Source: Escherichia phage PJNS034
Strand: one strand, 5' to 3'
Sequence record: PP391266.1
Length of the DNA stretch: 64,000 nucleotides
Part shown: positions 1-64,000 of the stretch, one piece after another
Position numbering within the stretch: the stretch's first letter is position 1
Layout: every line of letters begins with the position of its first letter
The notes under the pieces: generated by a model
Told to the model about the DNA's origin: nothing
The model's database searches: none
The model's input: the letters and a program-made list of their open reading frames with translations, nothing else
Translations under genes and position numbers: made by a program

Positions 1-54
1 CGTAAAGATGTAAAAGGTAATGGCGGTTACTACGAACACAAAGATGAAATCAGC

Positions 55-267
55 ATGGGTAAATCTACTGCTTATTATCACAGTGACATGCCTTCTCGTG
101 GAGGCCGCTGGAGAATGACCGGCCCTGCTAAGGAGGACGAAAAGGTAACTCGTCGCAACTACATGCACAACGTCAATGCTCGTGATTTGTTGGATGAAGA
201 TGTTGACCTTGTTAATTGTGATAAGGTTTCTCGGAAACAAACCAACAAACACTATGCCCATTACTAA
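55..267 (+). CDS. hypothetical protein (70 aa)
   Basis: ORF-track ORF, co-oriented and tightly spaced with downstream early genes; no recognisable motif. Confidence 0.3.
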   Translation: MGKSTAYYHSDMPSRGGRWRMTGPAKEDEKVTRRNYMHNVNARDLLDEDVDLVNCDKVSRKQTNKHYAHY

Positions 268-313
268 AATCAAGGCTGGCTGAAAAGCTGGCCTTTCTTG
301 TCTCTGAGGTATT

Positions 314-511
314 ATGAAAGTCAGCATTGATTATATTATACGTTCTGCCATTCTTAAACATGGTGAACGGAAGTGGGCTTTGCTAGAAATCCAGCATAGC
401 TTAGGTGTCAGTCGAACTCGTGCAAAAGAACTCTTCTTTGCTTTTACCTATCATGCAAATGAAGAAAACTTACAACGTATTGCTCGTGGTGAAAAGGTAG
501 GTAAAATTTGA
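314..511 (+). CDS. hypothetical protein (65 aa)
   Basis: ORF-track ORF; its end overlaps the next ORF start at 508. Confidence 0.3.
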   Translation: MKVSIDYIIRSAILKHGERKWALLEIQHSLGVSRTRAKELFFAFTYHANEENLQRIARGEKVGKI

Positions 512-759
512 GTATACAACGCATTATCGGTGAACTTGAAGATATCGAAGTTCGCATGGATTCTCTTGAAACAGAGAATGCTGAGTTACGTGATGAACTT
601 AACCGTCTCGCTGAAGAACGTGATGAAGCTATCGAGGAGCGTGATGAAGCATTAGAGCAACTGGAAGTCGTAAACGACGCTCTTGCTCAGGGTGCAGATA
701 TCATTGCTCGTCAAAACGACGTGATTCGTGAATTAGAAAACGAACTCCAAGGAAGTTAA
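508..759 (+). CDS. hypothetical acidic coiled-coil protein (83 aa)
   Basis: ORF-track ORF rich in E/L/R heptad-like sequence (ELRDELNRLAEERDEAIEERDEALEQLE); start codon read as TTG. Confidence 0.3.
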   Translation: MSIQRIIGELEDIEVRMDSLETENAELRDELNRLAEERDEAIEERDEALEQLEVVNDALAQGADIIARQNDVIRELENELQGS

Positions 760-760
760 T

Positions 761-2446
761 TTGGCAAATATTTGGACAACTCCGCTCGCTTTGGAAGCGA
801 AGATAGCAAACATTATCTCCAATCAAGGGAAACATGGTGTTAACTTCAACAAGGCCAAAGCAGCGTTCGGTGTGTTTGTTCTTGCAGAGAAGATTATAAA
901 CATCGACAAAGAGCTTGTCCCTATGCTTCCCATGATGATGCACGTGGGCACTGAATATAAGGCTCCATTCAAAGCGAATGGCGACTTTAAGGTGTTTGTG
1001 CAGAAATATGCGGATAAGGTAGGGTTAAGTCGTTGCGATGTTGGTGGGCCGTTTACAGCGGTTCATTTCACACCATTTGACCCTTCCAAGACTGACCGCA
1101 TGAAGCACGTCATGGCTGACGCTGGATGGGTTCCGGCAGTTTGGAATATCAAGAAGAATCCGATTCAAGAGTTGGATGGTCTTGGTTATATAGAGCGTCA
1201 GAATGCGGAAGCATTGCTTCTTGATAAGTATATCGAGAAGAACATCTTAGGTCATGGTGCTGCATGGACTGAGTTGATGTTGAAAGAGCTTAAATTCCGT
1301 GGACAGCGGAAGATTAGTAAGCTCAAAGAACACATCAGAAAGGCTCGTTATTGGCCTACTTCACCGAAGATTACACCAGATGAAGACAAGTTCGTTGGTG
1401 ATTCAAGAATCGGTGAATTAATTCAATCTCGTATGGTATGGTCACATCGTCGGTCATTACTTGAAGGATTGATTAAACTTGTCAGACCAGATGGGAAGAT
1501 TAGCGCTGATGCAAACAGTTGTGCAACACCCACTGCTCGTATGCGGCATCGTGGTGTGGTCAACATTCCTGCCGCTCGTGCTCCTTTTGGTTATTGGTGC
1601 CGAAGTCTTTTCATGGGAGACTATGACAAGACGGTTAAGAAAGGTTCTGTGTTCTATCCGTTTGGTAAGGAATTGCCAGAAGGATTAAGACGTAAACCGG
1701 GCACAAACATTGTCGAGGAATACGACAAGAAGAAAGATAAATGGAAACACGCTGGTAAATATCGGAAGTTTGTTCCAGCGGGTCAACATATCTTTGTTGG
1801 TTATGATGGTGCAGGTCTTGAACTTCGTATGTTGGCTCACTATGTTGGTGATGAAAACTTTACGAACCAGATTCTTCACGGTGATATTCATAGCCACAAC
1901 CAGTCACTTGCTGGTCTTCCAACTCGTGATAACGCAAAGACGTTTATCTACGCATTCCTGTATGGTGCAGGTGATGCGAAAATCGGTTCTATCATCGGTG
2001 GTACTGCTGATGATGGTGCAGAAATCAAAGCTCGATTCATGAAATCACTTCCGAAACTTGCAGCACTGATTGAGCGTGTTCAACAGATTGCAGGAACTGA
2101 TGGTTATGTCGAAGCGATTGATGGTCGTCGTTTGTATCTTCGTAAAGGTACGAATGGTAAGTATCAGACTCACAAAGCATTGAACGTCTTGTTACAAGGT
2201 GCAGGTGCAATTGTCATGAAGTATGCGATGGCTTGGTTGGATTCTCAGATTAAGAAACAAGGTCTGAGGGCTTACAAGGTTATCGACATGCACGATGAAG
2301 GGCAATTCTCAGTGCATCCTGATGATGTTCCAGCGGTTCGTGAACTGATGGAAAGTTGTGTTAAATGGGCTGGTGAGTTCTTGAAAATGAACTGTCCACT
2401 GGCATCCGATTCAATTGTTGGTCATGACTGGTTTGACACGCATTGA
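761..2446 (+). CDS. DNA polymerase, family A, polymerase domain only (T7 gp5-like C-terminal part)
   Basis: Motif A-like YDGAGLELRMLAHY, motif B-like RDNAKTFIYAFLYGAGDAKIG, motif C-like HDEGQF; strong resemblance by recall to T7 gp5 around these motifs; no 3'-5' exonuclease motifs in this ORF; ORF-track start reads as TTG, first ATG is at codon 55. Confidence 0.85.
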   Translation: MANIWTTPLALEAKIANIISNQGKHGVNFNKAKAAFGVFVLAEKIINIDKELVPMLPMMMHVGTEYKAPFKANGDFKVFVQKYADKVGLSRCDVGGPFTAVHFTPFDPSKTDRMKHVMADAGWVPAVWNIKKNPIQELDGLGYIERQNAEALLLDKYIEKNILGHGAAWTELMLKELKFRGQRKISKLKEHIRKARYWPTSPKITPDEDKFVGDSRIGELIQSRMVWSHRRSLLEGLIKLVRPDGKISADANSCATPTARMRHRGVVNIPAARAPFGYWCRSLFMGDYDKTVKKGSVFYPFGKELPEGLRRKPGTNIVEEYDKKKDKWKHAGKYRKFVPAGQHIFVGYDGAGLELRMLAHYVGDENFTNQILHGDIHSHNQSLAGLPTRDNAKTFIYAFLYGAGDAKIGSIIGGTADDGAEIKARFMKSLPKLAALIERVQQIAGTDGYVEAIDGRRLYLRKGTNGKYQTHKALNVLLQGAGAIVMKYAMAWLDSQIKKQGLRAYKVIDMHDEGQFSVHPDDVPAVRELMESCVKWAGEFLKMNCPLASDSIVGHDWFDTH

Positions 2447-2862
2447 TTCACCCTAATCATTTTAAAGGTGCGGCATCTGAAATGAAGGCTGCTGCACACT
2501 TCCTATCGAAAGGTTACGAAGTATTCTTTCCAGCTATCACACAAAGTGCGGCTGACTTCGTTGTAAAAAGTGAAAGGGGTTATGAAGGTGTTCAAGTCAA
2601 ATCTGCAACACCTTTGAAGTCTGGTGAGGCGAACTACCTCCAAATACGACTACAAGGGAAACCTACTCCATATGCTACCCACAACTATTTAGAAGGTGAT
2701 TTCGAACATCTGGTAGTGGTTTATGGTGATATGATGTGGGACTTTCCGTGGGAATTAGTCAAAGACAAAACATCAATGACCTTCGGACGCCTGAATGAAG
2801 ATGGAACGATATCTACATCAGGGCGAGGTGGTTATAACCCAGAGGATTACAGACTACGATGA
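2443..2862 (+). CDS. hypothetical protein, possible PD-(D/E)xK nuclease fold
   Basis: ORF overlapping the polymerase stop; segment AADFVVKSERGYEGVQVKS resembles a D...E-x-K nuclease core; weak. Confidence 0.3.
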   Translation: MIHPNHFKGAASEMKAAAHFLSKGYEVFFPAITQSAADFVVKSERGYEGVQVKSATPLKSGEANYLQIRLQGKPTPYATHNYLEGDFEHLVVVYGDMMWDFPWELVKDKTSMTFGRLNEDGTISTSGRGGYNPEDYRLR

Positions 2863-3050
2863 TTCGTGTATACTATATGACTCGTGACTGTGGCGACGGT
2901 ACTTCCGTCGTCGATTTCTTCACTGACTTAGCATTTGCTGAGAGCCTTCGTGAAAACGACGAAGAGTTCTTCATGAACGAAAGCATTGATTACTTTGATG
3001 TTCCTGCTCTCGGTACTATCTCTATCTCAACTCCCAAGGATTATGAATAA
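2859..3050 (+). CDS. hypothetical protein (63 aa)
   Basis: ORF-track ORF with start/stop overlap to neighbours. Confidence 0.25.
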   Translation: MIRVYYMTRDCGDGTSVVDFFTDLAFAESLRENDEEFFMNESIDYFDVPALGTISISTPKDYE

Positions 3051-3304
3051 TGTCTCACTTATCTACTCAGAAAACTCTCAAATGGTCTGTAGCCTATCAG
3101 ATTGATACTTCTAAAGCTGTGACACACAGCCTCTTCAATACTCGTGAGGAGGCTCGTGAGCATAAGCGTGGTATGCAGAAGCTGTTAGCTGGTATGCCTA
3201 ACCAGAAGAATCACAAAGTCTGGCTGGAGCGTCATGAGACTGTGTACGACTTCAAAGATGGCAAACGCCACTTCACTATCACCAACGTATCTCGTATTCG
3301 CTAA
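3050..3304 (+). CDS. hypothetical protein (84 aa)
   Basis: ORF-track ORF, operon-like packing. Confidence 0.3.
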   Translation: MSHLSTQKTLKWSVAYQIDTSKAVTHSLFNTREEAREHKRGMQKLLAGMPNQKNHKVWLERHETVYDFKDGKRHFTITNVSRIR

Positions 3305-3597
3305 TGCAAAAGGAAACTACTGTGACGAACCCTATTAAACTGGAAGACGATGCAATCGCTGTTGTGGCATTCTCTGGCAAAGTTATCAAGAAGTCCTTCG
3401 AAGACCTTGACCGACTGATTCCTGACGATGCTGTAGTATCTAACGAGCTTGTGGAGTTCATGAGCACTATGTGGGCAATCATCGAGAAAGGTGTTGAACC
3501 AGTGACACCTGAAATGATTGCTGAAATGGAGGCTGAGGAAGGTGAGATTCAGCCAGACGACCGTTCTGCAATTGAGGGAGAACGTAAAGATGGGTAA
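3304..3597 (+). CDS. hypothetical acidic protein (97 aa)
   Basis: ORF-track ORF, start overlaps previous stop. Confidence 0.3.
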   Translation: MQKETTVTNPIKLEDDAIAVVAFSGKVIKKSFEDLDRLIPDDAVVSNELVEFMSTMWAIIEKGVEPVTPEMIAEMEAEEGEIQPDDRSAIEGERKDG

Positions 3598-3723
3598 ATT
3601 CTTCCTGAAACTGGTTAAGATTTTCAACATGATGGTTGATATCTTTGTCCTGTATGTTCTGCTGTTTGGTCATATGTCAGCGAACATCGGTGGTAAACTT
3701 TACGAATTTAATGGACTGTTCCT

Positions 3724-4047
3724 ATGATTCTATCTGGCACTGTAAATCTTCAAACTGTTAACACTGAGAAGTTAGTAGAAATTGGTGAAGCTGTCTGCAT
3801 CGCTATGGAGCAACGTAAGCAGCTCCTACGCAAGAAGTTCCGAAAGCATGGTAAGGATGCCCTTACTGACTTTGAACTCCGCCTGATTGACGAGGCGCAC
3901 GATTTGGGCACAGACTTCAACGAAGCACTGACTCTTGAATCAAAACGACACGATGAACAACTTGAATCTGACTTCGCTGCTATGAACGCTGCTGATAACG
4001 TCGGTTCAGAAACATTAAAACTGTTAGACATTCCAGCAGAACGATGA
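3724..4047 (+). CDS. hypothetical protein (107 aa)
   Basis: ORF-track ORF. Confidence 0.3.
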   Translation: MILSGTVNLQTVNTEKLVEIGEAVCIAMEQRKQLLRKKFRKHGKDALTDFELRLIDEAHDLGTDFNEALTLESKRHDEQLESDFAAMNAADNVGSETLKLLDIPAER

Positions 4048-4074
4048 TACTCTAGGGCTTCCCGTTAGGGGAGA

Positions 4075-4130
4075 GTAAGAAATAATATAAGGAATATTAG
4101 TAAGATATAATATTCCTTAATATTACTCCT
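4075..4130. repeat. AT-rich palindromic element (aaggaatatta / taatattcctt) with TAAGAAATAATATAAG core
   Basis: 11-bp inverted arms separated by 8 nt, immediately upstream of 4141. Confidence 0.5.
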
Positions 4131-4140
4131 GAGGTGACTC

Positions 4141-4335
4141 ATGCTTGACTCAAAATGTTCACTATGCGGTTGCACTGGTATTCATGCCTGTATGGGCAAG
4201 CCTTTAAGTGATGGTGTTATCTATTCAACTTACGGTAACACCGAAGTTAGAAAGTTAGCCGCGAAAGAGATTCAAGAAATCCAAGAATTATTGGAAAAGA
4301 TTGTTGACACACAACCCAATAACTTGGTATCTTAA
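4141..4335 (+). CDS. hypothetical small Cys-rich protein (64 aa)
   Basis: ATG at 4141 preceded by GAGG; CSLCGC...HAC cluster; sits just upstream of the tRNA array. Confidence 0.3.
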   Translation: MLDSKCSLCGCTGIHACMGKPLSDGVIYSTYGNTEVRKLAAKEIQEIQELLEKIVDTQPNNLVS

Positions 4336-4422
4336 ATACATGGGGTGAGCAATCACCTCTTCCAGAAGTAGTTGGTGTCCACTGTCCCACAAGGGCTGAA
4401 ACGGAACAGAACTTCTGGGTAT

Positions 4423-4500
4423 CTTGATGTAGCTCAGTTTGGTAGCAGCACTTGCTTTGGGAGCAAGGGGTCGAAGGTTCGAATCCTTCCATCAAGACCA
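4423..4500 (+). tRNA. tRNA-Pro (anticodon TGG), CCA encoded
   Basis: Hand-folded cloverleaf: acceptor cttgatg/catcaag, anticodon stem cttgc/gcaag with loop tttggga, T-arm gaagg-ttcgaat-ccttc; D-stem only 3 bp. Confidence 0.7.
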
Positions 4501-4501
4501 A

Positions 4502-4583
4502 GTGGGATTGGCTGAGTGGTCGAAAGCACCTGACTGTAAATCAGGCATATCACGCGGTGGTTCGAATCCATCATCCCACACCA
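4502..4583 (+). tRNA. tRNA-Tyr (anticodon GTA), CCA encoded
   Basis: Acceptor gtgggat/atcccac, anticodon stem cctga/tcagg with loop ctgtaaa, extended variable region, T-arm ggtgg-ttcgaat-ccatc. Confidence 0.65.
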
Positions 4584-4585
4584 AA

Positions 4586-4662
4586 GCGTCACTAACTCAA
4601 TTGGTTAGAGTAGCGGTCTTTTAAACCGCAGGTTCTGAGTTCGAGTCTCAGGTGGCGTACCA
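4586..4662 (+). tRNA. tRNA-Lys (anticodon TTT), CCA encoded
   Basis: Acceptor gcgtcac/gtggcgt (two G-U pairs), D-arm actc...gagt, anticodon stem gcggt/accgc with loop cttttaa, T-arm ctgag-ttcgagt-ctcag. Confidence 0.8.
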
Positions 4663-4664
4663 AA

Positions 4665-4754
4665 GGAAGTTAGGGCTTTGTGGAAAGCAATCGGTCTTGA
4701 AAACCGACCCACTGTAGCGATATGGTGATGGTTCGACTCCATTAGCTTCCTCCA
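4665..4754 (+). tRNA. tRNA-Ser (anticodon TGA), type II, CCA encoded
   Basis: Acceptor ggaagtt/agcttcc, anticodon stem tcggt/accga with loop cttgaaa, long variable arm, T-loop ttcgact. Confidence 0.75.
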
Positions 4755-4756
4755 AT

Positions 4757-4833
4757 TGTTTCGTAGCTCAGTTGGTAAGAGCGTTCGGCTGATAACCGAA
4801 AGGTCACAAGTTCGAGTCTTGTCGAAACAACCA
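4757..4833 (+). tRNA. tRNA-Ile (anticodon GAT), CCA encoded
   Basis: Canonical cloverleaf: acceptor tgtttcg/cgaaaca, D-arm gctc-agttggtaa-gagc, anticodon stem ttcgg/ccgaa with loop ctgataa, T-arm acaag-ttcgagt-cttgt. Confidence 0.85.
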
Positions 4834-4836
4834 AAT

Positions 4837-4925
4837 GACGGGTTGGCAGAGTTGGTTTATTGCAGCAGCTTGCTAAGTTGCCGAGTCGAAAGGCTCCGTG
4901 GGTTCGAATCCCACACCCGACGCCA
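4837..4925 (+). tRNA. tRNA-Ser (anticodon GCT), type II, CCA encoded
   Basis: Anticodon stem gcagc/gttgc with loop ttgctaa, 16-nt variable arm, T-arm gtggg-ttcgaat-cccac; acceptor has one A-A mismatch as read. Confidence 0.6.
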
Positions 4926-4926
4926 A

Positions 4927-5002
4927 GGACGATAAGCACATGTGGATGTGCGGCAGGCTGTTAACCTGATGGCAGTTGGTTCGAATCCAACATCGTCCGC
5001 CA
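4927..5002 (+). tRNA. tRNA-Asn (anticodon GTT), CCA encoded
   Basis: Acceptor ggacgat/atcgtcc, D-arm gcac...gtgc, anticodon loop ctgttaa, T-arm gttgg-ttcgaat-ccaac. Confidence 0.75.
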
Positions 5003-5004
5003 AT

Positions 5005-5079
5005 AGCGAGATAGTTCAGTGGTAGAATATCGGTTTCATACGCCGACCGTCGATGGTTCGATTCCATCTCTCGCTACCA
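5005..5079 (+). tRNA. tRNA with CAT anticodon (elongator Met or Ile2 type), CCA encoded
   Basis: Acceptor agcgaga/tctcgct fully paired at 1:72 (not initiator-like), anticodon stem tcggt/gccga with loop ttcatac, T-arm gatgg-ttcgatt-ccatc. Confidence 0.75.
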
Positions 5080-5095
5080 AACCTCTTTATCCGAT

Positions 5096-5167
5096 GGGAG
5101 TGTCCTTCTGGGAAGGATGTGGATTCCAACCCCACTAAGTAGAGTTCGATTCTTTACACTCCCGCCA
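5096..5167 (+). tRNA. tRNA-like, possibly tRNA-Gly (anticodon TCC), CCA encoded
   Basis: Acceptor gggagtg/cactccc and T-arm tagag-ttcgatt-cttta fold well; D-loop very short and one mismatch in the anticodon stem. Confidence 0.45.
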
Positions 5168-5174
5168 AATCCCT

Positions 5175-5251
5175 AGCCTTGTAGTGTAGTCTGGTTAGCA
5201 CACGTGACTTTGACTCACGGAGCTTAGGTTCGAATCCTGACAGGGCTGCCA
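5175..5251 (+). tRNA. tRNA-Gln (anticodon TTG), CCA encoded
   Basis: Acceptor agccttg/cagggct, D-arm gtgt...gcac, anticodon stem cgtga/tcacg with loop ctttgac, T-arm ttagg-ttcgaat-cctga. Confidence 0.8.
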
Positions 5252-5267
5252 ATAAGAGGTAATATCA

Positions 5268-5558
5268 ATGTCTGTTCGTTGTTGGAATGCCGCTGGAAAG
5301 CTGGTAGCAGATGTTGGTGACTACAATGTCCGATACTTAGGACGTCAGACGATTACTTACCCTGCGAAAGCTGCTTCAGCAAGAGGCAACTTAGCGGGGT
5401 TAACTGCATCTGGCTCCTTTGGAGTCATTGTGGGAGCCAGTCAAGGTGCCTTTAATGATTATGTAGTAAAGGCAGTTAACGGTGGGTATGAAGTTCTGGC
5501 TAACAGGACAATCTACCAAAATACGACACTTACAGTGGATTTATATAGCTTCGTATGA
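5268..5558 (+). CDS. hypothetical protein (96 aa)
   Basis: ATG at 5268 preceded by AAGAGG; no recognisable motif. Confidence 0.35.
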   Translation: MSVRCWNAAGKLVADVGDYNVRYLGRQTITYPAKAASARGNLAGLTASGSFGVIVGASQGAFNDYVVKAVNGGYEVLANRTIYQNTTLTVDLYSFV

Positions 5559-6220
5559 GTACCATTCAACTTCGTAATTCAGCAGGTGCGATAACGGTAG
5601 ACTCAGATAACAAGGCTGCCCACTACCGTGACCACGTAGCCATGACCACTATTACTGACCGAGGGTATTATGTTTTACCCAATAAGTTAGGTGGTACTGG
5701 TGATATGGGTTATCCTGCAAGGAATCAGCAATTTAAAGCTGATGATAACCTTCAATGGTTCCGATTCAATAACAATGCCAAAGCAATGTTCTGCATCAAC
5801 CAATACCTTGGTGGTGGCTTAGTTACACAGAATGCTGGAGTGATGGCTCGTACACACTTCAACCTTCCGGTAGCTAAAGGCTATATCAACATCTGGAATG
5901 CTCAAGGTCAGTTGATTTGGTCAGATGCTCAGGCAGCGAAGATTCCACGTATTGTGGGCTTCTTCACAATTCCTCCAAACTTTGACTTAGACAACAACGT
6001 GTACTCCCAAAACATTGGTCTGGACAAGTTCATTCTTGCCAGTATGTGTCCGGGTGAAATCAGTGATGATGGTACAGTAGCAGGTTGGTCAGGCTTGTTC
6101 TTTCGAATGGTAAATGGAACGCTGCAAGTGCAGTGGCTCAACAAATACCAGAAAACATGGGCGCAAACTTTTAAGGCAACAGGGATGAAAATCCCATATG
6201 CAATTTTTCCAAACTTATAG
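5555..6220 (+). CDS. hypothetical protein (221 aa)
   Basis: ORF-track ORF whose start overlaps the previous stop. Confidence 0.35.
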   Translation: MSTIQLRNSAGAITVDSDNKAAHYRDHVAMTTITDRGYYVLPNKLGGTGDMGYPARNQQFKADDNLQWFRFNNNAKAMFCINQYLGGGLVTQNAGVMARTHFNLPVAKGYINIWNAQGQLIWSDAQAAKIPRIVGFFTIPPNFDLDNNVYSQNIGLDKFILASMCPGEISDDGTVAGWSGLFFRMVNGTLQVQWLNKYQKTWAQTFKATGMKIPYAIFPNL

Positions 6221-6421
6221 TTGACGCCAAAGGTTCAATTTAGTATATTGAACTTAACAGAGATGTGTTCCCTGTTACGGCATTGCGTTCGTCATCACAG
6301 CACATCCTTCAACAAATTACCTTGGGACTTAGCCTCTACGCTTCTTCGGAACTAGAGGCTTTTCTTCCCTCATGAGGTTGTCCAAGCGACAACAAAACAA
6401 TCGACAAAGTGAGTATACATA

Positions 6422-7201
6422 ATGGCTAAGATTCCTTCTTCTCGTTCCGCTAAAGTTTCCAAAGTTCAGTACGAAGCAACCAAACCGGGTCTGTACCCTG
6501 CACGTCTGGTTCGTTTCACCGGTCTGGGCACTCAGCCTCAGCCAGAGTTCCAAGGTCAGGCTAAAGACCCTGCACCGAAAGTAGCTGTAATGTTTGAGTT
6601 GTATGACCCGCAGACAGCGAAACCTCTGGATGTTATCGGTGTGAACATCGAAACGGAAGAGAAGGTGGCACGTCCTTCTTGTGTGTTCCAAGACTACTTC
6701 CTGTTCCCAGGCGCTACTCGTGGTAAAGTCTTCGAGTTGACTCAGGCTCTGGATGCAAGCATGGAAAAAGTTCCAGATGATTTCGAATGGTTCCTGTCTC
6801 GTCTCGGTGCTCCAGTTCAGGTTCAGGTAGGCAACTACAAGAAGAAAGATGGTTCTGTTGGTGTTAAAGTTGTTTCCGTAACAGGTGTCAACTCTTTCGT
6901 TTCCAACGCAATGGAACCTGCTCGTTCTGAACTGGTTGGCTTTGACCCATACGATGATAACGTTGAGAAGTTCGAACGTGCTTATGCTCAGATGTTCCCA
7001 TTCCAGCGTACCATGCTGAAAGATGCACTGGATGCGAAACACATTCCTCTGGCTGGTACTGAACCAGTTAAGATTGACGATAACCCAGCTAACACTGAAA
7101 ACCGTCAGACTTCCAAGCCGGAAACTACTGTGACGCAAACTGGTTCTGCTCCAAGCGAACCGACTGGTAATTGGGAAGATGACGACGACCGTCCTTTCTA
7201 A
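6422..7201 (+). CDS. putative ssDNA-binding protein (acidic C-terminal tip)
   Basis: C-terminus NWEDDDDRPF resembles the acidic, aromatic-ended tip of bacterial SSB and T7 gp2.5; sits in the replication module and is followed by a strong terminator; body not recognised. Confidence 0.4.
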   Translation: MAKIPSSRSAKVSKVQYEATKPGLYPARLVRFTGLGTQPQPEFQGQAKDPAPKVAVMFELYDPQTAKPLDVIGVNIETEEKVARPSCVFQDYFLFPGATRGKVFELTQALDASMEKVPDDFEWFLSRLGAPVQVQVGNYKKKDGSVGVKVVSVTGVNSFVSNAMEPARSELVGFDPYDDNVEKFERAYAQMFPFQRTMLKDALDAKHIPLAGTEPVKIDDNPANTENRQTSKPETTVTQTGSAPSEPTGNWEDDDDRPF

Positions 7202-7210
7202 TTAAATAAT

Positions 7211-7239
7211 AACCTCGCCTTCGGGCGGGGTTTCTTTGT
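7211..7239 (+). terminator. Rho-independent terminator after 6422..7201
   Basis: Stem cctcgcc/ggcgggg with ttcg loop, followed by tttcttt. Confidence 0.6.
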
Positions 7240-7259
7240 CCCTAAATTCGAGGTAATAC

Positions 7260-7457
7260 ATGGCTGCTAAGCTGACAATTAAACGTACTGAAAAAGATAA
7301 CTTCCACATTCGCTTTGGTAACTTCGAAACTTACCTGACCTTTGTTGAACTGAGCGAAATCAGTGAACAAATTCGTGAAGTGGTAAGTGATGAAGAGTCT
7401 CGTCTGCTACAGGCAGAACTGAGCGGTTCTCTGGTTTGTGATGGTTGCACTATTTAA
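7260..7457 (+). CDS. hypothetical protein (65 aa)
   Basis: ORF-track ORF downstream of terminator, preceded by GAGG. Confidence 0.3.
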   Translation: MAAKLTIKRTEKDNFHIRFGNFETYLTFVELSEISEQIREVVSDEESRLLQAELSGSLVCDGCTI

Positions 7458-7460
7458 GGA

Positions 7461-7760
7461 ATGAAGATGGAAAAGTTAAAGATTGCAGGTTGTGGTAAAG
7501 TTCATCGTGAAGGTCGTTTCATTCACTTCGAAGTAAAACAGAAATCTCCCGGTTCTGCTTACCTGAAGGTAGTAGGCCAGATTCTGAATATCGTTGATGC
7601 TACTGGTCAGCGTGAGAACATCATCATTGACGTGAACAGTGACCACCCTGAGTTACATGCAATGCGAGCTAACTTGCATCGTATGCACCGTCATACTGGC
7701 ATCAAGGTAATGATTCGTCGTCATGGCGTACATGGCACTGTAACTGAGTTCGGGTGGTAA
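7461..7760 (+). CDS. hypothetical protein (99 aa)
   Basis: ORF-track ORF. Confidence 0.3.
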   Translation: MKMEKLKIAGCGKVHREGRFIHFEVKQKSPGSAYLKVVGQILNIVDATGQRENIIIDVNSDHPELHAMRANLHRMHRHTGIKVMIRRHGVHGTVTEFGW

Positions 7761-7761
7761 T

Positions 7762-7983
7762 ATGGAATTAGAGGTTGGTCGTCGCTATAAAGTGCTTTAC
7801 CGTAATTACAAAGGTGAATGGGCTTGGCGTAAGATTGAAGTCATTGGCTTCAACTTCAAGGTCAACACATTCCATAGCCCACAGGAGGCTCTATACTTAA
7901 CTGTGCTGGACGTAGAGCGTGAAGTAGTACGAGACTTCAAACCGTCTGACATTCGTGCTGTAACTCGCAAGGGAGCGAAATGA
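7762..7983 (+). CDS. hypothetical protein (73 aa)
   Basis: ORF-track ORF. Confidence 0.3.
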   Translation: MELEVGRRYKVLYRNYKGEWAWRKIEVIGFNFKVNTFHSPQEALYLTVLDVEREVVRDFKPSDIRAVTRKGAK

Positions 7984-8131
7984 CAGTATATGTCTTAATG
8001 GTTGAGAACCAAGTTGAAAGTGAGTGGGTGTTTGAGATGGACTCTATCTACTCCACTCACGAGAAAGCAACTGCGGCAGGGAAAGCCTTGCCAAGTGATT
8101 TTAATTTCTATGTCGAACCGATGGAGGTCGA

Positions 8132-8404
8132 ATGAGCGCATTAAATACTATGGTTGGTGGTTCACACTATCAGGCAGAAGGTGGCATTCAGCCGATTCAG
8201 TTCTACCACGCAAATCCACAGTTGAACTTTCAACAGTGTAATATGATTAAGTATGCTTTCCGTCACAAAGATAAGAACGGTTTGCAGGACTTACTCAAGG
8301 TTGTGCATTATGCCATGCTGGAGGCAGAGTTCCATTATCCGAAAGAAGATGTTGAGAAGTGGAAGTTACAGGTAGCGAATCTGATTGACCCACCTGCTTT
8401 TTGA
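8132..8404 (+). CDS. hypothetical protein (90 aa)
   Basis: ORF-track ORF. Confidence 0.3.
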   Translation: MSALNTMVGGSHYQAEGGIQPIQFYHANPQLNFQQCNMIKYAFRHKDKNGLQDLLKVVHYAMLEAEFHYPKEDVEKWKLQVANLIDPPAF

Positions 8405-8463
8405 TGTTACATTGGCTTTATTGATTCAGAACAATTTTAATTTCCATTCCAAGGTGGCAATAC

Positions 8464-8772
8464 ATGAACATGATTTACTCTAACGCACATTACGCAATCT
8501 ACTTCGTACCGAACGGTACTCCTGAGAAAGAACACGACTTTACCAAGCAGTTCACCATCGTGAATATGCACCTCGGTACTGTCGAAGCTCAGGTTGGTTC
8601 TTTCCCACATGCTGTACAGTATTGCGATGTGTTTGCTGCTGATTGGGAAGCACTGGTAATGAATGCAAAAGGCCAGTTCAATCCTGAGATTCAGGGCAAC
8701 GATAATGGTGCTGATAAAGCCGAAGCAAAAGCTGGTCTGAAACTGGCAACTGTGGATGGTGAAAACGTATAA
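8464..8772 (+). CDS. hypothetical protein (102 aa)
   Basis: ORF-track ORF; stop overlaps start of exonuclease gene. Confidence 0.3.
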   Translation: MNMIYSNAHYAIYFVPNGTPEKEHDFTKQFTIVNMHLGTVEAQVGSFPHAVQYCDVFAADWEALVMNAKGQFNPEIQGNDNGADKAEAKAGLKLATVDGENV

Positions 8773-9797
8773 TGAGCAAAATCCCCGTATGTAAGACAAC
8801 ACGACCTACGGTGGATTTAGCACTCATTGACGCAGACGTACTGCGTTACGAATTAGGGGCTGTGCAACTAGACCATCCTTATATCAAGGGTGAGAAGGTT
8901 CCAGCCCCTTCCTCGTTTGTTGAGGGCTTAGTTCAAGACCGTATTGAAACTATTCTGGACAGAACTGGTGCGAAAGACTTCTTATTGTTCCTCACAGGGC
9001 CGGGAAACTTCCGGTTTGATATTGCCAAACAGCAACCATATAAAGGCAACCGAGAAGATTTTGAAAAGCCTTTCCATTGGAAGACTGTTGACCGTTACCT
9101 CCGAACCGTTTATCCCTCCAAAATCCGTGAAGCATTCGGTAACGAGGCAGATGATGAATTGGGCATTACTCAATTACGTTCTGTCCTCGCAGGGGATAAG
9201 GATAACACCTGCATCGCTTCTCGTGACAAAGACCTGAGAACAGTGGAAGGATGGCATTACTCTTGGGCATGTGGTGAAGACCAGCCTGAGAAACCACTAC
9301 GTTACATCACTCAGCTTGAAGGTTATCGCTTCTTCTTCCAACAGATGCTTACTGGTGATAACACTGATAACATCATTGGTTGTGGTAAAAAGAAAGAAGT
9401 GATGTGGGGTGGTAAGCTCATGATGCGGCGTAAAGGCGTGGGCAAGAAAACTGCTGAGAAGTTACTTGCAGAGCTTGAGAACCAACAACAAATGTACGAT
9501 GTTGTTCGTGAACAGTATGTCGAAGTGTTTGAGGATGAAGCTGATACAGTGATGCTCGAACAAGCTCGGTTATTGTTTATTGGACAGACTGAGAAACAAC
9601 AATTTAAATGGCACTGGATTGAGGTGGTTGAATATGGAATTGGCTCCGAAGAAAGCGAAGTTGTGGAAGGAAAAGAACCTGAAGGGACGTTGGATGTTCC
9701 TGAGGAAAATCGACGGAGTGAGAGCACTTCGGAACCTAGACCCAACGATTCCAGCGAAGTATGTGAGCCGGAATGCGAAACCTCTGTACAATCTTGA
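8772..9797 (+). CDS. 5'-3' exonuclease (T7 gp6-like, FEN/RNase H-like)
   Basis: Segments ASRDKDLRTV and GDNTDNIIGCGKK match the CDKDF and GDITDGYSGIAGWG regions of T7 gene 6 exonuclease as recalled; last ~55 codons are low-complexity and overlap the ligase ORF. Confidence 0.7.
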   Translation: MSKIPVCKTTRPTVDLALIDADVLRYELGAVQLDHPYIKGEKVPAPSSFVEGLVQDRIETILDRTGAKDFLLFLTGPGNFRFDIAKQQPYKGNREDFEKPFHWKTVDRYLRTVYPSKIREAFGNEADDELGITQLRSVLAGDKDNTCIASRDKDLRTVEGWHYSWACGEDQPEKPLRYITQLEGYRFFFQQMLTGDNTDNIIGCGKKKEVMWGGKLMMRRKGVGKKTAEKLLAELENQQQMYDVVREQYVEVFEDEADTVMLEQARLLFIGQTEKQQFKWHWIEVVEYGIGSEESEVVEGKEPEGTLDVPEENRRSESTSEPRPNDSSEVCEPECETSVQS

Positions 9798-10332
9798 CCA
9801 CTTGGAGTTTGATGATGCTGAAATCTTTAATCAAAATTGGGAAACTTCCGTTTCAATGGTGCGTACTCATTGTGCGGCTCCTGTTCCTGCTGATTGCGTT
9901 TATCGTCTTGGTGATGGTCAGACCGATTCACGATTATACTTGTTCACGGTGCAAGACCCAACCGAAGAGTTCATTCGGAAGCATCTGGAAGAAGCTCTGG
10001 CGAAAGGTGATGAAGGCTTAATATTAAGGGAGGCCGATGTTGACGACCCGAAATGGCTCAAAGTCAAAAATAAAGAAACTCATGACGTGGTGGTTACGGG
10101 TTATCAGCCGGGCACCGGTAAGCATGAAGGACGGATGGGTGCTCTACTTACGACGAGAGGCAAAGTTGGTACAGGCTTCACAGACAGTGAACGAGACTAC
10201 TGGCAGCAACGCTGGGAAGAGGGTACTGTCGTAGGTGTTACGATTGAGGTGGAATGTATGGAGTTAACTTCCACTGGTAAATTCAGACACCCACGCTTTA
10301 TCCGTGAACGCCTTGATAAAGATGGCGAATAG
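9634..10332 (+). CDS. ATP-dependent DNA ligase (compact, T7 gp1.3-like)
   Basis: Adenylation motif I KIDGVR, EGLIL, WLKVK and C-terminal RHPRF-like motif; start placed at ATG 9634 (GAGG 10 nt upstream) rather than the TTG at 9580 given by the ORF track. Confidence 0.7.
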   Translation: MELAPKKAKLWKEKNLKGRWMFLRKIDGVRALRNLDPTIPAKYVSRNAKPLYNLDHLEFDDAEIFNQNWETSVSMVRTHCAAPVPADCVYRLGDGQTDSRLYLFTVQDPTEEFIRKHLEEALAKGDEGLILREADVDDPKWLKVKNKETHDVVVTGYQPGTGKHEGRMGALLTTRGKVGTGFTDSERDYWQQRWEEGTVVGVTIEVECMELTSTGKFRHPRFIRERLDKDGE

Positions 10333-10345
10333 CAGTATATTAACT

Positions 10346-10371
10346 AAGGTCACTTCGGTGGCCTTTTCTTT
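10346..10371 (+). terminator. Rho-independent terminator after ligase
   Basis: Stem aggtcac/gtggcct with ttcg loop, followed by tttcttt. Confidence 0.55.
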
Positions 10372-10450
10372 CATCTAACTATAGGCAAAACAATGAAACA
10401 GGCTGTATTTGATTTCGCTTCTCGCATGGTCGATAAGCTGACTGCTGATT

Positions 10451-11092
10451 ATGACAAAGCAGAAACCTCTGACGTTGCAGAACGCATCATGTCAGAACTC
10501 AAAAACTACATCAAAATGCGTGATGATGCACAACGTTCTCTGGAGAAAGCTAATGCGTAAGGTTTATATTGCAGGTCATATGTTAACTCGTGGTGCTCAG
10601 ATGCAACGTGCTGAGGAACGTGAGCTGGTATCTTCTTTGGGTCATCAACTCTACAACCCAATGGACAACAAGGAAATTAACGACAAGAAGCTCCACAAGG
10701 ACGATACAGGGCTGGCTGAACGAATCGTTAAGCAAGACACCGACGCTATTTTCTGGGCTGATACAGTGCTGATTGAGCCGCTTGCTGAGGCAAATGGCAC
10801 TCTGGTTGAGTTAGGACAGATTAAAGGTATGAAAGACCTCGCCAAGAAGCTGATGGAGTTACCTGCAACAAATGAGATTGAGTTCGCTGACCAAGCAATT
10901 GAATTGCTCAAACGAATCCTAGACCAGAAGGTTGTTGCTCACTTCGAAGATATCCGACGTGTCGAAGGTATCACCGAAACAGGCGACCGTCGCTCTCTTG
11001 GCATTAACCAGTATGTATATGGTACTGTCCTTGACCTGACAGATGGCAAAGGCTTCACTGAGTTTAAAGACTTGCCGGAGGCTCTTGCTTGA
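10451..11092 (+). CDS. nucleoside 2-deoxyribosyltransferase / Rcl(DNPH1)-like N-glycosidase family protein
   Basis: VYIAGHM near N-terminus and DTDAIFWADTVLIEPLAEANGTLVELGQ match the Rossmann-like core and Glu-containing active-site stretch of this family as recalled; true start probably the internal Met (codon 35). Confidence 0.55.
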   Translation: MTKQKPLTLQNASCQNSKTTSKCVMMHNVLWRKLMRKVYIAGHMLTRGAQMQRAEERELVSSLGHQLYNPMDNKEINDKKLHKDDTGLAERIVKQDTDAIFWADTVLIEPLAEANGTLVELGQIKGMKDLAKKLMELPATNEIEFADQAIELLKRILDQKVVAHFEDIRRVEGITETGDRRSLGINQYVYGTVLDLTDGKGFTEFKDLPEALA

Positions 11093-11751
11093 ACTGGAGA
11101 TTAATATGGTCAGTCTTTGCCGTGCTATCCATTCTGTTTGGGTGCGTTGTTTCAAAAGCAAGTTACGAAGTAATGGCGACGTCCCTAGTGGGCGTCATGT
11201 TCGTGATAGGGGTAGCCTTCAAGAAAGCAAGTGCGAATCTTTTGGGGGCTATACTGTGCGCTATGCTTGGGTTGATGAGCTGGCAAGCTGGATACTACAT
11301 GAACGCGATTATCAACATCTTCTTATTGCTACCACTCCAGTTATTAGCTTACGCCAATTGGACGACAGGGGTGTCGAAGCGAGAGCATCACAGGTACTTG
11401 GTGGAAACGGTCTGTCGCAAACGATTCTTGATTTACACATGTTGGCTAATTCCTCTCTTGGTAGCCGCATACTTCTCAGGCAGCCGTTTGTGGGTACACG
11501 ATGCTGTGACAGCCTCACTTGTGATTGTCGCAACACTTCTCCTCATGTTCAATACCAAAGAGCAATGGCAATTCTGGATTCCATACAATCTGGTAGAAGT
11601 CTTCATGTGGTTCATCGCAGCGAGTACAGCCCCTGAAATGCTTGCAATTATGTTCATGCGTATTGTATTCTTCATTAACAGTCTGATTGGCTATTACGAA
11701 TGGAGGAACGATGGCAATCCACGGACGCTACTTTCGACAGAAACCCGCTGA
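11089..11751 (+). CDS. PnuC-like nicotinamide riboside transporter (putative)
   Basis: 220-aa polytopic membrane protein; C-terminal LIGYYEWRN resembles the PnuC IYGWYEW signature; start overlaps stop of upstream Rcl-like gene. Confidence 0.45.
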   Translation: MNWRLIWSVFAVLSILFGCVVSKASYEVMATSLVGVMFVIGVAFKKASANLLGAILCAMLGLMSWQAGYYMNAIINIFLLLPLQLLAYANWTTGVSKREHHRYLVETVCRKRFLIYTCWLIPLLVAAYFSGSRLWVHDAVTASLVIVATLLLMFNTKEQWQFWIPYNLVEVFMWFIAASTAPEMLAIMFMRIVFFINSLIGYYEWRNDGNPRTLLSTETR

Positions 11752-12172
11752 GTTAAAAGGTACTGACTATGACTCACGTCTTGAGAAAAGGCTGCATGAG
11801 GCGCTTCCCGTCCTCAACCACCATCCAGCGAAAAGGCCGTATGTTCGACACCATACCTACGAGCCAGATTTCGAAGTACAAGGAAACAAGACATATCTTG
11901 TTGAAGCCAAAGGTTACTTCCAAGACCGTAACGAACTTGGCAAGTACCTCCCCATTGCGGAGTCTCTGGGCGATAGTGCTGAGTTGGTATTTGTGTTTGA
12001 GAATGCCGACAAACCAATCCACTTCCAAGCCAAACGTAAGGATGGAAGCAAAATGACACATCGTGAGTGGTGTGTTAAGAATGGATTTCAAGTCTTTGAC
12101 GAGGATGAGTTCCGAGTATGGATTCCAAGTGTTACTACTGTGACGGAATCGGGAGACACAGAGCTTTCGTAA
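11687..12172 (+). CDS. endonuclease I-like Holliday-junction resolvase (T7 gp3-like)
   Basis: HTYEPDFEVQGNKTYLVEAKGYF matches the T7 endonuclease I core HTYTPDFLLPNGIFVETKGLW (PD...E-x-K). Confidence 0.75.
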   Translation: MAITNGGTMAIHGRYFRQKPAELKGTDYDSRLEKRLHEALPVLNHHPAKRPYVRHHTYEPDFEVQGNKTYLVEAKGYFQDRNELGKYLPIAESLGDSAELVFVFENADKPIHFQAKRKDGSKMTHREWCVKNGFQVFDEDEFRVWIPSVTTVTESGDTELS

Positions 12173-12264
12173 TGAAAGTTCTTCTCTGCGAGAAATGTCA
12201 TGCCGCTGAATTAGCCAGTGTTCGTAAAGAGTACATGCCGATTCGCAAATACCGCCCCTATTGA
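12172..12264 (+). CDS. possible small protein (30 aa, CxxC-H)
   Basis: ATG overlapping the resolvase stop (TAATGA); read by eye, below ORF-track length cut-off. Confidence 0.2.
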   Translation: MKVLLCEKCHAAELASVRKEYMPIRKYRPY

Positions 12265-12271
12265 TACAACA

Positions 12272-12308
12272 AAGCCCCAAGGGATTTCTCCCAAGGGGCT
12301 TTTCTTTT
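12272..12308. terminator. bidirectional terminator between convergent gene blocks
   Basis: Palindromic agcccc-aaggga-tttc-tccc-aa-ggggct with T-runs on both strands, exactly where plus- and minus-strand gene blocks meet. Confidence 0.55.
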
Positions 12309-15300
12309 ACGCCATTCCTGCCACAGAACCACCGAGATTCATGTACTCTGCAAGGTTAGTGCCGTAAGCATCAGTTGCTCGTAAGTTACGAGACTGGAGA
12401 GCTTTCTTAACAGCACCATGACCAAGCAAGTGAGCAGAAGCTCGGATGCCTTCCATAGTTACCGGAACACCATCAATAGTCTGACCGATGTACTGGTCAA
12501 GACCCATGTTTTTGGTACGACGGTCTAACATCTTATTCCAATCTTCAAAAGCCTTTTCCTGTGCTTCTGGAGAGTTCAGGAACTCCTCTTTCGAGTTAAC
12601 CCCATACTTACCAGTCCAGTTAGACTTCTCGTTCAGAATAGATTTCTGACCACGACCAACACGACCTTGTGACTTGATAATACCTAAGTCAACAAGAGCA
12701 GGCCATCCAAATTGGTACTTACCGACATAACCGAGAGTGTTCTCGATATCGTACTTACCACCGGATTCACGCTGGCCTAACACGTCACCATATGCACTCA
12801 TCATACCTCCTGCATAAGCGCTACCAGCAAACATAGAAGTCAGACCAATTGCACTCAAACCTAATTTCTTAGCCAGTGCATTAGCTGATTTCTCGTTACG
12901 GGCATAACGAACGATAGTTTCTTTATCAGGGTCAACCATCGCATACTCATAGCCTTTATCAAAGGCTACCTCTGGTGAATCAACACCTTCTGCCAGTTCG
13001 TATGGGTTTACCACTTTGATTTCTGGGTCAGATTCCAGTGCTTTACCATCCAGAGCTTCTGCTGCGGTGTCTACAACTTGCTTAACCTGTTCGGTTGGCA
13101 TGTCTTGCATAGCATCGAGCATATTCTCTACTGGTGCTTCTGGAGTAGGAGTCGGTTCAGGTTGTGGTTCAGTTACCACTGGTTCTTCACGTACTGGAGC
13201 AGCAAAGTCTTCCTCAGCCATAACTACTGGCTTCTGTACTGGTTCATCCATCATCGCCTTAGCAATTGGGGATTCATCAGCACGTAAGGCTTGTTTGTAG
13301 TCTTCCAGACTGTTGTAAACCTTCGGAGCACGTTCTGGGTCATACAGGCCGTAAGCAGATGCGATTGCTCGCTGGTTAGCTGGCCCCATATAGTTGGTAG
13401 TCTCACCTTTCCCGAACACTGCTTTAATCTGGTTACGCATGTCCATAGTGTACAGGCCGTTAGCCCCATTCACCATTTTATCGTAGCCTTTAGAGCGACG
13501 GTATTCGATAGCACCAAGTACATCACCCATCGTCTTCGCCTGAGTCATTACGTCAGTAACAGATTCAGAAGCCTTACCTGCGTTGATTGCTTTCTTACCG
13601 AAGTTCTGAATTTGTTTCAGCATCGCATTGGATGCAGTAGCAATGTCAGCTTTCAGGGAATCAGCAATTGCAGCCACTTCTTCTGGAGTGTTACGGGCAA
13701 TGATTTCATCCAACGATGCACGAGTCTGTGCAGCCGTTTCTTCCAGTGACTTAACTTGCTCTTTCAGTGCCTTGATTGGAGCATCCAGTTGAGTTGCTTT
13801 CTTCTCAAGAATTTCCAGCTTACGTTCGTGTGCTTCTTTGCGTTTCTGCTCAGCAGCTTGTTCACGTTTCTGTTTGTCTTGGAGAGCCTTCTCTTCCTTC
13901 GCCTGTTTATCACGGAGAGCTTTGTCAGCAGCTTCTTGCTTATCGTGCATCTTCTGATATTCAGCAGCCAGTTTACGTTGTTCACGTTCCCAAGCCATAT
14001 CAGCTTTCTCACGAGCAGCTTCGTCTTTCGCTTGAGCTTTCGCTTCATCACGTTTAACACGAGCAGCATCTAACAGTTCTTTCTCACGGGCTTTGAAAGC
14101 AGCAATTTCCTCAGCATGTGAATCACGCTGTAAACGTTCTTCTGCACGTTGAGTTTCTTTCAGACGTTTCTGTTCAGCACTTGCTTGTTCTTTCTTCAGA
14201 CGGTCGCCACGTTGTAACAGCTTGTTAGCAGTTGCACGAAGTTCTTTCTGAGTCAGTGGAGCAGTAGAGCCGAAGGTCTGTGCTTCAACAACTTGTAATG
14301 CTTGTTCTTTCGGAATGCCAAGTGAATCAGCAAAGTCCATCAGGTTTTCATGCTGAGCATAAATCTGATTAACTGCATCATCTTCAGCTTTACGGGCTAC
14401 AGTCTCTTCTGGAGTCTCAGCACCTTTAGCCAGAGCATCACGCTCACGTTGCATTGCCTTAATCAGTGAAGCCTTCTCACTATTCGTAAGCTGACGCATA
14501 GAGCCAGTTACAGGGTCAATGTAAGGTGAAGTCAGGTCGTCCATTACGAACTGGTCAAGGCCGTACTTACTTGCCAAACCGGAAATATGTTCGTTCTGGG
14601 TTGTGATGTTTTTAGCTGCTTCATCACGGATACCTGCTTTAACTTCCTCTGCCTCTGTCTTAGCTTTCTCAGCCTGTGCATTACGAGCTTCCTCACGAGC
14701 ACGTTGAGCCAATTCAGTAATCTCACCAGCATCACGGATGTTAGCGATTTGGTCTTCCGGTACACCTGCACGACGAGCACGTTCTTCCAATGCTTGACGT
14801 TCAACTTGTGCTGCACGGTTACGAATGGTTTCAGTTTCACGAATAGCTGCACCCAATACTGCATCCAGACCACGAGGTGCTGGAGCATTTGGAGCAGGAG
14901 CCGCTGGAGTAGGTTCACCAGTTGCCAGTGCTTGCAGGTCAGATGGGTCACGAACTACAGGGGCAGGTTCTGGAACAACAGTAGGCTCTACAACCGTTGG
15001 TTCAGGAGTACGAGCGTATTCCATTGAAGCCAGAGATTGTAATGCTGCTTGTTCTTCTGCACGACTAATGAATCGAGCAGCCTGTTCAGAGTTAACTTCC
15101 GCAATCTGAGCATCAGACCAACCTTTGTTACGAAGCACTTCTGCCTGTACAGGAGAAACACCACCATCAGGTGCTGGCTGAGTCATTTCTGGAGTAACAA
15201 CTGGTTCAGGAGTTACAGTCTGTTCTGGAGCTACAGGTGGTACATCTGGAGTCGGCTCTGGAGCAACATCTGCTGGTGGCGGAGTTGGTTCTTCTGGAGC

Positions 15301-17139
15301 ACGAGCAGCCATAACACGGTTCTGAGCATCTGAGTCACGAGCGATTGCACGTAAGCCTTCGAAGTCCTGAGCCATACGAGCACGAGCTTTACCTTCACGA
15401 GAACGAGCGATGATACCCGGTAATTCAGTTGCACCGAAGGTTTTCAGAGCTACTACTGGCTTAGCCACTTTACCGATTGTCGCTGGTTGTGAAGCATAAT
15501 CTTCAATACCGTAACGATAAGCAGGGTCTTGGTTTGCCAACATCTTATCTTTGTAGATAAAGGATGCAGCATTCATTGCTGGGTTAAAACCTTTGTCACC
15601 AACAGTGAAACCATAGGTATCAAGTTGACGAGAGAGGTTTTCAGCACGTTGACCAATTGCATCGTAAATCAGTGAACGGTCAGAAGCGGTATCACGCATT
15701 GCTTTCACAATAGCGTTTGCATCGTTCATCATGTTACGCAGATTACGTTGCTGAGATATAGAAGCAGCAGGGTCAATCTCACCCATATCTTGACGCAGTT
15801 TCAGTTCCTGAATTGAATCATTCAACTGGTTAACTACATCTTCGAAAGCTGATACGTCTTGTGCTTGTGCTTTCTTACCATTACGACGGGCAGTAGCCAA
15901 TTCTTCTGGAGAGAACACGCGAGAACCGAAGTCCAAGTCACCAAGTGCTGATGCACCTGAAATCTTACGACGACGAGCAGCAGAGCGAATGTCACCTTCA
16001 GTCAGACCCATCATAGCTGCGGCAGAGCCGTAATCATCAGACAGTTCAGACAAGCCACGTTTCACACCAATGTCACGCATTGCTTCTGGAGAAATATCAA
16101 CACCAGCATCTTTCAAATCACCAAACGCTTTATAGAAAGCAGATGGGCCGATGTTTTCATTTACCTGAGCACGTTCCGTTACCAGTGCTTCACGCTGTTC
16201 TGGAGTAAGGTCTTTACCTACGAGGCTATTCAGTTCTTCATCACGGTGAAGGTTACGCATAGCTTCAACTTGGTCACGTTCAGTCAGGGCTGGATTACCA
16301 CCTGCTTCACGGATGTTACGGTCATTACGACCTGCAAAGCTACGAACTGCTGGAGCAATTTCCATTGGGGCACGAATACCACCAGAAACCAGACCACCAG
16401 TTACTGCATAATCCAACAGGTTTTGTGGGTCAACAGCAAGTTCCTGACGACGACCCATTTCGTATGCTGCACCAGAAGCGCCTGCACCGATTGCACCAGT
16501 TGCTACGGTTTCCGCCATTCGTCCAAGAGCAGTTTTACCGACAGTTGCAAAAGGCTTCCCATAGGGAATAAGCCCTAGAGCGGCTGCGGCAGTACCAGCA
16601 GTACGAGCGATATCCGTGTTACCAGCACCCTCTTGTTCAGCGTAGATAGAACCAGTGGTAGGGCCATATGAAGTAGCACCGAATGCTAAGTCACCAGCCA
16701 TTGTTGGTAAGCCAGATGCAGTTTGTTCTGCAACAAACGTACCCAAGTCACCTAAACCACGAATGTCACGCCAGTTTTCCACGGCATAACGTTGGTTCTT
16801 CTCACCATGCTCACGTAACTTACGGGCAAGTTCACGGTCATGATAAGACTGTTTAGTAACTTCACCTTCTTGCGTCTGACCAGCTTTCTGAGCCAAATCA
16901 GCCTGACGTGCTGCTGCTGCACCAAACAAACCTGATGCCAGTTCAGTACGTCCACGAGTAAACGCATTAGAGATGTTACCGAAGAATCCACGGTCTTCTG
17001 TTGGAGCTTCTTGTACAGGCAGGGGAGCCTGAGAGATGTTTTGTTCCTGAGCCATTGGGACATTGCCCGTAGGTTGTGGAGAGCCACCGCTTCCACTTTC
17101 CAATTGACGCAGTAATTCTGGGTCTGTAATTGGAGTCAT
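12307..17139 (-). CDS. large virion protein (1610 aa) with C-terminal lytic transglycosylase-like domain; internal ejection protein or tape-measure-like
   Basis: Gly/Ala-rich N-terminal third, Pro-rich linker (PEPTPDVPPVAPEQTVTPEP), long K/E/A coiled-coil, C-terminal QRESGGKY...GKYQFG resembling an SLT catalytic Glu-Ser segment. Confidence 0.55.
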   Translation of the reverse strand: MTPITDPELLRQLESGSGGSPQPTGNVPMAQEQNISQAPLPVQEAPTEDRGFFGNISNAFTRGRTELASGLFGAAAARQADLAQKAGQTQEGEVTKQSYHDRELARKLREHGEKNQRYAVENWRDIRGLGDLGTFVAEQTASGLPTMAGDLAFGATSYGPTTGSIYAEQEGAGNTDIARTAGTAAAALGLIPYGKPFATVGKTALGRMAETVATGAIGAGASGAAYEMGRRQELAVDPQNLLDYAVTGGLVSGGIRAPMEIAPAVRSFAGRNDRNIREAGGNPALTERDQVEAMRNLHRDEELNSLVGKDLTPEQREALVTERAQVNENIGPSAFYKAFGDLKDAGVDISPEAMRDIGVKRGLSELSDDYGSAAAMMGLTEGDIRSAARRRKISGASALGDLDFGSRVFSPEELATARRNGKKAQAQDVSAFEDVVNQLNDSIQELKLRQDMGEIDPAASISQQRNLRNMMNDANAIVKAMRDTASDRSLIYDAIGQRAENLSRQLDTYGFTVGDKGFNPAMNAASFIYKDKMLANQDPAYRYGIEDYASQPATIGKVAKPVVALKTFGATELPGIIARSREGKARARMAQDFEGLRAIARDSDAQNRVMAARAPEEPTPPPADVAPEPTPDVPPVAPEQTVTPEPVVTPEMTQPAPDGGVSPVQAEVLRNKGWSDAQIAEVNSEQAARFISRAEEQAALQSLASMEYARTPEPTVVEPTVVPEPAPVVRDPSDLQALATGEPTPAAPAPNAPAPRGLDAVLGAAIRETETIRNRAAQVERQALEERARRAGVPEDQIANIRDAGEITELAQRAREEARNAQAEKAKTEAEEVKAGIRDEAAKNITTQNEHISGLASKYGLDQFVMDDLTSPYIDPVTGSMRQLTNSEKASLIKAMQRERDALAKGAETPEETVARKAEDDAVNQIYAQHENLMDFADSLGIPKEQALQVVEAQTFGSTAPLTQKELRATANKLLQRGDRLKKEQASAEQKRLKETQRAEERLQRDSHAEEIAAFKAREKELLDAARVKRDEAKAQAKDEAAREKADMAWEREQRKLAAEYQKMHDKQEAADKALRDKQAKEEKALQDKQKREQAAEQKRKEAHERKLEILEKKATQLDAPIKALKEQVKSLEETAAQTRASLDEIIARNTPEEVAAIADSLKADIATASNAMLKQIQNFGKKAINAGKASESVTDVMTQAKTMGDVLGAIEYRRSKGYDKMVNGANGLYTMDMRNQIKAVFGKGETTNYMGPANQRAIASAYGLYDPERAPKVYNSLEDYKQALRADESPIAKAMMDEPVQKPVVMAEEDFAAPVREEPVVTEPQPEPTPTPEAPVENMLDAMQDMPTEQVKQVVDTAAEALDGKALESDPEIKVVNPYELAEGVDSPEVAFDKGYEYAMVDPDKETIVRYARNEKSANALAKKLGLSAIGLTSMFAGSAYAGGMMSAYGDVLGQRESGGKYDIENTLGYVGKYQFGWPALVDLGIIKSQGRVGRGQKSILNEKSNWTGKYGVNSKEEFLNSPEAQEKAFEDWNKMLDRRTKNMGLDQYIGQTIDGVPVTMEGIRASAHLLGHGAVKKALQSRNLRATDAYGTNLAEYMNLGGSVAGMA

Positions 17140-17200
17140 TTAAAGTCCTCACTCGTTAGGTCGTTTTAGAGAGTTTATTGGGTAATTATACACCGTACTC

Positions 17201-17229
17201 TACAAATAAGAAAGCCCTCCGAAGAGGGC
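17201..17229 (-). terminator. Rho-independent terminator (minus strand) after 17236..18729
   Basis: Stem gccctc/gagggc, UUCG loop on the minus-sense RNA, followed by U-rich tract. Confidence 0.5.
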
Positions 17230-17235
17230 AGTATA

Positions 17236-18729
17236 TTATTTACGATGCGTTGGGTCGCCACCAACAAGGTCAGAAACTTTGTACCAGTTTCCATCTTCCA
17301 GTTTAACAGCACCTGCACCACGGTTGTAATCACGCACTTTACCAGCGTAACCAGCCATTTCCTGAACGACTTTCTCACCTTGGTTATCAGACATGTTACC
17401 AGACTGAGCAAGGTTATACAGACTCTGAACAGTCATGTCACGTAACCACTGTTTCTGTCGGATAGATTGCTGAGTATCACCACGACGAGGGAAGTAGATG
17501 TGACCGTAGTTCTTCCATTCAGCCAAGCCGATAGCAGAACCAGATTCAGGACGCAGAACACCAGCCAGATAACCCATTTCGTTATCACGAGCTTTGATGA
17601 TTTCTGGATACACCGCTTTGAGAGCCGCAGGAATCATTCCCGGTTTCCAGTCAGAGACTTCATCCATGTACATCGCTGGAAGCGTTGCAAGTGGGTAGTC
17701 TTTAACATCCTGAGCAACATCACCATAGCTTTCCATCCAACGGTTCTGAGAAGCCAGAGCACGGTCAGCACCGAACTGAGCTTTCGCTTGTTGTTCAGTT
17801 AAACCTTTCGCACCTTTAGCCTGAGCAGCAGCCAGCTTGTCTTGAGCCATTTGCAGCTTAGTAGCTGATGGAATTTCAGGAAGAACACCTTCGTGAACGT
17901 AGTTATTAATCTCCGCAGAGTTATAACCTTTGCCATAAAGTTCTTTGGCATCTTGTTCACGTTGACGCATACCTTCTGTACCAGCCCAAGCAGCACCAGC
18001 GGCAGCAAGAGCAAATGGAATACCTGCACCAGTAGCAATGAACCCACCAAAGGTTGCCAGAGTAGCAAGGCTAGATACCAGTTTGGCACCGAAACTTTCA
18101 CGCTGTACATCGGCATCTTTCCCGGTCAGTACACCCTCTTTTCCCGGAGCTTGTTGAGCCTTTTGTGCTTCTGCCATCTTAGCGTTAGCTAAATCTTTAG
18201 CAAATGCAGTTGAGTCTGCAACAGTCTGAGCAGCAGGGTCGTCTACAGCGGCACGTTCAGCATTAGCCTGAGCGGTACGAGTAGGGTCAGTCGGGGTCAG
18301 AGGCTTAGCACCAATTGGTGATGGAGTACCAACCTCAGCTTCTGCTGCTTCGAGAACACCTTTAGGTGCAATTCGAGTTGCAACACCACGCTGTAAATCA
18401 GTCAACCAGTCACCTGAGCCACTCTCACCATACTGCTTATTCAGATAGGCTTGTTCATCCGCTGGCATACCACCTTGTGCCTTGACAGCCATTTGCCCTT
18501 CTGGAGTAGCCAGTTGAGCTTGAGCAGCAGGAGATAACTTCCCACCACCAGTAGCAATCATCAATTTACGTTGACGTGCTTCTTCATCCTCACGAGCTTT
18601 CTTCTGCTTCTGCATTTCGAGGACAGTAGGGTCAGTAGAACGCTTCTCGTACTTCAATCCCGTTTCAGGGTCAGTTGGACTCCAATCAGGCATCCAACCT
18701 TTAATTGTATCGAGTACACCGCCAGCCAT
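17236..18729 (-). CDS. virion-module protein (497 aa), function unknown
   Basis: Ala/Gln-rich protein with hydrophobic Gly-rich segment (LATLATFGGFIATGAGIPFALAAAGAAWAG), between the 1610-aa protein and tail fibre genes. Confidence 0.4.
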   Translation of the reverse strand: MAGGVLDTIKGWMPDWSPTDPETGLKYEKRSTDPTVLEMQKQKKAREDEEARQRKLMIATGGGKLSPAAQAQLATPEGQMAVKAQGGMPADEQAYLNKQYGESGSGDWLTDLQRGVATRIAPKGVLEAAEAEVGTPSPIGAKPLTPTDPTRTAQANAERAAVDDPAAQTVADSTAFAKDLANAKMAEAQKAQQAPGKEGVLTGKDADVQRESFGAKLVSSLATLATFGGFIATGAGIPFALAAAGAAWAGTEGMRQREQDAKELYGKGYNSAEINNYVHEGVLPEIPSATKLQMAQDKLAAAQAKGAKGLTEQQAKAQFGADRALASQNRWMESYGDVAQDVKDYPLATLPAMYMDEVSDWKPGMIPAALKAVYPEIIKARDNEMGYLAGVLRPESGSAIGLAEWKNYGHIYFPRRGDTQQSIRQKQWLRDMTVQSLYNLAQSGNMSDNQGEKVVQEMAGYAGKVRDYNRGAGAVKLEDGNWYKVSDLVGGDPTHRK

Positions 18730-19055
18730 TACTGTAACTCCCGTGCAATGAACAACTGAACTTGACGTTTGGCTTCGTCAGGAGAAATGTTCGGGTTAGT
18801 CTCACGAAGACCTTCTGCGAATTGCTGAACCTTCTGCATAGCGTTCTGTAAATCAGGGTCGCTATTCATATAGTTCTCAAACTGAGAAGCCTTCTCTTGG
18901 GTATCAACGTGTCGGGATAAGGCACTTGGAGGTTCCATCATCCCTTCCATACCAGATACATTGGGACGGGAAGTTTGATAACCTGCGTTGCCTGAAGTGA
19001 TTTGTTGTTGACGAACACTTGCATTACCACGAATGCGGTCATAAATATCTGGCAT
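18729..19055 (-). CDS. hypothetical protein (108 aa)
   Basis: ORF-track ORF in virion module; stop overlaps next start. Confidence 0.3.
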   Translation of the reverse strand: MPDIYDRIRGNASVRQQQITSGNAGYQTSRPNVSGMEGMMEPPSALSRHVDTQEKASQFENYMNSDPDLQNAMQKVQQFAEGLRETNPNISPDEAKRQVQLFIARELQ

Positions 19056-19116
19056 GTTGCCTCCTTCTTTTTAGTTATTATATCCCAACGGATTTACAAA
19101 CTCAAAATTATATGGT

Positions 19117-19152
19117 ATTTTAAGCTTCTAGCGTCCGAAGGGAAATAATAGG
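19117..19152. repeat. conserved ~36-bp intergenic element, copy 1 (tattttaagcttctagcgtccgaagggaaataatagg)
   Basis: Near-identical to 33004..33039; lies between minus-strand genes, preceded in transcript sense by a hairpin. Confidence 0.6.
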
Positions 19153-19196
19153 TAATAATATAGAAGGGAGAGATGTTACTCCCTCCCAACATACTA

Positions 19197-20213
19197 TTAC
19201 TTAAATGAACCTGTAGCACCCATAGAGGTATTCGAGGTAGAGCCAGAGGTTTTGCCAGAGCCAGTGGTGGTTTTGTCCATCAGTGGGTTCATCTTATTCA
19301 GAATATCCATGATAGTGTTAATATCCGTCACACCTGCATCTTTCAACTGCTGACCGACTTGGTTCATGTAGCCAGTGTCCAGTTCCTTCTGACCTTGTTG
19401 CTGCTGGAGATTACCAGACAGTAACTGGTTGAGGATAGACTGCTGACCTGCACCACTGATACGGTCAAGCTGGCCTAACGCCGAAGTACCACCTGAGATG
19501 GAGCCTAACAGACCTTGCAGACGGTTTTGAACGTTCTGCTGGTTCATGTTCTGAGAGATACCAAGACCTTGCTGATACATCTGAGAAGTCAAGTCAGCTT
19601 TCTGCTGGTTCGCTTGGTTCAAGATGTTTTGAGCAACATTGGAACTCTGCTCCATAGCTCCACGAGCAGCCACACCTTGAGCGATAGCAGAACGACTAGA
19701 GCCAACGTTGCCTTCGCCAACACCCTGACGGTAGATTGAGGGCATTGTGTTTTCTTGGAGGTTACGCTGGATAAGGCGGTTTGCTTGCTCAACTGAGCTT
19801 TGTGCAGACTGGTCGATTGCATCAGTTTGGTTCTTGAGAAAGTCACTGTTGACCATATCAAGAGCGCCCTGAGTCAGCTTACCAGTGGTCTGGTCAAAAG
19901 CACCTTCACCCATTTGGTTCAGGCTATCAACTGTACCCCACAGCTTATCAATACCGCCCTGAGTTTGGTCAAGAACAGATTGTAAGTGACCTGACTGATT
20001 GAGACGTTGAAGCGCAGCAAGCTGTTCTTCATTCATGCTCTCAATCTGTTTCTCAGTATAGCCTTGTTCTTTTAGCTTGTTATAGACACCATTGGCATCA
20101 CCTTTAATGGCATCAATGACGTCTTTTGGCAAGCCGGTTTGAGAAGTAGAAGTCGAAGACGACTTGCTGCTGCTCTTACCTTTACTCTTACCGAAACTTA
20201 ATCCGAAACCCAT
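19197..20213 (-). CDS. virion-module protein (338 aa), Ser/Gln/Asn-rich
   Basis: ORF-track ORF; start overlaps tail fibre stop; low-complexity S/T-rich C-terminus. Confidence 0.35.
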   Translation of the reverse strand: MGFGLSFGKSKGKSSSKSSSTSTSQTGLPKDVIDAIKGDANGVYNKLKEQGYTEKQIESMNEEQLAALQRLNQSGHLQSVLDQTQGGIDKLWGTVDSLNQMGEGAFDQTTGKLTQGALDMVNSDFLKNQTDAIDQSAQSSVEQANRLIQRNLQENTMPSIYRQGVGEGNVGSSRSAIAQGVAARGAMEQSSNVAQNILNQANQQKADLTSQMYQQGLGISQNMNQQNVQNRLQGLLGSISGGTSALGQLDRISGAGQQSILNQLLSGNLQQQQGQKELDTGYMNQVGQQLKDAGVTDINTIMDILNKMNPLMDKTTTGSGKTSGSTSNTSMGATGSFK

Positions 20214-22483
20214 TATGGAGTCTCCTCGTTGTTGATAGGAGGAGCCTCCGTAGAGACTCCATTCATCTTGTCATTATACAACGCATCCAGCTTCATCTCA
20301 AGCACTTGGACTCGTTCGTCAATCAGCCCCTTCACATTACTCTGTAACAGCTCTAAGGTCGTCCTGAGTGTCTCATTGTCGGCTTTGAGTTGTCGGTTCT
20401 GAGCAGAAAGTTCCTTGATAGCCTCGATGTGCAAAGCATGTAGCTGGTTGTAATCTACAGTGTAATAGTCCTCTTCATCCTCTTCGTCATTTGGATTGTT
20501 CCCAACGAAGACGGCATTGTCATATACTCCAAGCAATTCCTGAGCAATAACGCCTGCACTTGGTACATCGGAACCGTTATACATGAACGTATAACCATTC
20601 AGCTTCTCTACAGTTTCCAAGGCATTATCAACCTTTGTAACACTGTGTTTGAGACGTTCATCCGAGGCATTAACAACCTGACCAGTAATCTGACCATTCA
20701 CAGATAACTTAGATTGGTTATTTGCCAGACCTGTATTACGCTCCAGATACATGCCGTAGGGAAGACCTTCCCAACCCCATTCCAGAACAGTCTCACGAGC
20801 ACCAGAGCCCCACAAACGAAGGTTAGCCTCACGACCAGCACCATTAATACGTTTCCAGTATTGAGTAGAGTTGTAGTAAGTTGCACCATTCAAATGCGTA
20901 GGACAACCAAAAGAGGTAGCACCGTCGGTCATATTGATAGTGATAGGACGATGCCCTGTCCAGCCTCCCCAGCCGCCATCTGTATGAGATAACAGGAAGT
21001 ACATGTTTGCACCATCCTGACGGAATATGAAACCTTTGTTACCGTAGACAGCTCGGAATGAGTCAGCATGGGTCGAAGCTACACCGTAATACACAAACTT
21101 GTTAGGGTCGAAGTAACCTTTAACTGCACTGTTTGACCAGAGGTTTACTGCACCATCTGCTCGGAAGCCAAAACCTGAGTCATTATCGCCAATAGCTAAC
21201 TGTAAGGTGTTGTTAGCTTTGCTCTCAAGTTGGATTCGATTCCCAACATTCACAATGTCCTTGATGTTTGCATTACCTGAAGATGTAATGCTACGGTTGC
21301 AGATGTAACTATCTGTAGAAGTCTTCAGGTCAACTAACAAGTTGGCATTGGTTGGAGTTGTTACAGGGCCGACAGGAAATACAGCAGCATTAGGGGCAGT
21401 TCCCAACGATACTTGAGCTTTATGCAGAATTGGTGGAGTCTGAGACTCAATGTGGTATACATTATCTCCACGGACATAAACTACAAAACCGTAAAAATCC
21501 CTGCTACCAGCGAAAATGCCACCAAGTGTACGTTCATTATAATCGTAGACTGACAAAACACCGGAAACTACTTGAGGTGTATCAGACCAACCAGATGCTT
21601 GTACAAAACCAATAAATGAGTTCTGGTTGAAGGGGTCAGTACCGCCACGAGCTGTAGATTTGATACTCAGTCGAGTAGAGTTCCAAGTTTGGTCAAGGTT
21701 AAACTGGATTGGATAGAACCAGTCTTTATTCAATCCACGGGTATCAATTACATACCGTTTACCAATGTCCTGAGAAGCAGCATTCAATTCATCAAGAGAA
21801 GGTTTACGGCCTGTATGGTACACATCTTGGTCACTGTAAGTAAGGCGCCCATCATCTTTTAGTTGAAGGTACTTATTGGTTGCACCATTCTTCAGATAAA
21901 TGTCACCAGAACCAACGCCAAGGTCAAGAACTTTATTACCAGTTAGTTGTAGGTTCCCACCCTTCGGGATGTACTTACTGTCAGATTCACCTTTGGTATA
22001 AACACTAATCTTAGCCGCATATCCATTATCTGACTGAGCTTTAGTGTAGTATCGACCATCAGCTTCTGCTTTTGAATAGTATTGTTTGAGAGCTACCTGT
22101 ACTCGTGATTCTAGGTCTTGAATCCCTTCCGCTTGCTTGTTGAAATATGCAATAGCTGCTGAGATACGTTTAGCAAAGTCAGCAATTGTTTCATTCAGTG
22201 TGTTGATAATTGCATACTCCGTATCAGTCACACTGTCTTTGTTGAAAGCGGTACGAAGTTCAATCTCTGTGTTGGAGTTGACAGTCTTAATCTCTGCCAT
22301 CATGACATTATCGTCAGCAATAGAAATCAACACCAAGTCACCCGGAGTGATTCCCATCTTATCATCAGCCCACAAGGTATTTTTACCAGTGATTAAGGCT
22401 GAACCTGCCTTGTACGTTACCGTACCAGTTTTATACCACATACTACCTCCGAGGGAAGAAAGGCTCCAGAAGGAGCCAGTCAA
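20213..22483 (-). CDS. tail fibre/spike with C-terminal intramolecular chaperone (peptidase S74-like) domain
   Basis: C-terminal segment SDERLK...LNGYTFMYNG...GVIAQEL matches the self-cleaving chaperone module of endosialidase and T5 L-shaped fibre as recalled. Confidence 0.7.
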   Translation of the reverse strand: MTGSFWSLSSLGGSMWYKTGTVTYKAGSALITGKNTLWADDKMGITPGDLVLISIADDNVMMAEIKTVNSNTEIELRTAFNKDSVTDTEYAIINTLNETIADFAKRISAAIAYFNKQAEGIQDLESRVQVALKQYYSKAEADGRYYTKAQSDNGYAAKISVYTKGESDSKYIPKGGNLQLTGNKVLDLGVGSGDIYLKNGATNKYLQLKDDGRLTYSDQDVYHTGRKPSLDELNAASQDIGKRYVIDTRGLNKDWFYPIQFNLDQTWNSTRLSIKSTARGGTDPFNQNSFIGFVQASGWSDTPQVVSGVLSVYDYNERTLGGIFAGSRDFYGFVVYVRGDNVYHIESQTPPILHKAQVSLGTAPNAAVFPVGPVTTPTNANLLVDLKTSTDSYICNRSITSSGNANIKDIVNVGNRIQLESKANNTLQLAIGDNDSGFGFRADGAVNLWSNSAVKGYFDPNKFVYYGVASTHADSFRAVYGNKGFIFRQDGANMYFLLSHTDGGWGGWTGHRPITINMTDGATSFGCPTHLNGATYYNSTQYWKRINGAGREANLRLWGSGARETVLEWGWEGLPYGMYLERNTGLANNQSKLSVNGQITGQVVNASDERLKHSVTKVDNALETVEKLNGYTFMYNGSDVPSAGVIAQELLGVYDNAVFVGNNPNDEEDEEDYYTVDYNQLHALHIEAIKELSAQNRQLKADNETLRTTLELLQSNVKGLIDERVQVLEMKLDALYNDKMNGVSTEAPPINNEETP

Positions 22484-22735
22484 TTACTGCAACTTGCTGG
22501 CTAAGTCGCCATACAGATTATTCAATTCCATCATCTGATTAGTCAGGTCGAAAATTTGATTAGAGGTTTCAATTTTAAATGAAACCAACTGAGAGTTAAG
22601 TTCATCCACTTCTTTCTGAAGCTTACGGTTATTCTCAGCATTACTCTCAATCAAATCACGAAGTTCTTGAAGACGGCTATCGTGAGAAGACAGGGAATTT
22701 TCGATACCTGACAAGCGAAGTTCTAGTTCAGTCAT
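22484..22735 (-). CDS. hypothetical coiled-coil protein (83 aa)
   Basis: ORF-track ORF; heptad-rich. Confidence 0.3.
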   Translation of the reverse strand: MTELELRLSGIENSLSSHDSRLQELRDLIESNAENNRKLQKEVDELNSQLVSFKIETSNQIFDLTNQMMELNNLYGDLASKLQ

Positions 22736-22764
22736 TATTCACCTCAATGTTGTTGATAAATTAA

Positions 22765-25647
22765 TTATAACGAAATTTGTACACGCAGTACACCGGCATT
22801 GTCGTAGAGTCGGATTGCATTATTAGAAATCTTCAGACCACGGTTTGCGGCAGTGTTATCTTGAATCAAGATATTACCATTTGACTCCACCTTCATTCGG
22901 TTTGAAATATTCAAAGTACCACCTGTGATGTTAGTACCATTGATATTACCTCCATTAATGTTAGAGCCAGTGATGGTTGCACCATTCAAGTTCTTAACAT
23001 TAATCTGCTGTGCTGCAAGGTTCACAATAGCAGCAGTATCGATGTAGGCAGTCTTGATTCGGACTGTACCATTGATAATCTCAAATGGATTGATGGAGTT
23101 CTTTGAGTCTCGGTTACGAACAATGAATCGGTCAGCATCAACCACAAATGCAGAGTTAGCACCACCGTTAATCAAGCCAAAACCAGCAGGTACACCAGCC
23201 ACATTTGAACGAACAGCCCAAAGAGCTTCGTGCTTGTTGTTAGCACTAGATGCAACACTTGAGACTTGCTGTAAGGTAGTTTTAGTACCATTCAGGTCAG
23301 TCTGTAAAGTGTTTGCCTGAGAGGTAAGTGCATTCGTCTTATCAGTCAGAGTTTTTACCTCGTTCGTGATTCGAGAAGTGTTTGCATTCACCTTAGCATC
23401 AACGGAAGATACACGAGATGCCATTGCGGTATCTTTGGCAGTCACCACCTTTTCCAGTGCGGCAATCTGAGCCTTAACAGAAGTGTTCACTGTTGACTCA
23501 AGGCTGTTCAGTCGAGAGGTTACGTTACCATCGAGAGTAGAAACAGATTTCTTCACATCGTTGATAGAACCTTCGGCTGTACCTAAACGAGTGCTCAGTC
23601 CAGATACCTGAGTAGCGGTTGCGTTGGCTTTATCTGCTGTTGCCTTAACATCAGTTGTCACTTGTGCAATAGTTTTGCTCTGTGAATCTAAATTAAGAGC
23701 ATTATTAACTCCCGCTTTAGAAGCAGAATCAACACTAGCAACAAGATTGTCAACCCGCTGTGCAAGAGAAGAAGTGGAATCAGCAACTGTCTTCTTGAGT
23801 GCTTGTACCGATGCGTCATTGTCATTTACCGTTGATTGCATCGCTTCTACTTGCTTTGAAATAGCCAAGATAGCAGTAGAACGAGCTTCGCTTTCCGCCT
23901 GAATCTTAGATTCGTTACCGGCAACACGAGAATCCATGCTGTCTACTTTCTTAACTGCTGCATCCATTTTGGTGGTTACAGTGCTTTCCAGTTCGGTAAC
24001 TTTAGCGATAGTCTCGCCAATACGAGATTCAGCCCCAGATACTTTCTCAGTCACAGCTTTCAGTGCATCAGCCTGAGTCTGAGTTTGTTCTTTGATTGCA
24101 GCCTCATTGTGGTTAGCTTTTGCCTCGACACCACTTAACTGAGTAGCCAGAGAACCCATAGCATCTGAGCGAGCTTTGCTTTCATCAGTAATTCGAGTAT
24201 TAGCTAACTGCACTTCTTTCTCAAAGCGTTCAGCCTGAGAGTTGATACGGTCTTCAATCTCTTGGAATTGAGTAGCGGTAAAGCCATCTAAACCAGTCAA
24301 TTGGTCACGATACATAGAAGTGGTAACGTTGATTTTACCATCCATTTCAGGACGACCCACATGCTCCATACCTTGACCAGCGGGGATAGTGTCATATCCC
24401 ATCAGGGCATAAGAACCACCTTCTGCAACTGAGTCGATGCCAATTTCCGTACCACCAAGAGCAATCAGAGATTCTTTCAGTTTTGGAAGGAACTCACCAG
24501 CATACTGATAAGTATAAACCATCTGTAAGTAATCACGATTGAAGGATGCTACACGGTCTTTGAAATCTTGAACCCATTTAGCATCATCACCATCATTGAA
24601 CGACCAGTTGTAAGCACCAGTACGTTCCTGAGTCTTACGATTGATAACGACTAAGTTAATACCGGGTTTTGCAGTTGACAGGACAGTTTCTTCACGCAGT
24701 TCACGTACACCAAAGAACTCAGGGGCAGCCGCTTCACGTGAGGATGAAGCCACTTCTTCGTGAGGAGCACCGGCAGTAGACATATTATATGTCTTCATGA
24801 ACTCAGTGCTGTTCATTGCCATCTCTCCAGCTTTCTTCGCCTCGACAAAGGCTTGGTTCGCTGTATCGTTGACGTTGGTGTACTTGGTTTCTAGATTATC
24901 AATCTTCTGAGCAGTTGATTCCTTGTCAGTAGTGATAGTCTGCTTCATCTGCTCAATGTCAGCTTTGTTGGTGTTGGACTGTGACTTAACACCTTCAATC
25001 TGAGTAGCTGTAGCTTTGTCCTGTTCAGTTACAACCTGTTGGAATGCAGCCAATTGAGCCAGAACCAAATCATCACCAGCTTTCACCTTCTCAGCGATAT
25101 CAGATGATAGCGCATCCTTAATCCCCTGAAGGGCTTCCCCATCTGCACCAATGTTATCCCATTTCTCTTGAGCCTCTGTTGCTGACTTATTCAGATTCGA
25201 AATCTGTTCAGACAGTTTGGTTTGAGACTCTTTAAGAGCTTCACGAGCTTCATTGGTTTCTTTCAGGAGTTGGTTAACGACTTCATCCTGAGCGTGGGAG
25301 ATATCTTCACGGAGAAACTCACTCAACTTCTTGGTAAGGGCATCTTCATCAGTAGAGATTGCATCAAGTTGCTTTTTAACTTCATCAACTTGCTTTCCAA
25401 TGTCACCAAGTTCTGTCCCATTCAGTTTGTTGATAGCCTCCCAAAGTTTCTTGATTTCTTCCTTGAGAGCTTCAATAGCAGCGGGGTCGCCTCCCGAAGA
25501 AGAGAGGCGCATCAGTTCATCAATAGCGATTTCGAGTTTGTCGAACTCAGCCATTACGTCTGCCACCGACTGAGTTAAGTCGTTAGCGGTAATAAAACCA
25601 CGACGATATGGTAACGCTACTTCTAAACGCTTATTAGTGGCAGCCAT
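22765..25647 (-). CDS. fibrous virion protein (960 aa), tail fibre/needle-like
   Basis: Long coiled-coil/low-complexity T/S/A-rich central region and C-terminal NINGGNINGTNITGG repeats. Confidence 0.45.
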   Translation of the reverse strand: MAATNKRLEVALPYRRGFITANDLTQSVADVMAEFDKLEIAIDELMRLSSSGGDPAAIEALKEEIKKLWEAINKLNGTELGDIGKQVDEVKKQLDAISTDEDALTKKLSEFLREDISHAQDEVVNQLLKETNEAREALKESQTKLSEQISNLNKSATEAQEKWDNIGADGEALQGIKDALSSDIAEKVKAGDDLVLAQLAAFQQVVTEQDKATATQIEGVKSQSNTNKADIEQMKQTITTDKESTAQKIDNLETKYTNVNDTANQAFVEAKKAGEMAMNSTEFMKTYNMSTAGAPHEEVASSSREAAAPEFFGVRELREETVLSTAKPGINLVVINRKTQERTGAYNWSFNDGDDAKWVQDFKDRVASFNRDYLQMVYTYQYAGEFLPKLKESLIALGGTEIGIDSVAEGGSYALMGYDTIPAGQGMEHVGRPEMDGKINVTTSMYRDQLTGLDGFTATQFQEIEDRINSQAERFEKEVQLANTRITDESKARSDAMGSLATQLSGVEAKANHNEAAIKEQTQTQADALKAVTEKVSGAESRIGETIAKVTELESTVTTKMDAAVKKVDSMDSRVAGNESKIQAESEARSTAILAISKQVEAMQSTVNDNDASVQALKKTVADSTSSLAQRVDNLVASVDSASKAGVNNALNLDSQSKTIAQVTTDVKATADKANATATQVSGLSTRLGTAEGSINDVKKSVSTLDGNVTSRLNSLESTVNTSVKAQIAALEKVVTAKDTAMASRVSSVDAKVNANTSRITNEVKTLTDKTNALTSQANTLQTDLNGTKTTLQQVSSVASSANNKHEALWAVRSNVAGVPAGFGLINGGANSAFVVDADRFIVRNRDSKNSINPFEIINGTVRIKTAYIDTAAIVNLAAQQINVKNLNGATITGSNINGGNINGTNITGGTLNISNRMKVESNGNILIQDNTAANRGLKISNNAIRLYDNAGVLRVQISL

Positions 25648-25650
25648 AAT

Positions 25651-27375
25651 TTATCGAACTCCTCCTGCGACAATATCTAAGTCGTAGCCTGTAAATGCCC
25701 AACGACCGATATTATCATCTGTGAATCGCATAGCGATGTATTTATTGTTGGTTCGGAATGAAGTTTGGTACTGCTGACCAATGGTAAACATTTGCTGTTC
25801 TTTCCAATTTGGTGCCGAGTTAGAGTCATTAACACCACCAACTTCGATACGAACTGAACCCTCACCAGTGAATTGAGGGTAGCATTTACGAACCTTCACA
25901 TTCCCCCAAGTCTGTAGGCCAACCTCGTCAAAGTCCAACTGACGACGTTCCATTCGTGCCAGAAGAGGCTTCTGAACACTTTGATAAACATCCTGAGTAA
26001 TTGGGATAATAGCACCTGAGTCGGGCTTGTTATATGCCTCTGTGAACTCGTCGTTATAGAATCGCTCACCAGTATCAATCTGGAATACTGTACCGAACTT
26101 GCCCATAGCAACAAAGTGTTGAGATGCAAAGTTCTGAGAAGTGATTTCCCACTGTTCAAGAGGGTCAACATTTGCCCAAGAGTGTTTCGGGTCGTTAACA
26201 TCCTGACCATCATAGTCTTCCCATTTACGGGTATCAACTGCCAGAGGTGCTACGAGGTTTACGTCTGTGTTATCTGGAAGGTCATAGAAAGTCCAAGTAT
26301 CGAACTCCCAATTCCATACAGCAGCACGGTTCGTAGTCCAGTCACCTTCGTTACGTAAGTCAGTACCGGGACGTGCATAACACACCCAAATCTCTTTCTT
26401 TGGATAAATGGTGAATACACGAGTTGCCAGTGGGTTAACAGAGGTAATCTCACGCATCAATCGTTCACGAATACGACCAGCAACAATAGACTTACGAGAA
26501 GAACCGTCATGAACGTATACGTCGTTGTTAGAGATTACGAAGTGCTTACCATCGAACTCTGCAACACATTGACGTCCAAGAATACCGGAACCAGAGAACA
26601 GCTTGGTGAAACGGAAGATAGAGTTACCACCGATGAACTGCATCTGGAAGGTATCTTCTGTAGTGTAGATGATGAATGAGTCACGCATAGGCAGACCATC
26701 AATAATCTCACCAGTTGCATCAGTCAGGTCGTTAAAACCAGCACTGTTAGTTGTAGAGCGGTCATCCCAATCTTGTGGAAGGTCGTTTACATCGGCAATG
26801 TCACTCCAGCGAATACGCTGTGGATACTCTTTACCATCCTCGAAGGTGTTCAGAGCAATCAGGAAGTTTTTGTATGAACGCATCAGATAGGTACGCCATT
26901 CCAACTTCACCTTCTTACCATCTGCACCAGTAACCATACCCCACTCAGGTAATGGCTGGAACTTCTCTTCTGTTGGACGAATGCCTTGAGGTTCATCACC
27001 AAGGTTGTTCATTACCAAGCAGTTTGACAAGGTTGTATAGTACCAAGTCTGAGAAGGACGAGCATTGTATCCATCGAGAGTAGAAGAAGCAATAATTACA
27101 TCTGTTGGAGATTTAATTTTGTAGAGATTCTTGGTTGTACCGATAATCCATGAAGAGTCTGTACGGGTATCACGAAGCCCTGCAATTGCCAGAGTTACTT
27201 CACCATCCTTAACCTTACGCTCCATTGCACGGGAGTTACCACCAAACTTCTCAACCTTAGAACCTTCAAAGCGAACGTTCTGAGCATCATTCCACGCATT
27301 AGGTGGAAGGTCATATGGAGGGATATCTGAGATAACTCCCACCTGACCAACATTTCGAACTTTATACGTTGGCAT
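25651..27375 (-). CDS. virion structural protein (574 aa), function unknown
   Basis: ORF-track ORF in structural block; no motif recognised. Confidence 0.35.
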   Translation of the reverse strand: MPTYKVRNVGQVGVISDIPPYDLPPNAWNDAQNVRFEGSKVEKFGGNSRAMERKVKDGEVTLAIAGLRDTRTDSSWIIGTTKNLYKIKSPTDVIIASSTLDGYNARPSQTWYYTTLSNCLVMNNLGDEPQGIRPTEEKFQPLPEWGMVTGADGKKVKLEWRTYLMRSYKNFLIALNTFEDGKEYPQRIRWSDIADVNDLPQDWDDRSTTNSAGFNDLTDATGEIIDGLPMRDSFIIYTTEDTFQMQFIGGNSIFRFTKLFSGSGILGRQCVAEFDGKHFVISNNDVYVHDGSSRKSIVAGRIRERLMREITSVNPLATRVFTIYPKKEIWVCYARPGTDLRNEGDWTTNRAAVWNWEFDTWTFYDLPDNTDVNLVAPLAVDTRKWEDYDGQDVNDPKHSWANVDPLEQWEITSQNFASQHFVAMGKFGTVFQIDTGERFYNDEFTEAYNKPDSGAIIPITQDVYQSVQKPLLARMERRQLDFDEVGLQTWGNVKVRKCYPQFTGEGSVRIEVGGVNDSNSAPNWKEQQMFTIGQQYQTSFRTNNKYIAMRFTDDNIGRWAFTGYDLDIVAGGVR

Positions 27376-27430
27376 CTAATAAATCCTTTGGGTTTGTGTC
27401 AAGTTTTATTTTAGCACATTTGCTGTCGTT

Positions 27431-27458
27431 GTATACAAGAAAACCCTCCGAAGAGGGT
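27431..27458 (-). terminator. Rho-independent terminator (minus strand) after 27466..28350
   Basis: Stem aaccctc/gagggtt, UUCG loop on minus-sense RNA, then uuuucuugu. Confidence 0.5.
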
Positions 27459-27465
27459 TAACTTA

Positions 27466-28350
27466 TTAGGCAGTACGTTGCCAGATGAACATCGCAAAGC
27501 CTGGGTCATATGTATCGAAACGAGCGTTACCACCAGTGTTCTGAGAACGGAAGTCGATTCGGTGTGAGTGATTACCAGCCGCAGAGGTGTTGGTATCAAT
27601 ATACAGGAATCGGTCGTTATCGTTATCTGAACCTTTGGAACCGAGGTTACGGTTATAGCCACCCGGAGTTGGTTCGATAAAAGGCAGTGACCATACAGTC
27701 GTGTTTGCTTCGATGTAGTAACGGTCACGGTATGGGTGGGTGTGGTTCCCAGCATCCTGGGTCTGACCTACAACTTGGTGGCTGTGAGCAGGTAAGTTAC
27801 CTTCAACCAACTGAGTTTTATAGAAGCCCGGAGTCTTACCAACGTTAGGGAAGTTGATAGAATCACGACCATCTGAGTCAGAGCCTTGACCTACAATATA
27901 ACGACCAGCAGCAATACGAACCCAAGTACCTACGCCAAGTAACTGAGCAGGGTTTTGGTTTACCATAGTGAAGTACACAGAGCCTACAGGCCATGCTTGT
28001 CCACGAGCTGCTGCTGAGTTGAAGTAAGCAAGAGTTACTGCATCCTGAGGAGCAGCAGGGTTGGATACGTTCTGAAGACGGTTGCCACCACAGTTCATGG
28101 TCTTATTAGCTGCCATCGTTACAGAACCATTGATAGTCACATCACCATTCGTGTTAGTAGCTGAGAACGTCTTATCAAGGTTATTCAACTTGTCAGCACT
28201 CATTGTGACAACTTTGTTGATATTCGGGAAGGTAGTTTTCAGTACCTGCTTAATCAAACGGAGGTGGTCATCACCTTCTTTAATCAAGTCAACGTTACGC
28301 GGGAATGATGGATTGAGTTGGTCAATAGTGTTAGCTACTTCTACACTCAT
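27466..28350 (-). CDS. tail fibre-like protein (294 aa)
   Basis: Segment CGGNRLQNVSNPAAPQDAVTLAYF resembles the conserved attachment motif of many phage tail fibre proteins; followed by a terminator. Confidence 0.45.
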   Translation of the reverse strand: MSVEVANTIDQLNPSFPRNVDLIKEGDDHLRLIKQVLKTTFPNINKVVTMSADKLNNLDKTFSATNTNGDVTINGSVTMAANKTMNCGGNRLQNVSNPAAPQDAVTLAYFNSAAARGQAWPVGSVYFTMVNQNPAQLLGVGTWVRIAAGRYIVGQGSDSDGRDSINFPNVGKTPGFYKTQLVEGNLPAHSHQVVGQTQDAGNHTHPYRDRYYIEANTTVWSLPFIEPTPGGYNRNLGSKGSDNDNDRFLYIDTNTSAAGNHSHRIDFRSQNTGGNARFDTYDPGFAMFIWQRTA

Positions 28351-28595
28351 TTGCGTTTGTCCTCTTTCAGTTCTCGAAGTGCATCTTTCACTGCATCAAG
28401 AGCTTGGTTATTCAGGGCGACTTGCTTTTCCAGAGAAGCTACAACAGTAGACAAACTTGATTGCTGCTCTTGCTTCGCTTTCAGGATTTGCACGTCAGTA
28501 TAGAGAGTTAAGGCTAATCCAAGAGTAATAACAGATAGGGATGTTGCCACCCCTACCAACCACTCTTTCATAACCCCTTGTGGTTTGTTGTCCAT
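28347..28595 (-). CDS. membrane-anchored coiled-coil protein (82 aa); possible spanin- or holin-like
   Basis: N-terminal hydrophobic helix (WLVGVATSLSVITLGLALTLY) then coiled-coil; assignment speculative. Confidence 0.3.
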   Translation of the reverse strand: MDNKPQGVMKEWLVGVATSLSVITLGLALTLYTDVQILKAKQEQQSSLSTVVASLEKQVALNNQALDAVKDALRELKEDKRK

Positions 28596-28599
28596 TCGA

Positions 28600-31467
28600 T
28601 TACTTGTTCGTTTTGTCAGGTTTGATAGTCAGGTCGTACATGTCGTCGCCGACGTTCATCTGTTTCGTCAACAGATACAAGGCCATTCCTCGGAGAATCT
28701 CACCAGACCAGAAACCGAAGAACATACCGTTGTCAGTGCCCAGACGTACTGCTGGACTCCAAGAACCATTCATGATTTGGTCAGGTACACCAGTGTTAAT
28801 GAAGTTGTTTTCCAACTCAGTCACACAAGTTTCAATGAGGAAATCAAGACCTTCAACCTTACTACCAGCCAGCTTAGCGAAACAAGAACCTGCTAACCAC
28901 AGACCACACATGTGACCAGTGAAGTCATTCGGGTCAGGCTTAGGAAGGCTTTCTGGTGGGAAGTCAGTTGGAGTGATACCACCACTGTCCTTCACGAACT
29001 GTACAAGCCATTTAATCCAGTTCTCGGAATAATCTTTGAGCTTCTGAGGGATGGGCTTGCCTTGCAGCATAAGCTCATACCAAGCTCGACATGCACCCAT
29101 CATAGCACGAGGTTGGTATCCAGACCAAGCAGTTCCATCACCCCAATGGTACATTGTCCACGTATCAGGTTTACCATATTTCAGGTTATCCCAACGGTTC
29201 CAGATGTAAGCACTCATGCCCGGCCCAACGACACCAAATTTCTTCGTGTATGCAACCTGAGAGTCCCACAACATGTTAACCATCTGTGTCATGTGTCCCG
29301 CCCACTCGTTTGGAGTCTGGTCAATGGTGTAGATGAATGGATACTGATATCCCGGATAAGGCATACCACGCCAACCATCGAACTGAGCAGTATCAGGAAC
29401 AGAGATGTTCGAGAATGGAATAGTTCCCGGTGTGTACGCCAAGTTATTCTCTTTGAAGTCAACAATCGTACAGTCACCAACCTTAGCTACGAAGTCTTTC
29501 TGACCACTAATAGTTAAGGAGAATAGGAGAGTGTAAGTATCATTGGTAGTGAATCGACGAGGCAGTTCGTTTACAGAGTACCACTGGAAATAGCAATCCT
29601 TCTCGGTGTCCAGAATCACAGCAACAACTTGTTTCAGCTTGGTGTAATTAGGACGAGAAGGACGAGGAGGTGGAACCCAACCCGGAGGCTTGCCTTCTGG
29701 GTCTTCATTTGGCTGATACTCATTCAGAATCAAAGAAGAGCGAGGTAATGATTTATTTACCCACTTATCTTTTGTATCCTGCATCACCCAATGCCAACGC
29801 CAACCATCATCATCGACAACACGAAGCTCGAATGAGTTGTTAGTCTTGAACGACATTGCTGTTACATCCAGCGCTTCATCATCTAGAAGCCAGAAGCCGA
29901 TAATCAAGCCATCACTGAATTTAGACATATCCACTCGGTTAGTCAAGGCAGAGCGAGTATCAACAACATTGTTCTCATACACCATGTCTGATTTGGCATC
30001 ACCATAGACTACCACAGAACGAGAATCTGACAGGACGAATGATGAACCATCTGCTTTAGTTGCTTCAACCAAGCCAGAGAACGGAATATCAAAAGTATTA
30101 ACTGCACTCGTCTTTGAAACAGGGAAAGGGGCAGCCCAACGAGTTGAACCCGGAGCATCTGAATCTTTAACTGAGTTTAAGCGTAATACAGCACGAGCCT
30201 CTAATGCACTACCATCTGATGCAACACCACCGTATTGAACACGCAGTTTGGAGTTCTGACCAGCACGGAACCAAATAGCCTGTTGCTCAATCGTAACCTG
30301 AGCACCAGTTGGCTCTTTAATTTGGATGTTGATATAACCTTCTTCATCACGAGTGTAGATGGGTTCTACTTCAGATGGGTAGGTGTAATCGTAGGAGATG
30401 CCATCAGTGAATGGGGTATTATCGTTGACTGACTTACGGAAGAATTTATCTTTGCTGTCAATCTCTGAATAAGCACGACATGTTTCAAGGGCACATTGCC
30501 AACCCATCCAATACTTATCTTCGCCAGTAACACGCCACATCAGGTAACAAGCATCCGCCCACCATAACTCAGCATCCGCAGCATTACCAAGATAGTCAGG
30601 AGGTACAGGAACGTTCAAGGGGCGGTTGTGCCAAGGTTGGTTACGTTCGATATACTCACCACCAAACTCGATAGGTTGACGGTTAGCGAAGTTAGTTTTG
30701 TGTTCACCATTCACAGTGGTGTCTTGAAGTTTAATCAGACCTTTCTGGTCTTCAGGTAAACCTTCCTCAATTACATCACCATCCCAATTGATTTTCTTCC
30801 CTTCCCAATTGACAATCCAATCCACTGGATAAACAACACCGTCGTGATTCCAGTCAGTTGAACCATCTTCATTGATAGCCTGTACACTTGCGTTGATTGC
30901 ATCCCAAGCAAGAGCACCATCAAATGCGAAGGTAGCTTTATCAAGGAACTGACCGAAGTATTTATCATCGTGTGGAATCTGAGTGATACCATTATTGTAG
31001 AACATCATCTCACCCTTAAAACCTGAGTGAGTTGGAGCCTTACGGTCAATAGGCCAGTTAGCAAGGATAGGCTCCTTACCATTCACAATCCAGTTACAAA
31101 TGAACGGTTGTGGTGAGGTCGGCATCTTCTGACCCCAATAGAAGAAGTTGAAGTAAGCATCCCAACACCACTTCGCTTTCTCCAACCAAACTTCATCACG
31201 AGTTGCAATGTACATGTACACATAACCCATCACCTGAAGAGACTGACCTTCCGTGGTCGCGTCTCCATTAGGCTGTGCTTCCATCTGTGATGCAGCAATG
31301 AAGTGACGGTTGTTTGCAAGTACGCCATCAGGGTTAAACACAAAGTGGTCTACCTGAGCGTCATTAGTCAGGCCAGTGTTACGGTCGAGAAAGTATTGGT
31401 GGCCTTTAGCCATTTGCAATACACCTGCCGTATCACTAATGTTCTCGAAGCACAGCGATTTAATCAT
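28600..31467 (-). CDS. large virion protein (955 aa), tail/tailspike-like
   Basis: ORF-track ORF in structural block, aromatic-rich; no motif recognised. Confidence 0.4.
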   Translation of the reverse strand: MIKSLCFENISDTAGVLQMAKGHQYFLDRNTGLTNDAQVDHFVFNPDGVLANNRHFIAASQMEAQPNGDATTEGQSLQVMGYVYMYIATRDEVWLEKAKWCWDAYFNFFYWGQKMPTSPQPFICNWIVNGKEPILANWPIDRKAPTHSGFKGEMMFYNNGITQIPHDDKYFGQFLDKATFAFDGALAWDAINASVQAINEDGSTDWNHDGVVYPVDWIVNWEGKKINWDGDVIEEGLPEDQKGLIKLQDTTVNGEHKTNFANRQPIEFGGEYIERNQPWHNRPLNVPVPPDYLGNAADAELWWADACYLMWRVTGEDKYWMGWQCALETCRAYSEIDSKDKFFRKSVNDNTPFTDGISYDYTYPSEVEPIYTRDEEGYINIQIKEPTGAQVTIEQQAIWFRAGQNSKLRVQYGGVASDGSALEARAVLRLNSVKDSDAPGSTRWAAPFPVSKTSAVNTFDIPFSGLVEATKADGSSFVLSDSRSVVVYGDAKSDMVYENNVVDTRSALTNRVDMSKFSDGLIIGFWLLDDEALDVTAMSFKTNNSFELRVVDDDGWRWHWVMQDTKDKWVNKSLPRSSLILNEYQPNEDPEGKPPGWVPPPRPSRPNYTKLKQVVAVILDTEKDCYFQWYSVNELPRRFTTNDTYTLLFSLTISGQKDFVAKVGDCTIVDFKENNLAYTPGTIPFSNISVPDTAQFDGWRGMPYPGYQYPFIYTIDQTPNEWAGHMTQMVNMLWDSQVAYTKKFGVVGPGMSAYIWNRWDNLKYGKPDTWTMYHWGDGTAWSGYQPRAMMGACRAWYELMLQGKPIPQKLKDYSENWIKWLVQFVKDSGGITPTDFPPESLPKPDPNDFTGHMCGLWLAGSCFAKLAGSKVEGLDFLIETCVTELENNFINTGVPDQIMNGSWSPAVRLGTDNGMFFGFWSGEILRGMALYLLTKQMNVGDDMYDLTIKPDKTNK

Positions 31468-32282
31468 TTAAACCAACCTCCATTGAAGAATCCTAACCAA
31501 GTTTTACCTTCGTCATAAGTCAGGAGCGTAACAACATCCTTACGTCCCATTTCCAATGATAACACAGGTTTACGGTCTTGACTCCACTTAATCTTGCTGT
31601 CCCAATTTGGAATCTTGTTCGCACCAGTACCTTGTTCCAGAATAACAGTCAACTGACGTGCTACTGTAGGCTCTGTCTTGAACTCAGCAAAACTGACAGA
31701 GGTTTCTGCTTCCATGAGTACATGGTGAGATACAGAACCCTTAGTTGGGTCTAGTACGATGAAGTTGGATGCGTCTTCTTCCCAGAAAGAGTAAGCAGAA
31801 GCAAGGGCGTAAGACTTAATCAAAGCTAAGGTTTCATTTACTTCTTTTCGGAAGTTAGCCATCTGAACTTCAAGGGCATTCATCTCACCCTTCAGTTCTT
31901 CTGACATTTGACGAATCACAACAACTTGAGCATCAATGTAAGGCTTCTGAACATTAACAATGTCGTCGTACACTTCCATGATGTTATCCAGAACACCGAG
32001 CTTATCAATGATTTCTTCCAGACGAGGATAGTAATCATCAATCAGCTTCATATAGTCCTGCATCTTTTCATCAATCTGACGAACCTCTTTAAGCGTATCC
32101 TCAATCAACTGAGTCTTATACAGCAGAGAAATGATATCCATAATCTCTGCTGTGTTATTCCCGAACTGACCAACGTTTGCCTCATAACGTTCGATGATTG
32201 CACGTTGCTCAGCATCGAGAGCTTCAGCGGGCATGATTGAGTTGGGAGCATAAGATTCGACAGTACGTGAATATAAGCCCAT
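31464..32282 (-). CDS. virion-module protein (272 aa)
   Basis: ORF-track ORF; stop overlaps next start. Confidence 0.35.
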   Translation of the reverse strand: MGLYSRTVESYAPNSIMPAEALDAEQRAIIERYEANVGQFGNNTAEIMDIISLLYKTQLIEDTLKEVRQIDEKMQDYMKLIDDYYPRLEEIIDKLGVLDNIMEVYDDIVNVQKPYIDAQVVVIRQMSEELKGEMNALEVQMANFRKEVNETLALIKSYALASAYSFWEEDASNFIVLDPTKGSVSHHVLMEAETSVSFAEFKTEPTVARQLTVILEQGTGANKIPNWDSKIKWSQDRKPVLSLEMGRKDVVTLLTYDEGKTWLGFFNGGWFK

Positions 32283-32291
32283 CTCTAGTCC

Positions 32292-32957
32292 TTACCAGTA
32301 AACGCGAGAACGAGTCTCACTATAGAATTGAGTATTCTTCTCAACCACCTGAGGAGAACCTGACATGTCATCGTCTTCGAGTTGTTGCTTAACTTCACCC
32401 ATGACGTTATCTGCACGTTGTTCCCAAATCGCAGCCTTCTCCATGTCTTCCGCGTAAACAGAACCATGACGTAACGCTGTGAACAAAAGCAGGTCAGGGG
32501 ATAGAGTCAGGAGGGGAGTTACTTGGTTGTTATAGCTCAACTCTTCTGGGTCACAGAAATAGTGACAATATACTTCCAACTTCCCTTCATCACCCGGAGC
32601 ACTATCCATGTCCTTGAAGAAGTGGTACTCGTTACCAACACGAGAGAAATAGAACTGCTCATGCAGAACATCATCTGATTGGTGACGAATCAATTCTCGG
32701 TGTGAGGTATGACGACCGACACGTTTGTCGTTTGTATAAATCTCGATAAGCTGGACGAGGTTAAATGGAACCTCTGCACGACCATTCTTAATAGTCAGTT
32801 GCACTACCGATTCATAAACAGGAAGTTTCAGAACACGATAGATTTCCTTCTCAGCGAAGTTGATGAACGTTGGGATTCGGTTGATTGTGTCAGGGTCATC
32901 TCGGTTGAGCCAAGCCTTAACTTCTTCAACCAGTTCCGCATAGTTAGTTGCTGCCAT
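32292..32957 (-). CDS. virion-module protein (221 aa)
   Basis: ORF-track ORF; the conserved 36-bp element lies ~46 nt upstream. Confidence 0.35.
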   Translation of the reverse strand: MAATNYAELVEEVKAWLNRDDPDTINRIPTFINFAEKEIYRVLKLPVYESVVQLTIKNGRAEVPFNLVQLIEIYTNDKRVGRHTSHRELIRHQSDDVLHEQFYFSRVGNEYHFFKDMDSAPGDEGKLEVYCHYFCDPEELSYNNQVTPLLTLSPDLLLFTALRHGSVYAEDMEKAAIWEQRADNVMGEVKQQLEDDDMSGSPQVVEKNTQFYSETRSRVYW

Positions 32958-33003
32958 GTTTCACCTCGTTGAAATAACACTTCCCTTCTTCAACTTTTCA
33001 TGC

Positions 33004-33039
33004 TATTTTAAGCTTCTAGCGTCCGAAGGGAATAATAGG
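33004..33039. repeat. conserved ~36-bp intergenic element, copy 2
   Basis: tattttaagcttctagcgtccgaagggaataatagg; differs from copy 1 by one A. Confidence 0.6.
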
Positions 33040-33214
33040 GTATGTATTACCAACCCATAGTTTTCTTCACCTTCTCCCACACTTCATCATCGTATGGGGT
33101 CTTGGTGTTCTTCACTAACACATCAATTGATGCTTTAGCGATAGCTTGAGTCAGTTGCAAACCAAGAGCCTTCATAGCCCAAGTCAGAACGATTGGCATA
33201 ATGCCTCCTACAAT

Positions 33215-33478
33215 TTAGATTTCATCCCACCAGTTTACACCCATCTCACTAAAAGGTACACCCGACATTGAGGGATTGTTGACGTACTGTTTGTACGCTT
33301 TCAAAGCTCGCTTACGCCATTTCAGTTTGTAACCGTAACGTTGCAAGTTGTCTGCTGCATTACTCTCATCCAGTGAGAATGCGATGATTGCTTTCACTTG
33401 GTTAAGGATATGAGGTGATGCCCAGAATTTCTGAGCTTCGGGAGTTTCAATTGGAAAGTTGAGAATGGTCTTTGCCAT
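33215..33478 (-). CDS. hypothetical protein (87 aa)
   Basis: ORF-track ORF in structural block. Confidence 0.3.
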   Translation of the reverse strand: MAKTILNFPIETPEAQKFWASPHILNQVKAIIAFSLDESNAADNLQRYGYKLKWRKRALKAYKQYVNNPSMSGVPFSEMGVNWWDEI

Positions 33479-33816
33479 ACAAACCTCATAAACGAAAAAA
33501 GGGAGGCGGAGAGATTAACCCTCCAACCTCCCATTCAGGTTGTTACTCCTATTAACTCCATAGAGTTATTTAAGAGCTTCTTAGTGTGAAACCACACACT
33601 TACTTGACTCTACCGACCCATGCAGAGGTGCGGAGGCTACGAAATGAACCGTACCTACGCGGTTGTCGATAAGAGTATCCTGTAGTGTCTCTAATGACTC
33701 GTCTCGAATAAGACTCCCATCAAGGAACCACTGGAAAGTAGAACGCTTATCTACTACTCCTGTTAGCTGCCAGTTCTCCCCTTCCGTTGCTTTCAACGTT
33801 GGAGGAAGGTCGGTTA

Positions 33817-34278
33817 CTACATTACCGCTTCAAGGTCTTCCGCAGGGATTACATTCACTCGGCTACCACCAGTAGGGCCGGTAGTCCACTCGCTACCATC
33901 AACGGTAACTTTAAAACCAATACGACCACCGCCACCCGCTGTAACACCAGTTAGGTCACAAGACTTACCATCAGCAGATTGTTTGAAAGTGAAGCTTCCT
34001 TCTTGCCCAGAGTCATAAGTAGCGAACCACTCATACACAGCAGAATCAGGAAGAGTACCACCAGAAATAACCACTTTGTCAGTTTTAGTCTCACCTACTT
34101 TGAGGTCTTGACCAATACCATCAGTATCAATTGAAATGTCTAACACTTCAACTTCGATTGAATCTTTCTTAGTTGCATCACTCACAGACTCTACAGTAAT
34201 AGTGCTGGTGCCCTTATCGACACCAGTCACTTCAAGAGCCTGAGTAGCGAGAGCAGCTTTAGCTTGACGCTTCGCCAT
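33817..34278 (-). CDS. Ig-like domain protein (153 aa), possible capsid decoration
   Basis: Ig-like beta-rich sequence (GTSTITVESVSD...KVTVDGSEW); own ATG with AAGAGGA upstream. Confidence 0.45.
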   Translation of the reverse strand: MAKRQAKAALATQALEVTGVDKGTSTITVESVSDATKKDSIEVEVLDISIDTDGIGQDLKVGETKTDKVVISGGTLPDSAVYEWFATYDSGQEGSFTFKQSADGKSCDLTGVTAGGGGRIGFKVTVDGSEWTTGPTGGSRVNVIPAEDLEAVM

Positions 34279-34290
34279 TCACGATTCCTC

Positions 34291-34692
34291 TTATGCTACA
34301 GTTGCAGCAGCAGGGTCGCTAGAGGTTGCTTTAATTTCCTGAGGAGCACCATCTGGAGAGACAGTTACTGACAGAGGAAGTTTAGCACCCTTCTTAACGT
34401 ACCGCTTTTTTGCACCGGCTATTGCCACACTTTCTACGGCTGGTTGTTCGTCGTTGACTACCACAGTTGCTGCATTGGTAGGAGTAGTACCAACTTTGTT
34501 AGTAAACTCGGCTACATACGAACCTGCATCTTCTTTCTGAGCATTAGCTTTGGTGAAAGATGGAGAGGTTGCACCTTCGATTGCAGCCCCATCCTTTTTC
34601 CACTGCACGGAGTCAAAGTTCTCCGCAGCAGCAGTTAAGGTAAAACTACCGCCAACAACGACGGTAGCATTACTTGGATGGGTTAGGATTTT
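34291..34692 (-). CDS. Ig-like C-terminal extension of major capsid protein reached by predicted -1 frameshift
   Basis: Frame -1 relative to capsid ORF stays open from the slippery site and encodes [27 protein letters not shown]...VTVSPDGA. Confidence 0.5.
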
Positions 34693-35588
34693 GGGGCAGT
34701 ATCTCCACCCGCTTTAGCAGTAATCATAGCCGCTGCTTTAGGGTTGTTCAGACGCAGACCAACTTCCTGCTCAATCATGAACTTCTCAGCAGAACCAGAT
34801 TTCGCCAGAGCTACTTTCTTAGGAGCACGCAGTACAGCCATACCGAGGTCAGATGGGTTGAAGATGTAGATAACATCTTTCGGCATCCAACGGTTAGGAA
34901 TGCACTTCAGTTCCTGGCCCAGCGGGTCAACGATGTACTCAACCTGCTTAACAAAGCGTTTGTCGTTCTCGAAGATACGCATACGAGTACCAGACTTCTC
35001 TTGCAGTGAAGCGAAGAAGTCAGCTTTGCTTGGGTGGTACATGATGATGCTTGGGTCAGCACCTTCGGTGTACAGCAGAGCAGTAGTTTCGAACAGCAGT
35101 TCTTCTTTCAGCTCGCCAGTTTTCTTCATGGTTGCATCAATCATCGTACCGAAAGAAGCAGTCAGACGAGCAGTACCAGCAGCACCCGGAGTTGCTTTCT
35201 GGTCAGCCAACAGGAAGATACCTTCGTTGTCACGCTTCAGCTCTTTAGCAGCTTTCTTCAGTTGATAGAACAGCTCTTTCTCACGACCATGAGAACTAAC
35301 GGCGTTAGCAGAGTCAGATACGAACACAACTTTACGCATAATCTGAGTGTAGTTCTGAACCACAGTGGTTGGGGTCAGGTCTACGTCTTCAGCATCAGAT
35401 GCTTCAGCGAATGCGTTGCCGGTGTTGATATCACTCAGCTTATCCCACTGCCACTGGAACATAGTGTTGTGAACAGGGAATTTGCGAATCATGGAAATCA
35501 GCGGAGTGTATTCAGGAGAGATGTTGCTGACCCAATCAGCAAAGTCTTCCTTGATGCCAGCCATCTTGTAAGTCTGGTAAGTTGCCAT
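34683..35588 (-). CDS. major capsid protein
   Basis: Follows scaffold in terminase-portal-scaffold-capsid order; [13 protein letters not shown] resembles T7 gp10 LTAGGAGTAREGT as recalled. Confidence 0.65.
34689..34695 (-). other. candidate -1 programmed frameshift slippery heptamer CCCAAAA
   Basis: X_XXY_YYZ heptamer two codons before capsid stop; hairpin ctaccg...cggtag ~21 nt downstream. Confidence 0.5.
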
Positions 35589-35609
35589 GAGTTTGTTTCC
35601 TCAATAGTG

Positions 35610-36629
35610 TTAAATGAATTTCAAGAACTCGGTAAACTCAGAGGCTTCCGAACCTTGTAGGCCAGTAGTATTCACAGGCTTCTTAGAAGCAGTGGATTTC
35701 TTGGCTTGAGCAGAGACTACACGTGATGGAGACTTAACAGCCTTCTTCACTTTCGCCTTAACAACATTCTCGCCCTTAGCTAAACGCATAGAGTCGTAGA
35801 ACGCCTTGAGTACGCTGGCATCAGTACAGGTGGTAATGTATTTTTCATCCACACCTGAGTTCACAGCATATTCTAGGATTTGGTGATACAGACCATTGCT
35901 CCAGCCCGGAATGTTCTTCTGAAGAGAACGAACACACTCTACAGCTTTCGCTTGGTTTTCTGTTTCGGCTTTCTTAGCTTCTTTAGCATTAAGGTCAGCC
36001 ATTGCTTTCTGAATGTCTTGGGAACGCTTCTGATAGCGCTCGACAAACATTTTAGTTTTGCCAAACTCTTCTGGCGATTCTTGCAGGAGTGCATTCCAGT
36101 CGAAGCCTTCAAACTTCTCTAGCACATCATCTGCTTCCAGCTTAGCCAGTTTCAGCTTATCGGACAGGTCAGCATACTGAGAAGCATATTCATCTTCTTT
36201 TGCTTTCAGAGCTTGTTCACGTTCAGCGATAAGGGTGTTATCGGCAAAGCCTTGAGTCAATTCTTCAATAGTACGTTCAGTACCATCGGGCAGAGTAATA
36301 ACGGTATCGAGGTCAACTTCGAGAGGGGAATCATCCTCCTCAGCCTCTTCTTCATCGTTTTCTTCTGCGGGGAGTTCTTCTTCCTCTTCCTCAGTTTCAG
36401 ACTCTTCTTCGTCTTCATCTGCTGGGAGTGGTTCATCGTTTTCTTCATCGACCGCTTCATCAGGGTCAACAGGAATTTCGTTTTCGTCGGACTCAGGTTC
36501 AGCAGTGACGGATTCACCGTTCATCATTGCTAGGAAACCTTCATAGTCGTCTTCGGGGCGAATCACGCTATCGGTGATTACTTCGTTTTCGTCATCCATC
36601 GTTTCAACCTTCGTCGTCTTCAAGTTCAT
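35610..36629 (-). CDS. scaffolding protein (putative)
   Basis: Highly acidic (EEEEELPAEENDEEEAEEDD), between portal and capsid. Confidence 0.5.
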   Translation of the reverse strand: MNLKTTKVETMDDENEVITDSVIRPEDDYEGFLAMMNGESVTAEPESDENEIPVDPDEAVDEENDEPLPADEDEEESETEEEEEELPAEENDEEEAEEDDSPLEVDLDTVITLPDGTERTIEELTQGFADNTLIAEREQALKAKEDEYASQYADLSDKLKLAKLEADDVLEKFEGFDWNALLQESPEEFGKTKMFVERYQKRSQDIQKAMADLNAKEAKKAETENQAKAVECVRSLQKNIPGWSNGLYHQILEYAVNSGVDEKYITTCTDASVLKAFYDSMRLAKGENVVKAKVKKAVKSPSRVVSAQAKKSTASKKPVNTTGLQGSEASEFTEFLKFI

Positions 36630-36822
36630 TCATGACATTTTGGATTTCAGATTCAAGTGCTTTCAACCCACGAATCATATTGATAGTATCGTCTAATGCC
36701 TTCGGATTGTCAATAGTTAATTTGAAGGAATTGTAACATTTTTTATCAATGATTGATGTTAGGGTTGAAAGGGCACCCGACTCTACAAGATTGCGAATAC
36801 ACGCACGTTGGTAGTCGTTCAC
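36604..36822 (-). CDS. hypothetical protein (72 aa)
   Basis: ORF-track ORF between portal and scaffold. Confidence 0.3.
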   Translation of the reverse strand: MNDYQRACIRNLVESGALSTLTSIIDKKCYNSFKLTIDNPKALDDTINMIRGLKALESEIQNVMNELEDDEG

Positions 36823-36835
36823 CCTTTCTTACCTC

Positions 36836-39016
36836 TTATTGTGGAAGTGTGGTTGTTGGTTTGCGAGTTCCCATAGACAGGGCTACAGGTCGCTGTTGAG
36901 CCATTTCAAGTTGAGCTTCAATCTCAATCTGACGAGCCTTGAGGTCTAACTCTTGCTTCATCAGCTCAAGCTCCAGCATCTTGAGTTCCAGCTTACGTTC
37001 TTCAAGTTCCAATCCACGTTCAGCAACAAACGAATCACTAGCCATCTTACTCTGACGAGATTCAGATTCAGCTTGGTCAATGTTCATCTTATCACCTGCA
37101 ACCGCTTCATCCAACTCAGCACGTTTCAGCTTAGCTTGCGCTTCCATCTGCTCAGCCTGCATACGACCAGTTGCAACTTCCATCTCATTCTGAATCTTCT
37201 GGAGTTCAAGTTGAACACGTTGTGATTCGAGTTCGATACGTTGCTGCTCAGCTTGCTGTTCTGGAGTCGGGCCTTGAGGTTGAACTTGTTCCATCGGAGT
37301 GATGAAGTTGTTCACATCATAGAATCCCATTGCCAGTGTAAGTTCACGAGCAAGGTGGTTTGCATTCTCAGCGGTGAAAGTAGTACCAGCCAGTAACGGG
37401 TTCTGGGTCAAGAACTGAGAGAGTTGTACAAGGTTGTTAGCACGTTCACGACGTTCGTTCTGACCAATCGCAACTGCAACAATCACTTTGTCTCGGTCAG
37501 GCCAATTCGCTGGCATGACTTCCTTCATCTCACCATTAACTTCAATACGGAGGGTGTTTGTTTCACTCTCTTTCAGAAGACGGTAGATAGCAAGGAACAG
37601 TTGAGTCATGAAGTTCTGAGCGATGTTACGAGCAACCATACGCATACGGTTCTGTGCAGCACTCATCATCATATCAACAGTAGCGTAGCTGTTGTCGTTC
37701 TTAAACACTTCAGGGGACAAGCCCATGCCGATACGGGTTACACCAGTACGACGTTCTTTAGCTTGTTCGATTTGTTCAAGGATATTATCAACACCTGCTG
37801 GCAGGGGGTGATGTGGGAACAGGTCTACCATCCCTACAGCATTCTCTTCTACTACACCACCCGGACGGTTATCCAGAAGGGAGCGCTTATCATACTGACC
37901 TTTAACAGCACGGAAGCGACCATAGTTAGCAGACATGATGTTATCAATGTAACCACGAACCAGTGCAGTCTTAACGTTCTGAATGTCACGAGTAATATCG
38001 AAGACTGACTCACCAATGATGCTGCCCGGAACAGGGAATGGGGTACAGACGTCGAATGGAATCTCACTCACTTCCTCGTAACTGACAATCTGGTTGTTCA
38101 CTTGGAACACCTGATACAGACGAGTCTTACGTCCTTTCAGATTAGTACGAACATAGACTTCATCTACGATGTACTTCTCAAAGTCACGTGGGTCGCCAAA
38201 GTCCAGACCAGTCATGTCTTGGTCACGAGTCATTTCGATATCTTCTGCCACAAGGTCAGTTGAACCTGCACGAGCACGTTCGATATCTTCTTCATCAAAG
38301 CCAAGGTCTACCAGTTCGTTACGAGTCTTCTGAACACGATGGCGGAAGTATGAACATTCCTGAATATTCTTGGAGAATTGGTCGAAGTCGATTTCCTCAG
38401 CGGGAACAAACTCAACACGTACACCAGAGGTATTCACTGGAATGGAGATAGTAGCAGAAACAGTACCATCGTCATTCTTCTCAATCGTCAACATTGAATC
38501 GTCAACTTCATCATTGTCGTCATATTCAGACAGGATGATTTTCAGTTCGTCTTCAGTGACATGCTCCACCTTACGAACGTCTTGTTCAACAGAATGCTGC
38601 CAGTAACGTTTAACAAACGAAACTTTAGACAGGAGACACTCTTTGAATGCGTCGTGAAGTGTGATGTAACCGGGGTTGTCACGCAGCAGAACTTTGTTAA
38701 CCATTGCAGTAGCAGCACGGGCACCATCTGCATCGTAACTGTTTAGAGGAGCAAATCGAACAGCATCTTCACCTGATGTAAATACATTGAGCAGGTCTTG
38801 AAGAGTACCGTTAACTGATTCCCATACAGTTCGGTCAACATAAGAACTACCACCGCGAGTATAAGCAGCAGGAAGTTCACCATAGTAATACTTGTATGCC
38901 TCCTTGATTGATTCACCCAACTTACCTTCCGTAATCGTCAGACTACGACCAGTAAATTGGGTGATGGCTGACTTGAGTTTAGTTAACTCTTTCGTGTCAC
39001 GTTTAATCGCCATCAC
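36836..39016 (-). CDS. portal protein (putative)
   Basis: 726-aa protein immediately downstream of terminase large subunit; C-terminal coiled-coil; assignment by synteny and size. Confidence 0.6.
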   Translation of the reverse strand: MMAIKRDTKELTKLKSAITQFTGRSLTITEGKLGESIKEAYKYYYGELPAAYTRGGSSYVDRTVWESVNGTLQDLLNVFTSGEDAVRFAPLNSYDADGARAATAMVNKVLLRDNPGYITLHDAFKECLLSKVSFVKRYWQHSVEQDVRKVEHVTEDELKIILSEYDDNDEVDDSMLTIEKNDDGTVSATISIPVNTSGVRVEFVPAEEIDFDQFSKNIQECSYFRHRVQKTRNELVDLGFDEEDIERARAGSTDLVAEDIEMTRDQDMTGLDFGDPRDFEKYIVDEVYVRTNLKGRKTRLYQVFQVNNQIVSYEEVSEIPFDVCTPFPVPGSIIGESVFDITRDIQNVKTALVRGYIDNIMSANYGRFRAVKGQYDKRSLLDNRPGGVVEENAVGMVDLFPHHPLPAGVDNILEQIEQAKERRTGVTRIGMGLSPEVFKNDNSYATVDMMMSAAQNRMRMVARNIAQNFMTQLFLAIYRLLKESETNTLRIEVNGEMKEVMPANWPDRDKVIVAVAIGQNERRERANNLVQLSQFLTQNPLLAGTTFTAENANHLARELTLAMGFYDVNNFITPMEQVQPQGPTPEQQAEQQRIELESQRVQLELQKIQNEMEVATGRMQAEQMEAQAKLKRAELDEAVAGDKMNIDQAESESRQSKMASDSFVAERGLELEERKLELKMLELELMKQELDLKARQIEIEAQLEMAQQRPVALSMGTRKPTTTLPQ

Positions 39017-39025
39017 CGCTCCTAA

Positions 39026-40525
39026 TTAATAAGCGTTATTGAAGTTATTCCAGTTGTCATTATAACTCATTGAGCCATTAAGTCCAGCATGTTCTGAAAT
39101 ACCTCGATGGGTAACAGACAATGCTGCATAACGCATAGCATCCACAGAGTCATCTTCGACCTTTTTAATCTTACCTTCTTTACGTTGGTAAGAGCGCATT
39201 TCTTCGAAGATTTTATGACAAGTGTTGAAGATTTTGAATCGACCGGTTTTCATTCGCTGGAGAATTTCCATGATGCCGGGTTCAACAAAGTTATTTTTCT
39301 TCCCATCAAACCCGATTGGGTTGTAGAAAGTGTCTGGCTGTACGTTCACACCAGCTTCACGATAGTACATAGCAACACTACGTCCAGAACCACGTTCAAC
39401 GTTGTCAGCGTCGTGAGGCAGAACAACAGGAATCCAAGTCCCTCGTTGGTTAATGGCGTGTGCGTGGATGGCTGGGATGCCTTCGGCTGCTGCATAGTGG
39501 TCATAGATGTAAATCGTGTCTGTATCGACGTCATAAGCCGCCCAAGAAGCCGCAGTATCGTGGTTGATACCGATATCAACACCACATACACGAGGCCAAT
39601 GGTCTGGAATTTTGAAGGGTTCCACCTTAATGGATTCTTCACTAACTGGATACACGAGTCCGCTCCCCAAGATTGGTAAACCTTTAGAACGCATGTCATG
39701 TTGCCACTCAGGAATAGACGCCAGAAGCTCTTTCTTCGTCTCTTCACTCAGGTGAGGTGCATCATCCCACGTTGCGTTCTGCCAATACAGTGCTCCAGAC
39801 TCATCATTCATGAACTTCTTAACCAGTTCAGTCAGACCGTTCTCAGGAGTAGCTGTGATAGTTACAAGACCGCCTGTAGTAGCTGTACGAGTAACACATT
39901 GTGCATAAATCTGCATTGAACGATAAGGGTCTTCTTCGTCAATCCAGATAAAATCAACTGTAGCACCCATCAGAACGTGTTCACCCTGCTGGGTAGAACG
40001 AAATTCGATAGTGCTGTAACCATCTTGACGTCCTTTCGCATCAAAATGCTTAATTCGACAGGCCAGAATACGTTGACCGTCTTTTGCCAGCGAATCAAAG
40101 TCGATATATTTCTTCGGAATAGCACCAGTACCAATAGCTTTTGTATCACGCACGTCAGCAGTACCGAACAATTCCTTCTGAAGCACCTTCTGGGTTGATT
40201 CACCAGTAATACCAACACACCAAGCTAGAATCGGCTTCTCAAAACGATGCCCATCCCACCAATCCTTATATACGCCTGTAAGGTGCTGAGACACTTCCTG
40301 TGCCTCTGAAAAGGATTTACCAATACGGTTAGCTGCACAAAGAAAACGTCGCTTAAAACGCTTCCCAGCCGCATAGAAATCGCGTTGGAATTTGTAAGGT
40401 TTGAAGTAATCCAGCGAGTTGTAGCGTTGATACTGCTCTCGCATCTGGATTAGCTCCAGTAACTCAATCTTGTCGTCAGGAGATAAGGCTGACAGGTCGA
40501 GTCCTTGCAGAATTTCATCAATCAT
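39026..40525 (-). CDS. terminase large subunit
   Basis: Walker A-like AANRIGKS in N-terminal ATPase region; typical size and position. Confidence 0.8.
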   Translation of the reverse strand: MIDEILQGLDLSALSPDDKIELLELIQMREQYQRYNSLDYFKPYKFQRDFYAAGKRFKRRFLCAANRIGKSFSEAQEVSQHLTGVYKDWWDGHRFEKPILAWCVGITGESTQKVLQKELFGTADVRDTKAIGTGAIPKKYIDFDSLAKDGQRILACRIKHFDAKGRQDGYSTIEFRSTQQGEHVLMGATVDFIWIDEEDPYRSMQIYAQCVTRTATTGGLVTITATPENGLTELVKKFMNDESGALYWQNATWDDAPHLSEETKKELLASIPEWQHDMRSKGLPILGSGLVYPVSEESIKVEPFKIPDHWPRVCGVDIGINHDTAASWAAYDVDTDTIYIYDHYAAAEGIPAIHAHAINQRGTWIPVVLPHDADNVERGSGRSVAMYYREAGVNVQPDTFYNPIGFDGKKNNFVEPGIMEILQRMKTGRFKIFNTCHKIFEEMRSYQRKEGKIKKVEDDSVDAMRYAALSVTHRGISEHAGLNGSMSYNDNWNNFNNAY

Positions 40526-40745
40526 AGAAGCCTCTCACTTCTGTATCGACGGCTCGACACCGCCAACCTTTAACTTTCACATCACAGTGCATTAAAAGGG
40601 TTAAGTCTTCATCCTTAATCCCTTGTTCCAGAGCAAATTTTCGAGGGTGGCTGACGACGACATGTTCAAATGGGTCAGCATCCTTGTAGAACTCATAGGT
40701 GCGTACAGTCAGAATACCATCATCCGAGTAAATCATCGCCAGCAC
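40518..40745 (-). CDS. hypothetical protein (75 aa)
   Basis: ORF-track ORF between the two terminase genes. Confidence 0.25.
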   Translation of the reverse strand: MLAMIYSDDGILTVRTYEFYKDADPFEHVVVSHPRKFALEQGIKDEDLTLLMHCDVKVKGWRCRAVDTEVRGFYD

Positions 40746-40748
40746 CTC

Positions 40749-41204
40749 TTAGTTACTTTCTGGAACAGCAACAGTCAGCTTAATACCAGCCAACTTGTCT
40801 GCAATCATCTTGTCCAGCTCTTCAGCAGTCAGTTCTTCATCATTCTTAATGTCCACTTCAACAGAAGCAGCTTTAGGATAGACGATATCGACCAGCTTCA
40901 TAGCAGCCATCAGACGCTCTTTAGGAGTAGCTGTGGGGCTTTCCATCACATCAATGAGGTATTCATCAGGGCGAATACGAGCGTTTGCTATAGCGTCTAA
41001 CATTTGCTGTGTGAGCTTGTTACGGGAGCCTTTCTTACGACCGCGACCAAAATTATTGCCGGGTAAGAAGGTGTTTTTGACAAGATTTCGACCTTTCGAG
41101 CAGGGATGGCCTTCTTCACTGAAAAATTCAATGGTTTTGCCTTTATACTCGTCTCCTACGCTGAGATGAGAGTAATCATCCACATAAGTCTTTTCATTAG
41201 ACAT
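40749..41204 (-). CDS. terminase small subunit (putative)
   Basis: First gene of the leftward block, directly upstream of the large subunit; basic GRGRKKGSRNKLTQ segment. Confidence 0.5.
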   Translation of the reverse strand: MSNEKTYVDDYSHLSVGDEYKGKTIEFFSEEGHPCSKGRNLVKNTFLPGNNFGRGRKKGSRNKLTQQMLDAIANARIRPDEYLIDVMESPTATPKERLMAAMKLVDIVYPKAASVEVDIKNDEELTAEELDKMIADKLAGIKLTVAVPESN

Positions 41205-42072
41205 TCATGCCACCTAATAATGGGGTTAGTTGAAAGATACACTGTAAGATGGAACCATTCATGCCAGTTCATCTACATGCCATGTCATAAGTATACACTG
41301 ATAAGAGGCTATCATGCCACCTCATACATGCCAGTCCATACTTCTGTGGGGATATAGGTAAGAGATGCTACATCTTACACTACTTATACCTATTATTTCC
41401 CTTCGGAATATAATGTTTAGGGTACAGGAAGAAGTGCCATATGACAAGACTTATTTACCAATTGAATTACAAATTCAGTGAATTTATAAGTGTGAGATAA
41501 CAAAGTGTGGATATTGCTCACTTTTTAACCAGAAACGTAAATTTCACTTGAGCGGTATGTGGCATATCAGCTTTAGCATAATGTTCAAAAAGGGGGAACG
41601 GGTTCCGCTCATGTTCCGGCGTGTGAATGAGGCGTGTAGACTACCACTAGCCCCTACCCTGAGTCAATACCCTCACTGGTCTGATGAGTGTGACTGCTCA
41701 AGTAGTAACCGTGTGATGCCGTGTGATGAGTACCCATCGTGCATAGTTATTCATGATAATTTATTTTTGGATAGCCTGAATAAATAATAGCCAGTGACCC
41801 GTTAGAATCTGCGTGCGTGTCTGATACTGCCTGAGTTATACCTCCATAACGCCAACGTTTAAACGGTGTATTGATAACGGGTAACAAGCCAGCGACAAGT
41901 GAATAAATATTCCAAGAGATAGCATATCTAATCAATCTATCTTCTCTTTATTCCTTTTACAGTGTAATTCTTATTTGTTTATAAGTAATAATTCTCCTCG
42001 ACCTATTGACAATTACCGTCGAGTAAATTACGCGTGTGTTTCATTACGTCTTAAAGAAATGATTTGTTTGTT

Positions 42073-42100
42073 TTGCTATTGACTTTTTAACTCATTCGTT
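42073..42100 (+). promoter_or_regulatory. sigma70-type promoter (TTGACT-16-TAATAT)
   Basis: Hexamers read directly from sequence. Confidence 0.5.
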
Positions 42101-42161
42101 TAATATAGCTCCCCGTTGAAACGCAGAACATCGCGGAGTAAACAAGTTAATCACTAAGTGG

Positions 42162-42190
42162 TTGACTGAATCGGGTTAGTATGTTTTAAT
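42162..42190 (+). promoter_or_regulatory. sigma70-type promoter (TTGACT-17-TTTAAT)
   Basis: Hexamers read directly; followed by AACGCTCTTTAA leader motif. Confidence 0.4.
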
Positions 42191-42371
42191 GCTTACCGAT
42201 TCAAACGCTCTTTAAAAATGTGGTCTGTCTTTAGGTGGTGTTTAACATCATTACTACAAGGCGCTTAGTTAGTTATCTGGTTTTGATTCCTGTTTCATTA
42301 GTGATTCAGGCGGATTGATAAAGCATCTTCAATAAGTCTTTAACAGTTCGATACTTCGAAGAAATTAACGA

Positions 42372-42399
42372 TTGACAGCGTACTAGATTCCTGTAAGAT
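42372..42399 (+). promoter_or_regulatory. sigma70-type promoter (TTGACA-16-TAAGAT)
   Basis: Consensus -35; followed by AACGCTCTTTAA leader motif. Confidence 0.5.
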
Positions 42400-42517
42400 A
42401 GACCACGTTTTAACGCTCTTTAACAATATGAATCATTAACGCTTAAACGTTAGTTTAATCAGACGTTATCAAGTGAAGCTGAAAAGTAACACGATAACAA
42501 ATGATGAAAATAAACGG

Positions 42518-42545
42518 TTGACAGCGTGAAATGATTCGGTATAAT
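42518..42545 (+). promoter_or_regulatory. strong sigma70-type promoter (TTGACA-16-TATAAT)
   Basis: Both hexamers perfect consensus. Confidence 0.65.
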
Positions 42546-43026
42546 GAGCGCCATCGAATGACAGAACGTTGTCAGACGATAGCCGGATAAGTGGATAACT
42601 TATAACGGCAGTTCGATAAAGTAGTGTGGTAGCGGGTAGCGGTATGTAACACGGATAATCTACGGATTAACGGCTTATTTGTTGCTTGCTTAAAGCATAA
42701 AACGTCGGGCGGCACGATGGGAGAAGTGCATAAAATCAATTAGGCTCCCTGACTCTTTAACAATTAGGAAACTACGCACCACAATTAACGTTGGATAACG
42801 TAAAGAGTGGGTTAATTTAGGGTGATTCCCTGCGTAGGCTTGTCGAGCTGATAACAGCGGTATGTGATGGACGCTTATATACTCCCTCCATGATAGTGTA
42901 TGACTGATTCCACCTAGGCCAAAGTGAAAGGGCGATAACGAATAGCAAGTAACAATCTCGTTTGATATGGGCATTTAATAGTGAGTGTCCAGATTAAACG
43001 ATAAAACTGAATTGAGGATTAAACCT

Positions 43027-43608
43027 ATGTCTATCTTAATTGCTGACCTGATTCGTAACGCTGACGGTGTTAACTCTCTGGCTGACTCTATCCAGTCCGA
43101 AGGTAAAAAGCTGGATAACATGATTCATCTGGCGCTGGCTTCTGCTACTGTTCTGGTGCATGAGCATGGCGATGTTACCGTGTTAAACCGTGTCATTAAC
43201 AAGCTGTCTTCTGGTGTCCGTACCAATGCGGCTCGTGCTTTCGCTGAAACTTTCGCTCCGGTAACTTTCGATAAGAAAGCAAAAGAGTTCCGCTTCAACA
43301 AACACAAACGCAATGAAGCATTCATTGACAGTGAAGCGGCGAAAGAAATGTGTGAAACTGTCTGGACTAAATTCCGTCCTGAGCCTGAGTATAAGCCAAT
43401 GAATCTGGCTGACTCTTTCACTAAGCTGATTGACCGTGCCGCTAACGATATGGATAAGAACGACACCATTTCCGAAGCACAAATCGCTCTGCTGCGCTCT
43501 TTCCAAGAGCAATTGGTAACACTCCAGACCAAAGAAGCGGCTGAACGTGATGCGGCAAAGGCACAAGCTGCAATCGCTGACGCTCCGGCTGAGGAAGTAG
43601 CGGCATAA
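43027..43608 (+). CDS. first early protein (193 aa), function unknown
   Basis: First ORF downstream of the promoter cluster; ATG 43027 with GAGG upstream (ORF track starts at GTG 42985); followed by a hairpin. Confidence 0.5.
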   Translation: MSILIADLIRNADGVNSLADSIQSEGKKLDNMIHLALASATVLVHEHGDVTVLNRVINKLSSGVRTNAARAFAETFAPVTFDKKAKEFRFNKHKRNEAFIDSEAAKEMCETVWTKFRPEPEYKPMNLADSFTKLIDRAANDMDKNDTISEAQIALLRSFQEQLVTLQTKEAAERDAAKAQAAIADAPAEEVAA

Positions 43609-43632
43609 GATAGGCGATAGTCTATAAACATC

Positions 43633-43670
43633 TAGCCCCTTGCATTGAATAAATGTGAGGGGCTTTTTGT
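43633..43670 (+). terminator. terminator-like hairpin after first early gene
   Basis: agcccct...aggggct stem with large loop, then tttttgttt. Confidence 0.4.
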
Positions 43671-43681
43671 TTATGTACTGA

Positions 43682-44002
43682 ATGGAATTAATCCGCATGA
43701 CTCCTTTACAGATTAGACGTAACGCCAAACGTAAGGCGGCAGCAATGAAACAAGTTGTAACTCTCAAGTCTAAGCGTGAGAAAACTTTACTCATTACTCC
43801 ACCTGACGATGTTAAAAAGATTGTGGATAACTTTAAGTTCCCATCTGGTAAAACGTTTCGGGCTGTTCCCACTCGCAACAAAGGCACTGATGCGAAAGGT
43901 GCTAGCAGTGCTGATAAGATTGCTTGCCGTGGTAAACAGAAGTGTAAAGGGTCTAGCGTTAGGCCGTCTGGTTGGTATAGCAAGTCACAATTAGCGGGGT
44001 AA
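43682..44002 (+). CDS. basic protein (106 aa), possible nucleic-acid binding
   Basis: Lys/Arg-rich ORF. Confidence 0.35.
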   Translation: MELIRMTPLQIRRNAKRKAAAMKQVVTLKSKREKTLLITPPDDVKKIVDNFKFPSGKTFRAVPTRNKGTDAKGASSADKIACRGKQKCKGSSVRPSGWYSKSQLAG

Positions 44003-44003
44003 C

Positions 44004-44264
44004 ATGGCTGCGGGATATTTAGGCGGTGATTGTGTACACGGTGAGATTCAAGCCGTTGTAGATAACGCCGTTGACTTTGCCCGTTCTCAATTGAATTGTG
44101 GCGAGTCAGAAATGTTTTGTCTTGAATGTGATGAAGAAATCCCACAAGCAAGGCGTGAGGTTGCGAAAGGCTGCAAGTATTGTATTACCTGCCAGTCTAA
44201 GCACGATAGAAAACAAGCCAGCCAATTCAACAGGCGAGGCAGTAAAGATAGTCAATTGAGGTAA
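44004..44264 (+). CDS. DksA/TraR-family C4 zinc-finger protein
   Basis: FCLECDEEIPQARREVAKGCKYCITC matches the C-x2-C...C-x2-C TraR/DksA zinc finger as recalled. Confidence 0.7.
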   Translation: MAAGYLGGDCVHGEIQAVVDNAVDFARSQLNCGESEMFCLECDEEIPQARREVAKGCKYCITCQSKHDRKQASQFNRRGSKDSQLR

Positions 44265-44268
44265 TAGA

Positions 44269-44850
44269 ATGAGTCAGTGGTCTGAGTTTTACAAAGGGCG
44301 TCTAGGTGGACGCTATCAAGCCCACGTTTTAAAGCAGTATGCCCCATTCATCAATCGAATCATTCAGGCTGGGCGTGGTATCAGTTCGCCAGTGGTTAAC
44401 TTCCGTGAGGAGGGCGCTGGTATTGGTACGGTTACGGCTATCCTGCAACAATATGCTGAGTCTCGCTTTGACTTAGACAACTGGAAGTTTGAAATGGTTG
44501 ACCGTTGCCCTGAAATGGCTGAGTTAGCTTTTCAAAATACCGGTGTACGCTGTGAGATATTCGATATCCTTAAACGGCGTGAAATGCTGGATTCTTTACG
44601 GCCTCACATTATCCATTCTCATGGTGTACTTGAACACTTCGAGGACGATGATATACGGGCAATCATTGACAATCAGCGTACACTTGCAAAGTCTTGTGTA
44701 ATTGCATACGTTCCCACTAACGGCTATGAAAAGCCTAGCTTCGGTGATGAACGGCTCTTAGATGTGAAACATTGGGTCAAAGAGTTTAGACCTACAGATG
44801 TTCACGCTTTCAACAATGGCTGCGACCTGATGCTTTACTGGCGGGCGTAG
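44269..44850 (+). CDS. hypothetical protein (193 aa)
   Basis: ORF-track ORF; weak Gly-rich loop EEGAGIG. Confidence 0.35.
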   Translation: MSQWSEFYKGRLGGRYQAHVLKQYAPFINRIIQAGRGISSPVVNFREEGAGIGTVTAILQQYAESRFDLDNWKFEMVDRCPEMAELAFQNTGVRCEIFDILKRREMLDSLRPHIIHSHGVLEHFEDDDIRAIIDNQRTLAKSCVIAYVPTNGYEKPSFGDERLLDVKHWVKEFRPTDVHAFNNGCDLMLYWRA

Positions 44851-44928
44851 TTTACTACTGTGACGGGTGGCTCTTATGGTCGAGTATGGTGAAGAAGATT
44901 TTGTTAAGGCGGCTAATCGCTTCTGGCT

Positions 44929-45171
44929 TTGGGTCGCTATCGTTGGGACTGTAATTATCTGGGCGGTGTGCTGATGGAAGTATTAACAATGTTCGCTGTG
45001 TTCGTCATAGAGCTTCTCTGGGTGCATCCTATGGCATTCTTCGCAGACTTAGGTGCTGCGGGTCACTTTGGCTGGTCTTTGGCCTTCCTGATGGTGTACG
45101 GGCTGTTTATCGCTACGTTGCCATACAATATCCTCAAGCTATTCATTAAACGTAAGGAAATCCCTGCATGA
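44929..45171 (+). CDS. small membrane protein (80 aa)
   Basis: Two hydrophobic helices. Confidence 0.3.
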   Translation: MGRYRWDCNYLGGVLMEVLTMFAVFVIELLWVHPMAFFADLGAAGHFGWSLAFLMVYGLFIATLPYNILKLFIKRKEIPA

Positions 45172-45494
45172 TTACTATCGGAGACCGTGTACTGTATCGT
45201 TATTCACCTGCTGGCTTACCTGTGTATGGTGTGGTAGCTGATGTGTTTCAAGGTGTTGCGGCTGTAAGGGTTAACATTGAGAACCCAAACCAGACAAGAA
45301 GCGGCACTAAGGCGCTAGTCATGTATCGTAAGGTGGAAAGCTGGGAGCCTTTGAGTGAGAAGTCGCCTCTTCACGATGATTTTGTGTTGCTTGTACTGCC
45401 TCATAACGTTCGTATTTGGATTGTTAAGCAGTTGAAACGACACTCCGTAACACCCGTCATGCTTGAAAAGCTGATGGATATGAGCCGAGTTTAA
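45168..45494 (+). CDS. hypothetical protein (108 aa)
   Basis: ORF-track ORF; start overlaps previous stop. Confidence 0.3.
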   Translation: MITIGDRVLYRYSPAGLPVYGVVADVFQGVAAVRVNIENPNQTRSGTKALVMYRKVESWEPLSEKSPLHDDFVLLVLPHNVRIWIVKQLKRHSVTPVMLEKLMDMSRV

Positions 45495-45527
45495 TCCGGC
45501 TATTGACAACCTTCGGATGTGACGGTA

Positions 45528-45615
45528 AGCTAAGCCCAAGCGTCCGAAGGGAATATTACTAAGAAATAATATAAGAAAGATTATATCTAACTATATTACT
45601 TCTTATTAATATTCC
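45528..45615. repeat. AT-rich palindromic element sharing TAAGAAATAATATAAG core with 4075..4130
   Basis: Inverted arms gggaatattactaagaa / ttcttattaatattccc; same 16-mer as upstream of 4141. Confidence 0.5.
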
Positions 45616-45717
45616 CTTACTTATTGGAGGAGTTATGTTATCTCTTATCAAACTTCATCAAGATAAACTAATCATTGCACTGGTTGTGATTCTGTCCTGC
45701 TTGAACATGGATGGTGT

Positions 45718-46077
45718 GTGATGCAGGGTGTTTATCTTAAACCTCGCATTCAAGACCACATTAAAGCGACTCTGGACTTTCACTCTGCGGGTGGCAAGAT
45801 TAACGAGGTGATGGTGTTGGAGTTGTGTGATGTGATGCTGACCTTCGGCATATGTCTGCGAAATCATCCACCAGAAGCTCAAGGACAGGCTCTAAAGGGT
45901 TGCGCTAGGGAAATGCTCAAGCGGATTAAATATCCTGCCCTGCGTATTCTGGTGCGTAAAATGCTAGTGCCTTTCGCTTTACCTAAAGGTGTGTTTAACG
46001 AGTTGGAACACATCATGGAATCCTGCATCAACGGGATGAATGAAACAACTCACCAAACGATTGAACAAAAGGATTAA
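45718..46077 (+). CDS. hypothetical protein (119 aa)
   Basis: ORF-track ORF. Confidence 0.3.
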   Translation: MMQGVYLKPRIQDHIKATLDFHSAGGKINEVMVLELCDVMLTFGICLRNHPPEAQGQALKGCAREMLKRIKYPALRILVRKMLVPFALPKGVFNELEHIMESCINGMNETTHQTIEQKD

Positions 46078-46336
46078 TAACATGGCTAAGATTGCAACTG
46101 TGTGGTTTAACAAAACTGGTACTAACACTGTGTACCTCAAGCTGAATGGTAAGCTGCACAAGACTGAGGTGACTATCCCTCGTACTCACCTTATCAGCGG
46201 TCACATGCTAAATGATGCTGTTAAGAAGAAGCTGGTCGAAGAAGCGATTCGTGCTGACCTCGGCTGTGGCGTAGTTATCGCTGACAACCTCAAGAACTAT
46301 CAACACAATGGGGTACGCTTCCAGTATGGAAAATAA
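46040..46336 (+). CDS. hypothetical protein (start probably at internal Met, MAKIATVW)
   Basis: ORF-track ORF. Confidence 0.3.
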   Translation: MKQLTKRLNKRINNMAKIATVWFNKTGTNTVYLKLNGKLHKTEVTIPRTHLISGHMLNDAVKKKLVEEAIRADLGCGVVIADNLKNYQHNGVRFQYGK

Positions 46337-46754
46337 AATGAAGCGTGTGCTTAACCTGTCTGCCGATAAGGTGAACGGGTATGTGTTTAAAGATAGCCCG
46401 TCTATCTACTGGTCATGGTGGCATGTATTGCTCACCGTGGCCTTTGTTGTATTGGTGGTGTTCGCTTTGTGTGCTCCATTCAGTAAGGCACACGCTGCAT
46501 CATTCCCTGCTGGTGAGCATTTACAATGCCGCATTGAATTAGAAAGTGTTGGTGGTGGTCGTAAGCTGACGTTTAAATCTTACGATGATTCACACATCAA
46601 ACTTGCTAATAGTAATACTCTGGTGCTTCGCGGTGATGCTCAAGTGCCTGAGTCAACTGTTAACCTGAACAATGGTGAGTTGTTCGCAACAAGGGGTAGC
46701 TGGACTTATCGCGGCCTCTGTAAAAACGTAGATAATATCAGGATAAACCCATGA
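46308..46754 (+). CDS. membrane-anchored protein (148 aa)
   Basis: One hydrophobic helix followed by soluble domain. Confidence 0.35.
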   Translation: MGYASSMENKMKRVLNLSADKVNGYVFKDSPSIYWSWWHVLLTVAFVVLVVFALCAPFSKAHAASFPAGEHLQCRIELESVGGGRKLTFKSYDDSHIKLANSNTLVLRGDAQVPESTVNLNNGELFATRGSWTYRGLCKNVDNIRINP

Positions 46755-47074
46755 AAAAGATTTTTACTACTGTGACGATTCTGGCTGGCCTGTTTGCTTC
46801 ATCGGCTAACGCCTTTGTTTGCACTGGTACTGCTACCCATAAAGACGGTGGCACGGCTGACATTATCGTTAACACCAACGATATGGTGTTTGATGATGCT
46901 GTCGGTCTGTATCGTGCTGAAACTCAGTGGCATCCTAAGCTGGCCTCTACGCTGTATGTAGACCAGTCTGAAAAGACAATCGAAGGTGTTGGCTTCCGTG
47001 GCATGTACACCGCCGTAGCAGTCGATAGCAAAGACGTTATCATGATTGCTGACGACCTTGTTTGCTATGAGTAA
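46751..47074 (+). CDS. secreted protein with signal peptide (107 aa)
   Basis: N-terminal MKKIFTTVTILAGLFASSANA signal-like sequence. Confidence 0.4.
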   Translation: MKKIFTTVTILAGLFASSANAFVCTGTATHKDGGTADIIVNTNDMVFDDAVGLYRAETQWHPKLASTLYVDQSEKTIEGVGFRGMYTAVAVDSKDVIMIADDLVCYE

Positions 47075-47459
47075 ACTTGAGTGGGCTTGGTATATCTTTG
47101 CAATTACTGCCATAGTTGCATGGGGTGTATGGCTCAATAGTCTGCTGTAAGCTGCCTAATGCCTGCCTCATTGGTGGGCATTGTGAAGCATACCGCTTCA
47201 AACAACATTCTCATTAATTCCCTTTAGGGACTATCGCTATGTCTGAATGGCAATCCGATAGCCAACTTGGAACCTGTCCGTGAGTTGAAAAGAATCCTCT
47301 ATATGAGGGGTTTTGGGATAAGTAACGCAATATGGTAATCAACCTCAGGGGTGGGGTTGGTTATCTAAGTGTGTTTACGGAAATCATTGGTCATTGAGCT
47401 AAAGTACCAGTGGTAACTGATAAGCATACTTAGACAACCAACTAAATAAGGAATCCCCA

Positions 47460-47738
47460 ATGAAAAGAATTGCAATGCTGTTAAGTGCTGTAATGCTGAC
47501 TGGCTGTGTATCACTGACTGAGCAGACTGATAAAGAGTTGTGCTTTGGTTATGGTCGTGCTGAGTCAGAAGCGATGCGTGATGCTATCTTGCAAGAGATG
47601 CAAGAGCGTCAGGATGCTGGTATGTTCCCGATTGCTATCGAGGAATGTAAGAAGCAAGTGTTTCGTGGTATTCAATCACGGAATGAATCAAACCTTCTAT
47701 CTGCGAGCATGATTGGTGCTCGTTACCAACAACAATAA
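47460..47738 (+). CDS. lipoprotein (92 aa)
   Basis: Lipobox-like MKRIAMLLSAVMLTGC. Confidence 0.45.
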   Translation: MKRIAMLLSAVMLTGCVSLTEQTDKELCFGYGRAESEAMRDAILQEMQERQDAGMFPIAIEECKKQVFRGIQSRNESNLLSASMIGARYQQQ

Positions 47739-48198
47739 GGATGTAACAATGTCTCAAGTTCTGAATGATGTAAACCGCAGCTTTGGTTATGAGTTCTACG
47801 AAGAATCAAAAGCTCTGTCTGGTGTTCAAGGCTATCTGGCTGACCAGCCTAAGTTTCGTGTGTTCCTCAAGCTGCGTCGTCGCATGATTGAAGGTGAACT
47901 GCGTCAACTGAAAGTGATGCTGAAAACTGCCTCTGGTCTGGATGCTGCCGCTATCTACAAGCTGCGCTCTGCACTGAAAGATGATTTGCGTCGTATCGGT
48001 CAGCAACTGAAAGACCTGCGACTGCATACGCTGGGTGCTAAGAAAGCAGAAGCACAGCGTTACCTGAACGTAATGGCAATGCACGACCAGTGTGAGAAGG
48101 TCGGTGTTGATGGTACAAAACTCCTGAATGAAGTACATGCTGAAATTCAGGCTCGTAAGGCTTTGGATAATGAGTCTCGCAAACTGGTTTCTGAATAA
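47713..48198 (+). CDS. hypothetical protein (161 aa)
   Basis: ORF-track ORF. Confidence 0.3.
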   Translation: MVLVTNNNKDVTMSQVLNDVNRSFGYEFYEESKALSGVQGYLADQPKFRVFLKLRRRMIEGELRQLKVMLKTASGLDAAAIYKLRSALKDDLRRIGQQLKDLRLHTLGAKKAEAQRYLNVMAMHDQCEKVGVDGTKLLNEVHAEIQARKALDNESRKLVSE

Positions 48199-48339
48199 GA
48201 TGGAAGCAGGGGTTGATTTGACCCCTGTTAAAAATGTAGGGCTGGTTAAGGCCAGCACCTCACACAATGGCGGCGTTAACTTATCTGAGAAAGAACGTTA
48301 TCGTCGTCGTGAATTATCTGGAGGGATTGCTGAGCATCA

Positions 48340-49059
48340 TTGCACACATCCCGGTTATCAAATCTTCCCTTCATAAGAGAGTACAAAGTGAAACGTCCTG
48401 AAACTGCAATCCGACCGTTTATGAAGTCCAGCATTGAGAAGCTGGAAGCTGGTCAACTGTTCTATGTTCGCAATGAGAAAGGTAGTGGTTATCGTCCTCG
48501 TTGCTTTGTTGGTGTGTTGCCTGATGGTAAGACGTATCAGTATCAGTCTTACATGAACAACGATATCTTTGATTCGGTTTATGAAGAACCGCATCTTGAC
48601 GACCAGCCTGTGTTTGTCCCGAAACCATTTGCAATGAAAATCATGCAACGTGGTAAGGCACTGGCTGAGGAAGTTGCTGAGGTATTCAGCGAGATTCCAG
48701 CGAACGAAATTCAACGTTCGAATCTGGATGAACTGTTCGACCGTCTGCCTGATGAAGTTATCGACTACGACGCTTATGAAGCGATTCGTCAGGCTGTACG
48801 TCGTTTGGGTTGGCAGGACGCATCAATTGTTCGTCGTCAGAATGGCGGCTGGATGGTTGATGATGAAGCGTTTGAATATATGTACAACGCTGTGACTGGC
48901 AAGGCTGAGCGTGAAGCAGCGGATACTACTGTGACGATTGCTCCGGTGGTTGATGTGGTTGATAGCTCGATTAGCCGACCAAAAGCTAATTCATTCGTTA
49001 AGAAGCTGAGCGGTTTCTTGTTTGGTAATTCTAAGCAAGGGGATAGCTGCGGCATCTAA
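48340..49059 (+). CDS. hypothetical protein (239 aa)
   Basis: ORF-track ORF. Confidence 0.3.
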   Translation: MHTSRLSNLPFIREYKVKRPETAIRPFMKSSIEKLEAGQLFYVRNEKGSGYRPRCFVGVLPDGKTYQYQSYMNNDIFDSVYEEPHLDDQPVFVPKPFAMKIMQRGKALAEEVAEVFSEIPANEIQRSNLDELFDRLPDEVIDYDAYEAIRQAVRRLGWQDASIVRRQNGGWMVDDEAFEYMYNAVTGKAEREAADTTVTIAPVVDVVDSSISRPKANSFVKKLSGFLFGNSKQGDSCGI

Positions 49060-49070
49060 ACGGTGATTGT

Positions 49071-49520
49071 ATGAGTGTTGCAGCAACAGCAGCATTTCTG
49101 TGTATGACGTTAGTTATTCACGAAGAAGCACGAGGCGAGCCTATCGCTGTGAAATACGAGGTAGGCCACGTGGTGAAGAATCGGATGGATTCACGCCAGT
49201 ATCCAGATACATGCGAGGCGGTTGTACTGCAACCCAAACAGTTCTCGTGGACAAAAACAAAAGGTGTACAAGATGAGTACGATTTGCGACAACGTTATTA
49301 TCGCGTCCTTGACTCGCTCGACACTCCCCAAAAGCGACTTTCGTTTGCTGCTTCTCAAAGAGCGGCAGATGAAGTGCTCAGTGGTAAGCATAAATCTCGA
49401 ATCGGAGCTGCGCTCCACTTCGTTACTCGCGGTCACTCAACTCATTGGGCGTCCAAATTTAAACGCCATACTATAGCAGGTATGGATTTCCTACTCCCAA
49501 GGAAGAAGAAAAATGCTTAA
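49071..49520 (+). CDS. SleB-like cell-wall hydrolase (endolysin candidate)
   Basis: HEEARGEP matches the conserved EARGE segment of the SleB/Hydrolase_2 family as recalled. Confidence 0.55.
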   Translation: MSVAATAAFLCMTLVIHEEARGEPIAVKYEVGHVVKNRMDSRQYPDTCEAVVLQPKQFSWTKTKGVQDEYDLRQRYYRVLDSLDTPQKRLSFAASQRAADEVLSGKHKSRIGAALHFVTRGHSTHWASKFKRHTIAGMDFLLPRKKKNA

Positions 49521-49716
49521 ATGGCTGTTCCGTCAGGGAAAAGACCTGAACTCTATTCTGGCTCCGCTTCGTAAGATGAAGCTGGAACTGGAAGAACGCC
49601 TCCACAAGAATGCTGATGATATTGTGGAAGCACAAAAGACCATCACCGAAAAGACCAAAGAAAATGGTTCTATTGGTGAAGCCCTGCAAACTGACCTGTT
49701 CAAATCTATCAAGTGA
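49513..49716 (+). CDS. hypothetical protein (67 aa)
   Basis: ORF-track ORF overlapping neighbours at both ends. Confidence 0.3.
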   Translation: MLKWLFRQGKDLNSILAPLRKMKLELEERLHKNADDIVEAQKTITEKTKENGSIGEALQTDLFKSIK

Positions 49717-50645
49717 GACAAACGACTATGATTCGCACCCCATTCGGTAACTTCTCTGGTAAGACTATCGGTATCACTGCTGGCGTGATTGTGTTCCTCT
49801 TCATCCTGCTGCTGTTGAAGCCGTTCAAAGTTATCTCTGACACCGAGGAGGGTGTGCAGAAGTCGTGGTCAGGCCAGATTTACAGTCAACCAATGACTGC
49901 TGGCTTCCACTGGATGAACCCGTTCAACAGCGTCACAACGTTCCCAATGACGTATAAGAACGTTCAACTGACAAATATCGGCGTTCCTGCTCAGGACGGT
50001 TTCAAAACCACGATGGATATCAGCGTAACTGGTAAATTTATTCCGGGCATGACCCCTGCTGTCCTGAAGTCTACCGGTAATTCTGAACAGTTTGCAGCAG
50101 TGCATATCTCTAAACGTATCACAGCTAAGCTGATTGATGCTGGTAAGAAGCACGCTGTAATCAGTCAGAACTTCTACGATGAAAGCACTCTGAACAAAGT
50201 TCGTGAAGAAATCATCGTAACGGCTAACCAAGAGCTTGAGCCTCTGGGTTGGAAAGTGACTGCGGTTGAAATCAGCAACATCGACCTGCCGGACGTTATC
50301 AAGAACGCTATCAGCGAGTCCAAGGTTCGTGCTGAACAGGTTAAGCGTCAGAAAGAATCCTTAGCAATTGCTGCTCTGAAAGCACAAGAGATTGAGAAAG
50401 TTGCAGAGTCTAACTCTAAAGCAACTATCCTCGATGCTGATGCTAACGAGTACAAAGCTAAGAAAGAAGCTGATGCTAAAGTGTATGCTGCTGCTCAGGA
50501 AGCAAAAGGTAACAAAGAAGTTGCTGCCTCTGTAACTCCTGCTCTGGTTGAATACATGAATGCTCAAGCTAAGATGAAGTGGGATGGTCAGATGCCAACA
50601 ACGAATGTTGGTTCTAACACTCCTGTCATCATGAGCATGAAGTAA
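49713..50645 (+). CDS. SPFH/band-7 (stomatin/prohibitin-like) membrane protein
   Basis: N-terminal hydrophobic anchor, then band-7-like core and Ala/Lys/Glu-rich coiled-coil tail. Confidence 0.55.
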   Translation: MRQTTMIRTPFGNFSGKTIGITAGVIVFLFILLLLKPFKVISDTEEGVQKSWSGQIYSQPMTAGFHWMNPFNSVTTFPMTYKNVQLTNIGVPAQDGFKTTMDISVTGKFIPGMTPAVLKSTGNSEQFAAVHISKRITAKLIDAGKKHAVISQNFYDESTLNKVREEIIVTANQELEPLGWKVTAVEISNIDLPDVIKNAISESKVRAEQVKRQKESLAIAALKAQEIEKVAESNSKATILDADANEYKAKKEADAKVYAAAQEAKGNKEVAASVTPALVEYMNAQAKMKWDGQMPTTNVGSNTPVIMSMK

Positions 50646-50653
50646 TATACTCA

Positions 50654-50677
50654 AGCCCATCTATATGGTGGGCTTTA
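50654..50677 (+). terminator. intergenic hairpin with conserved flanks (cassette copy 1)
   Basis: agcccatc...gatgggct stem, flanked by ATACTCAAG and CTTTATGAAT. Confidence 0.4.
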
Positions 50678-50706
50678 TGAATGTTACTTAAACGAGGAAC
50701 TAAAAG

Positions 50707-50844
50707 ATGTTTGAATTTATCGGTGATTGTATTGCAACAACACTCAAGGCTGGATTGGGTGTGGTATTCATTGTGCTTATCTGGGTTGGCTTCCAGATGG
50801 CATGGAACTGGACGCTTGACCGTATTCGCTGGGGATTCAAATGA
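50707..50844 (+). CDS. small membrane protein (45 aa), holin-like size
   Basis: Read by eye: MFEFIGDCIATTLKAGLGVVFIVLIWVGFQMAWNW; preceded by conserved leader. Confidence 0.3.
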   Translation: MFEFIGDCIATTLKAGLGVVFIVLIWVGFQMAWNWTLDRIRWGFK

Positions 50845-51014
50845 AAATTGAGTTCACTGGAATGAAAGGTGGTCAGCATTGCTTCAAGAAAGGGGCATTG
50901 ACTTACCGCTTTAGCGAGGACGAACTCGCACAAATCGTTGGCTATGCTGTACGTATGGCAAAGGCTAACAACAACAAAACCCTGAAACAAACTAACTCCA
51001 AAAAGGACAAATGA
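50841..51014 (+). CDS. hypothetical small protein (57 aa)
   Basis: Read by eye; ATGA overlap with previous ORF. Confidence 0.25.
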   Translation: MKIEFTGMKGGQHCFKKGALTYRFSEDELAQIVGYAVRMAKANNNKTLKQTNSKKDK

Positions 51015-51015
51015 A

Positions 51016-52413
51016 ATGCCAATCGTAACTATCGTAACTAACCGTAATAACTCTGAAACTAAGCGTGTTGAAGCTCAGTCAGGCGGTTGCTTCGGCTTTA
51101 TGGCATCAACCTCTTTCTTCCGTGACCATCGCCGCGATGTTGAGTACGTTGGTTATCATATGGAGTCATCCAATCAGGCTAAGCATTGTAGCGAAGTCTT
51201 TGATGGTAAGAATAAGTTATTCCCGTATCACAAATTCATGACCAACAATGAGTTCCATGCTATGTTCGGTGAGAACTTTGTGGATACTCGCCACGGTACT
51301 GTTAGTCACCACGGTTATGTGGTTGTTGAAATGCAGCCAGAAGGTTTTGAAGGTGTTGGTATTCCACAGGACATGTTCATCTCTGGTCTGTTCACTGCTC
51401 GTCAGTTGAGCTATGGCCTGTATCCGAACATGCGTGACACCATTAAGAAAGGTGTTCACCCAATGATGGCTTACGTTATCAGTGAGCTGATTCAGTGGGA
51501 AGATACAAGCACTGCTCTTGCTGCACAGCTTCGCTGGAAACGTCAGCGTGTTAGTTCTTCCAACATCGACAGCACAGCGTTCGGTAAGAAGAACCTGATT
51601 AACATGTTCAACTGCCTGAAAGGTAAGAAGCATGTGCCTTACTTCGGTCACGAAGGTGGCATCATTCAGCGTGGTGGTTACAAGCGTGACCATAACTTCA
51701 ACACCTCTGCTGATAATCGTCCGGGTATTTATCAGACAATCACGGCGAACATGAACACTTCATCTGCACCGATTGAAGCTGATGAACCAATCATCAACCC
51801 GTTCCACTTCTCTCCAGCTTACCTCGGTCATGTACTGAATGAACTGCTGGGTTGTGAAGTATTTGATATGTCGAAGATGCTTGACCGTCAGGGTATGAAA
51901 GTTAACCCAAAATCTTCGGTGTACAAGTTCTACCAGATGCGTGATGTGAAGTTCCGTAAGTCATATCGAAAAGGTGATATGGTTGAAGTTCGTGCTGATA
52001 TGTTCGGTGCTGACCAGTACATCAACCGTCACAACACTCCGCTGAGCAATCTGGTTTCTTATCGTCATGGTGAGAACAACACCACTAACCGTGTTGGTTT
52101 CGTACCGGTTAAGACTCATGTTGAGAAGGTCAGCGTGAAGAACGGTGTGGAAAGCGTTAAGCTGGAAAACGGTTGCTGGGTATCTCCACGTTACATCAAA
52201 ACTGCTGGTACTCATGCGGTTGAAGGTGTGAAGATTCAGGCAGGTACTGACACTCCGGTAAATGCACTGTATACAGTTCGTAATTCAAAAGAAGTGTATG
52301 CTGCACGTACCTTTGACTTGTTCGAAGCATCTGTTCGACTGATTCAGGTTACTGGTAACAGTATCGGTCAAGAGATTATCAAGCGTCCACGTGACCTGAT
52401 TCCAGCGCTCTAA
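51016..52413 (+). CDS. hypothetical protein (465 aa), first large gene of the ligase cluster
   Basis: Long ORF with no motif I can assign; contiguous with the amide-ligase genes. Confidence 0.5.
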   Translation: MPIVTIVTNRNNSETKRVEAQSGGCFGFMASTSFFRDHRRDVEYVGYHMESSNQAKHCSEVFDGKNKLFPYHKFMTNNEFHAMFGENFVDTRHGTVSHHGYVVVEMQPEGFEGVGIPQDMFISGLFTARQLSYGLYPNMRDTIKKGVHPMMAYVISELIQWEDTSTALAAQLRWKRQRVSSSNIDSTAFGKKNLINMFNCLKGKKHVPYFGHEGGIIQRGGYKRDHNFNTSADNRPGIYQTITANMNTSSAPIEADEPIINPFHFSPAYLGHVLNELLGCEVFDMSKMLDRQGMKVNPKSSVYKFYQMRDVKFRKSYRKGDMVEVRADMFGADQYINRHNTPLSNLVSYRHGENNTTNRVGFVPVKTHVEKVSVKNGVESVKLENGCWVSPRYIKTAGTHAVEGVKIQAGTDTPVNALYTVRNSKEVYAARTFDLFEASVRLIQVTGNSIGQEIIKRPRDLIPAL

Positions 52414-52567
52414 TGGGTATTAATAAGACCATGACTACAGCGTTCTTTATCCTCGCTGTAGCATCGCCAATACTTGCCTGTTTCAATACAACAGCAGCAG
52501 CATTTAGTGCTGGCATGGCTGTCTTCGCAATGCTTTGTTATGTTGTAGCGAACGGTTGATATACTCA

Positions 52568-52595
52568 AGGTCATTCACAAAGTGAGTGGCCTTTA
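52568..52595 (+). terminator. intergenic hairpin with conserved flanks (cassette copy 2)
   Basis: aggtcattcac / gtgagtggcct stem, flanked by ATACTCAAG and CTTTATGAAT. Confidence 0.4.
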
Positions 52596-52645
52596 TGAAT
52601 ATCATCTGCCAATAACGGCAACTTAAACTGAACGAGGAAACTACT

Positions 52646-53455
52646 ATGACGATTCGCCTGATTACTCTTGGTGCTGACCCTGAAACTATTGTTGCTCGCA
52701 ACGGTGTTCCAACTCACGCTATTGGTCTTATCGGCGGTACTAAGGAAGAACCACGTAAGATTATCCGTGGTGGTCGTGAAGTTGGTGCGGTGCAGGAAGA
52801 TAATGTCCTGTATGAGTTCAACATCATGCCACACGATACTCGTCAGGGATTCATTGACAACATTCAGCAGATGTTGGAAGTGGGTCGTGAGATTCTGGGT
52901 GATGGTTACGAAATCACTAATAAGACTTCTCACATCTTCTCTGATGAAGACATGGCTCATTTCCCTGACTCAGCGTTTATCTTCGGTTGTGAACCGGATT
53001 TCTTCGCTGGTAATGGTGAGATGAATCCGAAGCCTGCTGCACCGTGGCCGGGTCTGCGTACCGCAGGTGGTCATGTTCACTTCGGGTTCGATGAGCGTGT
53101 AGTTCGTGATGATGAGAATGTTCGTTCTCTGATTCAACTGTGCGATATGTATATGGCGTTGCCGTCAATGCTTCTGGACACTGACGACCTGCGTAAAGAA
53201 CTGTATGGTAAGGCCGGTGCATTCCGTCCGAAAGCATATGGTGCTGAATATCGTACACTGTCAGGTTTCTGGATTCATAATCCTGAAAATACTGGCTTCG
53301 TGTTTGACCAAGCGCAGAAAGCGTATGATGCGTTGGCAACTGGTCTGGGTCGTGAGATGTTGGCACGTTTCCCATACGAACTGGTTGTCGATATCATCAA
53401 CAGCAATGACCGTGGACGTGCTGAACGTGCCCTGAAAGTTATGCAGGTTGCATAA
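52646..53455 (+). CDS. amidoligase-like protein, divergent (269 aa)
   Basis: GADPETIV and TAGGHVHFGF parallel the GLELELE and STHVHLD segments of the downstream amidoligase-like ORF; preceded by conserved leader. Confidence 0.4.
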   Translation: MTIRLITLGADPETIVARNGVPTHAIGLIGGTKEEPRKIIRGGREVGAVQEDNVLYEFNIMPHDTRQGFIDNIQQMLEVGREILGDGYEITNKTSHIFSDEDMAHFPDSAFIFGCEPDFFAGNGEMNPKPAAPWPGLRTAGGHVHFGFDERVVRDDENVRSLIQLCDMYMALPSMLLDTDDLRKELYGKAGAFRPKAYGAEYRTLSGFWIHNPENTGFVFDQAQKAYDALATGLGREMLARFPYELVVDIINSNDRGRAERALKVMQVA

Positions 53456-53637
53456 TGGAAGAAGGTCTGCTGATTAGCTGGGTTGAATCTCCAGCGAACC
53501 GTAAGACCAAGACTCATACCCTCTTCTTCGAAAGCCTGGACGAGGGTTATGAGTTCATGGCCTCTAAAAGTTGTGTAATTCAAGTACAACGCATTCCACT
53601 GGTGAGAAAGAATGGCGAAACTGGTAACGGTAAATAA
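53455..53637 (+). CDS. hypothetical protein (60 aa)
   Basis: ORF-track ORF, start overlaps previous stop. Confidence 0.25.
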   Translation: MEEGLLISWVESPANRKTKTHTLFFESLDEGYEFMASKSCVIQVQRIPLVRKNGETGNGK

Positions 53638-53803
53638 CGCAGATAAAACTGTAACTCGTCGTGTCTTTATGGACAACGAAGAGGGTATCATGTGGGCAGT
53701 TGACCAAGCCCGCACAGCACTGTCAGTCGTGACTGATGATGTGGAAGTGGTCGAGGCTTCCAGCCGTAAAGGTTGGGAAGGTCATATCGCATGTGATTGC
53801 TAA
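53612..53803 (+). CDS. hypothetical protein (63 aa)
   Basis: ORF-track ORF. Confidence 0.25.
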   Translation: MAKLVTVNNADKTVTRRVFMDNEEGIMWAVDQARTALSVVTDDVEVVEASSRKGWEGHIACDC

Positions 53804-53827
53804 TTTAAACTGAACGAGAGAACTAAA

Positions 53828-54436
53828 ATGTCAATCAATATGTCAAGTGGTGATTTACGTCTGTATTGGGGTGGGTGTTATGCACCTGTTGCATGGGATG
53901 CAGCAGATAGTGGCGTAGCAACACTGGTAATTCACGACGTTCGTGTGATAAATCCAATGTCACGTGACTACACCGAAGCACGAGTTCAAGGTGAACTATT
54001 CTTCATTCGTAATGGAGAAGAGGCTCGTGGTAATTTTGAAGGTCGTATGTCTGACCTCCTCGGTGATGGGTTCACCACTCCTCAACGCAATATCGGTTAT
54101 ATCCGTGTTCACGGTCAACCGTATTGGATTACCTTCAAACGTCGTCGTACAAATCGTAAAGGCATCACCAATGACCGTCTGGCTGTGTATGTAGCTGGGC
54201 ATCGTGGTGAAGCAGGTTTGAACTTCGGTAGTGATGTGTTGTGTCGTCTGTATGCAACCTTTGATGGTCGTATCTCTGATGATTTCTGTATTCATCAGAA
54301 CATGATTCATTATAAAGGTGTGGTTGTCGGACGTTATGAGCGTCACAATCGTATTGTATTAGCTGAACGTTTTGCGTATCTTAGCTGGTCGCTGGAACGT
54401 ATCGGTGGTTACGACGTAACGGTGGAGGTTGAGTAA
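53828..54436 (+). CDS. hypothetical protein (202 aa) inside ligase cluster
   Basis: Preceded by conserved TTAAACTGAACGAG leader; stop overlaps amidoligase start. Confidence 0.4.
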   Translation: MSINMSSGDLRLYWGGCYAPVAWDAADSGVATLVIHDVRVINPMSRDYTEARVQGELFFIRNGEEARGNFEGRMSDLLGDGFTTPQRNIGYIRVHGQPYWITFKRRRTNRKGITNDRLAVYVAGHRGEAGLNFGSDVLCRLYATFDGRISDDFCIHQNMIHYKGVVVGRYERHNRIVLAERFAYLSWSLERIGGYDVTVEVE

Positions 54437-55260
54437 TGATTATTGCTGACATTTTAGGGCATGGTCGTGGGTCGGATGTTGTTGATACGCATCCGTTGAT
54501 TGTTGGTCGAGGCCGTGTAGGACTCGAATTAGAACTGGAGAATATGCCAAATGCTCGACAAGCTGCTGGTTGGACAGTTACTGGTGACGGTTCTCTGCGT
54601 AATAGCGGCGTGGAATATGTACTCCGTGGTGCTCAGGGAGGTATGGAGTTATTTAATTCGATACTTTCTCTGGAAGAAGCACTCATGGCACATCAATGTG
54701 ATGCTAACCTTCGCTGCTCTACTCACGTTCACCTTGATATACGTCGGCTCACTGTGGCTCAACTCAAGCGTTTACTTCTGGCTTATACAGTCTTTGAGCC
54801 ATTAATCTTTGAGTTGTCCGGTGCGCATCGTCGTACTAACAACTTCTGTCCGTCGTTTAGTTTCGCTCAGCAACAAATTCGTAAGCTGAGTAACAACTGG
54901 CATCATGATGGTGAACGATTCCTTGCTCGTATTGTGGAAGGTCGTGACCGCCAATCCAGTGATAAGTATTCAGCACTGAATCTGGTTCCAATCTTCACTC
55001 AGGGTTCTGTAGAGTTCCGTGGTGCAGAAGCGAAGCCAAGTGCAGGTAAGATGATTCGTCTGGCTAACCGTATTCTAAGTCTGTATGACTTAGCGGTTAA
55101 CTCTGATATGAATCAGTCTGATGCTGAGTTCATTAACTCACTGGCGAACCTTGATGTTCAACAGGCATTGATGGGTACGATTCCTCGTGACTTCGAACTC
55201 AGCGAAGAACTGGTGAATGAAGGACGTGTCTTAGCGTTCGATATTATCTCTCTGGGGTGA
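54436..55260 (+). CDS. amidoligase (Amidoligase_2 / carboxylate-amine ligase-like) protein
   Basis: VGLELELE...DGSLRNSGVEYV...STHVHLD resembles the putative amidoligase family (glutamine-synthetase-like fold) as recalled. Confidence 0.5.
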   Translation: MIIADILGHGRGSDVVDTHPLIVGRGRVGLELELENMPNARQAAGWTVTGDGSLRNSGVEYVLRGAQGGMELFNSILSLEEALMAHQCDANLRCSTHVHLDIRRLTVAQLKRLLLAYTVFEPLIFELSGAHRRTNNFCPSFSFAQQQIRKLSNNWHHDGERFLARIVEGRDRQSSDKYSALNLVPIFTQGSVEFRGAEAKPSAGKMIRLANRILSLYDLAVNSDMNQSDAEFINSLANLDVQQALMGTIPRDFELSEELVNEGRVLAFDIISLG

Positions 55261-55261
55261 C

Positions 55262-55477
55262 ATGAGCTGGAACGAACGAGAGTATCGTAAACCAAAGTTG
55301 GGCACTGTATGTGTCCACTTCGAACCTTCGTATAAGTCAACCTTTGGAAGTACGAAGAAGTTCCCTAACGCATCGTTCTACTTGAGTACGAACGGTGTAA
55401 TCATCATCCGTGATATGGATGGTGACAACATCTGTGCATACCCTGAAGGTGTGTGGCTGAATGTTGAAATGAAGTGA
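55262..55477 (+). CDS. hypothetical protein (71 aa)
   Basis: ORF-track ORF; followed by a clean terminator hairpin. Confidence 0.3.
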   Translation: MSWNEREYRKPKLGTVCVHFEPSYKSTFGSTKKFPNASFYLSTNGVIIIRDMDGDNICAYPEGVWLNVEMK

Positions 55478-55485
55478 TTAACTCA

Positions 55486-55508
55486 AGCCCTTCTTCGGGA
55501 GGGTTTTA
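55486..55508 (+). terminator. Rho-independent terminator (cassette copy 3)
   Basis: 8-bp stem agcccttc/ggagggtt with ttcg loop, then tttta; preceded by AACTCAAG. Confidence 0.55.
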
Positions 55509-55563
55509 TGGTAATCATTACCACAAACTATTGAAACTAACTATTGAACTTGAGGAAAGTATT

Positions 55564-57156
55564 ATGTGCGGAATCGTTGGAATTATGCGTGGCGTTATGA
55601 CTGAAGGTATGGTGGACATGTTTGAACAACTGCTGTATGCAGATGTGTTCCGTGGCCCGCACTCCACTGGCGTCTATCGTGTTAATAAAGATGGTCAATC
55701 AGGGTTGTATAAGGATGCAGTACCTGCGTCTTTATATCTTGGCTCGAAAGGCTGGGATGATTTACGTGGGAATCTGAATGGAACTGCTGGTCATCAGGCA
55801 CTGTCTCAAGTTTATGTTGGTCATAACCGTTGGGCAACTGTAGGTGCAGTTAACGCTGTGAACTCACATCCATTCAAGTGCGGTAACATCACGATGGTAC
55901 ACAATGGTACTGTTGCGAAGTGGCGTTTGAATGACCACCTGAAGTATGACGTTGATAGTCATGCGGTGTGTGCGATGTTGGATTCACATGGTCTGGCTGA
56001 AACTCTGAAAGTTCTGGATGGTAAGTTTACTCTGGTGTGGCATGACGCATCTGATAACACCATGAACTTTATCCGTAATGCAGAACGTCCTCTGCACATG
56101 GTTGAGTTCACTGATGGTGGTTGGGCGTTTGCATCAGAAGGTGAGATGTTAACGTGGATTAATGGTCGTCGTAAGACCCCGTTTGGTATTAAACGTGCTT
56201 TCGAACTGCCAGTTGGCTTCCATCATAAATTCCAGTTATCCGCGAGCAAAGTAGAGCTTGCGGAGGTCGTTAAGTACGAACTCCCAAAGTTCACCAGCTA
56301 CGCCAGCAACAGCACGTATTATCCAAACCGAAGCTCAGTCGCAAGCAGCAGCGCAAGCTCAACAAACTCAGAAAGCGCAACCGCTAGACGTGTGCGTCTG
56401 ATGAAAGAGTGGGGCATTGACGTTGGAGACCGCAAAGATGTAGAGAACATGATTGTGTCTCTGGATAACATCGCGTTCACAGCGTACTCAACCAATGCAG
56501 CATCAGGTCGTATTGATGCAGACGCATGGGGTTACGATGAAGCTGTTGATGCCTGTGATGCTGGTCATATGGAAATTGACTGTAAGCGTGGTGGTAAAAC
56601 TGAAGATGTTCAGGTAACAGTTTACGGTGTTGATACTGTTAAGTGGAAAGACAACTACTCTCAGGGCGACCGTCTGTACGGTAAGATTGACAGTGTGTTT
56701 GAATCCACTGAGCATGGCAAGACTCGTCTTCGTATCACTTTGAAACCACTGACTCTGTGTACTGAGTTGGCTGATGGCGTTGAAGCCTTTAATGAGAAAG
56801 TGTTCCCGCTCCTCATTAAGAAAGAGGCCGAAAAGGTTGATGCCGACAAAAGTAAATCAGATGTTGCAGGAAGCACTGGAAGCGCAGGAACTGCAACTGG
56901 TCAGGGAACTCAGTTATCGGTTGTAGTGGATAACACTGCAAAAAAGCCGGAAGGTACGGACTCATCAAGCGGCTCGCCGAACTTGTTCAACATGTCCGCA
57001 ATTCCAATGAGTCTTAAAGACTTGCGTGAAGACAAGCTGAGTTGTGCTTGGTGCGGAAATGCAATCCACGAACATAACTACGAAATGTCTGATATGTTCT
57101 TTAAATCTCACATCTGCCCAGATTGTGCCAAGGAGTTACCGGGTTATGGCGACTGA
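55564..57156 (+). CDS. class II (Ntn-type) glutamine amidotransferase-like protein with C-terminal zinc ribbon
   Basis: Begins MCGIVGI (Cys directly after Met, hallmark of N-terminal nucleophile amidotransferases); Ser-rich linker; C-terminal CAWCG...CPDC; start moved to internal ATG with GAGG upstream. Confidence 0.7.
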   Translation: MCGIVGIMRGVMTEGMVDMFEQLLYADVFRGPHSTGVYRVNKDGQSGLYKDAVPASLYLGSKGWDDLRGNLNGTAGHQALSQVYVGHNRWATVGAVNAVNSHPFKCGNITMVHNGTVAKWRLNDHLKYDVDSHAVCAMLDSHGLAETLKVLDGKFTLVWHDASDNTMNFIRNAERPLHMVEFTDGGWAFASEGEMLTWINGRRKTPFGIKRAFELPVGFHHKFQLSASKVELAEVVKYELPKFTSYASNSTYYPNRSSVASSSASSTNSESATARRVRLMKEWGIDVGDRKDVENMIVSLDNIAFTAYSTNAASGRIDADAWGYDEAVDACDAGHMEIDCKRGGKTEDVQVTVYGVDTVKWKDNYSQGDRLYGKIDSVFESTEHGKTRLRITLKPLTLCTELADGVEAFNEKVFPLLIKKEAEKVDADKSKSDVAGSTGSAGTATGQGTQLSVVVDNTAKKPEGTDSSSGSPNLFNMSAIPMSLKDLREDKLSCAWCGNAIHEHNYEMSDMFFKSHICPDCAKELPGYGD

Positions 57157-57439
57157 TAAAATTGTAATTCGTATGCCGAAAGACGACATTGAATGTGAGC
57201 GGAAATATCCGTTCACTTACTTCATGAATGCAGCGCTGCGTGGTATGCAGCGTCGCTACTCTGAACAAGCGTCGGCAAAGTTTGGTAGTGAAGTTGAGAT
57301 TCTATTCCCAACTGCATTATCAAAAATGATTCATGACCACATGGTCACTCTGTATCAACAGGAAGGATTCGAACTCGCTGAAGAAGATTTCGAAGACTCC
57401 GAACAATACCGCAAATATCTGAAACTAATTAAGGGCTAA
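57146..57439 (+). CDS. hypothetical protein (97 aa)
   Basis: ATG overlapping the amidotransferase stop; ORF-track frame. Confidence 0.35.
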   Translation: MATDKIVIRMPKDDIECERKYPFTYFMNAALRGMQRRYSEQASAKFGSEVEILFPTALSKMIHDHMVTLYQQEGFELAEEDFEDSEQYRKYLKLIKG

Positions 57440-57444
57440 AACAA

Positions 57445-58938
57445 ATGCTGCGTATCTTCAACTACAACAACGGTTCTCAAGGTCTGGGTGCTCTGCGTGA
57501 ACATGTAGAGCCATTGATTCGTGAGATGAATACTCATCGTGGTTTCCGTAACATTCGTCCGGTTATGGGTAGCGAGAATGGTTCTGCTCGTCTGTTTCAG
57601 GCGACTAACCGCTTCATTATGAACTGGGGTTCTTCGCAACCCCTGAACACTGATGAAAGCAACTTCGTTCTCAACAAACCGGAAGCTGTTGGTTTAGCAA
57701 CTCATAAACTCCGCTTCTTCCAACATGTTCACCAGTGGAACCAAGAGAAGATTGCTCAGGGTGTGAATGGCCTGACTGTTCCGATTCCTGAGTGGACAAC
57801 TTCTCGTGATGAAGCTCAGACTTGGGCAGGGCATGACCATCTGGTTTATGCCCGTCAACGTCTGCAAGGTCATAGCGGTGAAGGTATCGAAGTATACGGT
57901 ATCAATCAGGTTGTTGAACGTGCTCCACTGTACACCAAAGGCATCATCGGTGCTCGTCGTGAGTATCGTGTTCATGTCATTGCTGGTCAGGTGGCACTGG
58001 TTCAGTTGAAGAAACGCCGCAATGGTGGTGAGGCTGTGGGCAATGGTAATGACCATGTTCGTAACCTCGGCTCTGGTTGGGTGTATGCAGTAAGTGATGC
58101 TCGTCCATCACCAGTCGTATTGAGTGCAGCACAGAATGCAGTTCGTGCTCTGGGTCTGGACTTTGGTGCGGTAGACATTATCGCTAAAGGTCGTAAAGGT
58201 CAGGAGCGTGAGTGCTGGGTGTTGGAAGTTAACACTGCACCGGGTCAGCGTGGTGATACTACTGTGACGCTGTATGCTCGTGCTGTTGCATCGGCATATG
58301 CAATCTGGATGAATCGTGATAGCGTTGACGTCCGTGATTTAGGAGGTGTCAAAGCTGCATGGGAAACACTTCCTTGGCTGAACGATGAAACCTTCCTTGC
58401 TCTGATGCGTGATGAAGGTGCAGATGGTTCGGTACTTCTGCGTTCTCAGCGTGAAACTCAGGCAGCAGAGGCAGAAATGCCTAACACTGACGATGATGTG
58501 GCGGCAGATGAAAACTTTGCCCTTCCTGCTGATGAACTGACACCTGCTCGTGCAACCTCTGGTGCTCATGTAGTTCACACTGGTACTCGTTGGGTTGATG
58601 TAGAAGCAGCACCTCAAGTTCGTGCTGAGCCTGTACGTCGTCGTGACGGTGAGCCAATGCCGTTCAATGGTAATCCATTCGATGCACGTATTCGTCGTGA
58701 ACCTGCACCACGTCCTGCACCTGAACCGGTTGTAATGCCAGAACGTCGTGTCATGTTGTCTCGTCTGGGACAGAATGACCCACAGAACGAACAGTTCGTG
58801 GTATTCACATGGAACGGTCGTCGTGAAGTCGGTGTAGTCAATACTCGTCTGGGTGTTGTTTACATGGCTGGTAGCGAAGTTCAACTTCCACTGGCTCAGG
58901 TTGATTTGATTGCGGTAGTTGATACCGAAATTCGTTAA
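57445..58938 (+). CDS. ATP-grasp ligase (RimK-like) with ~200-aa C-terminal extension
   Basis: YRVHVIAG and GLDFGAVDII...VLEVNTAPG match the RimK/GshB-type ATP-grasp C-terminal motifs as recalled; C-terminal half Pro/Arg-rich, unassigned. Confidence 0.7.
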   Translation: MLRIFNYNNGSQGLGALREHVEPLIREMNTHRGFRNIRPVMGSENGSARLFQATNRFIMNWGSSQPLNTDESNFVLNKPEAVGLATHKLRFFQHVHQWNQEKIAQGVNGLTVPIPEWTTSRDEAQTWAGHDHLVYARQRLQGHSGEGIEVYGINQVVERAPLYTKGIIGARREYRVHVIAGQVALVQLKKRRNGGEAVGNGNDHVRNLGSGWVYAVSDARPSPVVLSAAQNAVRALGLDFGAVDIIAKGRKGQERECWVLEVNTAPGQRGDTTVTLYARAVASAYAIWMNRDSVDVRDLGGVKAAWETLPWLNDETFLALMRDEGADGSVLLRSQRETQAAEAEMPNTDDDVAADENFALPADELTPARATSGAHVVHTGTRWVDVEAAPQVRAEPVRRRDGEPMPFNGNPFDARIRREPAPRPAPEPVVMPERRVMLSRLGQNDPQNEQFVVFTWNGRREVGVVNTRLGVVYMAGSEVQLPLAQVDLIAVVDTEIR

Positions 58939-58967
58939 TTGCTTTAGGGTATTCTTCGGAGTACCCT

Positions 58968-59189
58968 ATGTCGATTGAACCGAACGAGGAATATATGAAA
59001 GTATGGGTAGTTATGTTCCAAGAGTATGACCTAGCCGAAGTGCTGGAAATCTACTCGAAGGAAGAAGATGCTATAGCACATCGTCAGGCTGAAATTGATA
59101 AGAGCTTGTCATACGCTAAGAAGTGGAATGTCAAACCACACCCTGCGCTCGAACAGTTTTATACAATTCACGAAAAAGAGGTAAAGTAA
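58968..59189 (+). CDS. hypothetical protein (73 aa)
   Basis: ATG lies at the 3' edge of a hairpin whose loop carries GGAG. Confidence 0.3.
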   Translation: MSIEPNEEYMKVWVVMFQEYDLAEVLEIYSKEEDAIAHRQAEIDKSLSYAKKWNVKPHPALEQFYTIHEKEVK

Positions 59190-59596
59190 TGAGCAATTTA
59201 GTCGCTGTATATGGTTCCCTTCTGTCTGGTCTGCATAACCACGGTGTTATGGAACGTGCAAAGGGTAAGTTGATTGGTGCTGGTGAATCGGTGCAGAACA
59301 TCAACATGTATTCTCTGGGTGGTTTCCCTTCCATCTCTCTGGAACACTCCAGCCACGGTAATACAATTCGTGTTGAAGTATATGAAGTACCGGATGAAGG
59401 TATGCGTCCTCTGAATGCACTGGAAGGTTATCGTGGTGAAGATGGCCCGAACTTCTACAACCGCACTCCAATCAAAATTAAGATGGACAACGGTGATATG
59501 CTGGAAGCGTTCATCTATCACATCGACGAAACTCAATCCCATCCGGTTATTGATGGTGACTGGCGTAAATATCTGGAACAGCGAGGTCGTGCATAG
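59189..59596 (+). CDS. gamma-glutamyl cyclotransferase-like (AIG2/GGCT fold) protein
   Basis: N-terminal VAVYGSLL matches the YGS(L/N) signature; conserved Glu in LEGYRGE; start moved to internal ATG with AGAGG upstream. Confidence 0.6.
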   Translation: MSNLVAVYGSLLSGLHNHGVMERAKGKLIGAGESVQNINMYSLGGFPSISLEHSSHGNTIRVEVYEVPDEGMRPLNALEGYRGEDGPNFYNRTPIKIKMDNGDMLEAFIYHIDETQSHPVIDGDWRKYLEQRGRA

Positions 59597-59808
59597 TGGA
59601 ATATGATGCAATCCTTGAAGACCCAAGACTCTCACCAATTAGTAAGAGCAAGAAGGTCGCCGTAGGTTATATCTACGAAGATAAGAAAGGCCGCTGGCCT
59701 GATGGAACTTTCATTCGTACCTCTCTGATTGAAAAGGAAATCAAAGAAGGGAATGATGTTTACATCAAAACAATGAACACTGTGTATAAGGTGCGTGAGA
59801 ATGCCTAA
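59596..59808 (+). CDS. hypothetical protein (70 aa)
   Basis: ORF-track ORF. Confidence 0.3.
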   Translation: MEYDAILEDPRLSPISKSKKVAVGYIYEDKKGRWPDGTFIRTSLIEKEIKEGNDVYIKTMNTVYKVRENA

Positions 59809-60220
59809 TGTTGTAATTTTCCAGAAGCGTAATGGTCTGTATGTTCAATTCAATGAACGTGGTGAGCGTATTGCAACACCGTACATTCATCTGGCTAAAC
59901 GTTACGAAGCTGGTGAGGAAACTCGTCGTGTCATTACGCAGTTGAATGCGAATGGTCATGAGTTCTCCGCTGTAGTGGTAACTAATCCGCCGTATTACAG
60001 TGAACGTGGTGGCTGGCACCTGACGTCAGTGAAGGAAGCTAAGAAATTAGCTGAAGCTCTGGGAATTAAGAATGTATCCCGTTTCATTAACCAAATCCCA
60101 CACATGCGAGCATTAGCCGATGCTGGGAAGATTGAGGAGTTAAACGAGTATGTCTTATCCATCAAATCTAGTCGGGTCGCAATCGGTTATCCTAACTCGT
60201 ATACCTACTACAACGGTTGA
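59795..60220 (+). CDS. hypothetical protein (141 aa)
   Basis: ORF-track ORF; contains VVTNPPYY but lacks other methyltransferase motifs. Confidence 0.3.
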   Translation: MRMPNVVIFQKRNGLYVQFNERGERIATPYIHLAKRYEAGEETRRVITQLNANGHEFSAVVVTNPPYYSERGGWHLTSVKEAKKLAEALGIKNVSRFINQIPHMRALADAGKIEELNEYVLSIKSSRVAIGYPNSYTYYNG

Positions 60221-60396
60221 GTTTCTCAGAGACTTAGCTGATGTATGTAACAAACATGGGATGGGCATTCACCCGTCCCACGAACCACTTGAAGTGTACA
60301 AATTTGACCGGATGGATTTTCACTTTGACTTCCGGTTCTCTAACTCCAGTGAATTGGTAGATAAATTTCTACCGTCCCTTTTCCCAATCCAAGGTA

Positions 60397-60855
60397 ATGA
60401 TAATGAATCTGTCTAAAATCGAAAACAAAGCTGACTTCCTGCGTCGTGTCTCTGCTGGTAAGTTCATTGTTCGTAAGCGTGGTGTGAGTGTTCTGGGCTT
60501 CTATAAGGTTCGCTCTGTCACTGAGCGTCATATCATCACTGATACCCGTACCTTTACCTATCAGGAGCTGTTCAACTTCGCTAAGGTGTTCCTGCTGACT
60601 GGCGAGATTGCACCGAAGGAAGAGACAGCACCTCAATTCAAGAAAGATGCGAAGTTCATCCTGTGGGCACCGAAGTCAAACAAGCCACCTCGTGTAGTGC
60701 TGGAAGATGGTATCGACGCTGCCCTGCATGTAGCGAATGATATGGCTCGTCGTCACGGTGGCAAGTTCTACGTTGCCCATCTGGTCGCTGAGGCTGAGAA
60801 GAAAGTAACTCGTCGTGTTATCGAAGATGTTACTCAAACCTCTCGTATGCTGTAA
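60397..60855 (+). CDS. hypothetical protein (152 aa)
   Basis: ORF-track ORF. Confidence 0.35.
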   Translation: MIMNLSKIENKADFLRRVSAGKFIVRKRGVSVLGFYKVRSVTERHIITDTRTFTYQELFNFAKVFLLTGEIAPKEETAPQFKKDAKFILWAPKSNKPPRVVLEDGIDAALHVANDMARRHGGKFYVAHLVAEAEKKVTRRVIEDVTQTSRML

Positions 60856-61022
60856 GGAGCCATCATGCTACCATTATCTTGCCTCCTAATTGGAGGCTTG
60901 ATTGGCTTCTTTATCAGCGGTATGATTGTCTCCTCTGTCTACAAGCGTCAGATTCGTGATGGCTATGTGGAAATCAAAGGTGTGGTCTACCGTACCTATA
61001 AAGCAAGCAAGTGAGGTAAACA

Positions 61023-62765
61023 TTGTCCCAAGAGTATCAAGGTGGTAAACGATTAACGCACGACGGCCCATGTCCAACATGTCGTTCTCATGGACGTGAC
61101 AGAACTGGCAACCACTTACAGTTCTGGGAGAATGATAAAGGCGAGCATTGGGCTTTCTGTAACCGATGCGGTCACTACGAAGACGATGGAAACAAACTCG
61201 GCTCGTATGAAAAGAAAGAACGTCGTGAGTTAAGCGATGAAGAAGTAGCGGAGGTGTTGTCAGAGATTGCCGAACTTCCGTATCAAGCGTTGGGTAGTCG
61301 TGGTATCACATTAGCAGTTGCCGAACGTTATGGTGTTCGTGTTGGATTAAGTCCACAGGACGGACAAACTCAAGTCTCTCACTTCTATCCGAAGATGAAG
61401 GGCAAGGATATCACTGGTTACAAAGTACGTCAGTTGAATCCGAAGTTCTTTTATCATCAAGGTCGTGGTGGTGGATGTGACTTGTTTGGTATGCAGCAAG
61501 CGTTGTTGAAGGATGTGTTTAAACATTCGTTGTATATCTTCGAAGATGAGTTGTCGGCAATGTCTGGTTTTCAGGTATTGAAACAATTCGCAAAAGAGGG
61601 TTACAAGAACTACTCACCAGCGGTTGTTTCATTGCCAGATGGAACGAAATCAGCAGCACGAGTGTGTGGTCAGAACCGTGAGTTCATCCAGAGTTTCAAA
61701 GAAGTTGTTGTCTGTATGGATAACGACAAAGCTGGTGATGATGCGGTTGAAGTGATTCGTTCACTTTATCCTGACAAAGTAAAAGTGGTACGACTTCCGC
61801 TGAAAGATGCGAACGATATGCTTATGGCAGGTCGTGAAATGGAGTTGTATCAGCACTTACGATTCAATGCCAAGACTGAGACGCCAGACGGTGCAGTATC
61901 CATTATGGATTGCATTGAAGATGCGTTGAAGAAACCGGAATGGGGTTTATCATTCCCGTGGCAGGGTCTTACGAACTTAACTTATGGCATTCAGTACGGT
62001 GAGATTATCGCTGTTGGTGGTGGTGTAGGTTTGGGTAAGACCTTGATTGGTCATGAGTTGTGTGCTCACTTGATTAATGTCGAGAAACAACGAATCGGCA
62101 TGTTCATGCTGGAGGAAACTGTTGGCAATACCATCAAGAACATTTCTGGTAAGGTTGCTAATATTCCTTTCCATCGCCCAGATGTTGAGTATGACCCTCA
62201 AACCCTTCGTGACGTAGCAATGTCGTTTGGCGACAATGTAGCGTTGTGGCAGAACAAAGGTCAGAACTCATGGGAGAACATTAAGGCATGTATGCGGTTC
62301 TGGGCTGTAGTTGAGGGTCGTAAGATTATGATTCTCGATAACATCACAGCGTTAACTGCTCACTTAACTCCAAGTGAAATCAACACGGAAATCAGTAAGA
62401 TTGCATCTGAACTTGCTGGCCTGTGTGACGAGTTAGGTATTGCATGTTTTGTATTCTCTCACTTAAATCCACCGTCAGGTGGTAAGCCACACGAAGAAGG
62501 TGGTGAAGTTAAAGAGGTTCAGTTCACTGGTTCACGAGCGTTGATGCGTTGGTGTCAGGTGATTCTTGGCTTCGAACGTAACAAATATGCAGAAGGGGAT
62601 GCAAAGAACATCTCACGCATTAAGTTACTGAAAGACCGTAAGTATGGTCAGTCTGGTTATATTCATACACGGTTCTATCCTGAAACTGGTCGTTTACTCG
62701 AAGTGACTGAACAAGAAGCTGGCGAGTACGAACAGACAGAGGAAGATAAAGACCGTTCATTCTAA
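61023..62765 (+). CDS. primase-helicase (T7 gp4-like)
   Basis: N-terminal zinc-binding CPTC...CNRC, central primase-like region, helicase Walker A GGGVGLGKT and Walker B-like MILDNIT; start read as TTG. Confidence 0.85.
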   Translation: MSQEYQGGKRLTHDGPCPTCRSHGRDRTGNHLQFWENDKGEHWAFCNRCGHYEDDGNKLGSYEKKERRELSDEEVAEVLSEIAELPYQALGSRGITLAVAERYGVRVGLSPQDGQTQVSHFYPKMKGKDITGYKVRQLNPKFFYHQGRGGGCDLFGMQQALLKDVFKHSLYIFEDELSAMSGFQVLKQFAKEGYKNYSPAVVSLPDGTKSAARVCGQNREFIQSFKEVVVCMDNDKAGDDAVEVIRSLYPDKVKVVRLPLKDANDMLMAGREMELYQHLRFNAKTETPDGAVSIMDCIEDALKKPEWGLSFPWQGLTNLTYGIQYGEIIAVGGGVGLGKTLIGHELCAHLINVEKQRIGMFMLEETVGNTIKNISGKVANIPFHRPDVEYDPQTLRDVAMSFGDNVALWQNKGQNSWENIKACMRFWAVVEGRKIMILDNITALTAHLTPSEINTEISKIASELAGLCDELGIACFVFSHLNPPSGGKPHEEGGEVKEVQFTGSRALMRWCQVILGFERNKYAEGDAKNISRIKLLKDRKYGQSGYIHTRFYPETGRLLEVTEQEAGEYEQTEEDKDRSF

Positions 62766-62777
62766 GAGGTAAGTTAT

Positions 62778-63080
62778 ATGTCCAATGGTATTACATTAGA
62801 AGTTCATGACTGGCACAAAGATGGTACTCGTCGTCCATTCTTCGGAAATAATGATAAGGGTTACTTCTGGCTTCACCTGTATTATGCTTCTGGTGTGCAA
62901 GCATCTTTGGGTGGCTCGATTGAACACTACTTCATGAAAGAAGATGAAACTACCAAAGCAACCTCGAAGATGAATGTTGCTATCCGTGGTAATGATGGTA
63001 AGTTTATCTCTTACCGTAAACTTCAGAACACTGACCATGAACATGTGTTTGAGGGGATTGATGCACTACCAAACATTTGA
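62778..63080 (+). CDS. hypothetical protein (100 aa)
   Basis: ORF-track ORF between primase-helicase and exonuclease-domain gene. Confidence 0.3.
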   Translation: MSNGITLEVHDWHKDGTRRPFFGNNDKGYFWLHLYYASGVQASLGGSIEHYFMKEDETTKATSKMNVAIRGNDGKFISYRKLQNTDHEHVFEGIDALPNI

Positions 63081-63609
63081 TGCGTTCGATATTGAGACGG
63101 ATAACTTATATCATGGAGTTACCCGTCTTTGGTGCAGCAGTCACATCGACGTTGATAGCGGTTGTGTTACTGAGTATCGTCCTGAATGTTATCAAAGCGT
63201 TGGTGAGCACTTATTACGGTGTAAACGAGACAACGTTGTTGTGGTCGGTCATAACATCGTAGACTTCGACTTACCAGCGATTGAGAAAGTGTTGGGTGTG
63301 GATTTGGATGGTATTGCATTCATTGATACACTCGTCATTTCTCGTGCTCTGGAACCTGACCTCGAAGGAGGTCATTCCTTGAAGATGTGGGGTAAACGTC
63401 TTGGTATCTTAAAAGGTACTTATGGGGAAGATGAAGGGGAAGCAGCATGGGACAAGTTCTCAGAAGACATGATGGAATACTGTACACAGGACGTTAAGGT
63501 CACTGTTGCACTGGTTAAACATCTGCTTGAGGATTTAGCAGGTATCCCACGGAACGAATGGTACAAGGTTGTACAAGTTTATAATTCACCACTTAAAGGT
63601 AAACGTTAA
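63061..63609 (+). CDS. DNA polymerase 3'-5' proofreading exonuclease domain, separately encoded
   Basis: Exo I-like FDIETD and Exo II-like VVGHNIVDFD; ends in a stop overlapping the dUTPase start; start taken at internal ATG with GAGG upstream. Confidence 0.75.
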   Translation: MHYQTFDAFDIETDNLYHGVTRLWCSSHIDVDSGCVTEYRPECYQSVGEHLLRCKRDNVVVVGHNIVDFDLPAIEKVLGVDLDGIAFIDTLVISRALEPDLEGGHSLKMWGKRLGILKGTYGEDEGEAAWDKFSEDMMEYCTQDVKVTVALVKHLLEDLAGIPRNEWYKVVQVYNSPLKGKR

Positions 63610-64000
63610 TGTCTGCAAAAATTAAAGTTGAAGTAATCGGTAATGCACCTGTAGCAATGTCTCCGGGTGCGAATGGCATGGACGTTAAGGCAGCGAAGAC
63701 TGTCGTAATCCCGGCAGGTGGTATTGCTCTGGTTCCAACTGGAACTCGTATTCAAATCATTGACGAGGATGTGAATGACCCAACTAACGACGTTACAATC
63801 GCTACGCTGTCTCTTCCACGTTCCTCGCTTGCCAAGTCTGGTCTTATGCTGGCTAACAGTGTTGGCCTTATCGACACCGACTATCAAGGCGATATCGGAT
63901 TCATGTTCTTCAACCGAACTAGTGAAGATATTACAGTCGAGAAAGACACTCGGTTAGGTCAGCTTCTGTTTACTCTTGCAGTCAAGCCAAGTATGTTTGA
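63609..64000 (+). CDS. dut: dUTPase (partial, runs off window end)
   Basis: Read by eye: motif III-like GLIDTDYQGD and motif IV-like RLGQLLF; no stop before window end. Confidence 0.7.
   Translation, partial: MSAKIKVEVIGNAPVAMSPGANGMDVKAAKTVVIPAGGIALVPTGTRIQIIDEDVNDPTNDVTIATLSLPRSSLAKSGLMLANSVGLIDTDYQGDIGFMFFNRTSEDITVEKDTRLGQLLFTLAVKPSMF

Follow-up and report, generated by a model that had tools for sequence, protein, structure and literature searches.

The stretch of DNA analysed here (64,000 nt, hereafter called the window) represents nearly the entire genome of Escherichia phage PJNS034, which by sequence comparison is a distant relative of phages phiEco32 and 7-11. Its structural genes are on the minus strand, from position 41204 down to 12307, and they code for the terminase, portal, scaffold, capsid, adaptor, tail and ejection proteins and for a 1610-aa virion protein. 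These structural proteins are ~30% identical to their phiEco32 and 7-11 counterparts. The early, middle and replication genes are on the plus strand, starting at ~42 kb and wrapping round to 12172. In GenBank, the only close relatives are Pantoea phage TacPo2 and a 5.5-kb fragment of Serratia phage KSP100. TacPo2 is collinear with the window, with ~64–90% nucleotide identity depending on the segment, and all 95 of its genes are annotated as 'hypothetical'. The PJNS034/TacPo2/KSP100 group, whose structural module is shared with phages phiEco32 and SU10, is an almost unannotated lineage. Further relatives were obtained as assembled contigs (L008 to L015 and L021 to L023) via protein database look-ups and Logan contigs.

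The genome also harbours ten tRNA genes and a cluster of genes coding for amidoligase, COOH-NH2 ligase, glutamine amidotransferase, RimK-like and gamma-glutamyl cyclotransferase proteins (52646–59596, 10451–11751 and 4423–5251, all on the plus strand). Together with nucleoside 2-deoxyribosyltransferase and PnuC genes that are also encoded in the window, this cluster suggests a possible role in DNA hypermodification or nucleotide salvage.

A repeat that reads tattttaagcttctagcgtccgaaggga(a)ataatagg in both copies precedes two of the minus-strand genes. Copy A is at 19117–19153 (37 nt, GGGAAATAAT) and copy B at 33004–33039 (36 nt, GGGAATAAT). The sequence-only reading had placed both copies correctly and described them as one base different; the difference is a 1-nt indel, i.e. 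one extra A, and not a substitution. It had also set them 45–60 nt upstream of gene starts, in good agreement with the distances of 61 nt for A (start codon at 19055) and 46 nt for B (start codon at 32957) that we measured from the gene-proximal ends of the copies. No match to the 36-mer with up to three mismatches was obtained in 100 dinucleotide-preserving shuffles. The two-copy repeat is not a chance occurrence.

The 9-mer CCCTTCGGA occurs four times in the window vs 0.18 expected, at 19134–19142 (−, site A), 33022–33030 (−, site B), 41399–41407 (+, site C) and 45543–45551 (−, site D). Sites C and D correspond to the partial copies previously reported near 41388, where the core is indeed followed by TATAAT (41409–41414), and near 45530. 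The four sites, at 19.1, 33.0, 41.4 and 45.5 kb, form a family characterized by an invariant box, TCCGAAGGG, followed by AA(A)TAATAGG, in which the number of A residues before TAATAGG varies by one. At site A, the core (19134–19152, +) consists of TCCGAAGGG and AAATAATAGG and would cover positions ~+5 to +23 of a predicted antisense transcript. The cores of sites B (33022–33039, +) and D (45543–45559, +) are composed of TCCGAAGGG followed by AATAATAGG and AATATTAC, respectively, and that of site C (41389–41407, −) reads CCTATTATTTCCCTTCGGA on the plus strand and TCCGAAGGGAAATAATAGG on the minus strand. Directly before the site A element in gene sense, a terminator hairpin of the upstream late gene (19163–19187, −) is retained in L012 and L014 with a different stem sequence. 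We searched for more copies with pattern scans of IMG/VR and one protein-based scan, which returned only unrelated chance matches. Similarly, the 23 matches to the core in a scan of JGI metagenomes were all unrelated and due to chance.

The element was also sought in related phages. All four sites are found at syntenic positions in TacPo2, and site B is present in KSP100 as well. Site A occurs with an identical core in 6/6 genomes together with the downstream 107-/108-aa and 497-aa genes, including in L014, although the 497-aa protein of the latter is just 53% identical. In a 1.5-kb six-way alignment, site A represents the conservation maximum. The mean pairwise identities of the 40 element columns are 0.98 and 0.95, as compared with ~0.5 to 0.95 in coding windows and 0.38–0.58 in the noncoding flank just upstream of the element. 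Site C is kept in TacPo2, L008, L009, L021 and L023, and site D in TacPo2, L021, L022 and L023. The box TCCGAAGGG shows no variation in any instance, i.e. at four sites in up to six genomes each, and in 11 genomes or contigs overall. At the level of sequence comparison, these data show strong purifying selection on the four-site family. The element had been put forward as a candidate regulator binding site, and this proposal holds in the form of a conserved, non-coding element of transcription control with a −10-like hexamer and what is probably a site for a regulator.

Site B has a distinct history. The site and the whole ~90-nt intergenic segment around it (32957–33047) are missing in L008, L009 and L010, in which the adaptor gene starts ~10 nt after the preceding 50-aa gene (junctions at 9991–10001, 9273–9284 and 9991–10001, respectively). 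The L008 adaptor protein is 81% identical to that of the window. As the segment is missing from these relatives, site B is a lineage-specific insertion of ~80–90 nt, whose first 52 nt are a copy of the A element. Furthermore, site A of the window has the B-type spacer CGCTAGAAGCT (AGAAG), whereas the five other genomes have CGCTATAGGCT (ATAGG), which suggests a B-to-A gene conversion in the window. Such a conversion would account for the close likeness of the two window copies. In the more distant relatives L010 and L020, both the intergenic gaps and the motif are absent, so that these two added no information on the element.

Read on the strand on which the box is TCCGAAGGG (core TCCGAAGGGAA(A)TAATAGG), each of the four sites has a sigma70-type promoter motif 10–12 nt upstream. 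A −10 hexamer of the form TAnnnT (T−12, A−11 and T−7) is present at 4/4 sites in all genomes compared. The site A promoter (19093–19121, +) is made up of a −35 TTTACA (19093–19098), a 17-bp spacer with TGG at 19113–19115 and a −10 TATTTT (19116–19121), with the core 12 nt further on. Site B (33001–33009, +) has an extended −10, TGc followed by TATTTT (33004–33009), also 12 nt before the core, and it is devoid of a −35, with TTCCCT (3/6) at that position. Site C (41419–41447, −) has a −35 TTGTCA (41447–41442), 17 bp and a −10 TACCCT (41424–41419), with the core 10–12 nt on. At site D (45503–45531, +), a −35 TTGACA (45503–45508) is followed after 17 bp by a −10 TAAGCT (45526–45531), and the core is 10–11 nt on. 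Thus, the −35 hexamers match the consensus at 5/6 positions for A, which has in addition the TGn extension, at 5/6 in three variants for C, and at 6/6 for D, with 16–17 bp spacing. As a background, 33 of the 1851 TAnnnT hexamers of the window (1.8%) have a −35 of at least 5/6 at 16–18 bp, as opposed to 3/4 sites. The −10 hexamers themselves are weak, with 3–4/6 matches.

These promoter elements are maintained in the relatives. The site A promoter is retained in all six genomes, including L014 with its diverged flank, and the sole variable base of the site A block is the free 'n' of TGn (G or C). The extended −10 of site B is identical in TacPo2 and KSP100. At site C, the −35 is TTGTCA, TGGACA or TTGATA at 16–17 bp spacing, amid many substitutions and indels. 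At site D, the −35 is invariant and the −10 is TAAGCT, TATGCT or TACAAT among five genomes. In L023, the −10 of site D is improved to TACAAT, the core linker is rewritten and the gene-sense TAnnnT is lost. This drift with retention of promoter quality, for the −35 of C and the −10 of D, is the pattern expected from selection on a promoter, to judge from the aligned sequences.

The polarity signals favour an orientation of A and B antisense to the structural genes, with C directed towards the first late gene, which begins with the start codon at 41204, and D into the plus-strand middle genes. The box would then be at about +5 to +25 of the predicted transcript. For the antisense transcripts predicted from A and B, we found no evident product and no terminator. 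The sequence-only reading had proposed instead a −10-only late promoter in gene sense. This polarity is not supported: in gene sense, no site has a −35 match above 3/6 or a TGn extension, site D of L023 lacks TAnnnT, and no phage sigma factor or polymerase was detected by the searches described below. A separate sigma70-like promoter in gene sense was identified at site A (19077–19105, −), with TTGAGT (19105–19100), a 17-bp spacer and TATAAT (19082–19077), upstream of the 107-/108-aa gene. It is kept in 5/6 relatives and absent from L014, where the antisense −35 survives. Nevertheless, the −10 heptamers at A to D in the window are of the form TAnnnTA (TATTTTA, TAGGGTA, TAAGCTA), the D heptamer of L023 being asymmetric. 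Because TAnnnTA is pseudo-symmetric, with TAnnnT on both strands at a 1-bp offset, gene-sense initiation is possible at A and B. Altogether, the repeat resembles the region around the start of ordinary promoters of the host type that have an invariant 9-base control box in common, as far as sequence features can tell.

The box TCCGAAGGG is a pseudo-dyad, TCC-N4-GGA. The symmetry is longer at site C, where L009 reads CTATTATTCC-CTTC-GGAACAATAG, with 9/10 matching arm positions. The pattern TCCSWWSGGA occurs six times vs 0.74 expected, and 5/6 of the occurrences are within the A to D sites. Site A has a second, degenerate box (19083–19092, +, TCCCAACGGA) that abuts the antisense −35 and is located in the spacer of the gene-sense promoter; in L015, this second box is a perfect TCCGAAGGG. 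At site D, an upstream inverted box (45509–45517, +, ACCTTCGGA) is found in the promoter spacer, outside the predicted transcript. In L023, it is a perfect CCCTTCGGA, which generates a 9-bp inverted repeat bracketing the −10 and the predicted start. As the upstream copy at D would not be transcribed, recognition on DNA is favoured.

As for RNA structure, the one feature common to all box copies is a 3-bp mini-hairpin. The folding z-scores of the element, between 0 and −1.8, are unremarkable, and significant RNA structure downstream was found only at site D, with no consensus structure after site C. In Rfam searches, only the tRNAs were detected and nothing at the element. An intrinsic terminator or a known RNA family was discarded on the basis of these z-scores and the absence of an Rfam match. 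By inspection, sigma54, sigma32, sigmaE, FliA, RcsAB-box and boxA readings of the element were similarly rejected for wrong spacing or consensus. Many intrinsic terminators of this genome have a CCCTCTTCGGAGGG-type stem, as exemplified by those at 17195–17224, 27424–27453, 7218–7245 and 58940–58970, which have a UUCG loop and are conserved in TacPo2. The box CCCTTCGGA resembles the core of such a UUCG-loop terminator hairpin minus its stem.

The leader of site D is predicted to form a long, AT-rich hairpin (45546–45618, +, GAAGGGAATATTA ... TAATATTCCCTT), whose 5' arm includes the box (z = −4.66). It is located upstream of a 28-codon ORF (45635–45721). Over its 30 pairs, we found two compensatory changes and three one-sided changes, the latter all leading to G-U pairs. 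One-sided changes restricted to G-U are a signature of plus-strand RNA, and they thus provide independent support for plus-strand transcription through the D box. By this substitution pattern, the D leader is likely a transcribed plus-strand RNA. The 28-codon ORF encodes a hydrophobic peptide (MLSLIKLHQDKLIIALVVILSCLNMDGV). The layout of leader and ORF resembles that of small membrane-toxin or holin-like genes with structured leaders, by analogy. No candidate for a box-binding protein was found, and for the 108-aa protein whose gene lies upstream of site D, the model built with AlphaFold was unusable (pLDDT of 48).

The relatives of this phage have their own transcription systems. PhiEco32 uses the sigma factor gp36 on tAATGTAtA promoters located 6–8 bp upstream of the start, and 7-11 uses gp47 on bipartite GTAAtg-16-aCTA promoters (PMC8948821, PMC4331800). 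No gp36 or gp47 homologues were found in the window by tblastn and phmmer. Likewise, neither an RNA polymerase nor a phage sigma factor or gp55-like protein was revealed by Pfam, PHROGs and NCBIfam searches with ~50 ORFs and by a PDB sequence search. The sigma factors of phiEco32 and 7-11 are encoded in the interval flanked by the phi32_40 homologue and the gene of the 5'-3' exonuclease. The syntenic slot of the window (6422–9797, +) contains just six small ORFs of 51–102 aa and no sigma factor. A gp36-dependent promoter was rejected, as the element is devoid of tAATGTAtA and no gp36-type sigma factor is encoded. So was a gp47-dependent late promoter: the element does not contain the bipartite motif, no gp47 homologue is encoded, and only the position of B matches that of P12. 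For a T4-type late promoter, the element has TTAAAATA and not TATAAATA, and no gp55/gp33 family match was found among ~50 proteins. We also compared the element with the Q-cassette architecture of lambdoid phages (PR'-QBE-SDPE-terminator; 10.1101/651190). This candidate was discarded as well, with no Q-family Pfam match and, by inspection, no conserved TAnnnT at +1 to +25.

Position provides the main remaining argument for gene-sense polarity. PhiEco32 has an exact AATGTATA site just before its adaptor gene, phi32_13 (L005 9102), and another just before the giant gene gp26 (L005 26015), and the sigma-dependent promoter P12 of 7-11 (L007 11790–11815) is just upstream of its adaptor gene. Site B is also upstream of the adaptor gene, where both phages thus have gene-sense late-type motifs.

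Two other sequences of the window resemble tAATGTAtA, namely GTGTATAAT (17185–17193, −), upstream of the gene of the 1610-aa protein, a giant-gene position as in phiEco32, and GTGTATACT (41290–41298, −), upstream of the first late gene. They are located after terminators or before late genes, with conservation of both in TacPo2. They represent better candidates for sense-strand late promoters than the repeat. Five CATGCCA sequences (TGGCATG in late-gene sense) are clustered within 130 nt upstream of the first late gene (41206–41333, +), with GGCAT repeats at the same place in L009 and L010; these could be binding sites for a regulator or the terminase. Upstream of site C, a terminator-like hairpin (41596–41610, −, GAGCGGAACCCGTTC, then CCCCTTTTTG) would keep leftward transcription out of the late control region. 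The adjoining block TTAACCAGAAACGTAAATTTCACTTGAGCGGTATGTGGCATA is highly conserved in four relatives.

The early region harbours features reminiscent of antitermination. Three strong sigma70 promoters (42079–42106, 42372–42399 and 42518–42545, all +) are each followed at ~100–200 nt by a boxA-like CGCTCTTTAA(A/C)AA sequence (at 42208, 42416 and 42753; three vs 0.15 expected, all on the plus strand). By analogy, the early leader looks like those of rrn- or lambda-type Nus-factor antitermination. The second early gene (43682–44002, +) codes for a very basic protein of 106 aa with no Pfam or PDB match. Its C-terminus, IACRGKQKCKGSSV, matches ITCSGRQKIKGKSI, which we take to be the lambda N sequence, at 8/14 positions (pairwise E = 6e-4). 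This protein may be an N-like antiterminator. As regards a lambda-type nut site, there is no boxA beside the box, the stem is just 3 bp, and the likeness to N is a 14-residue match to a presumed sequence.

Our best explanation, which we hold tentatively and rate a little short of an even chance, is that the repeat belongs to a small family of sigma70 promoter cassettes with a common box, of which it forms the promoter-proximal part. Each cassette would be composed of a −35 and/or TGn, a weak TAnnnT(A) −10, the box TCCGAAGGG 10–12 nt later and AA(A)TAATAGG as an AT-rich tail. The cassettes would have the box in common as a cis-regulatory site, most probably an operator bound by a putative phage DNA-binding protein at ~+5 to +14, just downstream of the start point. 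A single box-binding protein would place all four promoters under one temporal control. More speculatively, occupancy of the box could switch A and B from antisense initiation to initiation in gene sense, if the protein blocked the antisense direction and favoured the sense one. The same switch logic at C would turn transcription off the late operon, and we thus do not regard the switch model as established. Similarly, a single regulator that blocked all four promoters would also block C, which faces the late operon. The weak −10s, the lack of a −35 at B and the location of B at the position of the relatives' gene-sense late promoters also argue against our best explanation. A bolder proposal, rather improbable in our view, is that this lineage has lost, or never had, the sigma factor of its relatives and may time its genes via an undescribed factor recognising TCCGAAGGG. 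The box would be either a direction-switching DNA operator or a boxB-like 5' RNA tag, perhaps in conjunction with the boxA leaders and the early protein that resembles N.

The first of the rival explanations is gene-sense polarity. A and B would be late promoters for a host polymerase modified by the phage, or for a phage sigma factor or activator that has escaped recognition, with TAAAATA as the −10 and CCCTTCGGA, at about −32 to −24, as an upstream recognition element, similar to the T4 MotA box with TAnnnT. All four window sites fit CCCTTCGGA-N(9-11)-TAnnnTA, and the spacing between box and hexamer is constant at A and B (11 nt) despite upstream indels. A restart promoter is expected after the terminator that precedes A in all relatives, and in L014 the element is the sole conserved block between terminator and gene. 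B resembles an inserted promoter-plus-leader module, at the position of the phiEco32 and 7-11 motifs described above. Nevertheless, the promoter signals are poor on that strand as detailed above, C and D would point away from or against genes, the searches detected no homologue of RNA polymerase, of a sigma factor or of gp55/gp33 or MotA/AsiA, and the close relatives L008 to L010 manage without B. We consider this reading unlikely. The box might instead function in the RNA, which we regard as less likely still. The 5'-proximal mini-hairpin UCC-GAAG-GGA would be a boxB-like protein-binding tag on four transcripts, able to recruit e.g. the small basic early protein (43682–44002) for antitermination or control of RNA stability. 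The mini-hairpin can form in every copy, the D box is part of a significant, G-U-tolerant leader hairpin, boxA-like CGCTCTTTAACAA sequences follow the early promoters, the basic early protein has a local match to the C-terminus of what we presume to be lambda N, and hairpins or terminators are found after each cassette. However, a 3-bp stem with unremarkable z-scores is marginal, boxA is missing beside the box, the second D box is upstream of the start and hence outside the RNA, no downstream structure is shared at C and no Rfam family matches. In addition, antitermination of the A and B antisense transcripts would be harmful.

The last two rival explanations dispense with a specific regulator. 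The cassettes could be transcription-primed replication origins, in which the promoter is followed by a G-cluster, GAAGGG, that would seed an R-loop, and by an AT-rich unwinding region, as we infer by likening them to T4 oriF/oriG or to the T7 primary origin. AT-rich DNA follows every box, over ~70 nt at D, and C and D diverge around the control region. The invariance of all nine bases, however, argues for sequence-specific recognition rather than base composition, and the AT-rich tails are short at A, B and C, making origins very improbable. Finally, the repeat might have arisen by a recent neutral duplication or by gene conversion and be functionless in itself, given that B is a lineage-specific copy of A and that the B-type spacer in site A of the window suggests gene conversion. 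This is hardly credible: the core is invariant where the proteins encoded by the flanking sequences are just 53–88% identical, and it is the conservation maximum of the region.

By its sequence features, the finding overturns nothing known. Phage promoter/operator cassettes are a familiar class, of which this member is new, in a barely annotated lineage. Three of its features are of moderate interest: the invariance of the box, the conservation of predicted antisense promoters within the late cluster, and the lack of the sigma factor that the relatives use. A family of four promoters with one invariant box provides a testable handle on the timing of transcription with the host polymerase, and predicted antisense promoters are flagged as conserved inside the late gene cluster. 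The promoters, terminators and leaders described here represent annotation targets for the lineage. Moreover, promoter polarity inferred from gene proximity can mislead when the −10 is symmetric.

We compared the cassettes with known systems. The T4 late promoter is TATAAATA, used with gp55/gp33, and the T4 middle promoters combine a MotA box at −30 with TAnnnT. Like those, the element has TTAAAATA at its gene-sense end, and its conserved box precedes TAnnnT at a fixed distance, but no gp55, gp33, MotA or AsiA homologues were detected and the comparative data favour the other strand. T4-type phages also have mobile promoter/stem-loop cassettes (PeSL). Similarly, a module of terminator hairpin and promoter was duplicated here to a new intergenic position, B being the copy of A. 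In contrast with PeSL, there are only two copies, the sequences are unrelated, and mobility is inferred from a single insertion event. As for the gp36 and gp47 promoters of phiEco32 and 7-11, they and the present family alike were found by pairwise comparisons of intergenic regions, and both are low-copy, highly conserved intergenic motifs of the late cluster. They differ in that the sequences are unrelated, no homologue of either factor is encoded, and the best-supported polarity is the opposite one. In this phage, the closer likeness to tAATGTAtA is that of GTGTATAAT and GTGTATACT, not of the repeat.

The bidirectional promoters of E. coli share a pseudo-symmetric −10; their opposed starts are typically separated by 18 bp, and their direction is set by flanking elements or regulators (Warman et al.; PMC12825309). 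The TAnnnTA heptamers described here similarly predict opposed starts ~18 bp apart. Unlike in bidirectional promoters, a −35 or TGn is present in one direction only, and the D heptamer of L023 is asymmetric. Some sigma70 promoters of E. coli have a promoter-proximal operator, such as lac O1, which is centred at +11, and dispersed operator sets are known from phage P1, with its C1 operators. The cassettes differ from these in their strict core of just 9–10 bp, in the orientation of 2/4 predicted promoters antisense to late genes and in the putative status of the operator. They share with them the −35/−10 geometry, a short pseudo-dyad after the start and dispersed promoters with one common site, and, at promoter D, the presence of two inverted box copies on either side of the promoter.

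What the first reader, a model, noticed from the sequence alone, without database searches (positions are those of the whole stretch)
20213..22483. Tail fibre carrying a self-cleaving C-terminal chaperone module
The SDERLK...LNGYTFMY segment matches the intramolecular chaperone domain that trimerises the fibre and then cleaves itself off at the Ser. It marks this protein as a receptor-binding fibre or spike.
Basis: partly seen in the sequence, partly recalled or inferred. Interest (0 to 1): 0.3.

Follow-up and report, generated by a model that had tools for sequence, protein, structure and literature searches.

The report
Tail fibre with self-cleaving chaperone

Summary
Confirmed and ordinary. 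The window is Escherichia phage PJNS034, a ~65.7-kb phage whose capsid is distantly related to the phiEco32 group; the database names this protein "hypothetical protein". The gene is on the minus strand. The true start is the ATG at 22441, not the TTG at 22483, so the protein is 742 aa.

In 742-aa numbering, SDERLK is residues 593-598 and LNGYTFMY is 614-621.

- **Family match:** Pfam Peptidase_S74 matches at E=6e-11, 42.9 bits against a cutoff of 22.
- **Catalytic residues:** Ser593 and Lys598 (the Ser/Lys+5 dyad) are invariant in the relatives.
- **Sequence profile:** it reaches the solved modules of S16 gp37 (1e-25), MyRF (9e-13) and GA-1 (2e-3).

Predicted cleavage at Ala592|Ser593 gives a 64.9-kDa mature fibre and a 16.9-kDa released fragment. 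Upstream lie an anchor domain shared with T1-like lateral fibres, Y-x-K-x-E-x-D repeats, a rare mid-domain, and T4 gp34/Mu S-like domains.

The one unusual feature is a ~52-aa C-terminal extension: a heptad helix modelled at 65 residues plus a conserved end. The conserved end coincides with a conserved gene junction.

Processing and receptor binding are inferred, not shown.

The parts
20213..22441 (-). Tail fibre gene, 742 aa plus stop. This is the true extent; the mechanical ORF runs to 22483.
22446..22450 (-). GGAGG ribosome-binding site, 4 nt upstream of the ATG at 22441
   Evidence: sequence read directly
22142..22441 (-). N-terminal domain (aa 1-100), a beta-rich presumed virion-attachment domain. 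It is shared with lateral tail fibres of T1-like siphoviruses.
   Evidence: PHROGs 12714/1591/1798. tblastn to Warwickvirus lateral tail fibres. blastp to the FritzSarasin fibre, E=2e-12. pLDDT 60-84 in the full-length model.
21917..22141 (-). Helical stretch (aa ~101-127) followed by three Y-x-K-x-E-x-D shaft repeats (aa 121-155)
21122..21916 (-). Shaft and mid-domain (aa 176-440). No Pfam family, few relatives, and the most divergent part compared with TacPo2 (42-46% identity). Candidate specificity determinant.
20882..21121 (-). T4 gp34 / Mu protein S-type trimerisation domain (aa 441-520)
20666..20881 (-). Pre-cleavage distal tip (aa 521-592), with motif RLWGSG..RETVLEWGW..YLERN..LSVNG. 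It would become the C-terminal end of the mature fibre.
   Evidence: Conserved columns. Weak gp34-like motif match. Beta strands with pLDDT 84-90.
20648..20668 (-). Predicted scissile site Ala592|Ser593 and catalytic dyad Ser593/Lys598 (A-SDERLK)
   Evidence: Mechanism taken from PMC4690869, PMC8326128 and PMC7917993.
20402..20665 (-). Peptidase S74 / intramolecular chaperone core (aa 593-680)
20216..20401 (-). C-terminal extension beyond the usual family end (aa 681-742). It continues the heptad coiled coil to about aa 722 and ends in the conserved tail NGVSTEAPPINNEETP.
20199..20263 (-). DNA block conserved across PJNS034, TacPo2, L003 and L005. It spans the fibre's last 16 codons, a GAGGAG ribosome-binding site, the TAATG stop/start overlap and the first codons of the downstream ejection-protein gene.

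Best explanation
The gene encodes a homotrimeric tail fibre of a phage whose capsid is distantly related to the phiEco32 group. The N-terminal ~100 residues would attach it to the tail. A shaft, a mid-domain and gp34/Mu-S-like domains form the fibre body. The last 150 residues are a peptidase S74 intramolecular chaperone.

By analogy with K1F endosialidase, T5 pb1, S16 gp37 and MyRF, the mechanism would run as follows. The C-terminal helices of three chains form a coiled coil that brings the chains into register and nucleates folding of the preceding interdigitated beta-structure. Once the trimer is correctly folded, Ser593, activated by Lys598, attacks the Ala592-Ser593 bond. The 16.9-kDa acidic module is released, leaving a 64.9-kDa mature fibre whose new C-terminal tip points at the host.

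Shown here: family membership, the catalytic residues, the fold and the genomic context. Inferred: trimerisation, the actual cleavage, and receptor binding.
For: - **Curated profile:** Pfam S74 matches at 42.9 bits against a cutoff of 22.
- **Tail-fibre families:** 37 PHROG families match, nearly all annotated as tail fibre.
- **Catalytic residues:** S593, D594, R596, L597 and K598 are invariant in the relatives. Among the top 150 representative clusters, 137 of 141 motif-bearing sequences read SDxRxK, and Ser and Lys are in 100% of aligned columns.
- **Abundance and position:** 12,484 clusters carry the module, almost always at the extreme C-terminus.
- **Solved relatives by sequence profile:** S16 gp37 1e-25, MyRF ICA 9.4e-13, 8jov fibre 6.9e-10, GA-1 appendage chaperone 1.8e-3.
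- **Aromatic residues:** F619 and Y621 occupy the columns aligned with the stretch of MyRF that holds Y615/Y617 (alignment; residues from PMC8326128).
- **Genomic context:** the gene lies in a tail and ejection module.
- **Divergence:** the fibre is 56% identical to its TacPo2 orthologue, against 70-79% for core virion genes.
Against: - There are no experimental data on processing for this phage.
- The upstream Arg sensor of K1F (R897) and T5 (R1250) sits at Ser-14, and here that position is Leu579. The nearest basic residue, Lys578, is Met in relative P0007. MyRF shows that this sensor is not universal (PMC8326128).
- T5 pb1 itself was never recovered by my profiles or fold searches. The link to it runs only through the shared Pfam family.
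- The part most divergent from TacPo2 is the mid-domain (42-46% identity), not the distal tip (67%), so where the receptor binds is unclear.
- The phage has at least three other candidate host-recognition proteins.
Confidence: 0.85

Rival explanations
1. S16/T2-type arrangement. The module is cleaved, but the exposed tip is not itself the adhesin. It is a docking surface for a separate, small receptor-binding protein.
For: The closest solved relative of the module is S16 gp37. In S16, autocleavage exposes the gp38 docking surface (PMC7917993). The distal tip is relatively conserved against the Pantoea phage TacPo2 (67%) and against P0007 (94%).
Against: No gp38-like gene is adjacent. The downstream gene is a conserved ejection-type protein (78% identical to TacPo2; phrog_4287). 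The upstream gene is an 83-aa coiled coil. None of the ten neighbouring proteins gave an adhesin family match. The pre-Ser sequence is unrelated to the S16 dock.
Confidence: 0.06
2. The module is retained. It folds the fibre but is not released, or is released only partly, so the long coiled coil remains as the distal end of the virion fibre.
For: The module is unusually long: 150 aa from the Ser against a family median of 98, which puts it in the top ~3%. It has a 65-residue heptad helix and a conserved terminal peptide. The Arg sensor position is not conserved.
Against: The Ser/Lys dyad and all other family-conserved positions are intact. Long modules are cleaved in known cases: the T5 pb1 module is 133 residues (PMC4690869), and from my own recollection the K1F module is about 153. 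The conserved terminal peptide coincides with a conserved gene junction and the downstream ribosome-binding site, which explains its conservation without a protein function.
Confidence: 0.06
3. The protein is an accessory fibre that does not determine host range, and the main receptor-binding proteins are the neighbouring genes.
For: Three other tail genes are as divergent or more so against TacPo2: the 960-aa protein with a lambda tail-tip domain (49%), the 294-aa gp10_C protein (53%) and the 272-aa fibre-like protein (56%). T5 L-shaped fibres, which use the same module, bind polymannose O-antigen reversibly (PMC4690869 and a title in its reference list). That they are dispensable accessories is my own recollection.
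Against: Even accessory fibres of this kind bind surface glycans, so 'receptor-binding fibre' in the broad sense would still hold. This rival does not touch the S74 assignment.
Confidence: 0.2

Closest known systems
Peptidase S74 / C-terminal intramolecular chaperone domain (K1F endosialidase endoNF, 3GW6; Pfam PF13884)
   Different: Very low sequence identity (10-13%). The upstream passenger is a gp34/Mu-S-like fibre, not a sialidase with a triple beta-helix stalk. The Arg sensor at Ser-14 is not conserved.
Salmonella phage S16 gp37 distal long-tail-fibre subunit (6F45)
   Same: Best solved sequence relative of the module (profile E=1e-25). Documented autocleavage at ...S^SDRRIKK. Similar core length.
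   Different: S16 is a T4-like myovirus whose cleaved tip docks the gp38 adhesin, and no gp38-like gene is found here. The S16 module is 113 aa, against 150 aa here.
T5 L-shaped tail fibre pb1 (Ser1264/Lys1269, 133-aa module)
   Same: A lateral fibre that ends in a self-cleaving S74 module, by shared Pfam family and mechanism.
   Different: T5 pb1 was not recovered by my sequence profiles or fold searches. The distal domains are unrelated (bullet-shaped in pb1, gp34-like here).
Lateral tail fibre of T1-like siphoviruses (e.g. Escherichia phage FritzSarasin bas04_0030, Warwickvirus)
   Same: Same overall plan: a related N-terminal anchor and mid-domain (23% identity over ~400 aa, E=2e-12) and an S74-type C-terminus (TSDRDLK...).
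   Different: It sits on a long non-contractile tail. It has a long alanine/glutamine-rich coil in place of the Y-x-K-x-E-x-D repeats, and different distal domains.
Myelin regulatory factor (MyRF) ICA domain (7DC3)
   Different: It is a eukaryotic membrane-bound transcription factor, where cleavage releases a DNA-binding domain rather than maturing a virion fibre.
Pantoea phage TacPo2 gene 59 (WXX18514.1)
   Same: Orthologue in the same gene order, 56% identical, with the same domain series and an 82% identical S74 core.
   Different: It is annotated only as hypothetical. It has an 18-aa shorter coiled coil and a divergent mid-domain, and it lacks the small upstream coiled-coil gene.

Membership tests
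Peptidase S74 / intramolecular chaperone (CIMCD, ICA) domain | Match to the curated family profile above its gathering score | tested here: met
   PF13884: 42.9 bits against a cutoff of 22, E=6.2e-11. The same family is precomputed for the identical protein and for four relatives.
Peptidase S74 / intramolecular chaperone (CIMCD, ICA) domain | Catalytic Ser followed by Lys at +5 (endoNF S911/K916, T5 S1264/K1269, MyRF S587/K592) | tested here: met
   Ser593 and Lys598 in SDERLK. They are invariant in the relatives and present in 100% of 141 aligned family members. They align with the motif of S16, MyRF and GA-1.
Peptidase S74 / intramolecular chaperone (CIMCD, ICA) domain | Position at the extreme C-terminus of a fibre or spike protein | tested here: met
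   The module is residues 593-742 of 742. In the 150 best representative clusters the match also ends at or near the C-terminus.
Peptidase S74 / intramolecular chaperone (CIMCD, ICA) domain | Characteristic fold: alpha/beta core plus a C-terminal helix that forms the trimeric coiled coil | tested here: met
Peptidase S74 / intramolecular chaperone (CIMCD, ICA) domain | Upstream basic 'folding sensor' from a neighbouring subunit (endoNF R897, T5 R1250, both at Ser-14) | tested here: inconclusive
   Ser-14 is Leu579. Lys578 at Ser-15 is K/R in four relatives but Met in P0007. No trimer model could be built. MyRF lacks such a sensor (PMC8326128), so the feature is not universal.
Peptidase S74 / intramolecular chaperone (CIMCD, ICA) domain | Autoproteolytic release of the module after trimer folding, and dependence of folding on the module | not testable with these tools
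   This needs SDS-PAGE or mass spectrometry of virions or recombinant protein, plus S593A/K598A and truncation mutants.
T4 gp34-type C-terminal trimerisation domain (PF21446) | Match to the curated profile and to solved gp34 and Mu S structures | tested here: met
   41.7 bits against a cutoff of 27. Sequence matches: 5yvq 2.7e-9 and 4uxe 1.2e-6. Profile matches: 6.7e-17 and 4.3e-16. Foldseek 4e-5.
S16/T2-type gp37-gp38 two-component adhesin tip | A separate gp38-like adhesin gene next to the fibre gene | tested here: not met
   The downstream gene is a conserved ejection-type protein and the upstream gene is an 83-aa coiled coil. No adhesin family appears among the ten neighbours. The rest of the window was not scanned for gp38.

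The most novel reading that the evidence does not exclude
The ~52-residue extension that sets this module apart is an eight-heptad leucine-zipper-like coil ending in the peptide NGVS-EAPPIN-EETP. The end peptide is conserved in TacPo2, L003 and L005, although the coil before it differs in length or cannot be aligned. The most novel reading left open has two forms. In the first, the extension gives the 'disposable' fragment a second role, such as timing of release, docking during tail assembly, or an activity after release. In the second, the conserved 3' block acts as a fixed recombination anchor that lets this phage group swap fibre cassettes.
Probability: 0.1. Interest if true: 0.4.

Novelty: new member of a known kind. 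Interest (0 to 1): 0.15.

Why it matters
The practical value is in annotation. The protein is deposited as "hypothetical protein" in both PJNS034 and TacPo2. It can now be named a tail fibre with a peptidase S74 chaperone, with a predicted maturation site (Ala592|Ser593) and product sizes (64.9 and 16.9 kDa).

PJNS034 is cited in a paper title as a broad-spectrum phage for controlling bacteria in dairy products (reference list of PMC13030339). Knowing which genes are likely host-range determinants therefore helps host-range engineering. Those genes are this fibre plus the 960-, 294- and 272-aa tail genes.

For recombinant work it also says where to truncate the fibre and which residue to mutate. 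It does not change the understanding of the S74 family.

Tried and rejected
**Searches and models that gave little**
- Megablast of the gene against 50,697 phage records found nothing. The phage is not in that collection, and only TacPo2 is related at protein level.
- NCBIfam has no model for the protein.
- A single-sequence PDB search reached only S16 gp37 for the module. Profiles were needed, and even those never reached T5 pb1.
- The pattern-based scan of viral contigs gave one distant locus (L002), which was of no use.
- The search for relatives of the mid-domain found a single protein, so that domain could not be modelled or classified.
- The full-length AF2 model with six sequences was poor (pLDDT 43.7). 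Its Foldseek hits outside Mu S and gp34 are small beta-barrels (lambda and Chi tail tips, ATPase N-domains) at TM below 0.1, and I do not interpret them.
- Model coordinates are not exposed, so the Ser-Lys distance could not be measured.
- Internal DNA repeats in the gene are chance-level.

**Ideas considered and rejected**
- That the TTG at 22483 is the start. See the observation check.
- That L005 carries a true two-gene fibre. It has an in-frame TGA replacing a Gly codon.
- That the conserved C-terminal peptide must be functional as protein. It coincides with a conserved DNA junction and the next gene's ribosome-binding site.

**Correction:** early on I took the siphovirus hits to be Dhillonvirus. 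The record shows Warwickvirus, Drexlerviridae.
Full report
**What is there**

The stated coordinates hold a 756-codon open reading frame on the minus strand, counted from the first TTG after a stop. SDERLK lies at window 20665..20648 and LNGYTFMY at 20602..20579. SD.R.K occurs only once in all six frames of the window.

The real gene is shorter at its 5' end:
- A GGAGG ribosome-binding site sits 4 nt upstream of the ATG at 22441.
- The only close phage homologue aligns from residue 15.
- The identical database protein is 742 aa.
- A GC-rich hairpin followed by a T-rich run lies at 22477..22462, inside the supposed extra codons.

All numbering below is for the 742-aa protein. The catalytic Ser is 593 and the Lys is 598.

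**Source and setting**

The protein is 100% identical to a "hypothetical protein" of Escherichia phage PJNS034, whose longest contig is 65,715 bp. Within the library searched, I found PJNS034 only as a title in the reference list of PMC13030339, where it is described as a cold-adapted broad-spectrum phage for use in dairy products.

The nearest annotated genome is Pantoea phage TacPo2, where every gene is labelled hypothetical. The major capsid protein is 42-48% identical to those of phiEco32, GAP52 and LAh_8, and more distantly to LUZ24. I know those as short-tailed phages from general knowledge. None of the structural genes I scanned with PHROGs matched a tail-tube or tape-measure family as its best hit.

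The minus-strand gene order runs as follows:
1. terminase, portal, scaffold and capsid
2. a 272-aa fibre-like protein
3. a 955-aa tail protein
4. a 294-aa gp10_C protein
5. a 574-aa structural protein
6. a 960-aa coiled-coil protein with a lambda tail-tip domain
7. an 83-aa coiled coil
8. this fibre
9. a 338-aa ejection-type protein, then 108-aa and 497-aa proteins
10. a 1610-aa protein with a lysozyme-like end

Core genes are 70-79% identical to TacPo2. This fibre (56%) and the 960-, 294- and 272-aa tail genes (49-56%) are markedly more divergent. That is the usual signature of host-range determinants.

**The C-terminal module**

- **Curated profile.** Pfam Peptidase_S74 matches residues 593-644 at 42.9 bits against a cutoff of 22.
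- **Abundance.** An exhaustive search of 1.84 billion representative proteins with the last 302 residues found 12,484 clusters at E<=0.001. The match lies almost always at the extreme C-terminus of proteins from 156 to 2577 aa.
- **Motif conservation.** Of 141 top hits carrying a recognisable motif, 137 read SDxRxK. In their alignment Ser, Asp and Lys occupy 100% of the columns. PJNS034 carries the consensus residue at the strongly conserved positions, including A607, L608, G616, Y617, T618, F619, G630, A633, Q634, E635, A643, Y664, E673, A674, K676, E677 and L678.
- **Solved relatives by sequence.** A 34-sequence profile reaches S16 gp37 (1e-25), MyRF ICA (9.4e-13), a further fibre 8jov (6.9e-10) and the GA-1 appendage chaperone (1.8e-3). 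The printed alignments show the motif in register for S16 gp37 and for MyRF and GA-1.

**Mechanism, by analogy**

In T5 pb1, Ser1264 is activated by Lys1269 and the Thr1263-Ser1264 bond is cut. An Arg from a neighbouring chain makes cleavage depend on correct trimer folding (PMC4690869). S16 gp37 is cut at DLNVS^SDRRIKK, which releases 113 residues (PMC7917993). MyRF is cut at P586|S587, S587A and K592A abolish cleavage, and the C-terminal coiled coil drives trimerisation (PMC8326128).

Transposed here, cleavage at Ala592|Ser593 would give a 64.9-kDa mature fibre and a 16.9-kDa fragment of pI 4.3, from an 81.8-kDa precursor.

The neighbouring-subunit Arg sensor could not be assigned. Ser-14 is Leu, and the adjacent Lys578 is not invariant. 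Only a monomer could be modelled.

**The rest of the fibre**

- **Residues 1-100** are a beta-rich domain (pLDDT 60-84) shared with several PHROG fibre families.
- **Residues 1-397** resemble the lateral tail fibre of T1-like siphoviruses (23% identity, E=2e-12). That fibre also ends in an S74-type motif, TSDRDLK.
- **Next** come a helical stretch and three Y-x-K-x-E-x-D repeats.
- **Residues 176-440** are a shaft and mid-domain with no Pfam family and almost no relatives. It is the part most divergent from TacPo2.
- **Residues 441-520** are a gp34/Mu-S-type trimerisation domain.
- **Residues 521-592** are a tip whose RLWG..R..V.E..Y..RN..NG motif weakly echoes another gp34 domain.

**The one unusual feature**

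The family median from the Ser to the C-terminus is 98 residues. Here it is 150, in the top ~3%, and alignment occupancy collapses after about residue 690.

The extra part continues an uninterrupted heptad register. The d positions are L678, L685, L692, L699, L706, V713 and A720. The helix is modelled at 65 residues. It ends in NGVSTEAPPINNEETP.

That end is conserved in TacPo2, L003 and L005, although the coil before it differs in length or cannot be aligned. At the DNA level it forms one conserved block with a GAGGAG ribosome-binding site, a TAATG stop/start overlap and the start of the conserved downstream gene. A conserved gene junction therefore explains the peptide's conservation without any protein function, although a function is not excluded.

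**Verdict**

This is a new, previously unannotated member of a very large and well-understood family. Interest is low. Processing and receptor binding remain to be shown experimentally.

Noticed in passing
window 4423-5251 (+): A tight cluster of ten tRNA genes (Pro, Tyr, Lys, Ser, Ile, Ser, Asn, Met, Trp, Gln).
   Followed up: no
window 22484-22735 (-): An 83-aa coiled-coil ORF lies immediately upstream of the fibre gene. Counterparts of 86 aa (L003 5697-5957) and 92 aa (L005 4508-4786) sit in the same position. They are highly divergent and share only an N-terminal E-x-RL-x-x-lE motif. TacPo2 has no such gene. It could be a fibre-associated or assembly factor, but its function is unknown.
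   Followed up: partly
window 22462-22477 (-): The GC hairpin GGCTCCTTCTGGAGCC, followed by TTTCTTCCCT, lies between the 83-aa ORF's stop and the fibre's ribosome-binding site. It looks like a terminator or attenuator, and it lies inside the mechanically extended TTG ORF.
   Followed up: no
L005 4828-7215 (Logan SRR26913649 contig): In this metagenomic relative the fibre is called as two ORFs of 377 and 404 aa. The cause is an in-frame TGA where PJNS034 has Gly325 (YVR*DN against YVRGDN). It could be a nonsense mutation, a sequencing error or a recoding site.
   Followed up: partly
window 20199-20263 (-): The fibre's last 16 codons, a GAGGAG site, the TAATG overlap and the start of the 338-aa gene form a DNA block conserved in PJNS034, TacPo2, L003 and L005. 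The sequence just upstream cannot be aligned. It may be the boundary of an exchangeable fibre cassette.
   Followed up: partly
window 22765-25647, 27466-28350, 31464-32282 (-): Three further tail genes are as divergent from TacPo2 as the fibre, so the phage probably carries several host-recognition proteins. They are the 960-aa coiled-coil protein with a lambda Phage_Tail_Tip domain (49%), the 294-aa T4 gp10_C-like protein (53%) and the 272-aa fibre-like protein (56%).
   Followed up: partly
window 12307-17139 (-): A 1610-aa protein at the end of the ejection-protein block has a C-terminal ~160 aa matching a 'baseplate hub subunit and tail lysozyme' PHROG family. It is probably an internal virion protein with cell-wall-degrading activity.
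   Followed up: no
L002 1553-2572 and 3785-4450: An unrelated viral contig carries two short fibres (339 and 221 aa) in tandem. Each ends in an S74-type module (YSDDRLKTRLG) and each has alanine/serine-rich 'SSYANSAF' repeats.
   Followed up: no

Follow-up and report, generated by a model that had tools for sequence, protein, structure and literature searches.

The window, by which we mean the whole 64,000-nt stretch of Escherichia phage PJNS034 DNA analysed here (record PP391266.1), carries on its minus strand a major capsid protein gene whose 3' end overlaps a long reading frame in the -1 register. All elements of the capsid frameshift locus lie on this strand and comprise the following.

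35588..34683, minus strand: major capsid protein gene, 301-aa short form (open reading frame; Pfam SU10_MCP; phrog_1328)
34695..34689, minus strand: slippery heptamer C_CCA_AAA in X_XXY_YYZ phase with the capsid ORF, the proposed tRNA-Pro/tRNA-Lys tandem -1 slip site
34291..34689, minus strand: -1 frame extension of 132 codons plus the stop codon TAA at 34293..34291 (open frame; dN/dS)
34453..34689, minus strand: Ig domain of the I-set/Ig_2/Ig_3 type, extension residues 1-79 (Pfam matches; AF2)
34294..34437, minus strand: first half of a Big_2 domain, extension residues 85-132, ended by the stop codon (Pfam on the concatenation; Privateer alignment)
34640..34673, minus strand: stem-loop of 10 bp + 4 bp with loop UUGU and UUUUACCUU next on its 3' side (MFE fold; contains CTACCG/CGGTAG)

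Profile searches assigned the 301-aa capsid protein to Pfam SU10_MCP (E 4.6e-69) and to phrog_1328, a major head protein family, and its sequence is the same as that of WWV91989.1 from Escherichia phage PJNS034. The genes at the window locus stand in the order portal, scaffold, capsid, adaptor, a synteny that agrees with that of KSP100, TacPo2 and Logan metagenome contigs, and these relatives carry SU10_portal and SU10_adaptor.

The 0-frame 3' end of the capsid gene reads GCC CCA AAA TCC TAA, with its stop codon TAA at 34685..34683. A previous interpretation made from the letters alone (hereafter the sequence-only reading) had placed a CCCAAAA slip site just before this stop, and the heptamer is present there and in phase with the capsid ORF: its index in the coding sequence is 893, and 893 mod 3 = 2, as the right phase demands. 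It is the sole canonical heptamer within the 30-nt overlap in which both the 0 and the -1 frames are open. Across the long ORFs of the window, in-phase slippery heptamers occur 13 times in 16,747 codons, and only the one in the capsid gene lies 10 codons or fewer from the end of its ORF. A control based on the length of the -1 frame past the stop of each gene was not informative, since adjacent genes frequently overlap in this register. Inspection by eye for upstream Shine-Dalgarno-like stimulators found G-rich Gly codons whose spacing varies among relatives.

Between 34713 and the stop codon at 34293..34291 the -1 frame is open, slip site included, and the 132 post-slip codons contain no stop, in line with the open frame reported in the sequence-only reading. 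The extension ends in AAATVA, and its fusion to the capsid protein would yield 432 aa against the 301 aa of the short form. Over the same 129 codons of the window the two remaining frames contain seven and nine stops and the -1 frame none; across the comparison set the non-coding frames of the extension hold 7-11. Extension dN/dS values of 0.22-0.30 against KSP100 and TacPo2, at dS 0.8-1.7, are similar to those of the capsid gene (0.15-0.32), and by this measure of substitution the -1 frame is under purifying selection. No ATG, GTG or TTG occurs in the -1 frame between 34713 and 34608, and the first start, GTG 34608, lies inside the Ig domain; therefore, only a fusion can give the whole domain. 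The GenBank record of PJNS034 lists two separate ORFs of 301 aa and 105 aa (the latter a hypothetical protein, WWV91988.1) without a fusion, and the 432-aa product was not found in the protein collection searched.

Pfam Ig_3, Ig_2 and I-set profiles match extension residues 1-78 (E 1e-6 to 1e-5), with matches beginning at residues 1-2, such that the onset of the Ig domain coincides with the first post-slip residue. AF2 predicted a confident beta-sandwich, with pLDDT 93-96 across the Ig domain and 94 over residues 1-10, and PHROG families of 'Hoc-like head decoration' proteins also match the extension. The earlier description of a single Ig-like domain of ~130 aa was correct as to the Ig-like content; the stretch is in fact an Ig domain of ~80 aa followed by the first half, ~48 aa, of a Big_2 domain.

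A nucleotide search retrieved Pantoea phage TacPo2 and Serratia phage KSP100, the latter at 82.7% identity. Exact-protein look-ups extended the clade by 10 Logan metagenome contigs (L029, L031-L037, L039 and L040) and also brought up the anomalous L038. An IMG/VR search with the single capsid protein returned no relatives, whereas an alignment-based search did find some. All 12 clade relatives keep the Ig ORF in the -1 frame abutting the capsid stop, with a slip motif 0-1 codon from that stop. The capsid genes of the clade end as follows.

Window: C_CCA_AAA TCC TAA
L039: C_CCA_AAA TCG TAA
L029: C_CCA_AAG TAA
L036 and L037: C_CCA_AAG TCG TAA
L040: T_TTA_AAG TAA
KSP100 and L031-L034: A_GTA_AAG (TCG) TAA
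TacPo2 and L035: G_GTA_AAG TAA

From these endings it follows that the conserved feature is an A-site Lys codon preceded by A, at most one codon from the stop, while the P-site half of the motif is canonical in some clade members and non-canonical in others. Signalling is thus flexible within one clade, the same Lys-codon position being served by C_CCA_AAA, C_CCA_AAG, T_TTA_AAG or the non-canonical [A/G]_GTA_AAG. The exception is L038, in which CCC replaces CCCC at the slip site and the Ig ORF falls in a different relative frame; this variant may be an assembly error. L037 has an additional A in an A-run within the extension.

In the wider family, at capsid identities below 50%, Kuraviruses, Privateer and CsaP_009 carry GGGAAAG, and LAh_6-like phages and three IMG/VR contigs carry GGTAAAG, in each case with long -1 ORFs. 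In the wider-family survey, a long -1 ORF at the capsid stop was always accompanied by GGGAAAG or GGTAAAG no more than 12 nt from the stop, and the surveyed loci lacking a slip motif have no such ORF. The window itself has CCCAAAA rather than the GGGAAAG of Kuravirus and Privateer, and since the motif varies across the family (GGGAAAG, GGTAAAG, AGTAAAG, CCCAAAG, TTTAAAG), GGGAAAG is no strict criterion. Lineages without the slip site have a duplicated capsid gene in its place: most motif-less loci (GAP52-like, 7-11-like, L015, L019 and L041) encode a second capsid paralogue with an in-frame Ig-like extension. The existence of two genetic routes to a capsid-plus-Ig subunit argues that the sub-stoichiometric, Ig-bearing subunit is itself what selection maintains.

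Downstream of the slip site, the sequence-only reading had noted a 6-bp hairpin after ~21 nt. The pairing segments CTACCG (34667..34662) and CGGTAG (34651..34646) are there, 21 nt past the heptamer, as parts of a larger helix of 10+4 bp whose base in the MFE fold lies 15 nt 3' of the heptamer and 9 nt after the capsid stop codon. Folding of an 89-nt stretch gave z=-5.9 against dinucleotide shuffles, yet only z=-1.5 against synonymous-codon shuffles, of which 80 in 1000 were equally stable; the synonymous-shuffle z-scores of clade members range from -1.2 to -3.5, over sequences that are not independent. A stable hairpin sits at the same place in each clade member but L039, which shares the window's exact heptamer and shows no significant structure there (z=+0.25). 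Its sequence is GCUACCGUCG...UGGCGGUAGU in the window, L029 and L036, and GUGUCCCUGA...UUGGGGACAC in KSP100-like members, the latter unrelated to the window's; the pairing register is shifted between the two types and the helix base lies 12-15 nt past the slip motif. A consensus fold of three clade sequences displayed the same placement in shifted register with essentially no covariation, and an Rfam search of 33400..34900 at E<=1 returned no match.

The hairpin is real and probably selected, with frameshift stimulator, leaky terminator or neither as its candidate roles. Stimulators of -1 frameshifting usually lie 5-9 nt downstream of the slip site, a common and not an obligatory arrangement; no structure was found at that distance in the window, the nearest helix being 15 nt away. 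The sequence-only reading had treated the hairpin as an element of the frameshift signal, and of this the structure stands while a stimulatory role is not established, given the 15-nt spacing, the case of L039 and the terminator-like score. A tentative alternative, which we hold with low confidence, is a leaky intrinsic terminator or a stabiliser of RNA 3' ends. In that event capsid mRNA would be raised over that of the genes further downstream, and the hairpin would be melted by no ribosomes other than those that frameshift or are closely coupled. In a terminator scan the hairpin received a terminator-like score, with 10 pairs ahead of TTTTACCTT, its base lies nearer to the stop (9 nt) than to the heptamer (15 nt), relatives have a differing hairpin at the same place that is also followed by U-rich codons, and L039 retains the heptamer without any hairpin. 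Against a terminator speak the interrupted U-tract, the modest synonymous-shuffle significance (z -1.2 to -3.5) and the near absence of covariation in the three sequences compared. Because the spacing exceeds 5-9 nt, UUUUACCUU follows the helix and the score is terminator-like, we assign the hairpin no single role.

Several known systems resemble this locus. The closest are the phiEco32-like prolate podophages (phiEco32, SU10, YF01) and Privateer, which share with the window an SU10_MCP capsid protein, a slip site a few codons from its stop and an Ig-like -1 ORF. Privateer uses GGGAAAG, displays two capsid bands, and its long capsid form was found in virions by mass spectrometry (PMC7881722). 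The YF01/Kuravirus group likewise produces short and long capsid isoforms, the long one adding Ig-like domains (PMC9965538). In SU10 the capsid slip site was noted in PMC4281155, and no long isoform was seen by cryo-EM or SDS-PAGE (PMC9965538; PMC9509320); its absence from the cryo-EM map is explained by a premature stop in the -1 frame. The window differs from these precedents in its heptamer, C_CCA_AAA against the phiEco32-like G_GGA_AAG, and its capsid protein is less than 50% identical to the phiEco32-like and Privateer capsids. The Privateer extension consists of I-set and Big_2 domains and aligns along its length with the window's; however, Big_2 is uninterrupted in Privateer, whereas the window's extension halts midway through it and the remainder lies in a separate cistron. 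The downstream hairpin is also spaced differently, at 15 nt in the window and 6 nt in Privateer.

The sequence-only reading had drawn its parallel with T7 gene 10A/10B, in which a -1 frameshift close to the capsid gene's 3' end similarly yields a minor, C-terminally extended subunit. This remains a mechanistic analogue; the closest precedent is the family's own frameshift, and the T7 capsid is non-homologous, the window capsid having returned no match to the T7 capsid family in Pfam and PHROG searches. T7 gene 10 also has a different slip sequence and a short extension. Papers on the relatives cite T7 10A/10B as their model (PMC7881722; PMC9965538). The arrangement further follows the pattern attributed to Fraser et al. 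2006 in PMC9965538, where Ig-like domains are described as being added to phage structural proteins by frameshifting and are presumed to be surface-exposed; an Ig-like domain placed C-terminally on a virion protein through programmed frameshifting is a general pattern and defines no family.

With respect to decoding, the window resembles dnaX, IS911 and IS3, whose X_XXA_AAR-type or A_AAG motifs are decoded by tRNA-Lys(UUU). The signals of dnaX, IS911 and IS3 include either a structure a short way downstream, be it a pseudoknot or a hairpin, or a Shine-Dalgarno-like element upstream; unlike them, the window has no stimulator at the usual spacing according to folding and the Rfam search. Motif hierarchies for -1 frameshifting have been measured in E. 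coli, where V_VV.A_AA.R heptamers, the window's C_CC.A_AA.A included, belong to the most efficient class, A_AAG is the most shift-prone tetramer, C_CC.A_AA.G is the best heptamer and an A-site AAA is generally less shifty than AAG (PMC4066793).

Taken together, we consider it very likely that the PJNS034 capsid protein is fused to the Ig-like extension by a programmed -1 frameshift, through a tandem slip of tRNA-Pro(UGG) and tRNA-Lys(UUU) on C_CCA_AAA that gives a minor 432-aa subunit. The capsid-Ig fusion put forward in the sequence-only reading is thereby upheld by every comparative test run, with support from the slip position and -1 ORF conserved in the clade and in other genera, purifying selection, the missing upstream start and the published relatives. 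Most ribosomes would terminate at TAA 34685..34683 and release the 301-aa capsid protein, whereas a minority would slip one base back on C_CCA_AAA, with tRNA-Pro re-pairing from CCA to CCC and tRNA-Lys from AAA to AAA. The slipped ribosomes would then read ATC CTA ACC... in the -1 frame and complete a 432-aa capsid protein whose C-terminus would comprise the Ig domain and then half of Big_2; the proximity of the stop codon to the heptamer may help slippage. By analogy with relatives, the long form would co-assemble as a minor capsid subunit presenting its Ig module on the head surface. We infer slippage at CCCAAAA in PJNS034 itself, and the function of the displayed domain; the frequency of slippage and the entry of the 432-aa product into virions are likewise drawn from the relatives.

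Three other explanations would account for the same stretch of DNA. The GenBank record and automatic gene callers present the Ig ORF as an independent gene of the ordinary kind, with translation beginning at GTG 34608 (WWV91988.1), KSP100 and TacPo2 have separate ORF annotations as well, and the heptamer would then be coincidental. However, the annotated starts in PJNS034, KSP100 and TacPo2 disagree (among them GTG, TTG and GTG) and all remove the first Ig strands. From the slip site to GTG 34608 the -1 frame is conserved and open over 26 codons; it holds no start codon from 34713 to 34608 and includes the common stretch TAAAEN, with synonymous differences only relative to KSP100, and an in-phase slip motif occurs at the capsid stop in all relatives with the Ig ORF. 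An independent gene is thus very improbable. Comparably slight is the chance that the -1 ORF is an untranslated, decaying relic of a former in-frame capsid-Ig fusion. The fragmentation of the region, with a frame change, a stop within Big_2 and another frame change, would fit such decay, as would the lack of a slippery Lys codon at the window's second junction. Decay is at odds with the dN/dS values of the extension (0.22-0.30 at dS up to 1.7), of the Big_2 halves (0.05-0.47, excluding one near-identical pair with too few changes) and of the second -1 ORF downstream, ext2 (0.09-0.25), with the 0 stops of the coding frame against 7-11 in the others, and with the recurrence of identical breaks in relatives less than 50% identical in capsid protein.

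Least credible of all is an origin of the long form in RNA polymerase slippage, or in length heterogeneity of the C4A4 run, in place of ribosomal slippage. Homopolymer-length variants do appear in the relatives' assemblies (CCC in L038 and the extra A in L037), yet the GTAAAG of most relatives is no homopolymer and accompanies the same -1 ORF. Runs of four C and four A are, moreover, far shorter than the tracts known for productive transcriptional slippage. Ribosomal frameshifting on the heptamer thus remains the preferred reading, and the capsid frameshift is most likely an ordinary trait of the phiEco32-like group, already published there, which is unannotated in PJNS034 and employs a different heptamer. 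This corrects the annotation of PJNS034, KSP100 and TacPo2, in which the post-capsid 'hypothetical protein' makes up the C-terminal portion of a minor isoform of the capsid protein.

The Big_2 domain begun in the extension appears to continue in the next gene.

33817..34278, minus strand: next gene, 153 aa, initiated at its own ATG behind a GAGGA Shine-Dalgarno sequence (ORF; Pfam; AF2)

The 153-aa protein, 100% identical to a PJNS034 protein, consists of a 13-aa leader, the second Big_2 half (about 34141..34239) and a further Ig-like domain. Big_2 was detected only on the concatenation of the extension with the N-terminus of the 153-aa protein (31.4 bits vs a cut-off of 22.8), and both pieces align to the uninterrupted Big_2 of Privateer. 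A comparable division occurs in GAP52, where the extended capsid paralogue runs as far as Big_2 profile position 46 and the protein after it picks up at position 45. Purifying selection acts on both halves, with dN/dS of 0.05-0.37 for the first, and the 153-aa gene as a whole gave 0.11-0.36 in pairs with the window. Readthrough, hopping or a third frameshift across the Big_2-internal stop was considered and rejected: the frame relation between extension and next gene is 0, 0, 2, 0, 0 and 1 in six relatives, and readthrough would in addition face two intervening stops in the window, while each copy comes with a Shine-Dalgarno sequence and an ATG of its own. Owing to this varying frame relation, the 153-aa gene is regarded as a separate cistron.

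When the extension and the 153-aa protein were joined as a single chain, AF2 predicted three beta-sandwich domains (mean pLDDT 88.9) with only the 13-aa leader disordered, in which the two Big_2 halves form one domain (pLDDT 85-93). Foldseek placed RB49 Hoc among the best matches to this model (E 3e-11), and the modelled assembly resembles T4/RB49 Hoc, a fibre, in its serial arrangement of Ig domains. Whereas Hoc is made as a separate protein and attaches to the capsid by a domain dedicated to binding, the first module in the window would be covalently part of the capsid subunit. Completion of Big_2 in trans is a plausible hypothesis. A more speculative and rather doubtful extension of this idea is a modular fibre, in which the Big_2 halves of the capsid extension and the 153-aa protein would form one fold in trans and tether a Hoc-like Ig string only to frameshifted subunits. 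If true, this would constitute natural split-domain assembly on a capsid in a cultivable coliphage. In L039, which lacks Big_2, the third domain follows the Ig extension within a single covalent chain.

In relatives, a putative second frameshift cassette closes the gene that corresponds to the 153-aa one.

33581..33829, minus strand: ext2, an unannotated, conserved, Ig-like -1 ORF after the 153-aa gene (dN/dS; relatives)
33507..33525, minus strand: terminator-like hairpin and T-run closing the capsid/decoration unit (terminator scan)

ext2 occupies what would otherwise pass for a 'gap' of ~335 nt, and the sequence downstream of it is conserved in relatives. Its dN/dS is 0.09-0.25 across pairs and 0.10-0.12 in those with the window, against 1.25 and 3.09 for the control frames. 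The gap was also considered as the deletion remnant of the gene for TacPo2's 364-aa protein, a candidate discarded on finding no homology by tblastn. Pfam supports two Ig domains in the longer ext2 of L040, its support being limited to that contig, and AF2 returned an all-beta model of moderate confidence (pLDDT about 55-73) that does not settle the fold. In the window the ext2 junction reads GTA ATG TAG, without a slippery Lys codon, and expression of ext2 in PJNS034 is therefore doubtful as judged from this junction.

Relatives reach ext2 by a second -1 cassette, G_GTA_AAA/G (NNN) TAA CC, which is nearly identical to that of the capsid junction, and the GAP52-like L041 has an in-phase C_CCA_AAA at this second position. 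L039 would chain both shifts in one polypeptide, passing from the capsid frame to -1 and then to -1 again. If true, these observations would describe a compact, portable 'frameshift plus Ig domain' cassette.

The extension joined to the capsid protein by the proposed slip at C_CCA_AAA ends in an incomplete Big_2 domain, the remainder of which is found at the start of the separately initiated 153-aa protein encoded by the next gene. The elements concerned are as follows.

34294..34437, minus strand: first half of the split Big_2 domain, at the end of the extension
34141..34239, minus strand: second half of Big_2, at the start of the 153-aa protein
34405..34411, minus strand: in-phase A_AAA_AAG heptamer, located where the half Big_2 of the extension begins

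Purifying selection acts on each half, and AF2 modelled the two, when concatenated, as one domain. Phages of the wider family with an extended second capsid gene (GAP52-like) split Big_2 likewise, at the identical profile position. Synonymous divergence from relatives is several-fold higher over the whole extension (dS 0.8–1.7) than over its half-Big_2 segment (dS 0.11–0.28), and the low values of the latter hint at either recent recombination or added constraint at the nucleotide level.

A_AAA_AAG is the strongest slip motif in E. coli, and the heptamer within the extension is common to the window and the closely related Serratia phage KSP100; a -1 shift at this position would reach a stop after five codons. 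Variation in homopolymer length was also recorded among relatives. One additional A in the A-run of this internal heptamer truncates the ORF in contig L037, and the slip site of a single metagenome contig (L038, 3380..3420) reads CCC, not CCCC, with the consequence that its capsid ORF is four codons longer and its Ig ORF occupies a different relative frame. The shortened run reflects either misassembly or a real homopolymer variant.

Downstream of the 153-aa gene lies a second -1 frame ORF, here termed ext2.

33581..33829, minus strand: ext2, an unannotated, strongly conserved Ig-like ORF in the -1 frame

Its protein starts ..VTDLPPTLK. Among the relatives compared (L001, L029, L031, L035, L039, L040 and L041), ext2 is entered through a second slip site, either 'GTA AAR (NNN) TAA CC' or C_CCA_AAA; the junction in the window reads GTA ATG TAG and is devoid of a slippery codon.

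Both proposed frameshifts lie along one reading path in relative L039 (1506..3200), which proceeds from the capsid through C_CCA_AAA into Ig and a third domain, and then through C_GTA_AAA TCG TAA into ext2; three nested capsid products are predicted from this chaining.

Relatives with neither slip site nor -1 ORF (L006, L007, L015, L018, L019, L026 and L041) carry two tandem capsid genes, one of which is fused in frame to Ig-like or Big_2 domains. In these phages, gene duplication appears to stand in for frameshifting.

Two further features of the window were recorded.

34645..34668, minus strand: hairpin 3' of the capsid stop, with a terminator-like score (10 pairs, then TTTTACCTT)
4423..5251, plus strand: cluster of ten tRNA genes

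Hairpins in relatives are likewise trailed by U-rich codons. The tRNA cluster includes tRNA-Pro(UGG) and tRNA-Lys(UUU), the pair that reads the slip-site codons CCA and AAA, a match that may be coincidental.

What the first reader, a model, noticed from the sequence alone, without database searches (positions are those of the whole stretch)
41205..43026. 1.8-kb gene-free control region with tandem host-type promoters and a ~480-nt leader
Between the leftward structural block and the rightward early genes there is no convincing ORF. The region is AT-rich and holds at least four rightward sigma70-type promoters (near 42073, 42162, 42372 and 42518, the last a perfect TTGACA-16-TATAAT). The first early gene is preceded by an unusually long untranslated leader. 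This resembles the early-promoter clusters at the left ends of T7 and T5 genomes and may also contain the replication origin, packaging signals or non-coding RNAs.
Basis: seen in the sequence. Interest (0 to 1): 0.55.

Follow-up and report, generated by a model that had tools for sequence, protein, structure and literature searches.

The report
Phage early promoters with rRNA-type antiterminators
The 1.8-kb gap in this virulent E. coli phage has no genes and is composite. Its right half is a conserved cluster of host-type promoters followed by exact copies of the rRNA-operon "boxA" anti-termination signal and by long, conserved, folded non-coding RNAs. This suggests the phage borrows the host's rRNA transcription machinery to start infection.

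Summary
No ORF in 41205-43026 is conserved. GC is 0.39-0.40. Rightward sigma70-type promoters are clustered, and the window's only 12/12 match lies 475 nt upstream of the first early gene.

1. Both perfect matches in the 64-kb window to the gamma-proteobacterial boxA consensus (GYTCTTTAANA) lie here, on the transcribed strand just downstream of promoters. A degenerate third copy follows. All five relatives keep a perfect boxA. Kuraviruses (phiEco32 group) carry 3-5 in an equivalent gene-free region.
2. The "leader" is a conserved structured RNA: 98 pairs, 26 with compensatory changes, against 0-3 in controls.
3. A 190-nt cassette (42221-42405), absent from Rfam, is shared only with some Kuraviruses and also covaries.

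A conserved strong intrinsic terminator follows gene 1, with no sigma70 promoter after it.

The left 750 bp is a different kind of element. It has no fold signal but carries conserved DNA repeats next to the terminase-small-like gene, so it may hold packaging or terminus signals.

Best reading: an rrn-like, Nus/boxA-modified early transcription unit. None of this is experimentally tested. I found no paper describing boxA in these phages. Novelty: new variant of a known kind.

The parts
41202..41339 (.). Five CATGCCA-core repeats (17-nt family). They start on the start codon of the terminase-small-like gene. Candidate terminase-recognition or late-operon control DNA.
   Evidence: (CATGCCA x5, expected 0.16). 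Nearly invariant in 5 genomes. The function is inferred only.
41388..41407 (+). 20-nt motif ACCTATTATTTCCCTTCGGA. An exact second copy lies in inverted orientation at 19134-19153.
   Evidence: 2 copies, 0 expected. Invariant apart from one T/C in the 5 genomes. Role unknown.
41525..41566 (.). 42-bp block that is identical in all five genomes apart from one position near its 3' end (TTAACCAGAAACGTAAATTTCACTTGAGCGGTATG.GGCATA). GTGTGA repeats flank it across 41490-41727.
   Evidence: No RNA-fold signal on either strand (z +0.10 / +0.45), so it is probably a DNA-level site.
41956..41985 (+). P0 candidate, TTTACA-18-TATAAG. The -35 lies inside the invariant TTATTCCTTTTACAGTG. The -10 is weak.
   Evidence: It is followed by hairpin 41997-42023, which has 2 compensatory pairs.
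42079..42106 (+). P1, TTGACT-16-TAATAT.
   Evidence: Relatives keep a -35 and -10 here in two sequence variants.
42162..42190 (+). P2, TTGACT-17-TTTAAT with a TG extension (TGTTTTAAT).
   Evidence: TTGAC and TGTTTTAAT are invariant in 5 genomes. T at -10 position 2 is atypical.
42207..42219 (+). boxA1, GCTCTTTAAAAAT. Perfect match to GYTCTTTAANA, about 10 nt after the predicted P2 start.
42221..42405 (+). Structured RNA cassette of about 185 nt. An 11-bp outer stem (42221-42231 with 42395-42405; 17 bp if extended to 42215-42411) closes a multi-helix domain.
   Evidence: 73% identical to Kuravirus non-coding DNA. MFE -57.5 kcal/mol, z -3.44. 52 pairs, 97.9% of cells paired against 35-42% when slid, 7 compensatory pairs against 1. 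CM score 172 bits on +, 16 on -. No Rfam match. Absent from TacPo2, L023, L024 and L026, and from several Kuraviruses.
42372..42399 (+). P3, TTGACA-16-TAAGAT. It lies inside the 3' part of the cassette and is present only in this phage.
   Evidence: The Kuravirus counterpart (TTGAAA..AAAGAC) is a poor promoter.
42415..42427 (+). boxA2, GCTCTTTAACAAT. From my own knowledge, this is the same 13 nt as the E. coli rrn boxA core.
   Evidence: CGCTCTTTAACAATATG is invariant in all 6 relatives, 610-675 nt upstream of the first ATG.
42518..42545 (+). P4, TTGACA-16-TATAAT (12/12). It has an A-rich upstream tract and a GC-rich discriminator (GAGCGCC).
   Evidence: Invariant block AAATAAACG.TTGAC.G.GTGAA...GTATAATGAGCGCCA. 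By eye it resembles the phiEco32 promoter at L002 3819 (shared GGTTGACAGC, ATGATTC, ATAATGAGC in the sequence). BLAST did not report this match.
42552..43026 (+). Leader RNA of 475 nt, extensively base-paired. It includes hairpins 42553-42580, 42582-42609, 42624-42698 and 42958-43001.
   Evidence: z -3.59. 6-sequence alignment: 98 pairs, 94.7% paired against 32-38% when slid, 26 compensatory pairs against 0-3, 0/500 shuffles. C 17%, G 25%.
42752..42764 (+). boxA3-like, ACTCTTTAACAAT, with 1 mismatch in the 5' core.
   Evidence: CTTTAACAAT is invariant in 6 genomes, but the three 5' bases vary (GTA / ACT / TCT).
42958..43001 (+). 19-bp hairpin ending 12 nt before the Shine-Dalgarno sequence (GAGGA, 43014-43018). 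Candidate RNase III site or stabiliser.
   Evidence: -21.1 kcal/mol, z -6.2. 18 pairs, 100% kept, 3 compensatory (helix 14).
43027..43608 (+). First early gene (193 aa). It belongs to the LUZ24 gp2 'conserved early protein' family (phrog_1448).
43634..43674 (+). Strong intrinsic terminator (13-pair stem plus TTTTTGTTTAT) directly after gene 1.
   Evidence: Invariant in 6 genomes. No plus-strand sigma70-like site above 9/12 in the next 9 kb (5 found on both strands, 13.8 expected). phiEco32 has the same layout after gp124.

Best explanation
The gap is composite.

Right part (about 41950-43026): the phage's immediate-early transcription unit, built like a host rRNA operon leader. Several tandem sigma70 promoters (P1, P2 and P4 are conserved; P3 is lineage-specific) fire rightward. 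Within about 10 nt of the P2 and P3 start sites, the RNA carries a perfect rrn-type boxA.

Inferred mechanism:
1. NusB-NusE(S10) bind boxA. Together with NusA, NusG and SuhB they convert host RNA polymerase into the fast, Rho-resistant form used on rRNA operons.
2. This lets polymerase cross 0.5-0.9 kb of untranslated RNA. That RNA is C-poor and heavily folded.
3. By tethering the 5' strand of long-range helices near the polymerase, the complex may also help the cassette and leader RNAs fold.
4. The 19-bp hairpin just 5' of the ribosome-binding site probably marks processing or stabilisation of the gene-1 mRNA.
5. The conserved intrinsic terminator after gene 1 is a checkpoint that transcription must pass to reach the remaining early genes.

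Left part (41205-41950): not an RNA. It holds conserved DNA repeats next to the terminase-small-like gene. These are most likely packaging, terminus or late-operon signals.

Shown: sequence features, their conservation and their covariation.
Inferred: promoter activity, Nus binding, antitermination, processing, and everything about the left part.
For: boxA:
- The only two perfect GYTCTTTAANA matches on either strand of the window are at 42207 and 42415.
- All three matches to GCTCTTTAACAA with <=1 mismatch lie here on the + strand (expected 0.49).
- A perfect boxA is retained at the same place in all six relatives and occurs nowhere else on the transcribed (+) strand of their loci. The one other perfect match is on the opposite strand of L001, outside the gap.
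- Kuravirus gene-free regions carry 3-5 perfect copies on the transcribed strand. The cores are conserved while the 5' flanks vary.
- The consensus and its Nus dependence are taken from PMC5725501.

Promoters: clustering and conservation with variable spacers.

Untranslated.

Structured RNA. In the Kuravirus cassette the tetraloop varies strictly as GNRA.

Low C content.

Need for readthrough: the conserved terminator after gene 1 has no sigma70 promoter behind it, and phiEco32 has the same layout.

Shared ancestry with phiEco32-like phages: SU10-type portal, gp6-like terminase-small-like gene, COOH.NH2 ligase.

The authors of the 7-11 study state that the antitermination strategy of that phiEco32-like phage is undefined (PMC8948821).
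Against: - No transcript, binding or genetic data exist. The promoters are predictions.
- P2 has T instead of A at -10 position 2.
- The strongest promoter, P4, has no canonical boxA for 200 nt. The next boxA-like element is mutated in the 5' core, which NusB/NusE are said to recognise (abstract of PMC3177189, seen).
- From my own knowledge, rrn-type complexes suppress Rho-dependent terminators much better than intrinsic ones. The conserved intrinsic terminator after gene 1 may therefore need something more.
- BoxA with Nus factors can also repress, as at suhB (PMC5725501).
- GAP52 and LUZ24 share the first early gene but have no boxA.
- Covariation counts come from alignments that also supplied the structures. 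The sequences are few (6 and 11) and related.
Confidence: 0.62

Rival explanations
1. A plain early-promoter cluster with a long 5' UTR, as in T7 or T5. The boxA-like words would be promoter-proximal repeats with another role (or none), and polymerase would need no modification.
For: The promoter cluster and leader are real. T7-like early regions work without boxA (my own knowledge). GAP52 and LUZ24 have the same first gene and no boxA.
Against: - A 13-nt identity to the rrn boxA core.
- Perfect consensus copies only here in 128 kb of both strands.
- Strict conservation of the core with varying flanks in two phage lineages.
- Always on the transcribed strand.
Confidence: 0.12
2. A lambda-like, phage-factor-dependent nut system. 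A small early protein would bind the nascent RNA next to boxA and, with Nus factors, make polymerase resistant to the intrinsic terminator after gene 1. The candidate is the 101-aa product of 43697-43999, with an N-terminal Arg/Lys-rich motif MTPLQIRRNAKRKAAAMK.
For: - A conserved strong intrinsic terminator with no promoter behind it.
- The basic N-terminal motif is conserved in TacPo2.
- Weak local similarity to phiEco32 gp120 (E 8e-4). gp120 also has an Arg-rich stretch and is followed by a terminator.
- Small hairpins follow boxA2 in every genome.
Against: - No Pfam or PHROG match to N proteins.
- The hairpins after boxA have unrelated sequences and loops, so there is no conserved boxB.
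- The candidate gene lies downstream of the terminator it would have to suppress.
- The boxA here is the full rrn consensus. From my own knowledge, that form works without N.
Confidence: 0.1
3. The folded leader RNA itself is the antiterminator or regulator, acting in cis on polymerase like HK022 put or Bacillus EAR. boxA would be secondary.
For: P4 is the best promoter. It is followed at once by conserved, covarying helices rather than by a boxA.
Against: - No similarity to any described RNA family.
- Nothing links these helices to polymerase.
- This reading does not explain the conserved boxA copies.
Confidence: 0.08
4. boxA acts negatively, as at suhB. Nus-factor binding would repress translation or promote Rho termination, throttling early expression.
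For: BoxA-mediated repression works even 100 nt from the Shine-Dalgarno sequence (PMC5725501). RNAalifold pairs boxA3-like CUUUAA with the Shine-Dalgarno region, although that helix is invariant and therefore untested (helix 8).
Against: The perfect boxA copies lie 610-820 nt from the first Shine-Dalgarno sequence. They sit in front of long untranslated RNA, which is the rrn and CRISPR-array situation where boxA antiterminates (abstract of PMC7665894, seen).
Confidence: 0.05
5. The gap hides small protein-coding genes.
For: ORFs of up to 94-101 codons exist. One Kuravirus record annotates a 56-aa ORF in its gap.
Against: - None is intact in TacPo2.
- Amino-acid identity is lower than nucleotide identity.
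- Indels are not in threes.
- Substitutions are compensatory for RNA pairing.
Confidence: 0.03

Closest known systems
E. coli rrn operon leader (tandem P1/P2 promoters, boxB-boxA-boxC, Nus/SuhB antitermination complex)
   Same: - Tandem strong sigma70 promoters with an A-rich upstream tract and a GC-rich discriminator.
- boxA core GCTCTTTAACAAT identical.
- boxA placed just before the 5' strand of a long-range helix that closes a folded, untranslated RNA.
- C-poor transcript.
   Different: - It sits in a virulent phage and drives protein-coding early genes.
- There are 2-3 boxA copies (3-5 in Kuraviruses).
- No rRNA, and no recognisable boxB or boxC.
- An intrinsic terminator follows the first gene.
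Gene-free early region of phiEco32 and other Kuraviruses (between gp125 and gp124)
   Same: - Length of 1.9-2.3 kb with no genes.
- Repeated units of TTGACA promoter plus boxA.
- A promoter resembling P4.
- The 190-nt RNA cassette at 73% identity.
- A long leader, and a terminator after the first gene.
   Different: - Apart from the cassette and the boxA words, BLAST finds no sequence similarity.
- The first genes are unrelated.
- In phiEco32 the region is 2.8 kb from the genome end, behind four genes in the same orientation. Here it diverges from the packaging genes.
- As far as I could find, boxA has not been reported there. The two phiEco32 J Mol Biol papers were not readable.
Lambda nut sites (boxA + boxB with N protein)
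   Same: A phage uses boxA and host Nus factors downstream of early promoters, with a terminator after the first gene.
   Different: - The boxA is the rrn consensus, not the weakened lambda form.
- No conserved boxB hairpin.
- No N homologue.
- The phage is virulent.
T7 early region (A1-A3 promoters, leader, RNase III site R0.3); from my own knowledge
   Same: Three or more tandem host promoters, a leader of several hundred nt, and a long irregular hairpin just upstream of the first gene's ribosome-binding site.
   Different: T7 has no boxA, its leader is not known to be one large conserved fold, and whether this region lies at a genome end is unknown.
boxA in CRISPR-array leaders and in the suhB 5' UTR (PMC7665894, PMC5725501)
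   Same: The Nus/boxA system is used outside rRNA to control transcription of untranslated or poorly translated RNA in Enterobacteria.
   Different: Those are chromosomal host loci with a single boxA.

Membership tests
rrn-type boxA / Nus-factor antitermination site | Match to the gamma-proteobacterial boxA consensus GYTCTTTAANA on the transcribed strand | tested here: met
   Perfect at 42207 and 42415, and nowhere else in the window on either strand. Conserved in 6 relatives.
rrn-type boxA / Nus-factor antitermination site | Lies in RNA downstream of a promoter and upstream of long untranslated RNA | tested here: met
   About 10 nt after the predicted starts of P2 and P3, with 610-820 nt of ORF-free sequence downstream. 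The promoters are predicted, not mapped.
rrn-type boxA / Nus-factor antitermination site | Binds NusB-NusE and recruits SuhB, NusA and NusG to RNA polymerase | not testable with these tools
   Needs gel shift, ChIP or RIP.
rrn-type boxA / Nus-factor antitermination site | Confers readthrough of Rho-dependent terminators | not testable with these tools
   Needs reporter assays in nus or rho mutants, or bicyclomycin.
rrn-type boxA / Nus-factor antitermination site | Accessory boxB hairpin upstream and GU-rich boxC downstream (dispensable in rrn) | tested here: inconclusive
   boxA1 is followed by GU-rich UGUGGUCUGU. Hairpins near boxA2 differ in every genome.
Lambda-type N-dependent nut site | Conserved boxB hairpin with a defined loop next to boxA | tested here: not met
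   Hairpins are present, but their stems and loops are unrelated among the 5 genomes.
Lambda-type N-dependent nut site | Phage N-family protein | tested here: inconclusive
   No Pfam or PHROG hit. There is an Arg-rich 101-aa early protein.
T7/T5-type early promoter cluster | Three or more tandem sigma70 promoters, in the same orientation, upstream of the first early gene | tested here: met
   P1, P2 and P4 are conserved.
T7/T5-type early promoter cluster | Located at the end of the virion DNA that enters first | not testable with these tools
   Only indirect support. The first gene is the terminal early gene in LUZ24, RSB1 and GAP52. The gap is the topological equivalent of the phiEco32 terminus region.
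T7/T5-type early promoter cluster | RNase III processing site in the leader | tested here: inconclusive
   A conserved 19-bp hairpin at 42958-43001. Cleavage is untested.
Any described RNA family (Rfam 15) | Covariance-model match | tested here: not met
   Nothing better than E 0.75 in the window gap or the phiEco32 gap.
Kuravirus 190-nt RNA cassette (defined here) | Sequence and structure match to a model built from 11 copies | tested here: met
   172 bits, E 3e-38, over the full model length. The window copy was part of the model, so this is not independent. Independent support: 73% BLAST identity, and 46 of 52 pairs kept in the window copy.

The most novel reading that the evidence does not exclude
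These virulent phages run a 'pseudo-rRNA operon'. They would hijack the host Nus/boxA machinery chiefly to transcribe and fold their own large non-coding RNAs, not merely to reach early genes. Those RNAs are the 475-nt leader and the mobile 190-nt cassette. They would act in trans, for example as decoys for host RNA-binding, ribosome-biogenesis or defence proteins. The cassette has so far been seen in this E. coli phage and in some Kuraviruses (nearly all of them E. coli phages), but not in the Pantoea relative or the three metagenomic relatives. That would suggest a host-specific function.
Probability: 0.15. Interest if true: 0.85.

Novelty: new variant of a known kind. Interest (0 to 1): 0.62.

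Why it matters
- Kuraviruses (phiEco32) are a model for phage control of host RNA polymerase, and for the related phage 7-11 the authors say the antitermination strategy "remains to be defined" (PMC8948821). Perfect rrn-type boxA copies behind every early promoter give a concrete hypothesis that can be tested genetically: virulent phages use the rRNA antitermination complex.
- It would extend Nus/boxA control from rRNA, lambdoid prophages, suhB and CRISPR arrays to lytic phage early transcription.
- It adds two covariation-supported, undescribed phage RNAs: a conserved 475-nt leader and a mobile 190-nt cassette.
- For phage engineering and therapy, such promoter-boxA-leader units are compact, strong, termination-resistant expression modules. 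They also predict a dependence on host nus alleles.

Tried and rejected
- Rfam at E<=10 on the window gap and the phiEco32 gap: nothing credible. A CUGAUGAG word at 41683 looked hammerhead-like, but no ribozyme model matched.
- tRNAs: none in the gap. A 10-tRNA cluster lies at 4423-5251, with no boxA before it.
- Similarity to E. coli genomes (rrn leaders, prophages): none.
- More relatives by protein or DNA pattern in IMG/VR and metagenomes: none for this lineage. The second metagenome scan gave only Kuraviruses. Relatives were finally found through homologues of early gene 2 in Logan assemblies.
- RNA structure in the left part (41520-41800): rejected (z about 0 on both strands).
- A long-range helix across P1 (42031-42043 with 42120-42140): no covariation support.
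- TTACAGTG as a phage-specific promoter word: 8 copies in the window, not enriched. No sigma-factor or RNA-polymerase gene was found among the roughly 35 ORFs scanned.
- Homology between the first early gene and phiEco32 gp124: none.
- A Pfam Ribosomal_S10 hit for early protein 2 (E 0.032, below cut-off): treated as noise.
- Literature: no paper in the held library links boxA with phiEco32, Kuravirus or lytic phages. The two phiEco32 J Mol Biol papers could not be read, so prior mention there cannot be excluded.
Full report
WHAT THE WINDOW IS

The window is a virulent phage genome. One early protein is 100% identical to a protein of Escherichia phage PJNS034, whose contig is 65,715 bp.

The only close GenBank relative is Pantoea phage TacPo2. 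Three further full-length relatives of the gap (L023, L024, L026) and one partial (L022) came from Logan assemblies.

The phage is a distant cousin of the phiEco32 group. It has an SU10-type portal (E 1.7e-144), a T4-type large terminase, a homologue of phiEco32 gp6, and phiEco32-type COOH.NH2 ligase and amidotransferase genes.

Leftward structural genes end with a terminase-small-like ORF whose ATG is at 41204. Rightward early genes start at 43027.

CHECK OF THE OBSERVATION

The gap has no conserved ORF.
- Every stop-to-stop frame of at least 35 codons is broken in TacPo2.
- Where fragments align, amino-acid identity is below nucleotide identity.
- The five-genome alignment has many indels that are not multiples of three.

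GC falls to 0.39-0.40.

Promoter-like words are not enriched in general: 24 sites of >=10/12 in the window against 25.5 in shuffles. But four plus-strand sites fall within 560 bp here, and 42518 is the only 12/12 site.

Conservation is the stronger argument. P4 (AAATAAACG.TTGAC.G.GTGAA...GTATAATGAGCGCCA) and P2 (TTGAC...TGTTTTAAT) are invariant in five genomes. P1 keeps a -35 and -10 in two sequence versions, with varying spacers. P3 is special: it lies in an insertion found only in this phage.

The leader from P4 is about 475 nt.

BOXA

The repeated word CTCTTTAACAAT is the rRNA-operon boxA. Using the published gamma-proteobacterial consensus GYTCTTTAANA (PMC5725501):
- The window has exactly two perfect matches on either strand, at 42207 and 42415. 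Each lies about 10 nt after the predicted start of a promoter (P2 and P3).
- A third copy at 42752 has one mismatch. All three 12-mer matches of the window are in this gap (expected 0.49).
- Every relative has a perfect CGCTCTTTAACAATATG 610-675 nt before the first ATG. Each also has a degenerate second copy, with CTTTAACAAT invariant, 264-306 nt before it.
- None has another perfect copy on the transcribed strand of its locus. The only other one is on the opposite strand of L001, outside the gap.

The gene-free 1.9-2.3 kb region of phiEco32 and of Kuraviruses generally has the same design. Strong TTGACA promoters with A-tracts are each followed by CGCTCTTTAA(A/C/T)AAT, giving 3-5 perfect copies, all on the transcribed strand.

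I found no paper in the held library that connects boxA with these phages. The study of the phiEco32-like phage 7-11 says its antitermination strategy remains to be defined. The two primary phiEco32 papers were not available.

THE RNA CASSETTE

Window 42206-42398 is 73% identical to non-coding DNA of 42 Kuraviruses and to nothing else.

It begins right after boxA1. It folds into a closed domain whose 11-bp outer stem (42221-42231 with 42395-42405) carries two compensatory changes relative to Kuraviruses.

Evidence for the fold:
- MFE -57.5 kcal/mol, z -3.44.
- On 11 copies, 52 pairs are 97.9% paired, against 35-42% when partners are slid.
- Seven pairs have double changes, against one in the slid controls.
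- One hairpin loop varies only as GNRA (GUAA, GCAA, GGAA, GUGA, GCGA).
- The window re-registers that hairpin with a C-G to U-A change.

A covariance model finds one copy per genome and none in TacPo2. The cassette is missing from TacPo2, L023, L024 and L026, and from several Kuraviruses. In each case it is bounded by boxA repeats, so it behaves as a gain-or-loss unit. Rfam has no such family.

THE LEADER

RNA 42552-43040 folds with z -3.59.

In the six-sequence alignment, RNAalifold predicts 98 pairs.
- 94.7% of cells pair, against 32-38% when slid.
- 26 pairs have compensatory changes, against 0-3 in the slid controls.
- No shuffle out of 500 reaches the observed values.

Several hairpins keep the fold with entirely different stem sequences. 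The hairpin at 42582-42609, for example, has the inner stem ATAAGT/ACTTAT in the window and ACTCT/AGAGT in L023.

A 19-bp hairpin (42958-43001; -21 kcal/mol, z -6.2) ends 12 nt before the Shine-Dalgarno sequence and is fully conserved.

The transcript is C-poor: 17% C against 23-25% G.

Caveat: the structures were derived from the same small alignments of related sequences, so the counts lean in their favour. The contrast with the slid controls is nevertheless large.

DOWNSTREAM CONTEXT

A 13-pair intrinsic terminator follows gene 1 (43634-43674) and is invariant in six genomes. Gene 2 starts 20-30 nt later. No plus-strand sigma70-like site above 9/12 occurs in the next 9 kb (5 found on both strands, 13.8 expected).

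phiEco32 likewise has a 12-pair terminator straight after gp124. Transcription from the gap must therefore read through a terminator to express the other early genes.

THE LEFT PART (41205-41950)

This part shows no RNA-fold signal on either strand. It contains strongly conserved DNA:
- Five CATGCCA repeats starting on the start codon of the terminase-small-like gene.
- A 20-nt motif with an exact inverted copy at 19134.
- A 42-bp block that is invariant apart from one position.
- GTGTGA repeats.

In phiEco32 the homologous packaging gene (gp6) lies 1.7 kb from the left terminal repeat. The first early gene here is the terminal early gene of LUZ24, RSB1 and GAP52. The virion ends and the terminase recognition sites may therefore lie in this part. 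That is inference only.

MECHANISM

I commit to an rrn-like early unit, with confidence about 0.6.
1. Host RNA polymerase starts at P1, P2 and P4.
2. boxA RNA recruits NusB/NusE and the rest of the Nus/SuhB complex.
3. This makes transcription of the long untranslated, folded RNA resistant to Rho.
4. By tethering boxA to the polymerase, it favours closure of the long-range helix that starts 2 nt after boxA1, as proposed for the 16S leader-spacer helix (my own knowledge).
5. The hairpin before the ribosome-binding site is a likely RNase III or stability element, as R0.3 is in T7 (my own knowledge).

Weak points:
- P4 lacks a nearby canonical boxA.
- rrn-type complexes are poor at intrinsic terminators (my own knowledge). 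A phage factor may therefore be needed. An Arg-rich 101-aa early protein is a candidate, but there is no conserved boxB and no N homology.

COMPARISON AND NOVELTY

The promoter cluster itself is ordinary and homologous in design to the known phiEco32 early region. Three things appear undescribed:
- rRNA-type boxA elements in virulent phages.
- The covarying 475-nt leader.
- The mobile 190-nt cassette.

I rate it a new variant of a known kind, with interest about 0.6.

Noticed in passing
window 44004-44261 (+): The third early gene encodes a DksA/TraR-type zinc-finger protein (Pfam 1.9e-7; phrog_54 8e-19). It is also present in GAP52 and in all relatives. P4 has a GC-rich discriminator (TATAAT-GAGCGCC) like the stringently controlled rrn P1, so feedback of this protein on the early promoters is conceivable.
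   Followed up: partly
window 43634-43674 (+); L002 5691-5728: A strong intrinsic terminator directly after the first early gene is invariant in six genomes and paralleled in phiEco32. No sigma70-like promoter follows it.
   Followed up: yes
window 43697-43999 (+): A 101-aa early protein with a conserved N-terminal Arg/Lys-rich motif (MTPLQIRRNAKRKAAAMK) and a C-terminal RGKQKCKGS motif shared with phiEco32 gp120 (E 8e-4). A sub-threshold Pfam hit to ribosomal protein S10 (E 0.032) is probably noise.
   Followed up: partly
window 41388-41407 (+) and 19134-19153 (-): An exact 20-nt repeat, ACCTATTATTTCCCTTCGGA, in inverted orientation 22 kb apart. The second copy sits between a terminator-like hairpin and a sigma70-like site in the structural block. 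The gap copy is conserved in the relatives. Role unknown.
   Followed up: partly
window 41237-41247 (-), 41291-41300 (-), 41957-41967 (+), 5530-5540 (+): The word TTACAGTG(T/G)A(T/A) lies 33 nt upstream of the terminase-small-like ATG, at the P0 -35, and just before ORF 5555. It is invariant in the relatives and vaguely like the phiEco32 gp36 promoter element tAATGTAtA. However, the 8-mer is not enriched in the window (8 copies).
   Followed up: partly
window 4423-5251 (+): A cluster of ten tRNA genes (Pro, Tyr, Lys, Ser, Ile, Ser, Asn, Met, Trp, Gln), preceded by a TTGACA-18-TATCTT site at 4304. No boxA precedes it.
   Followed up: no
window 43000-52000: Sigma70-like promoter words are depleted in the early and middle gene block (5 found on both strands, 13.8 +/- 4.2 expected).
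   Followed up: no
L016, L018, L019, L020 versus L002, L006-L011, L014, L015, L017: Within Kuraviruses the 190-nt RNA cassette is present in some genomes and precisely absent in others, bounded by boxA repeats. The number of promoter-boxA units varies from 3 to 5.
   Followed up: partly
window 52646-59596 (+): A block of phiEco32-type genes: COOH.NH2 ligase, amidoligase, glutamine amidotransferase, an S6-glutaminyl-transferase-like protein and gamma-glutamyl cyclotransferase.
   Followed up: no
window 41997-42023 (+): A hairpin whose stem covaries (CTCGAC/GTCGAG against CTCGGT/ACCGAG) and whose loop holds an invariant TTGACAATTA. It sits at the predicted 5' end of a P0 transcript.
   Followed up: partly
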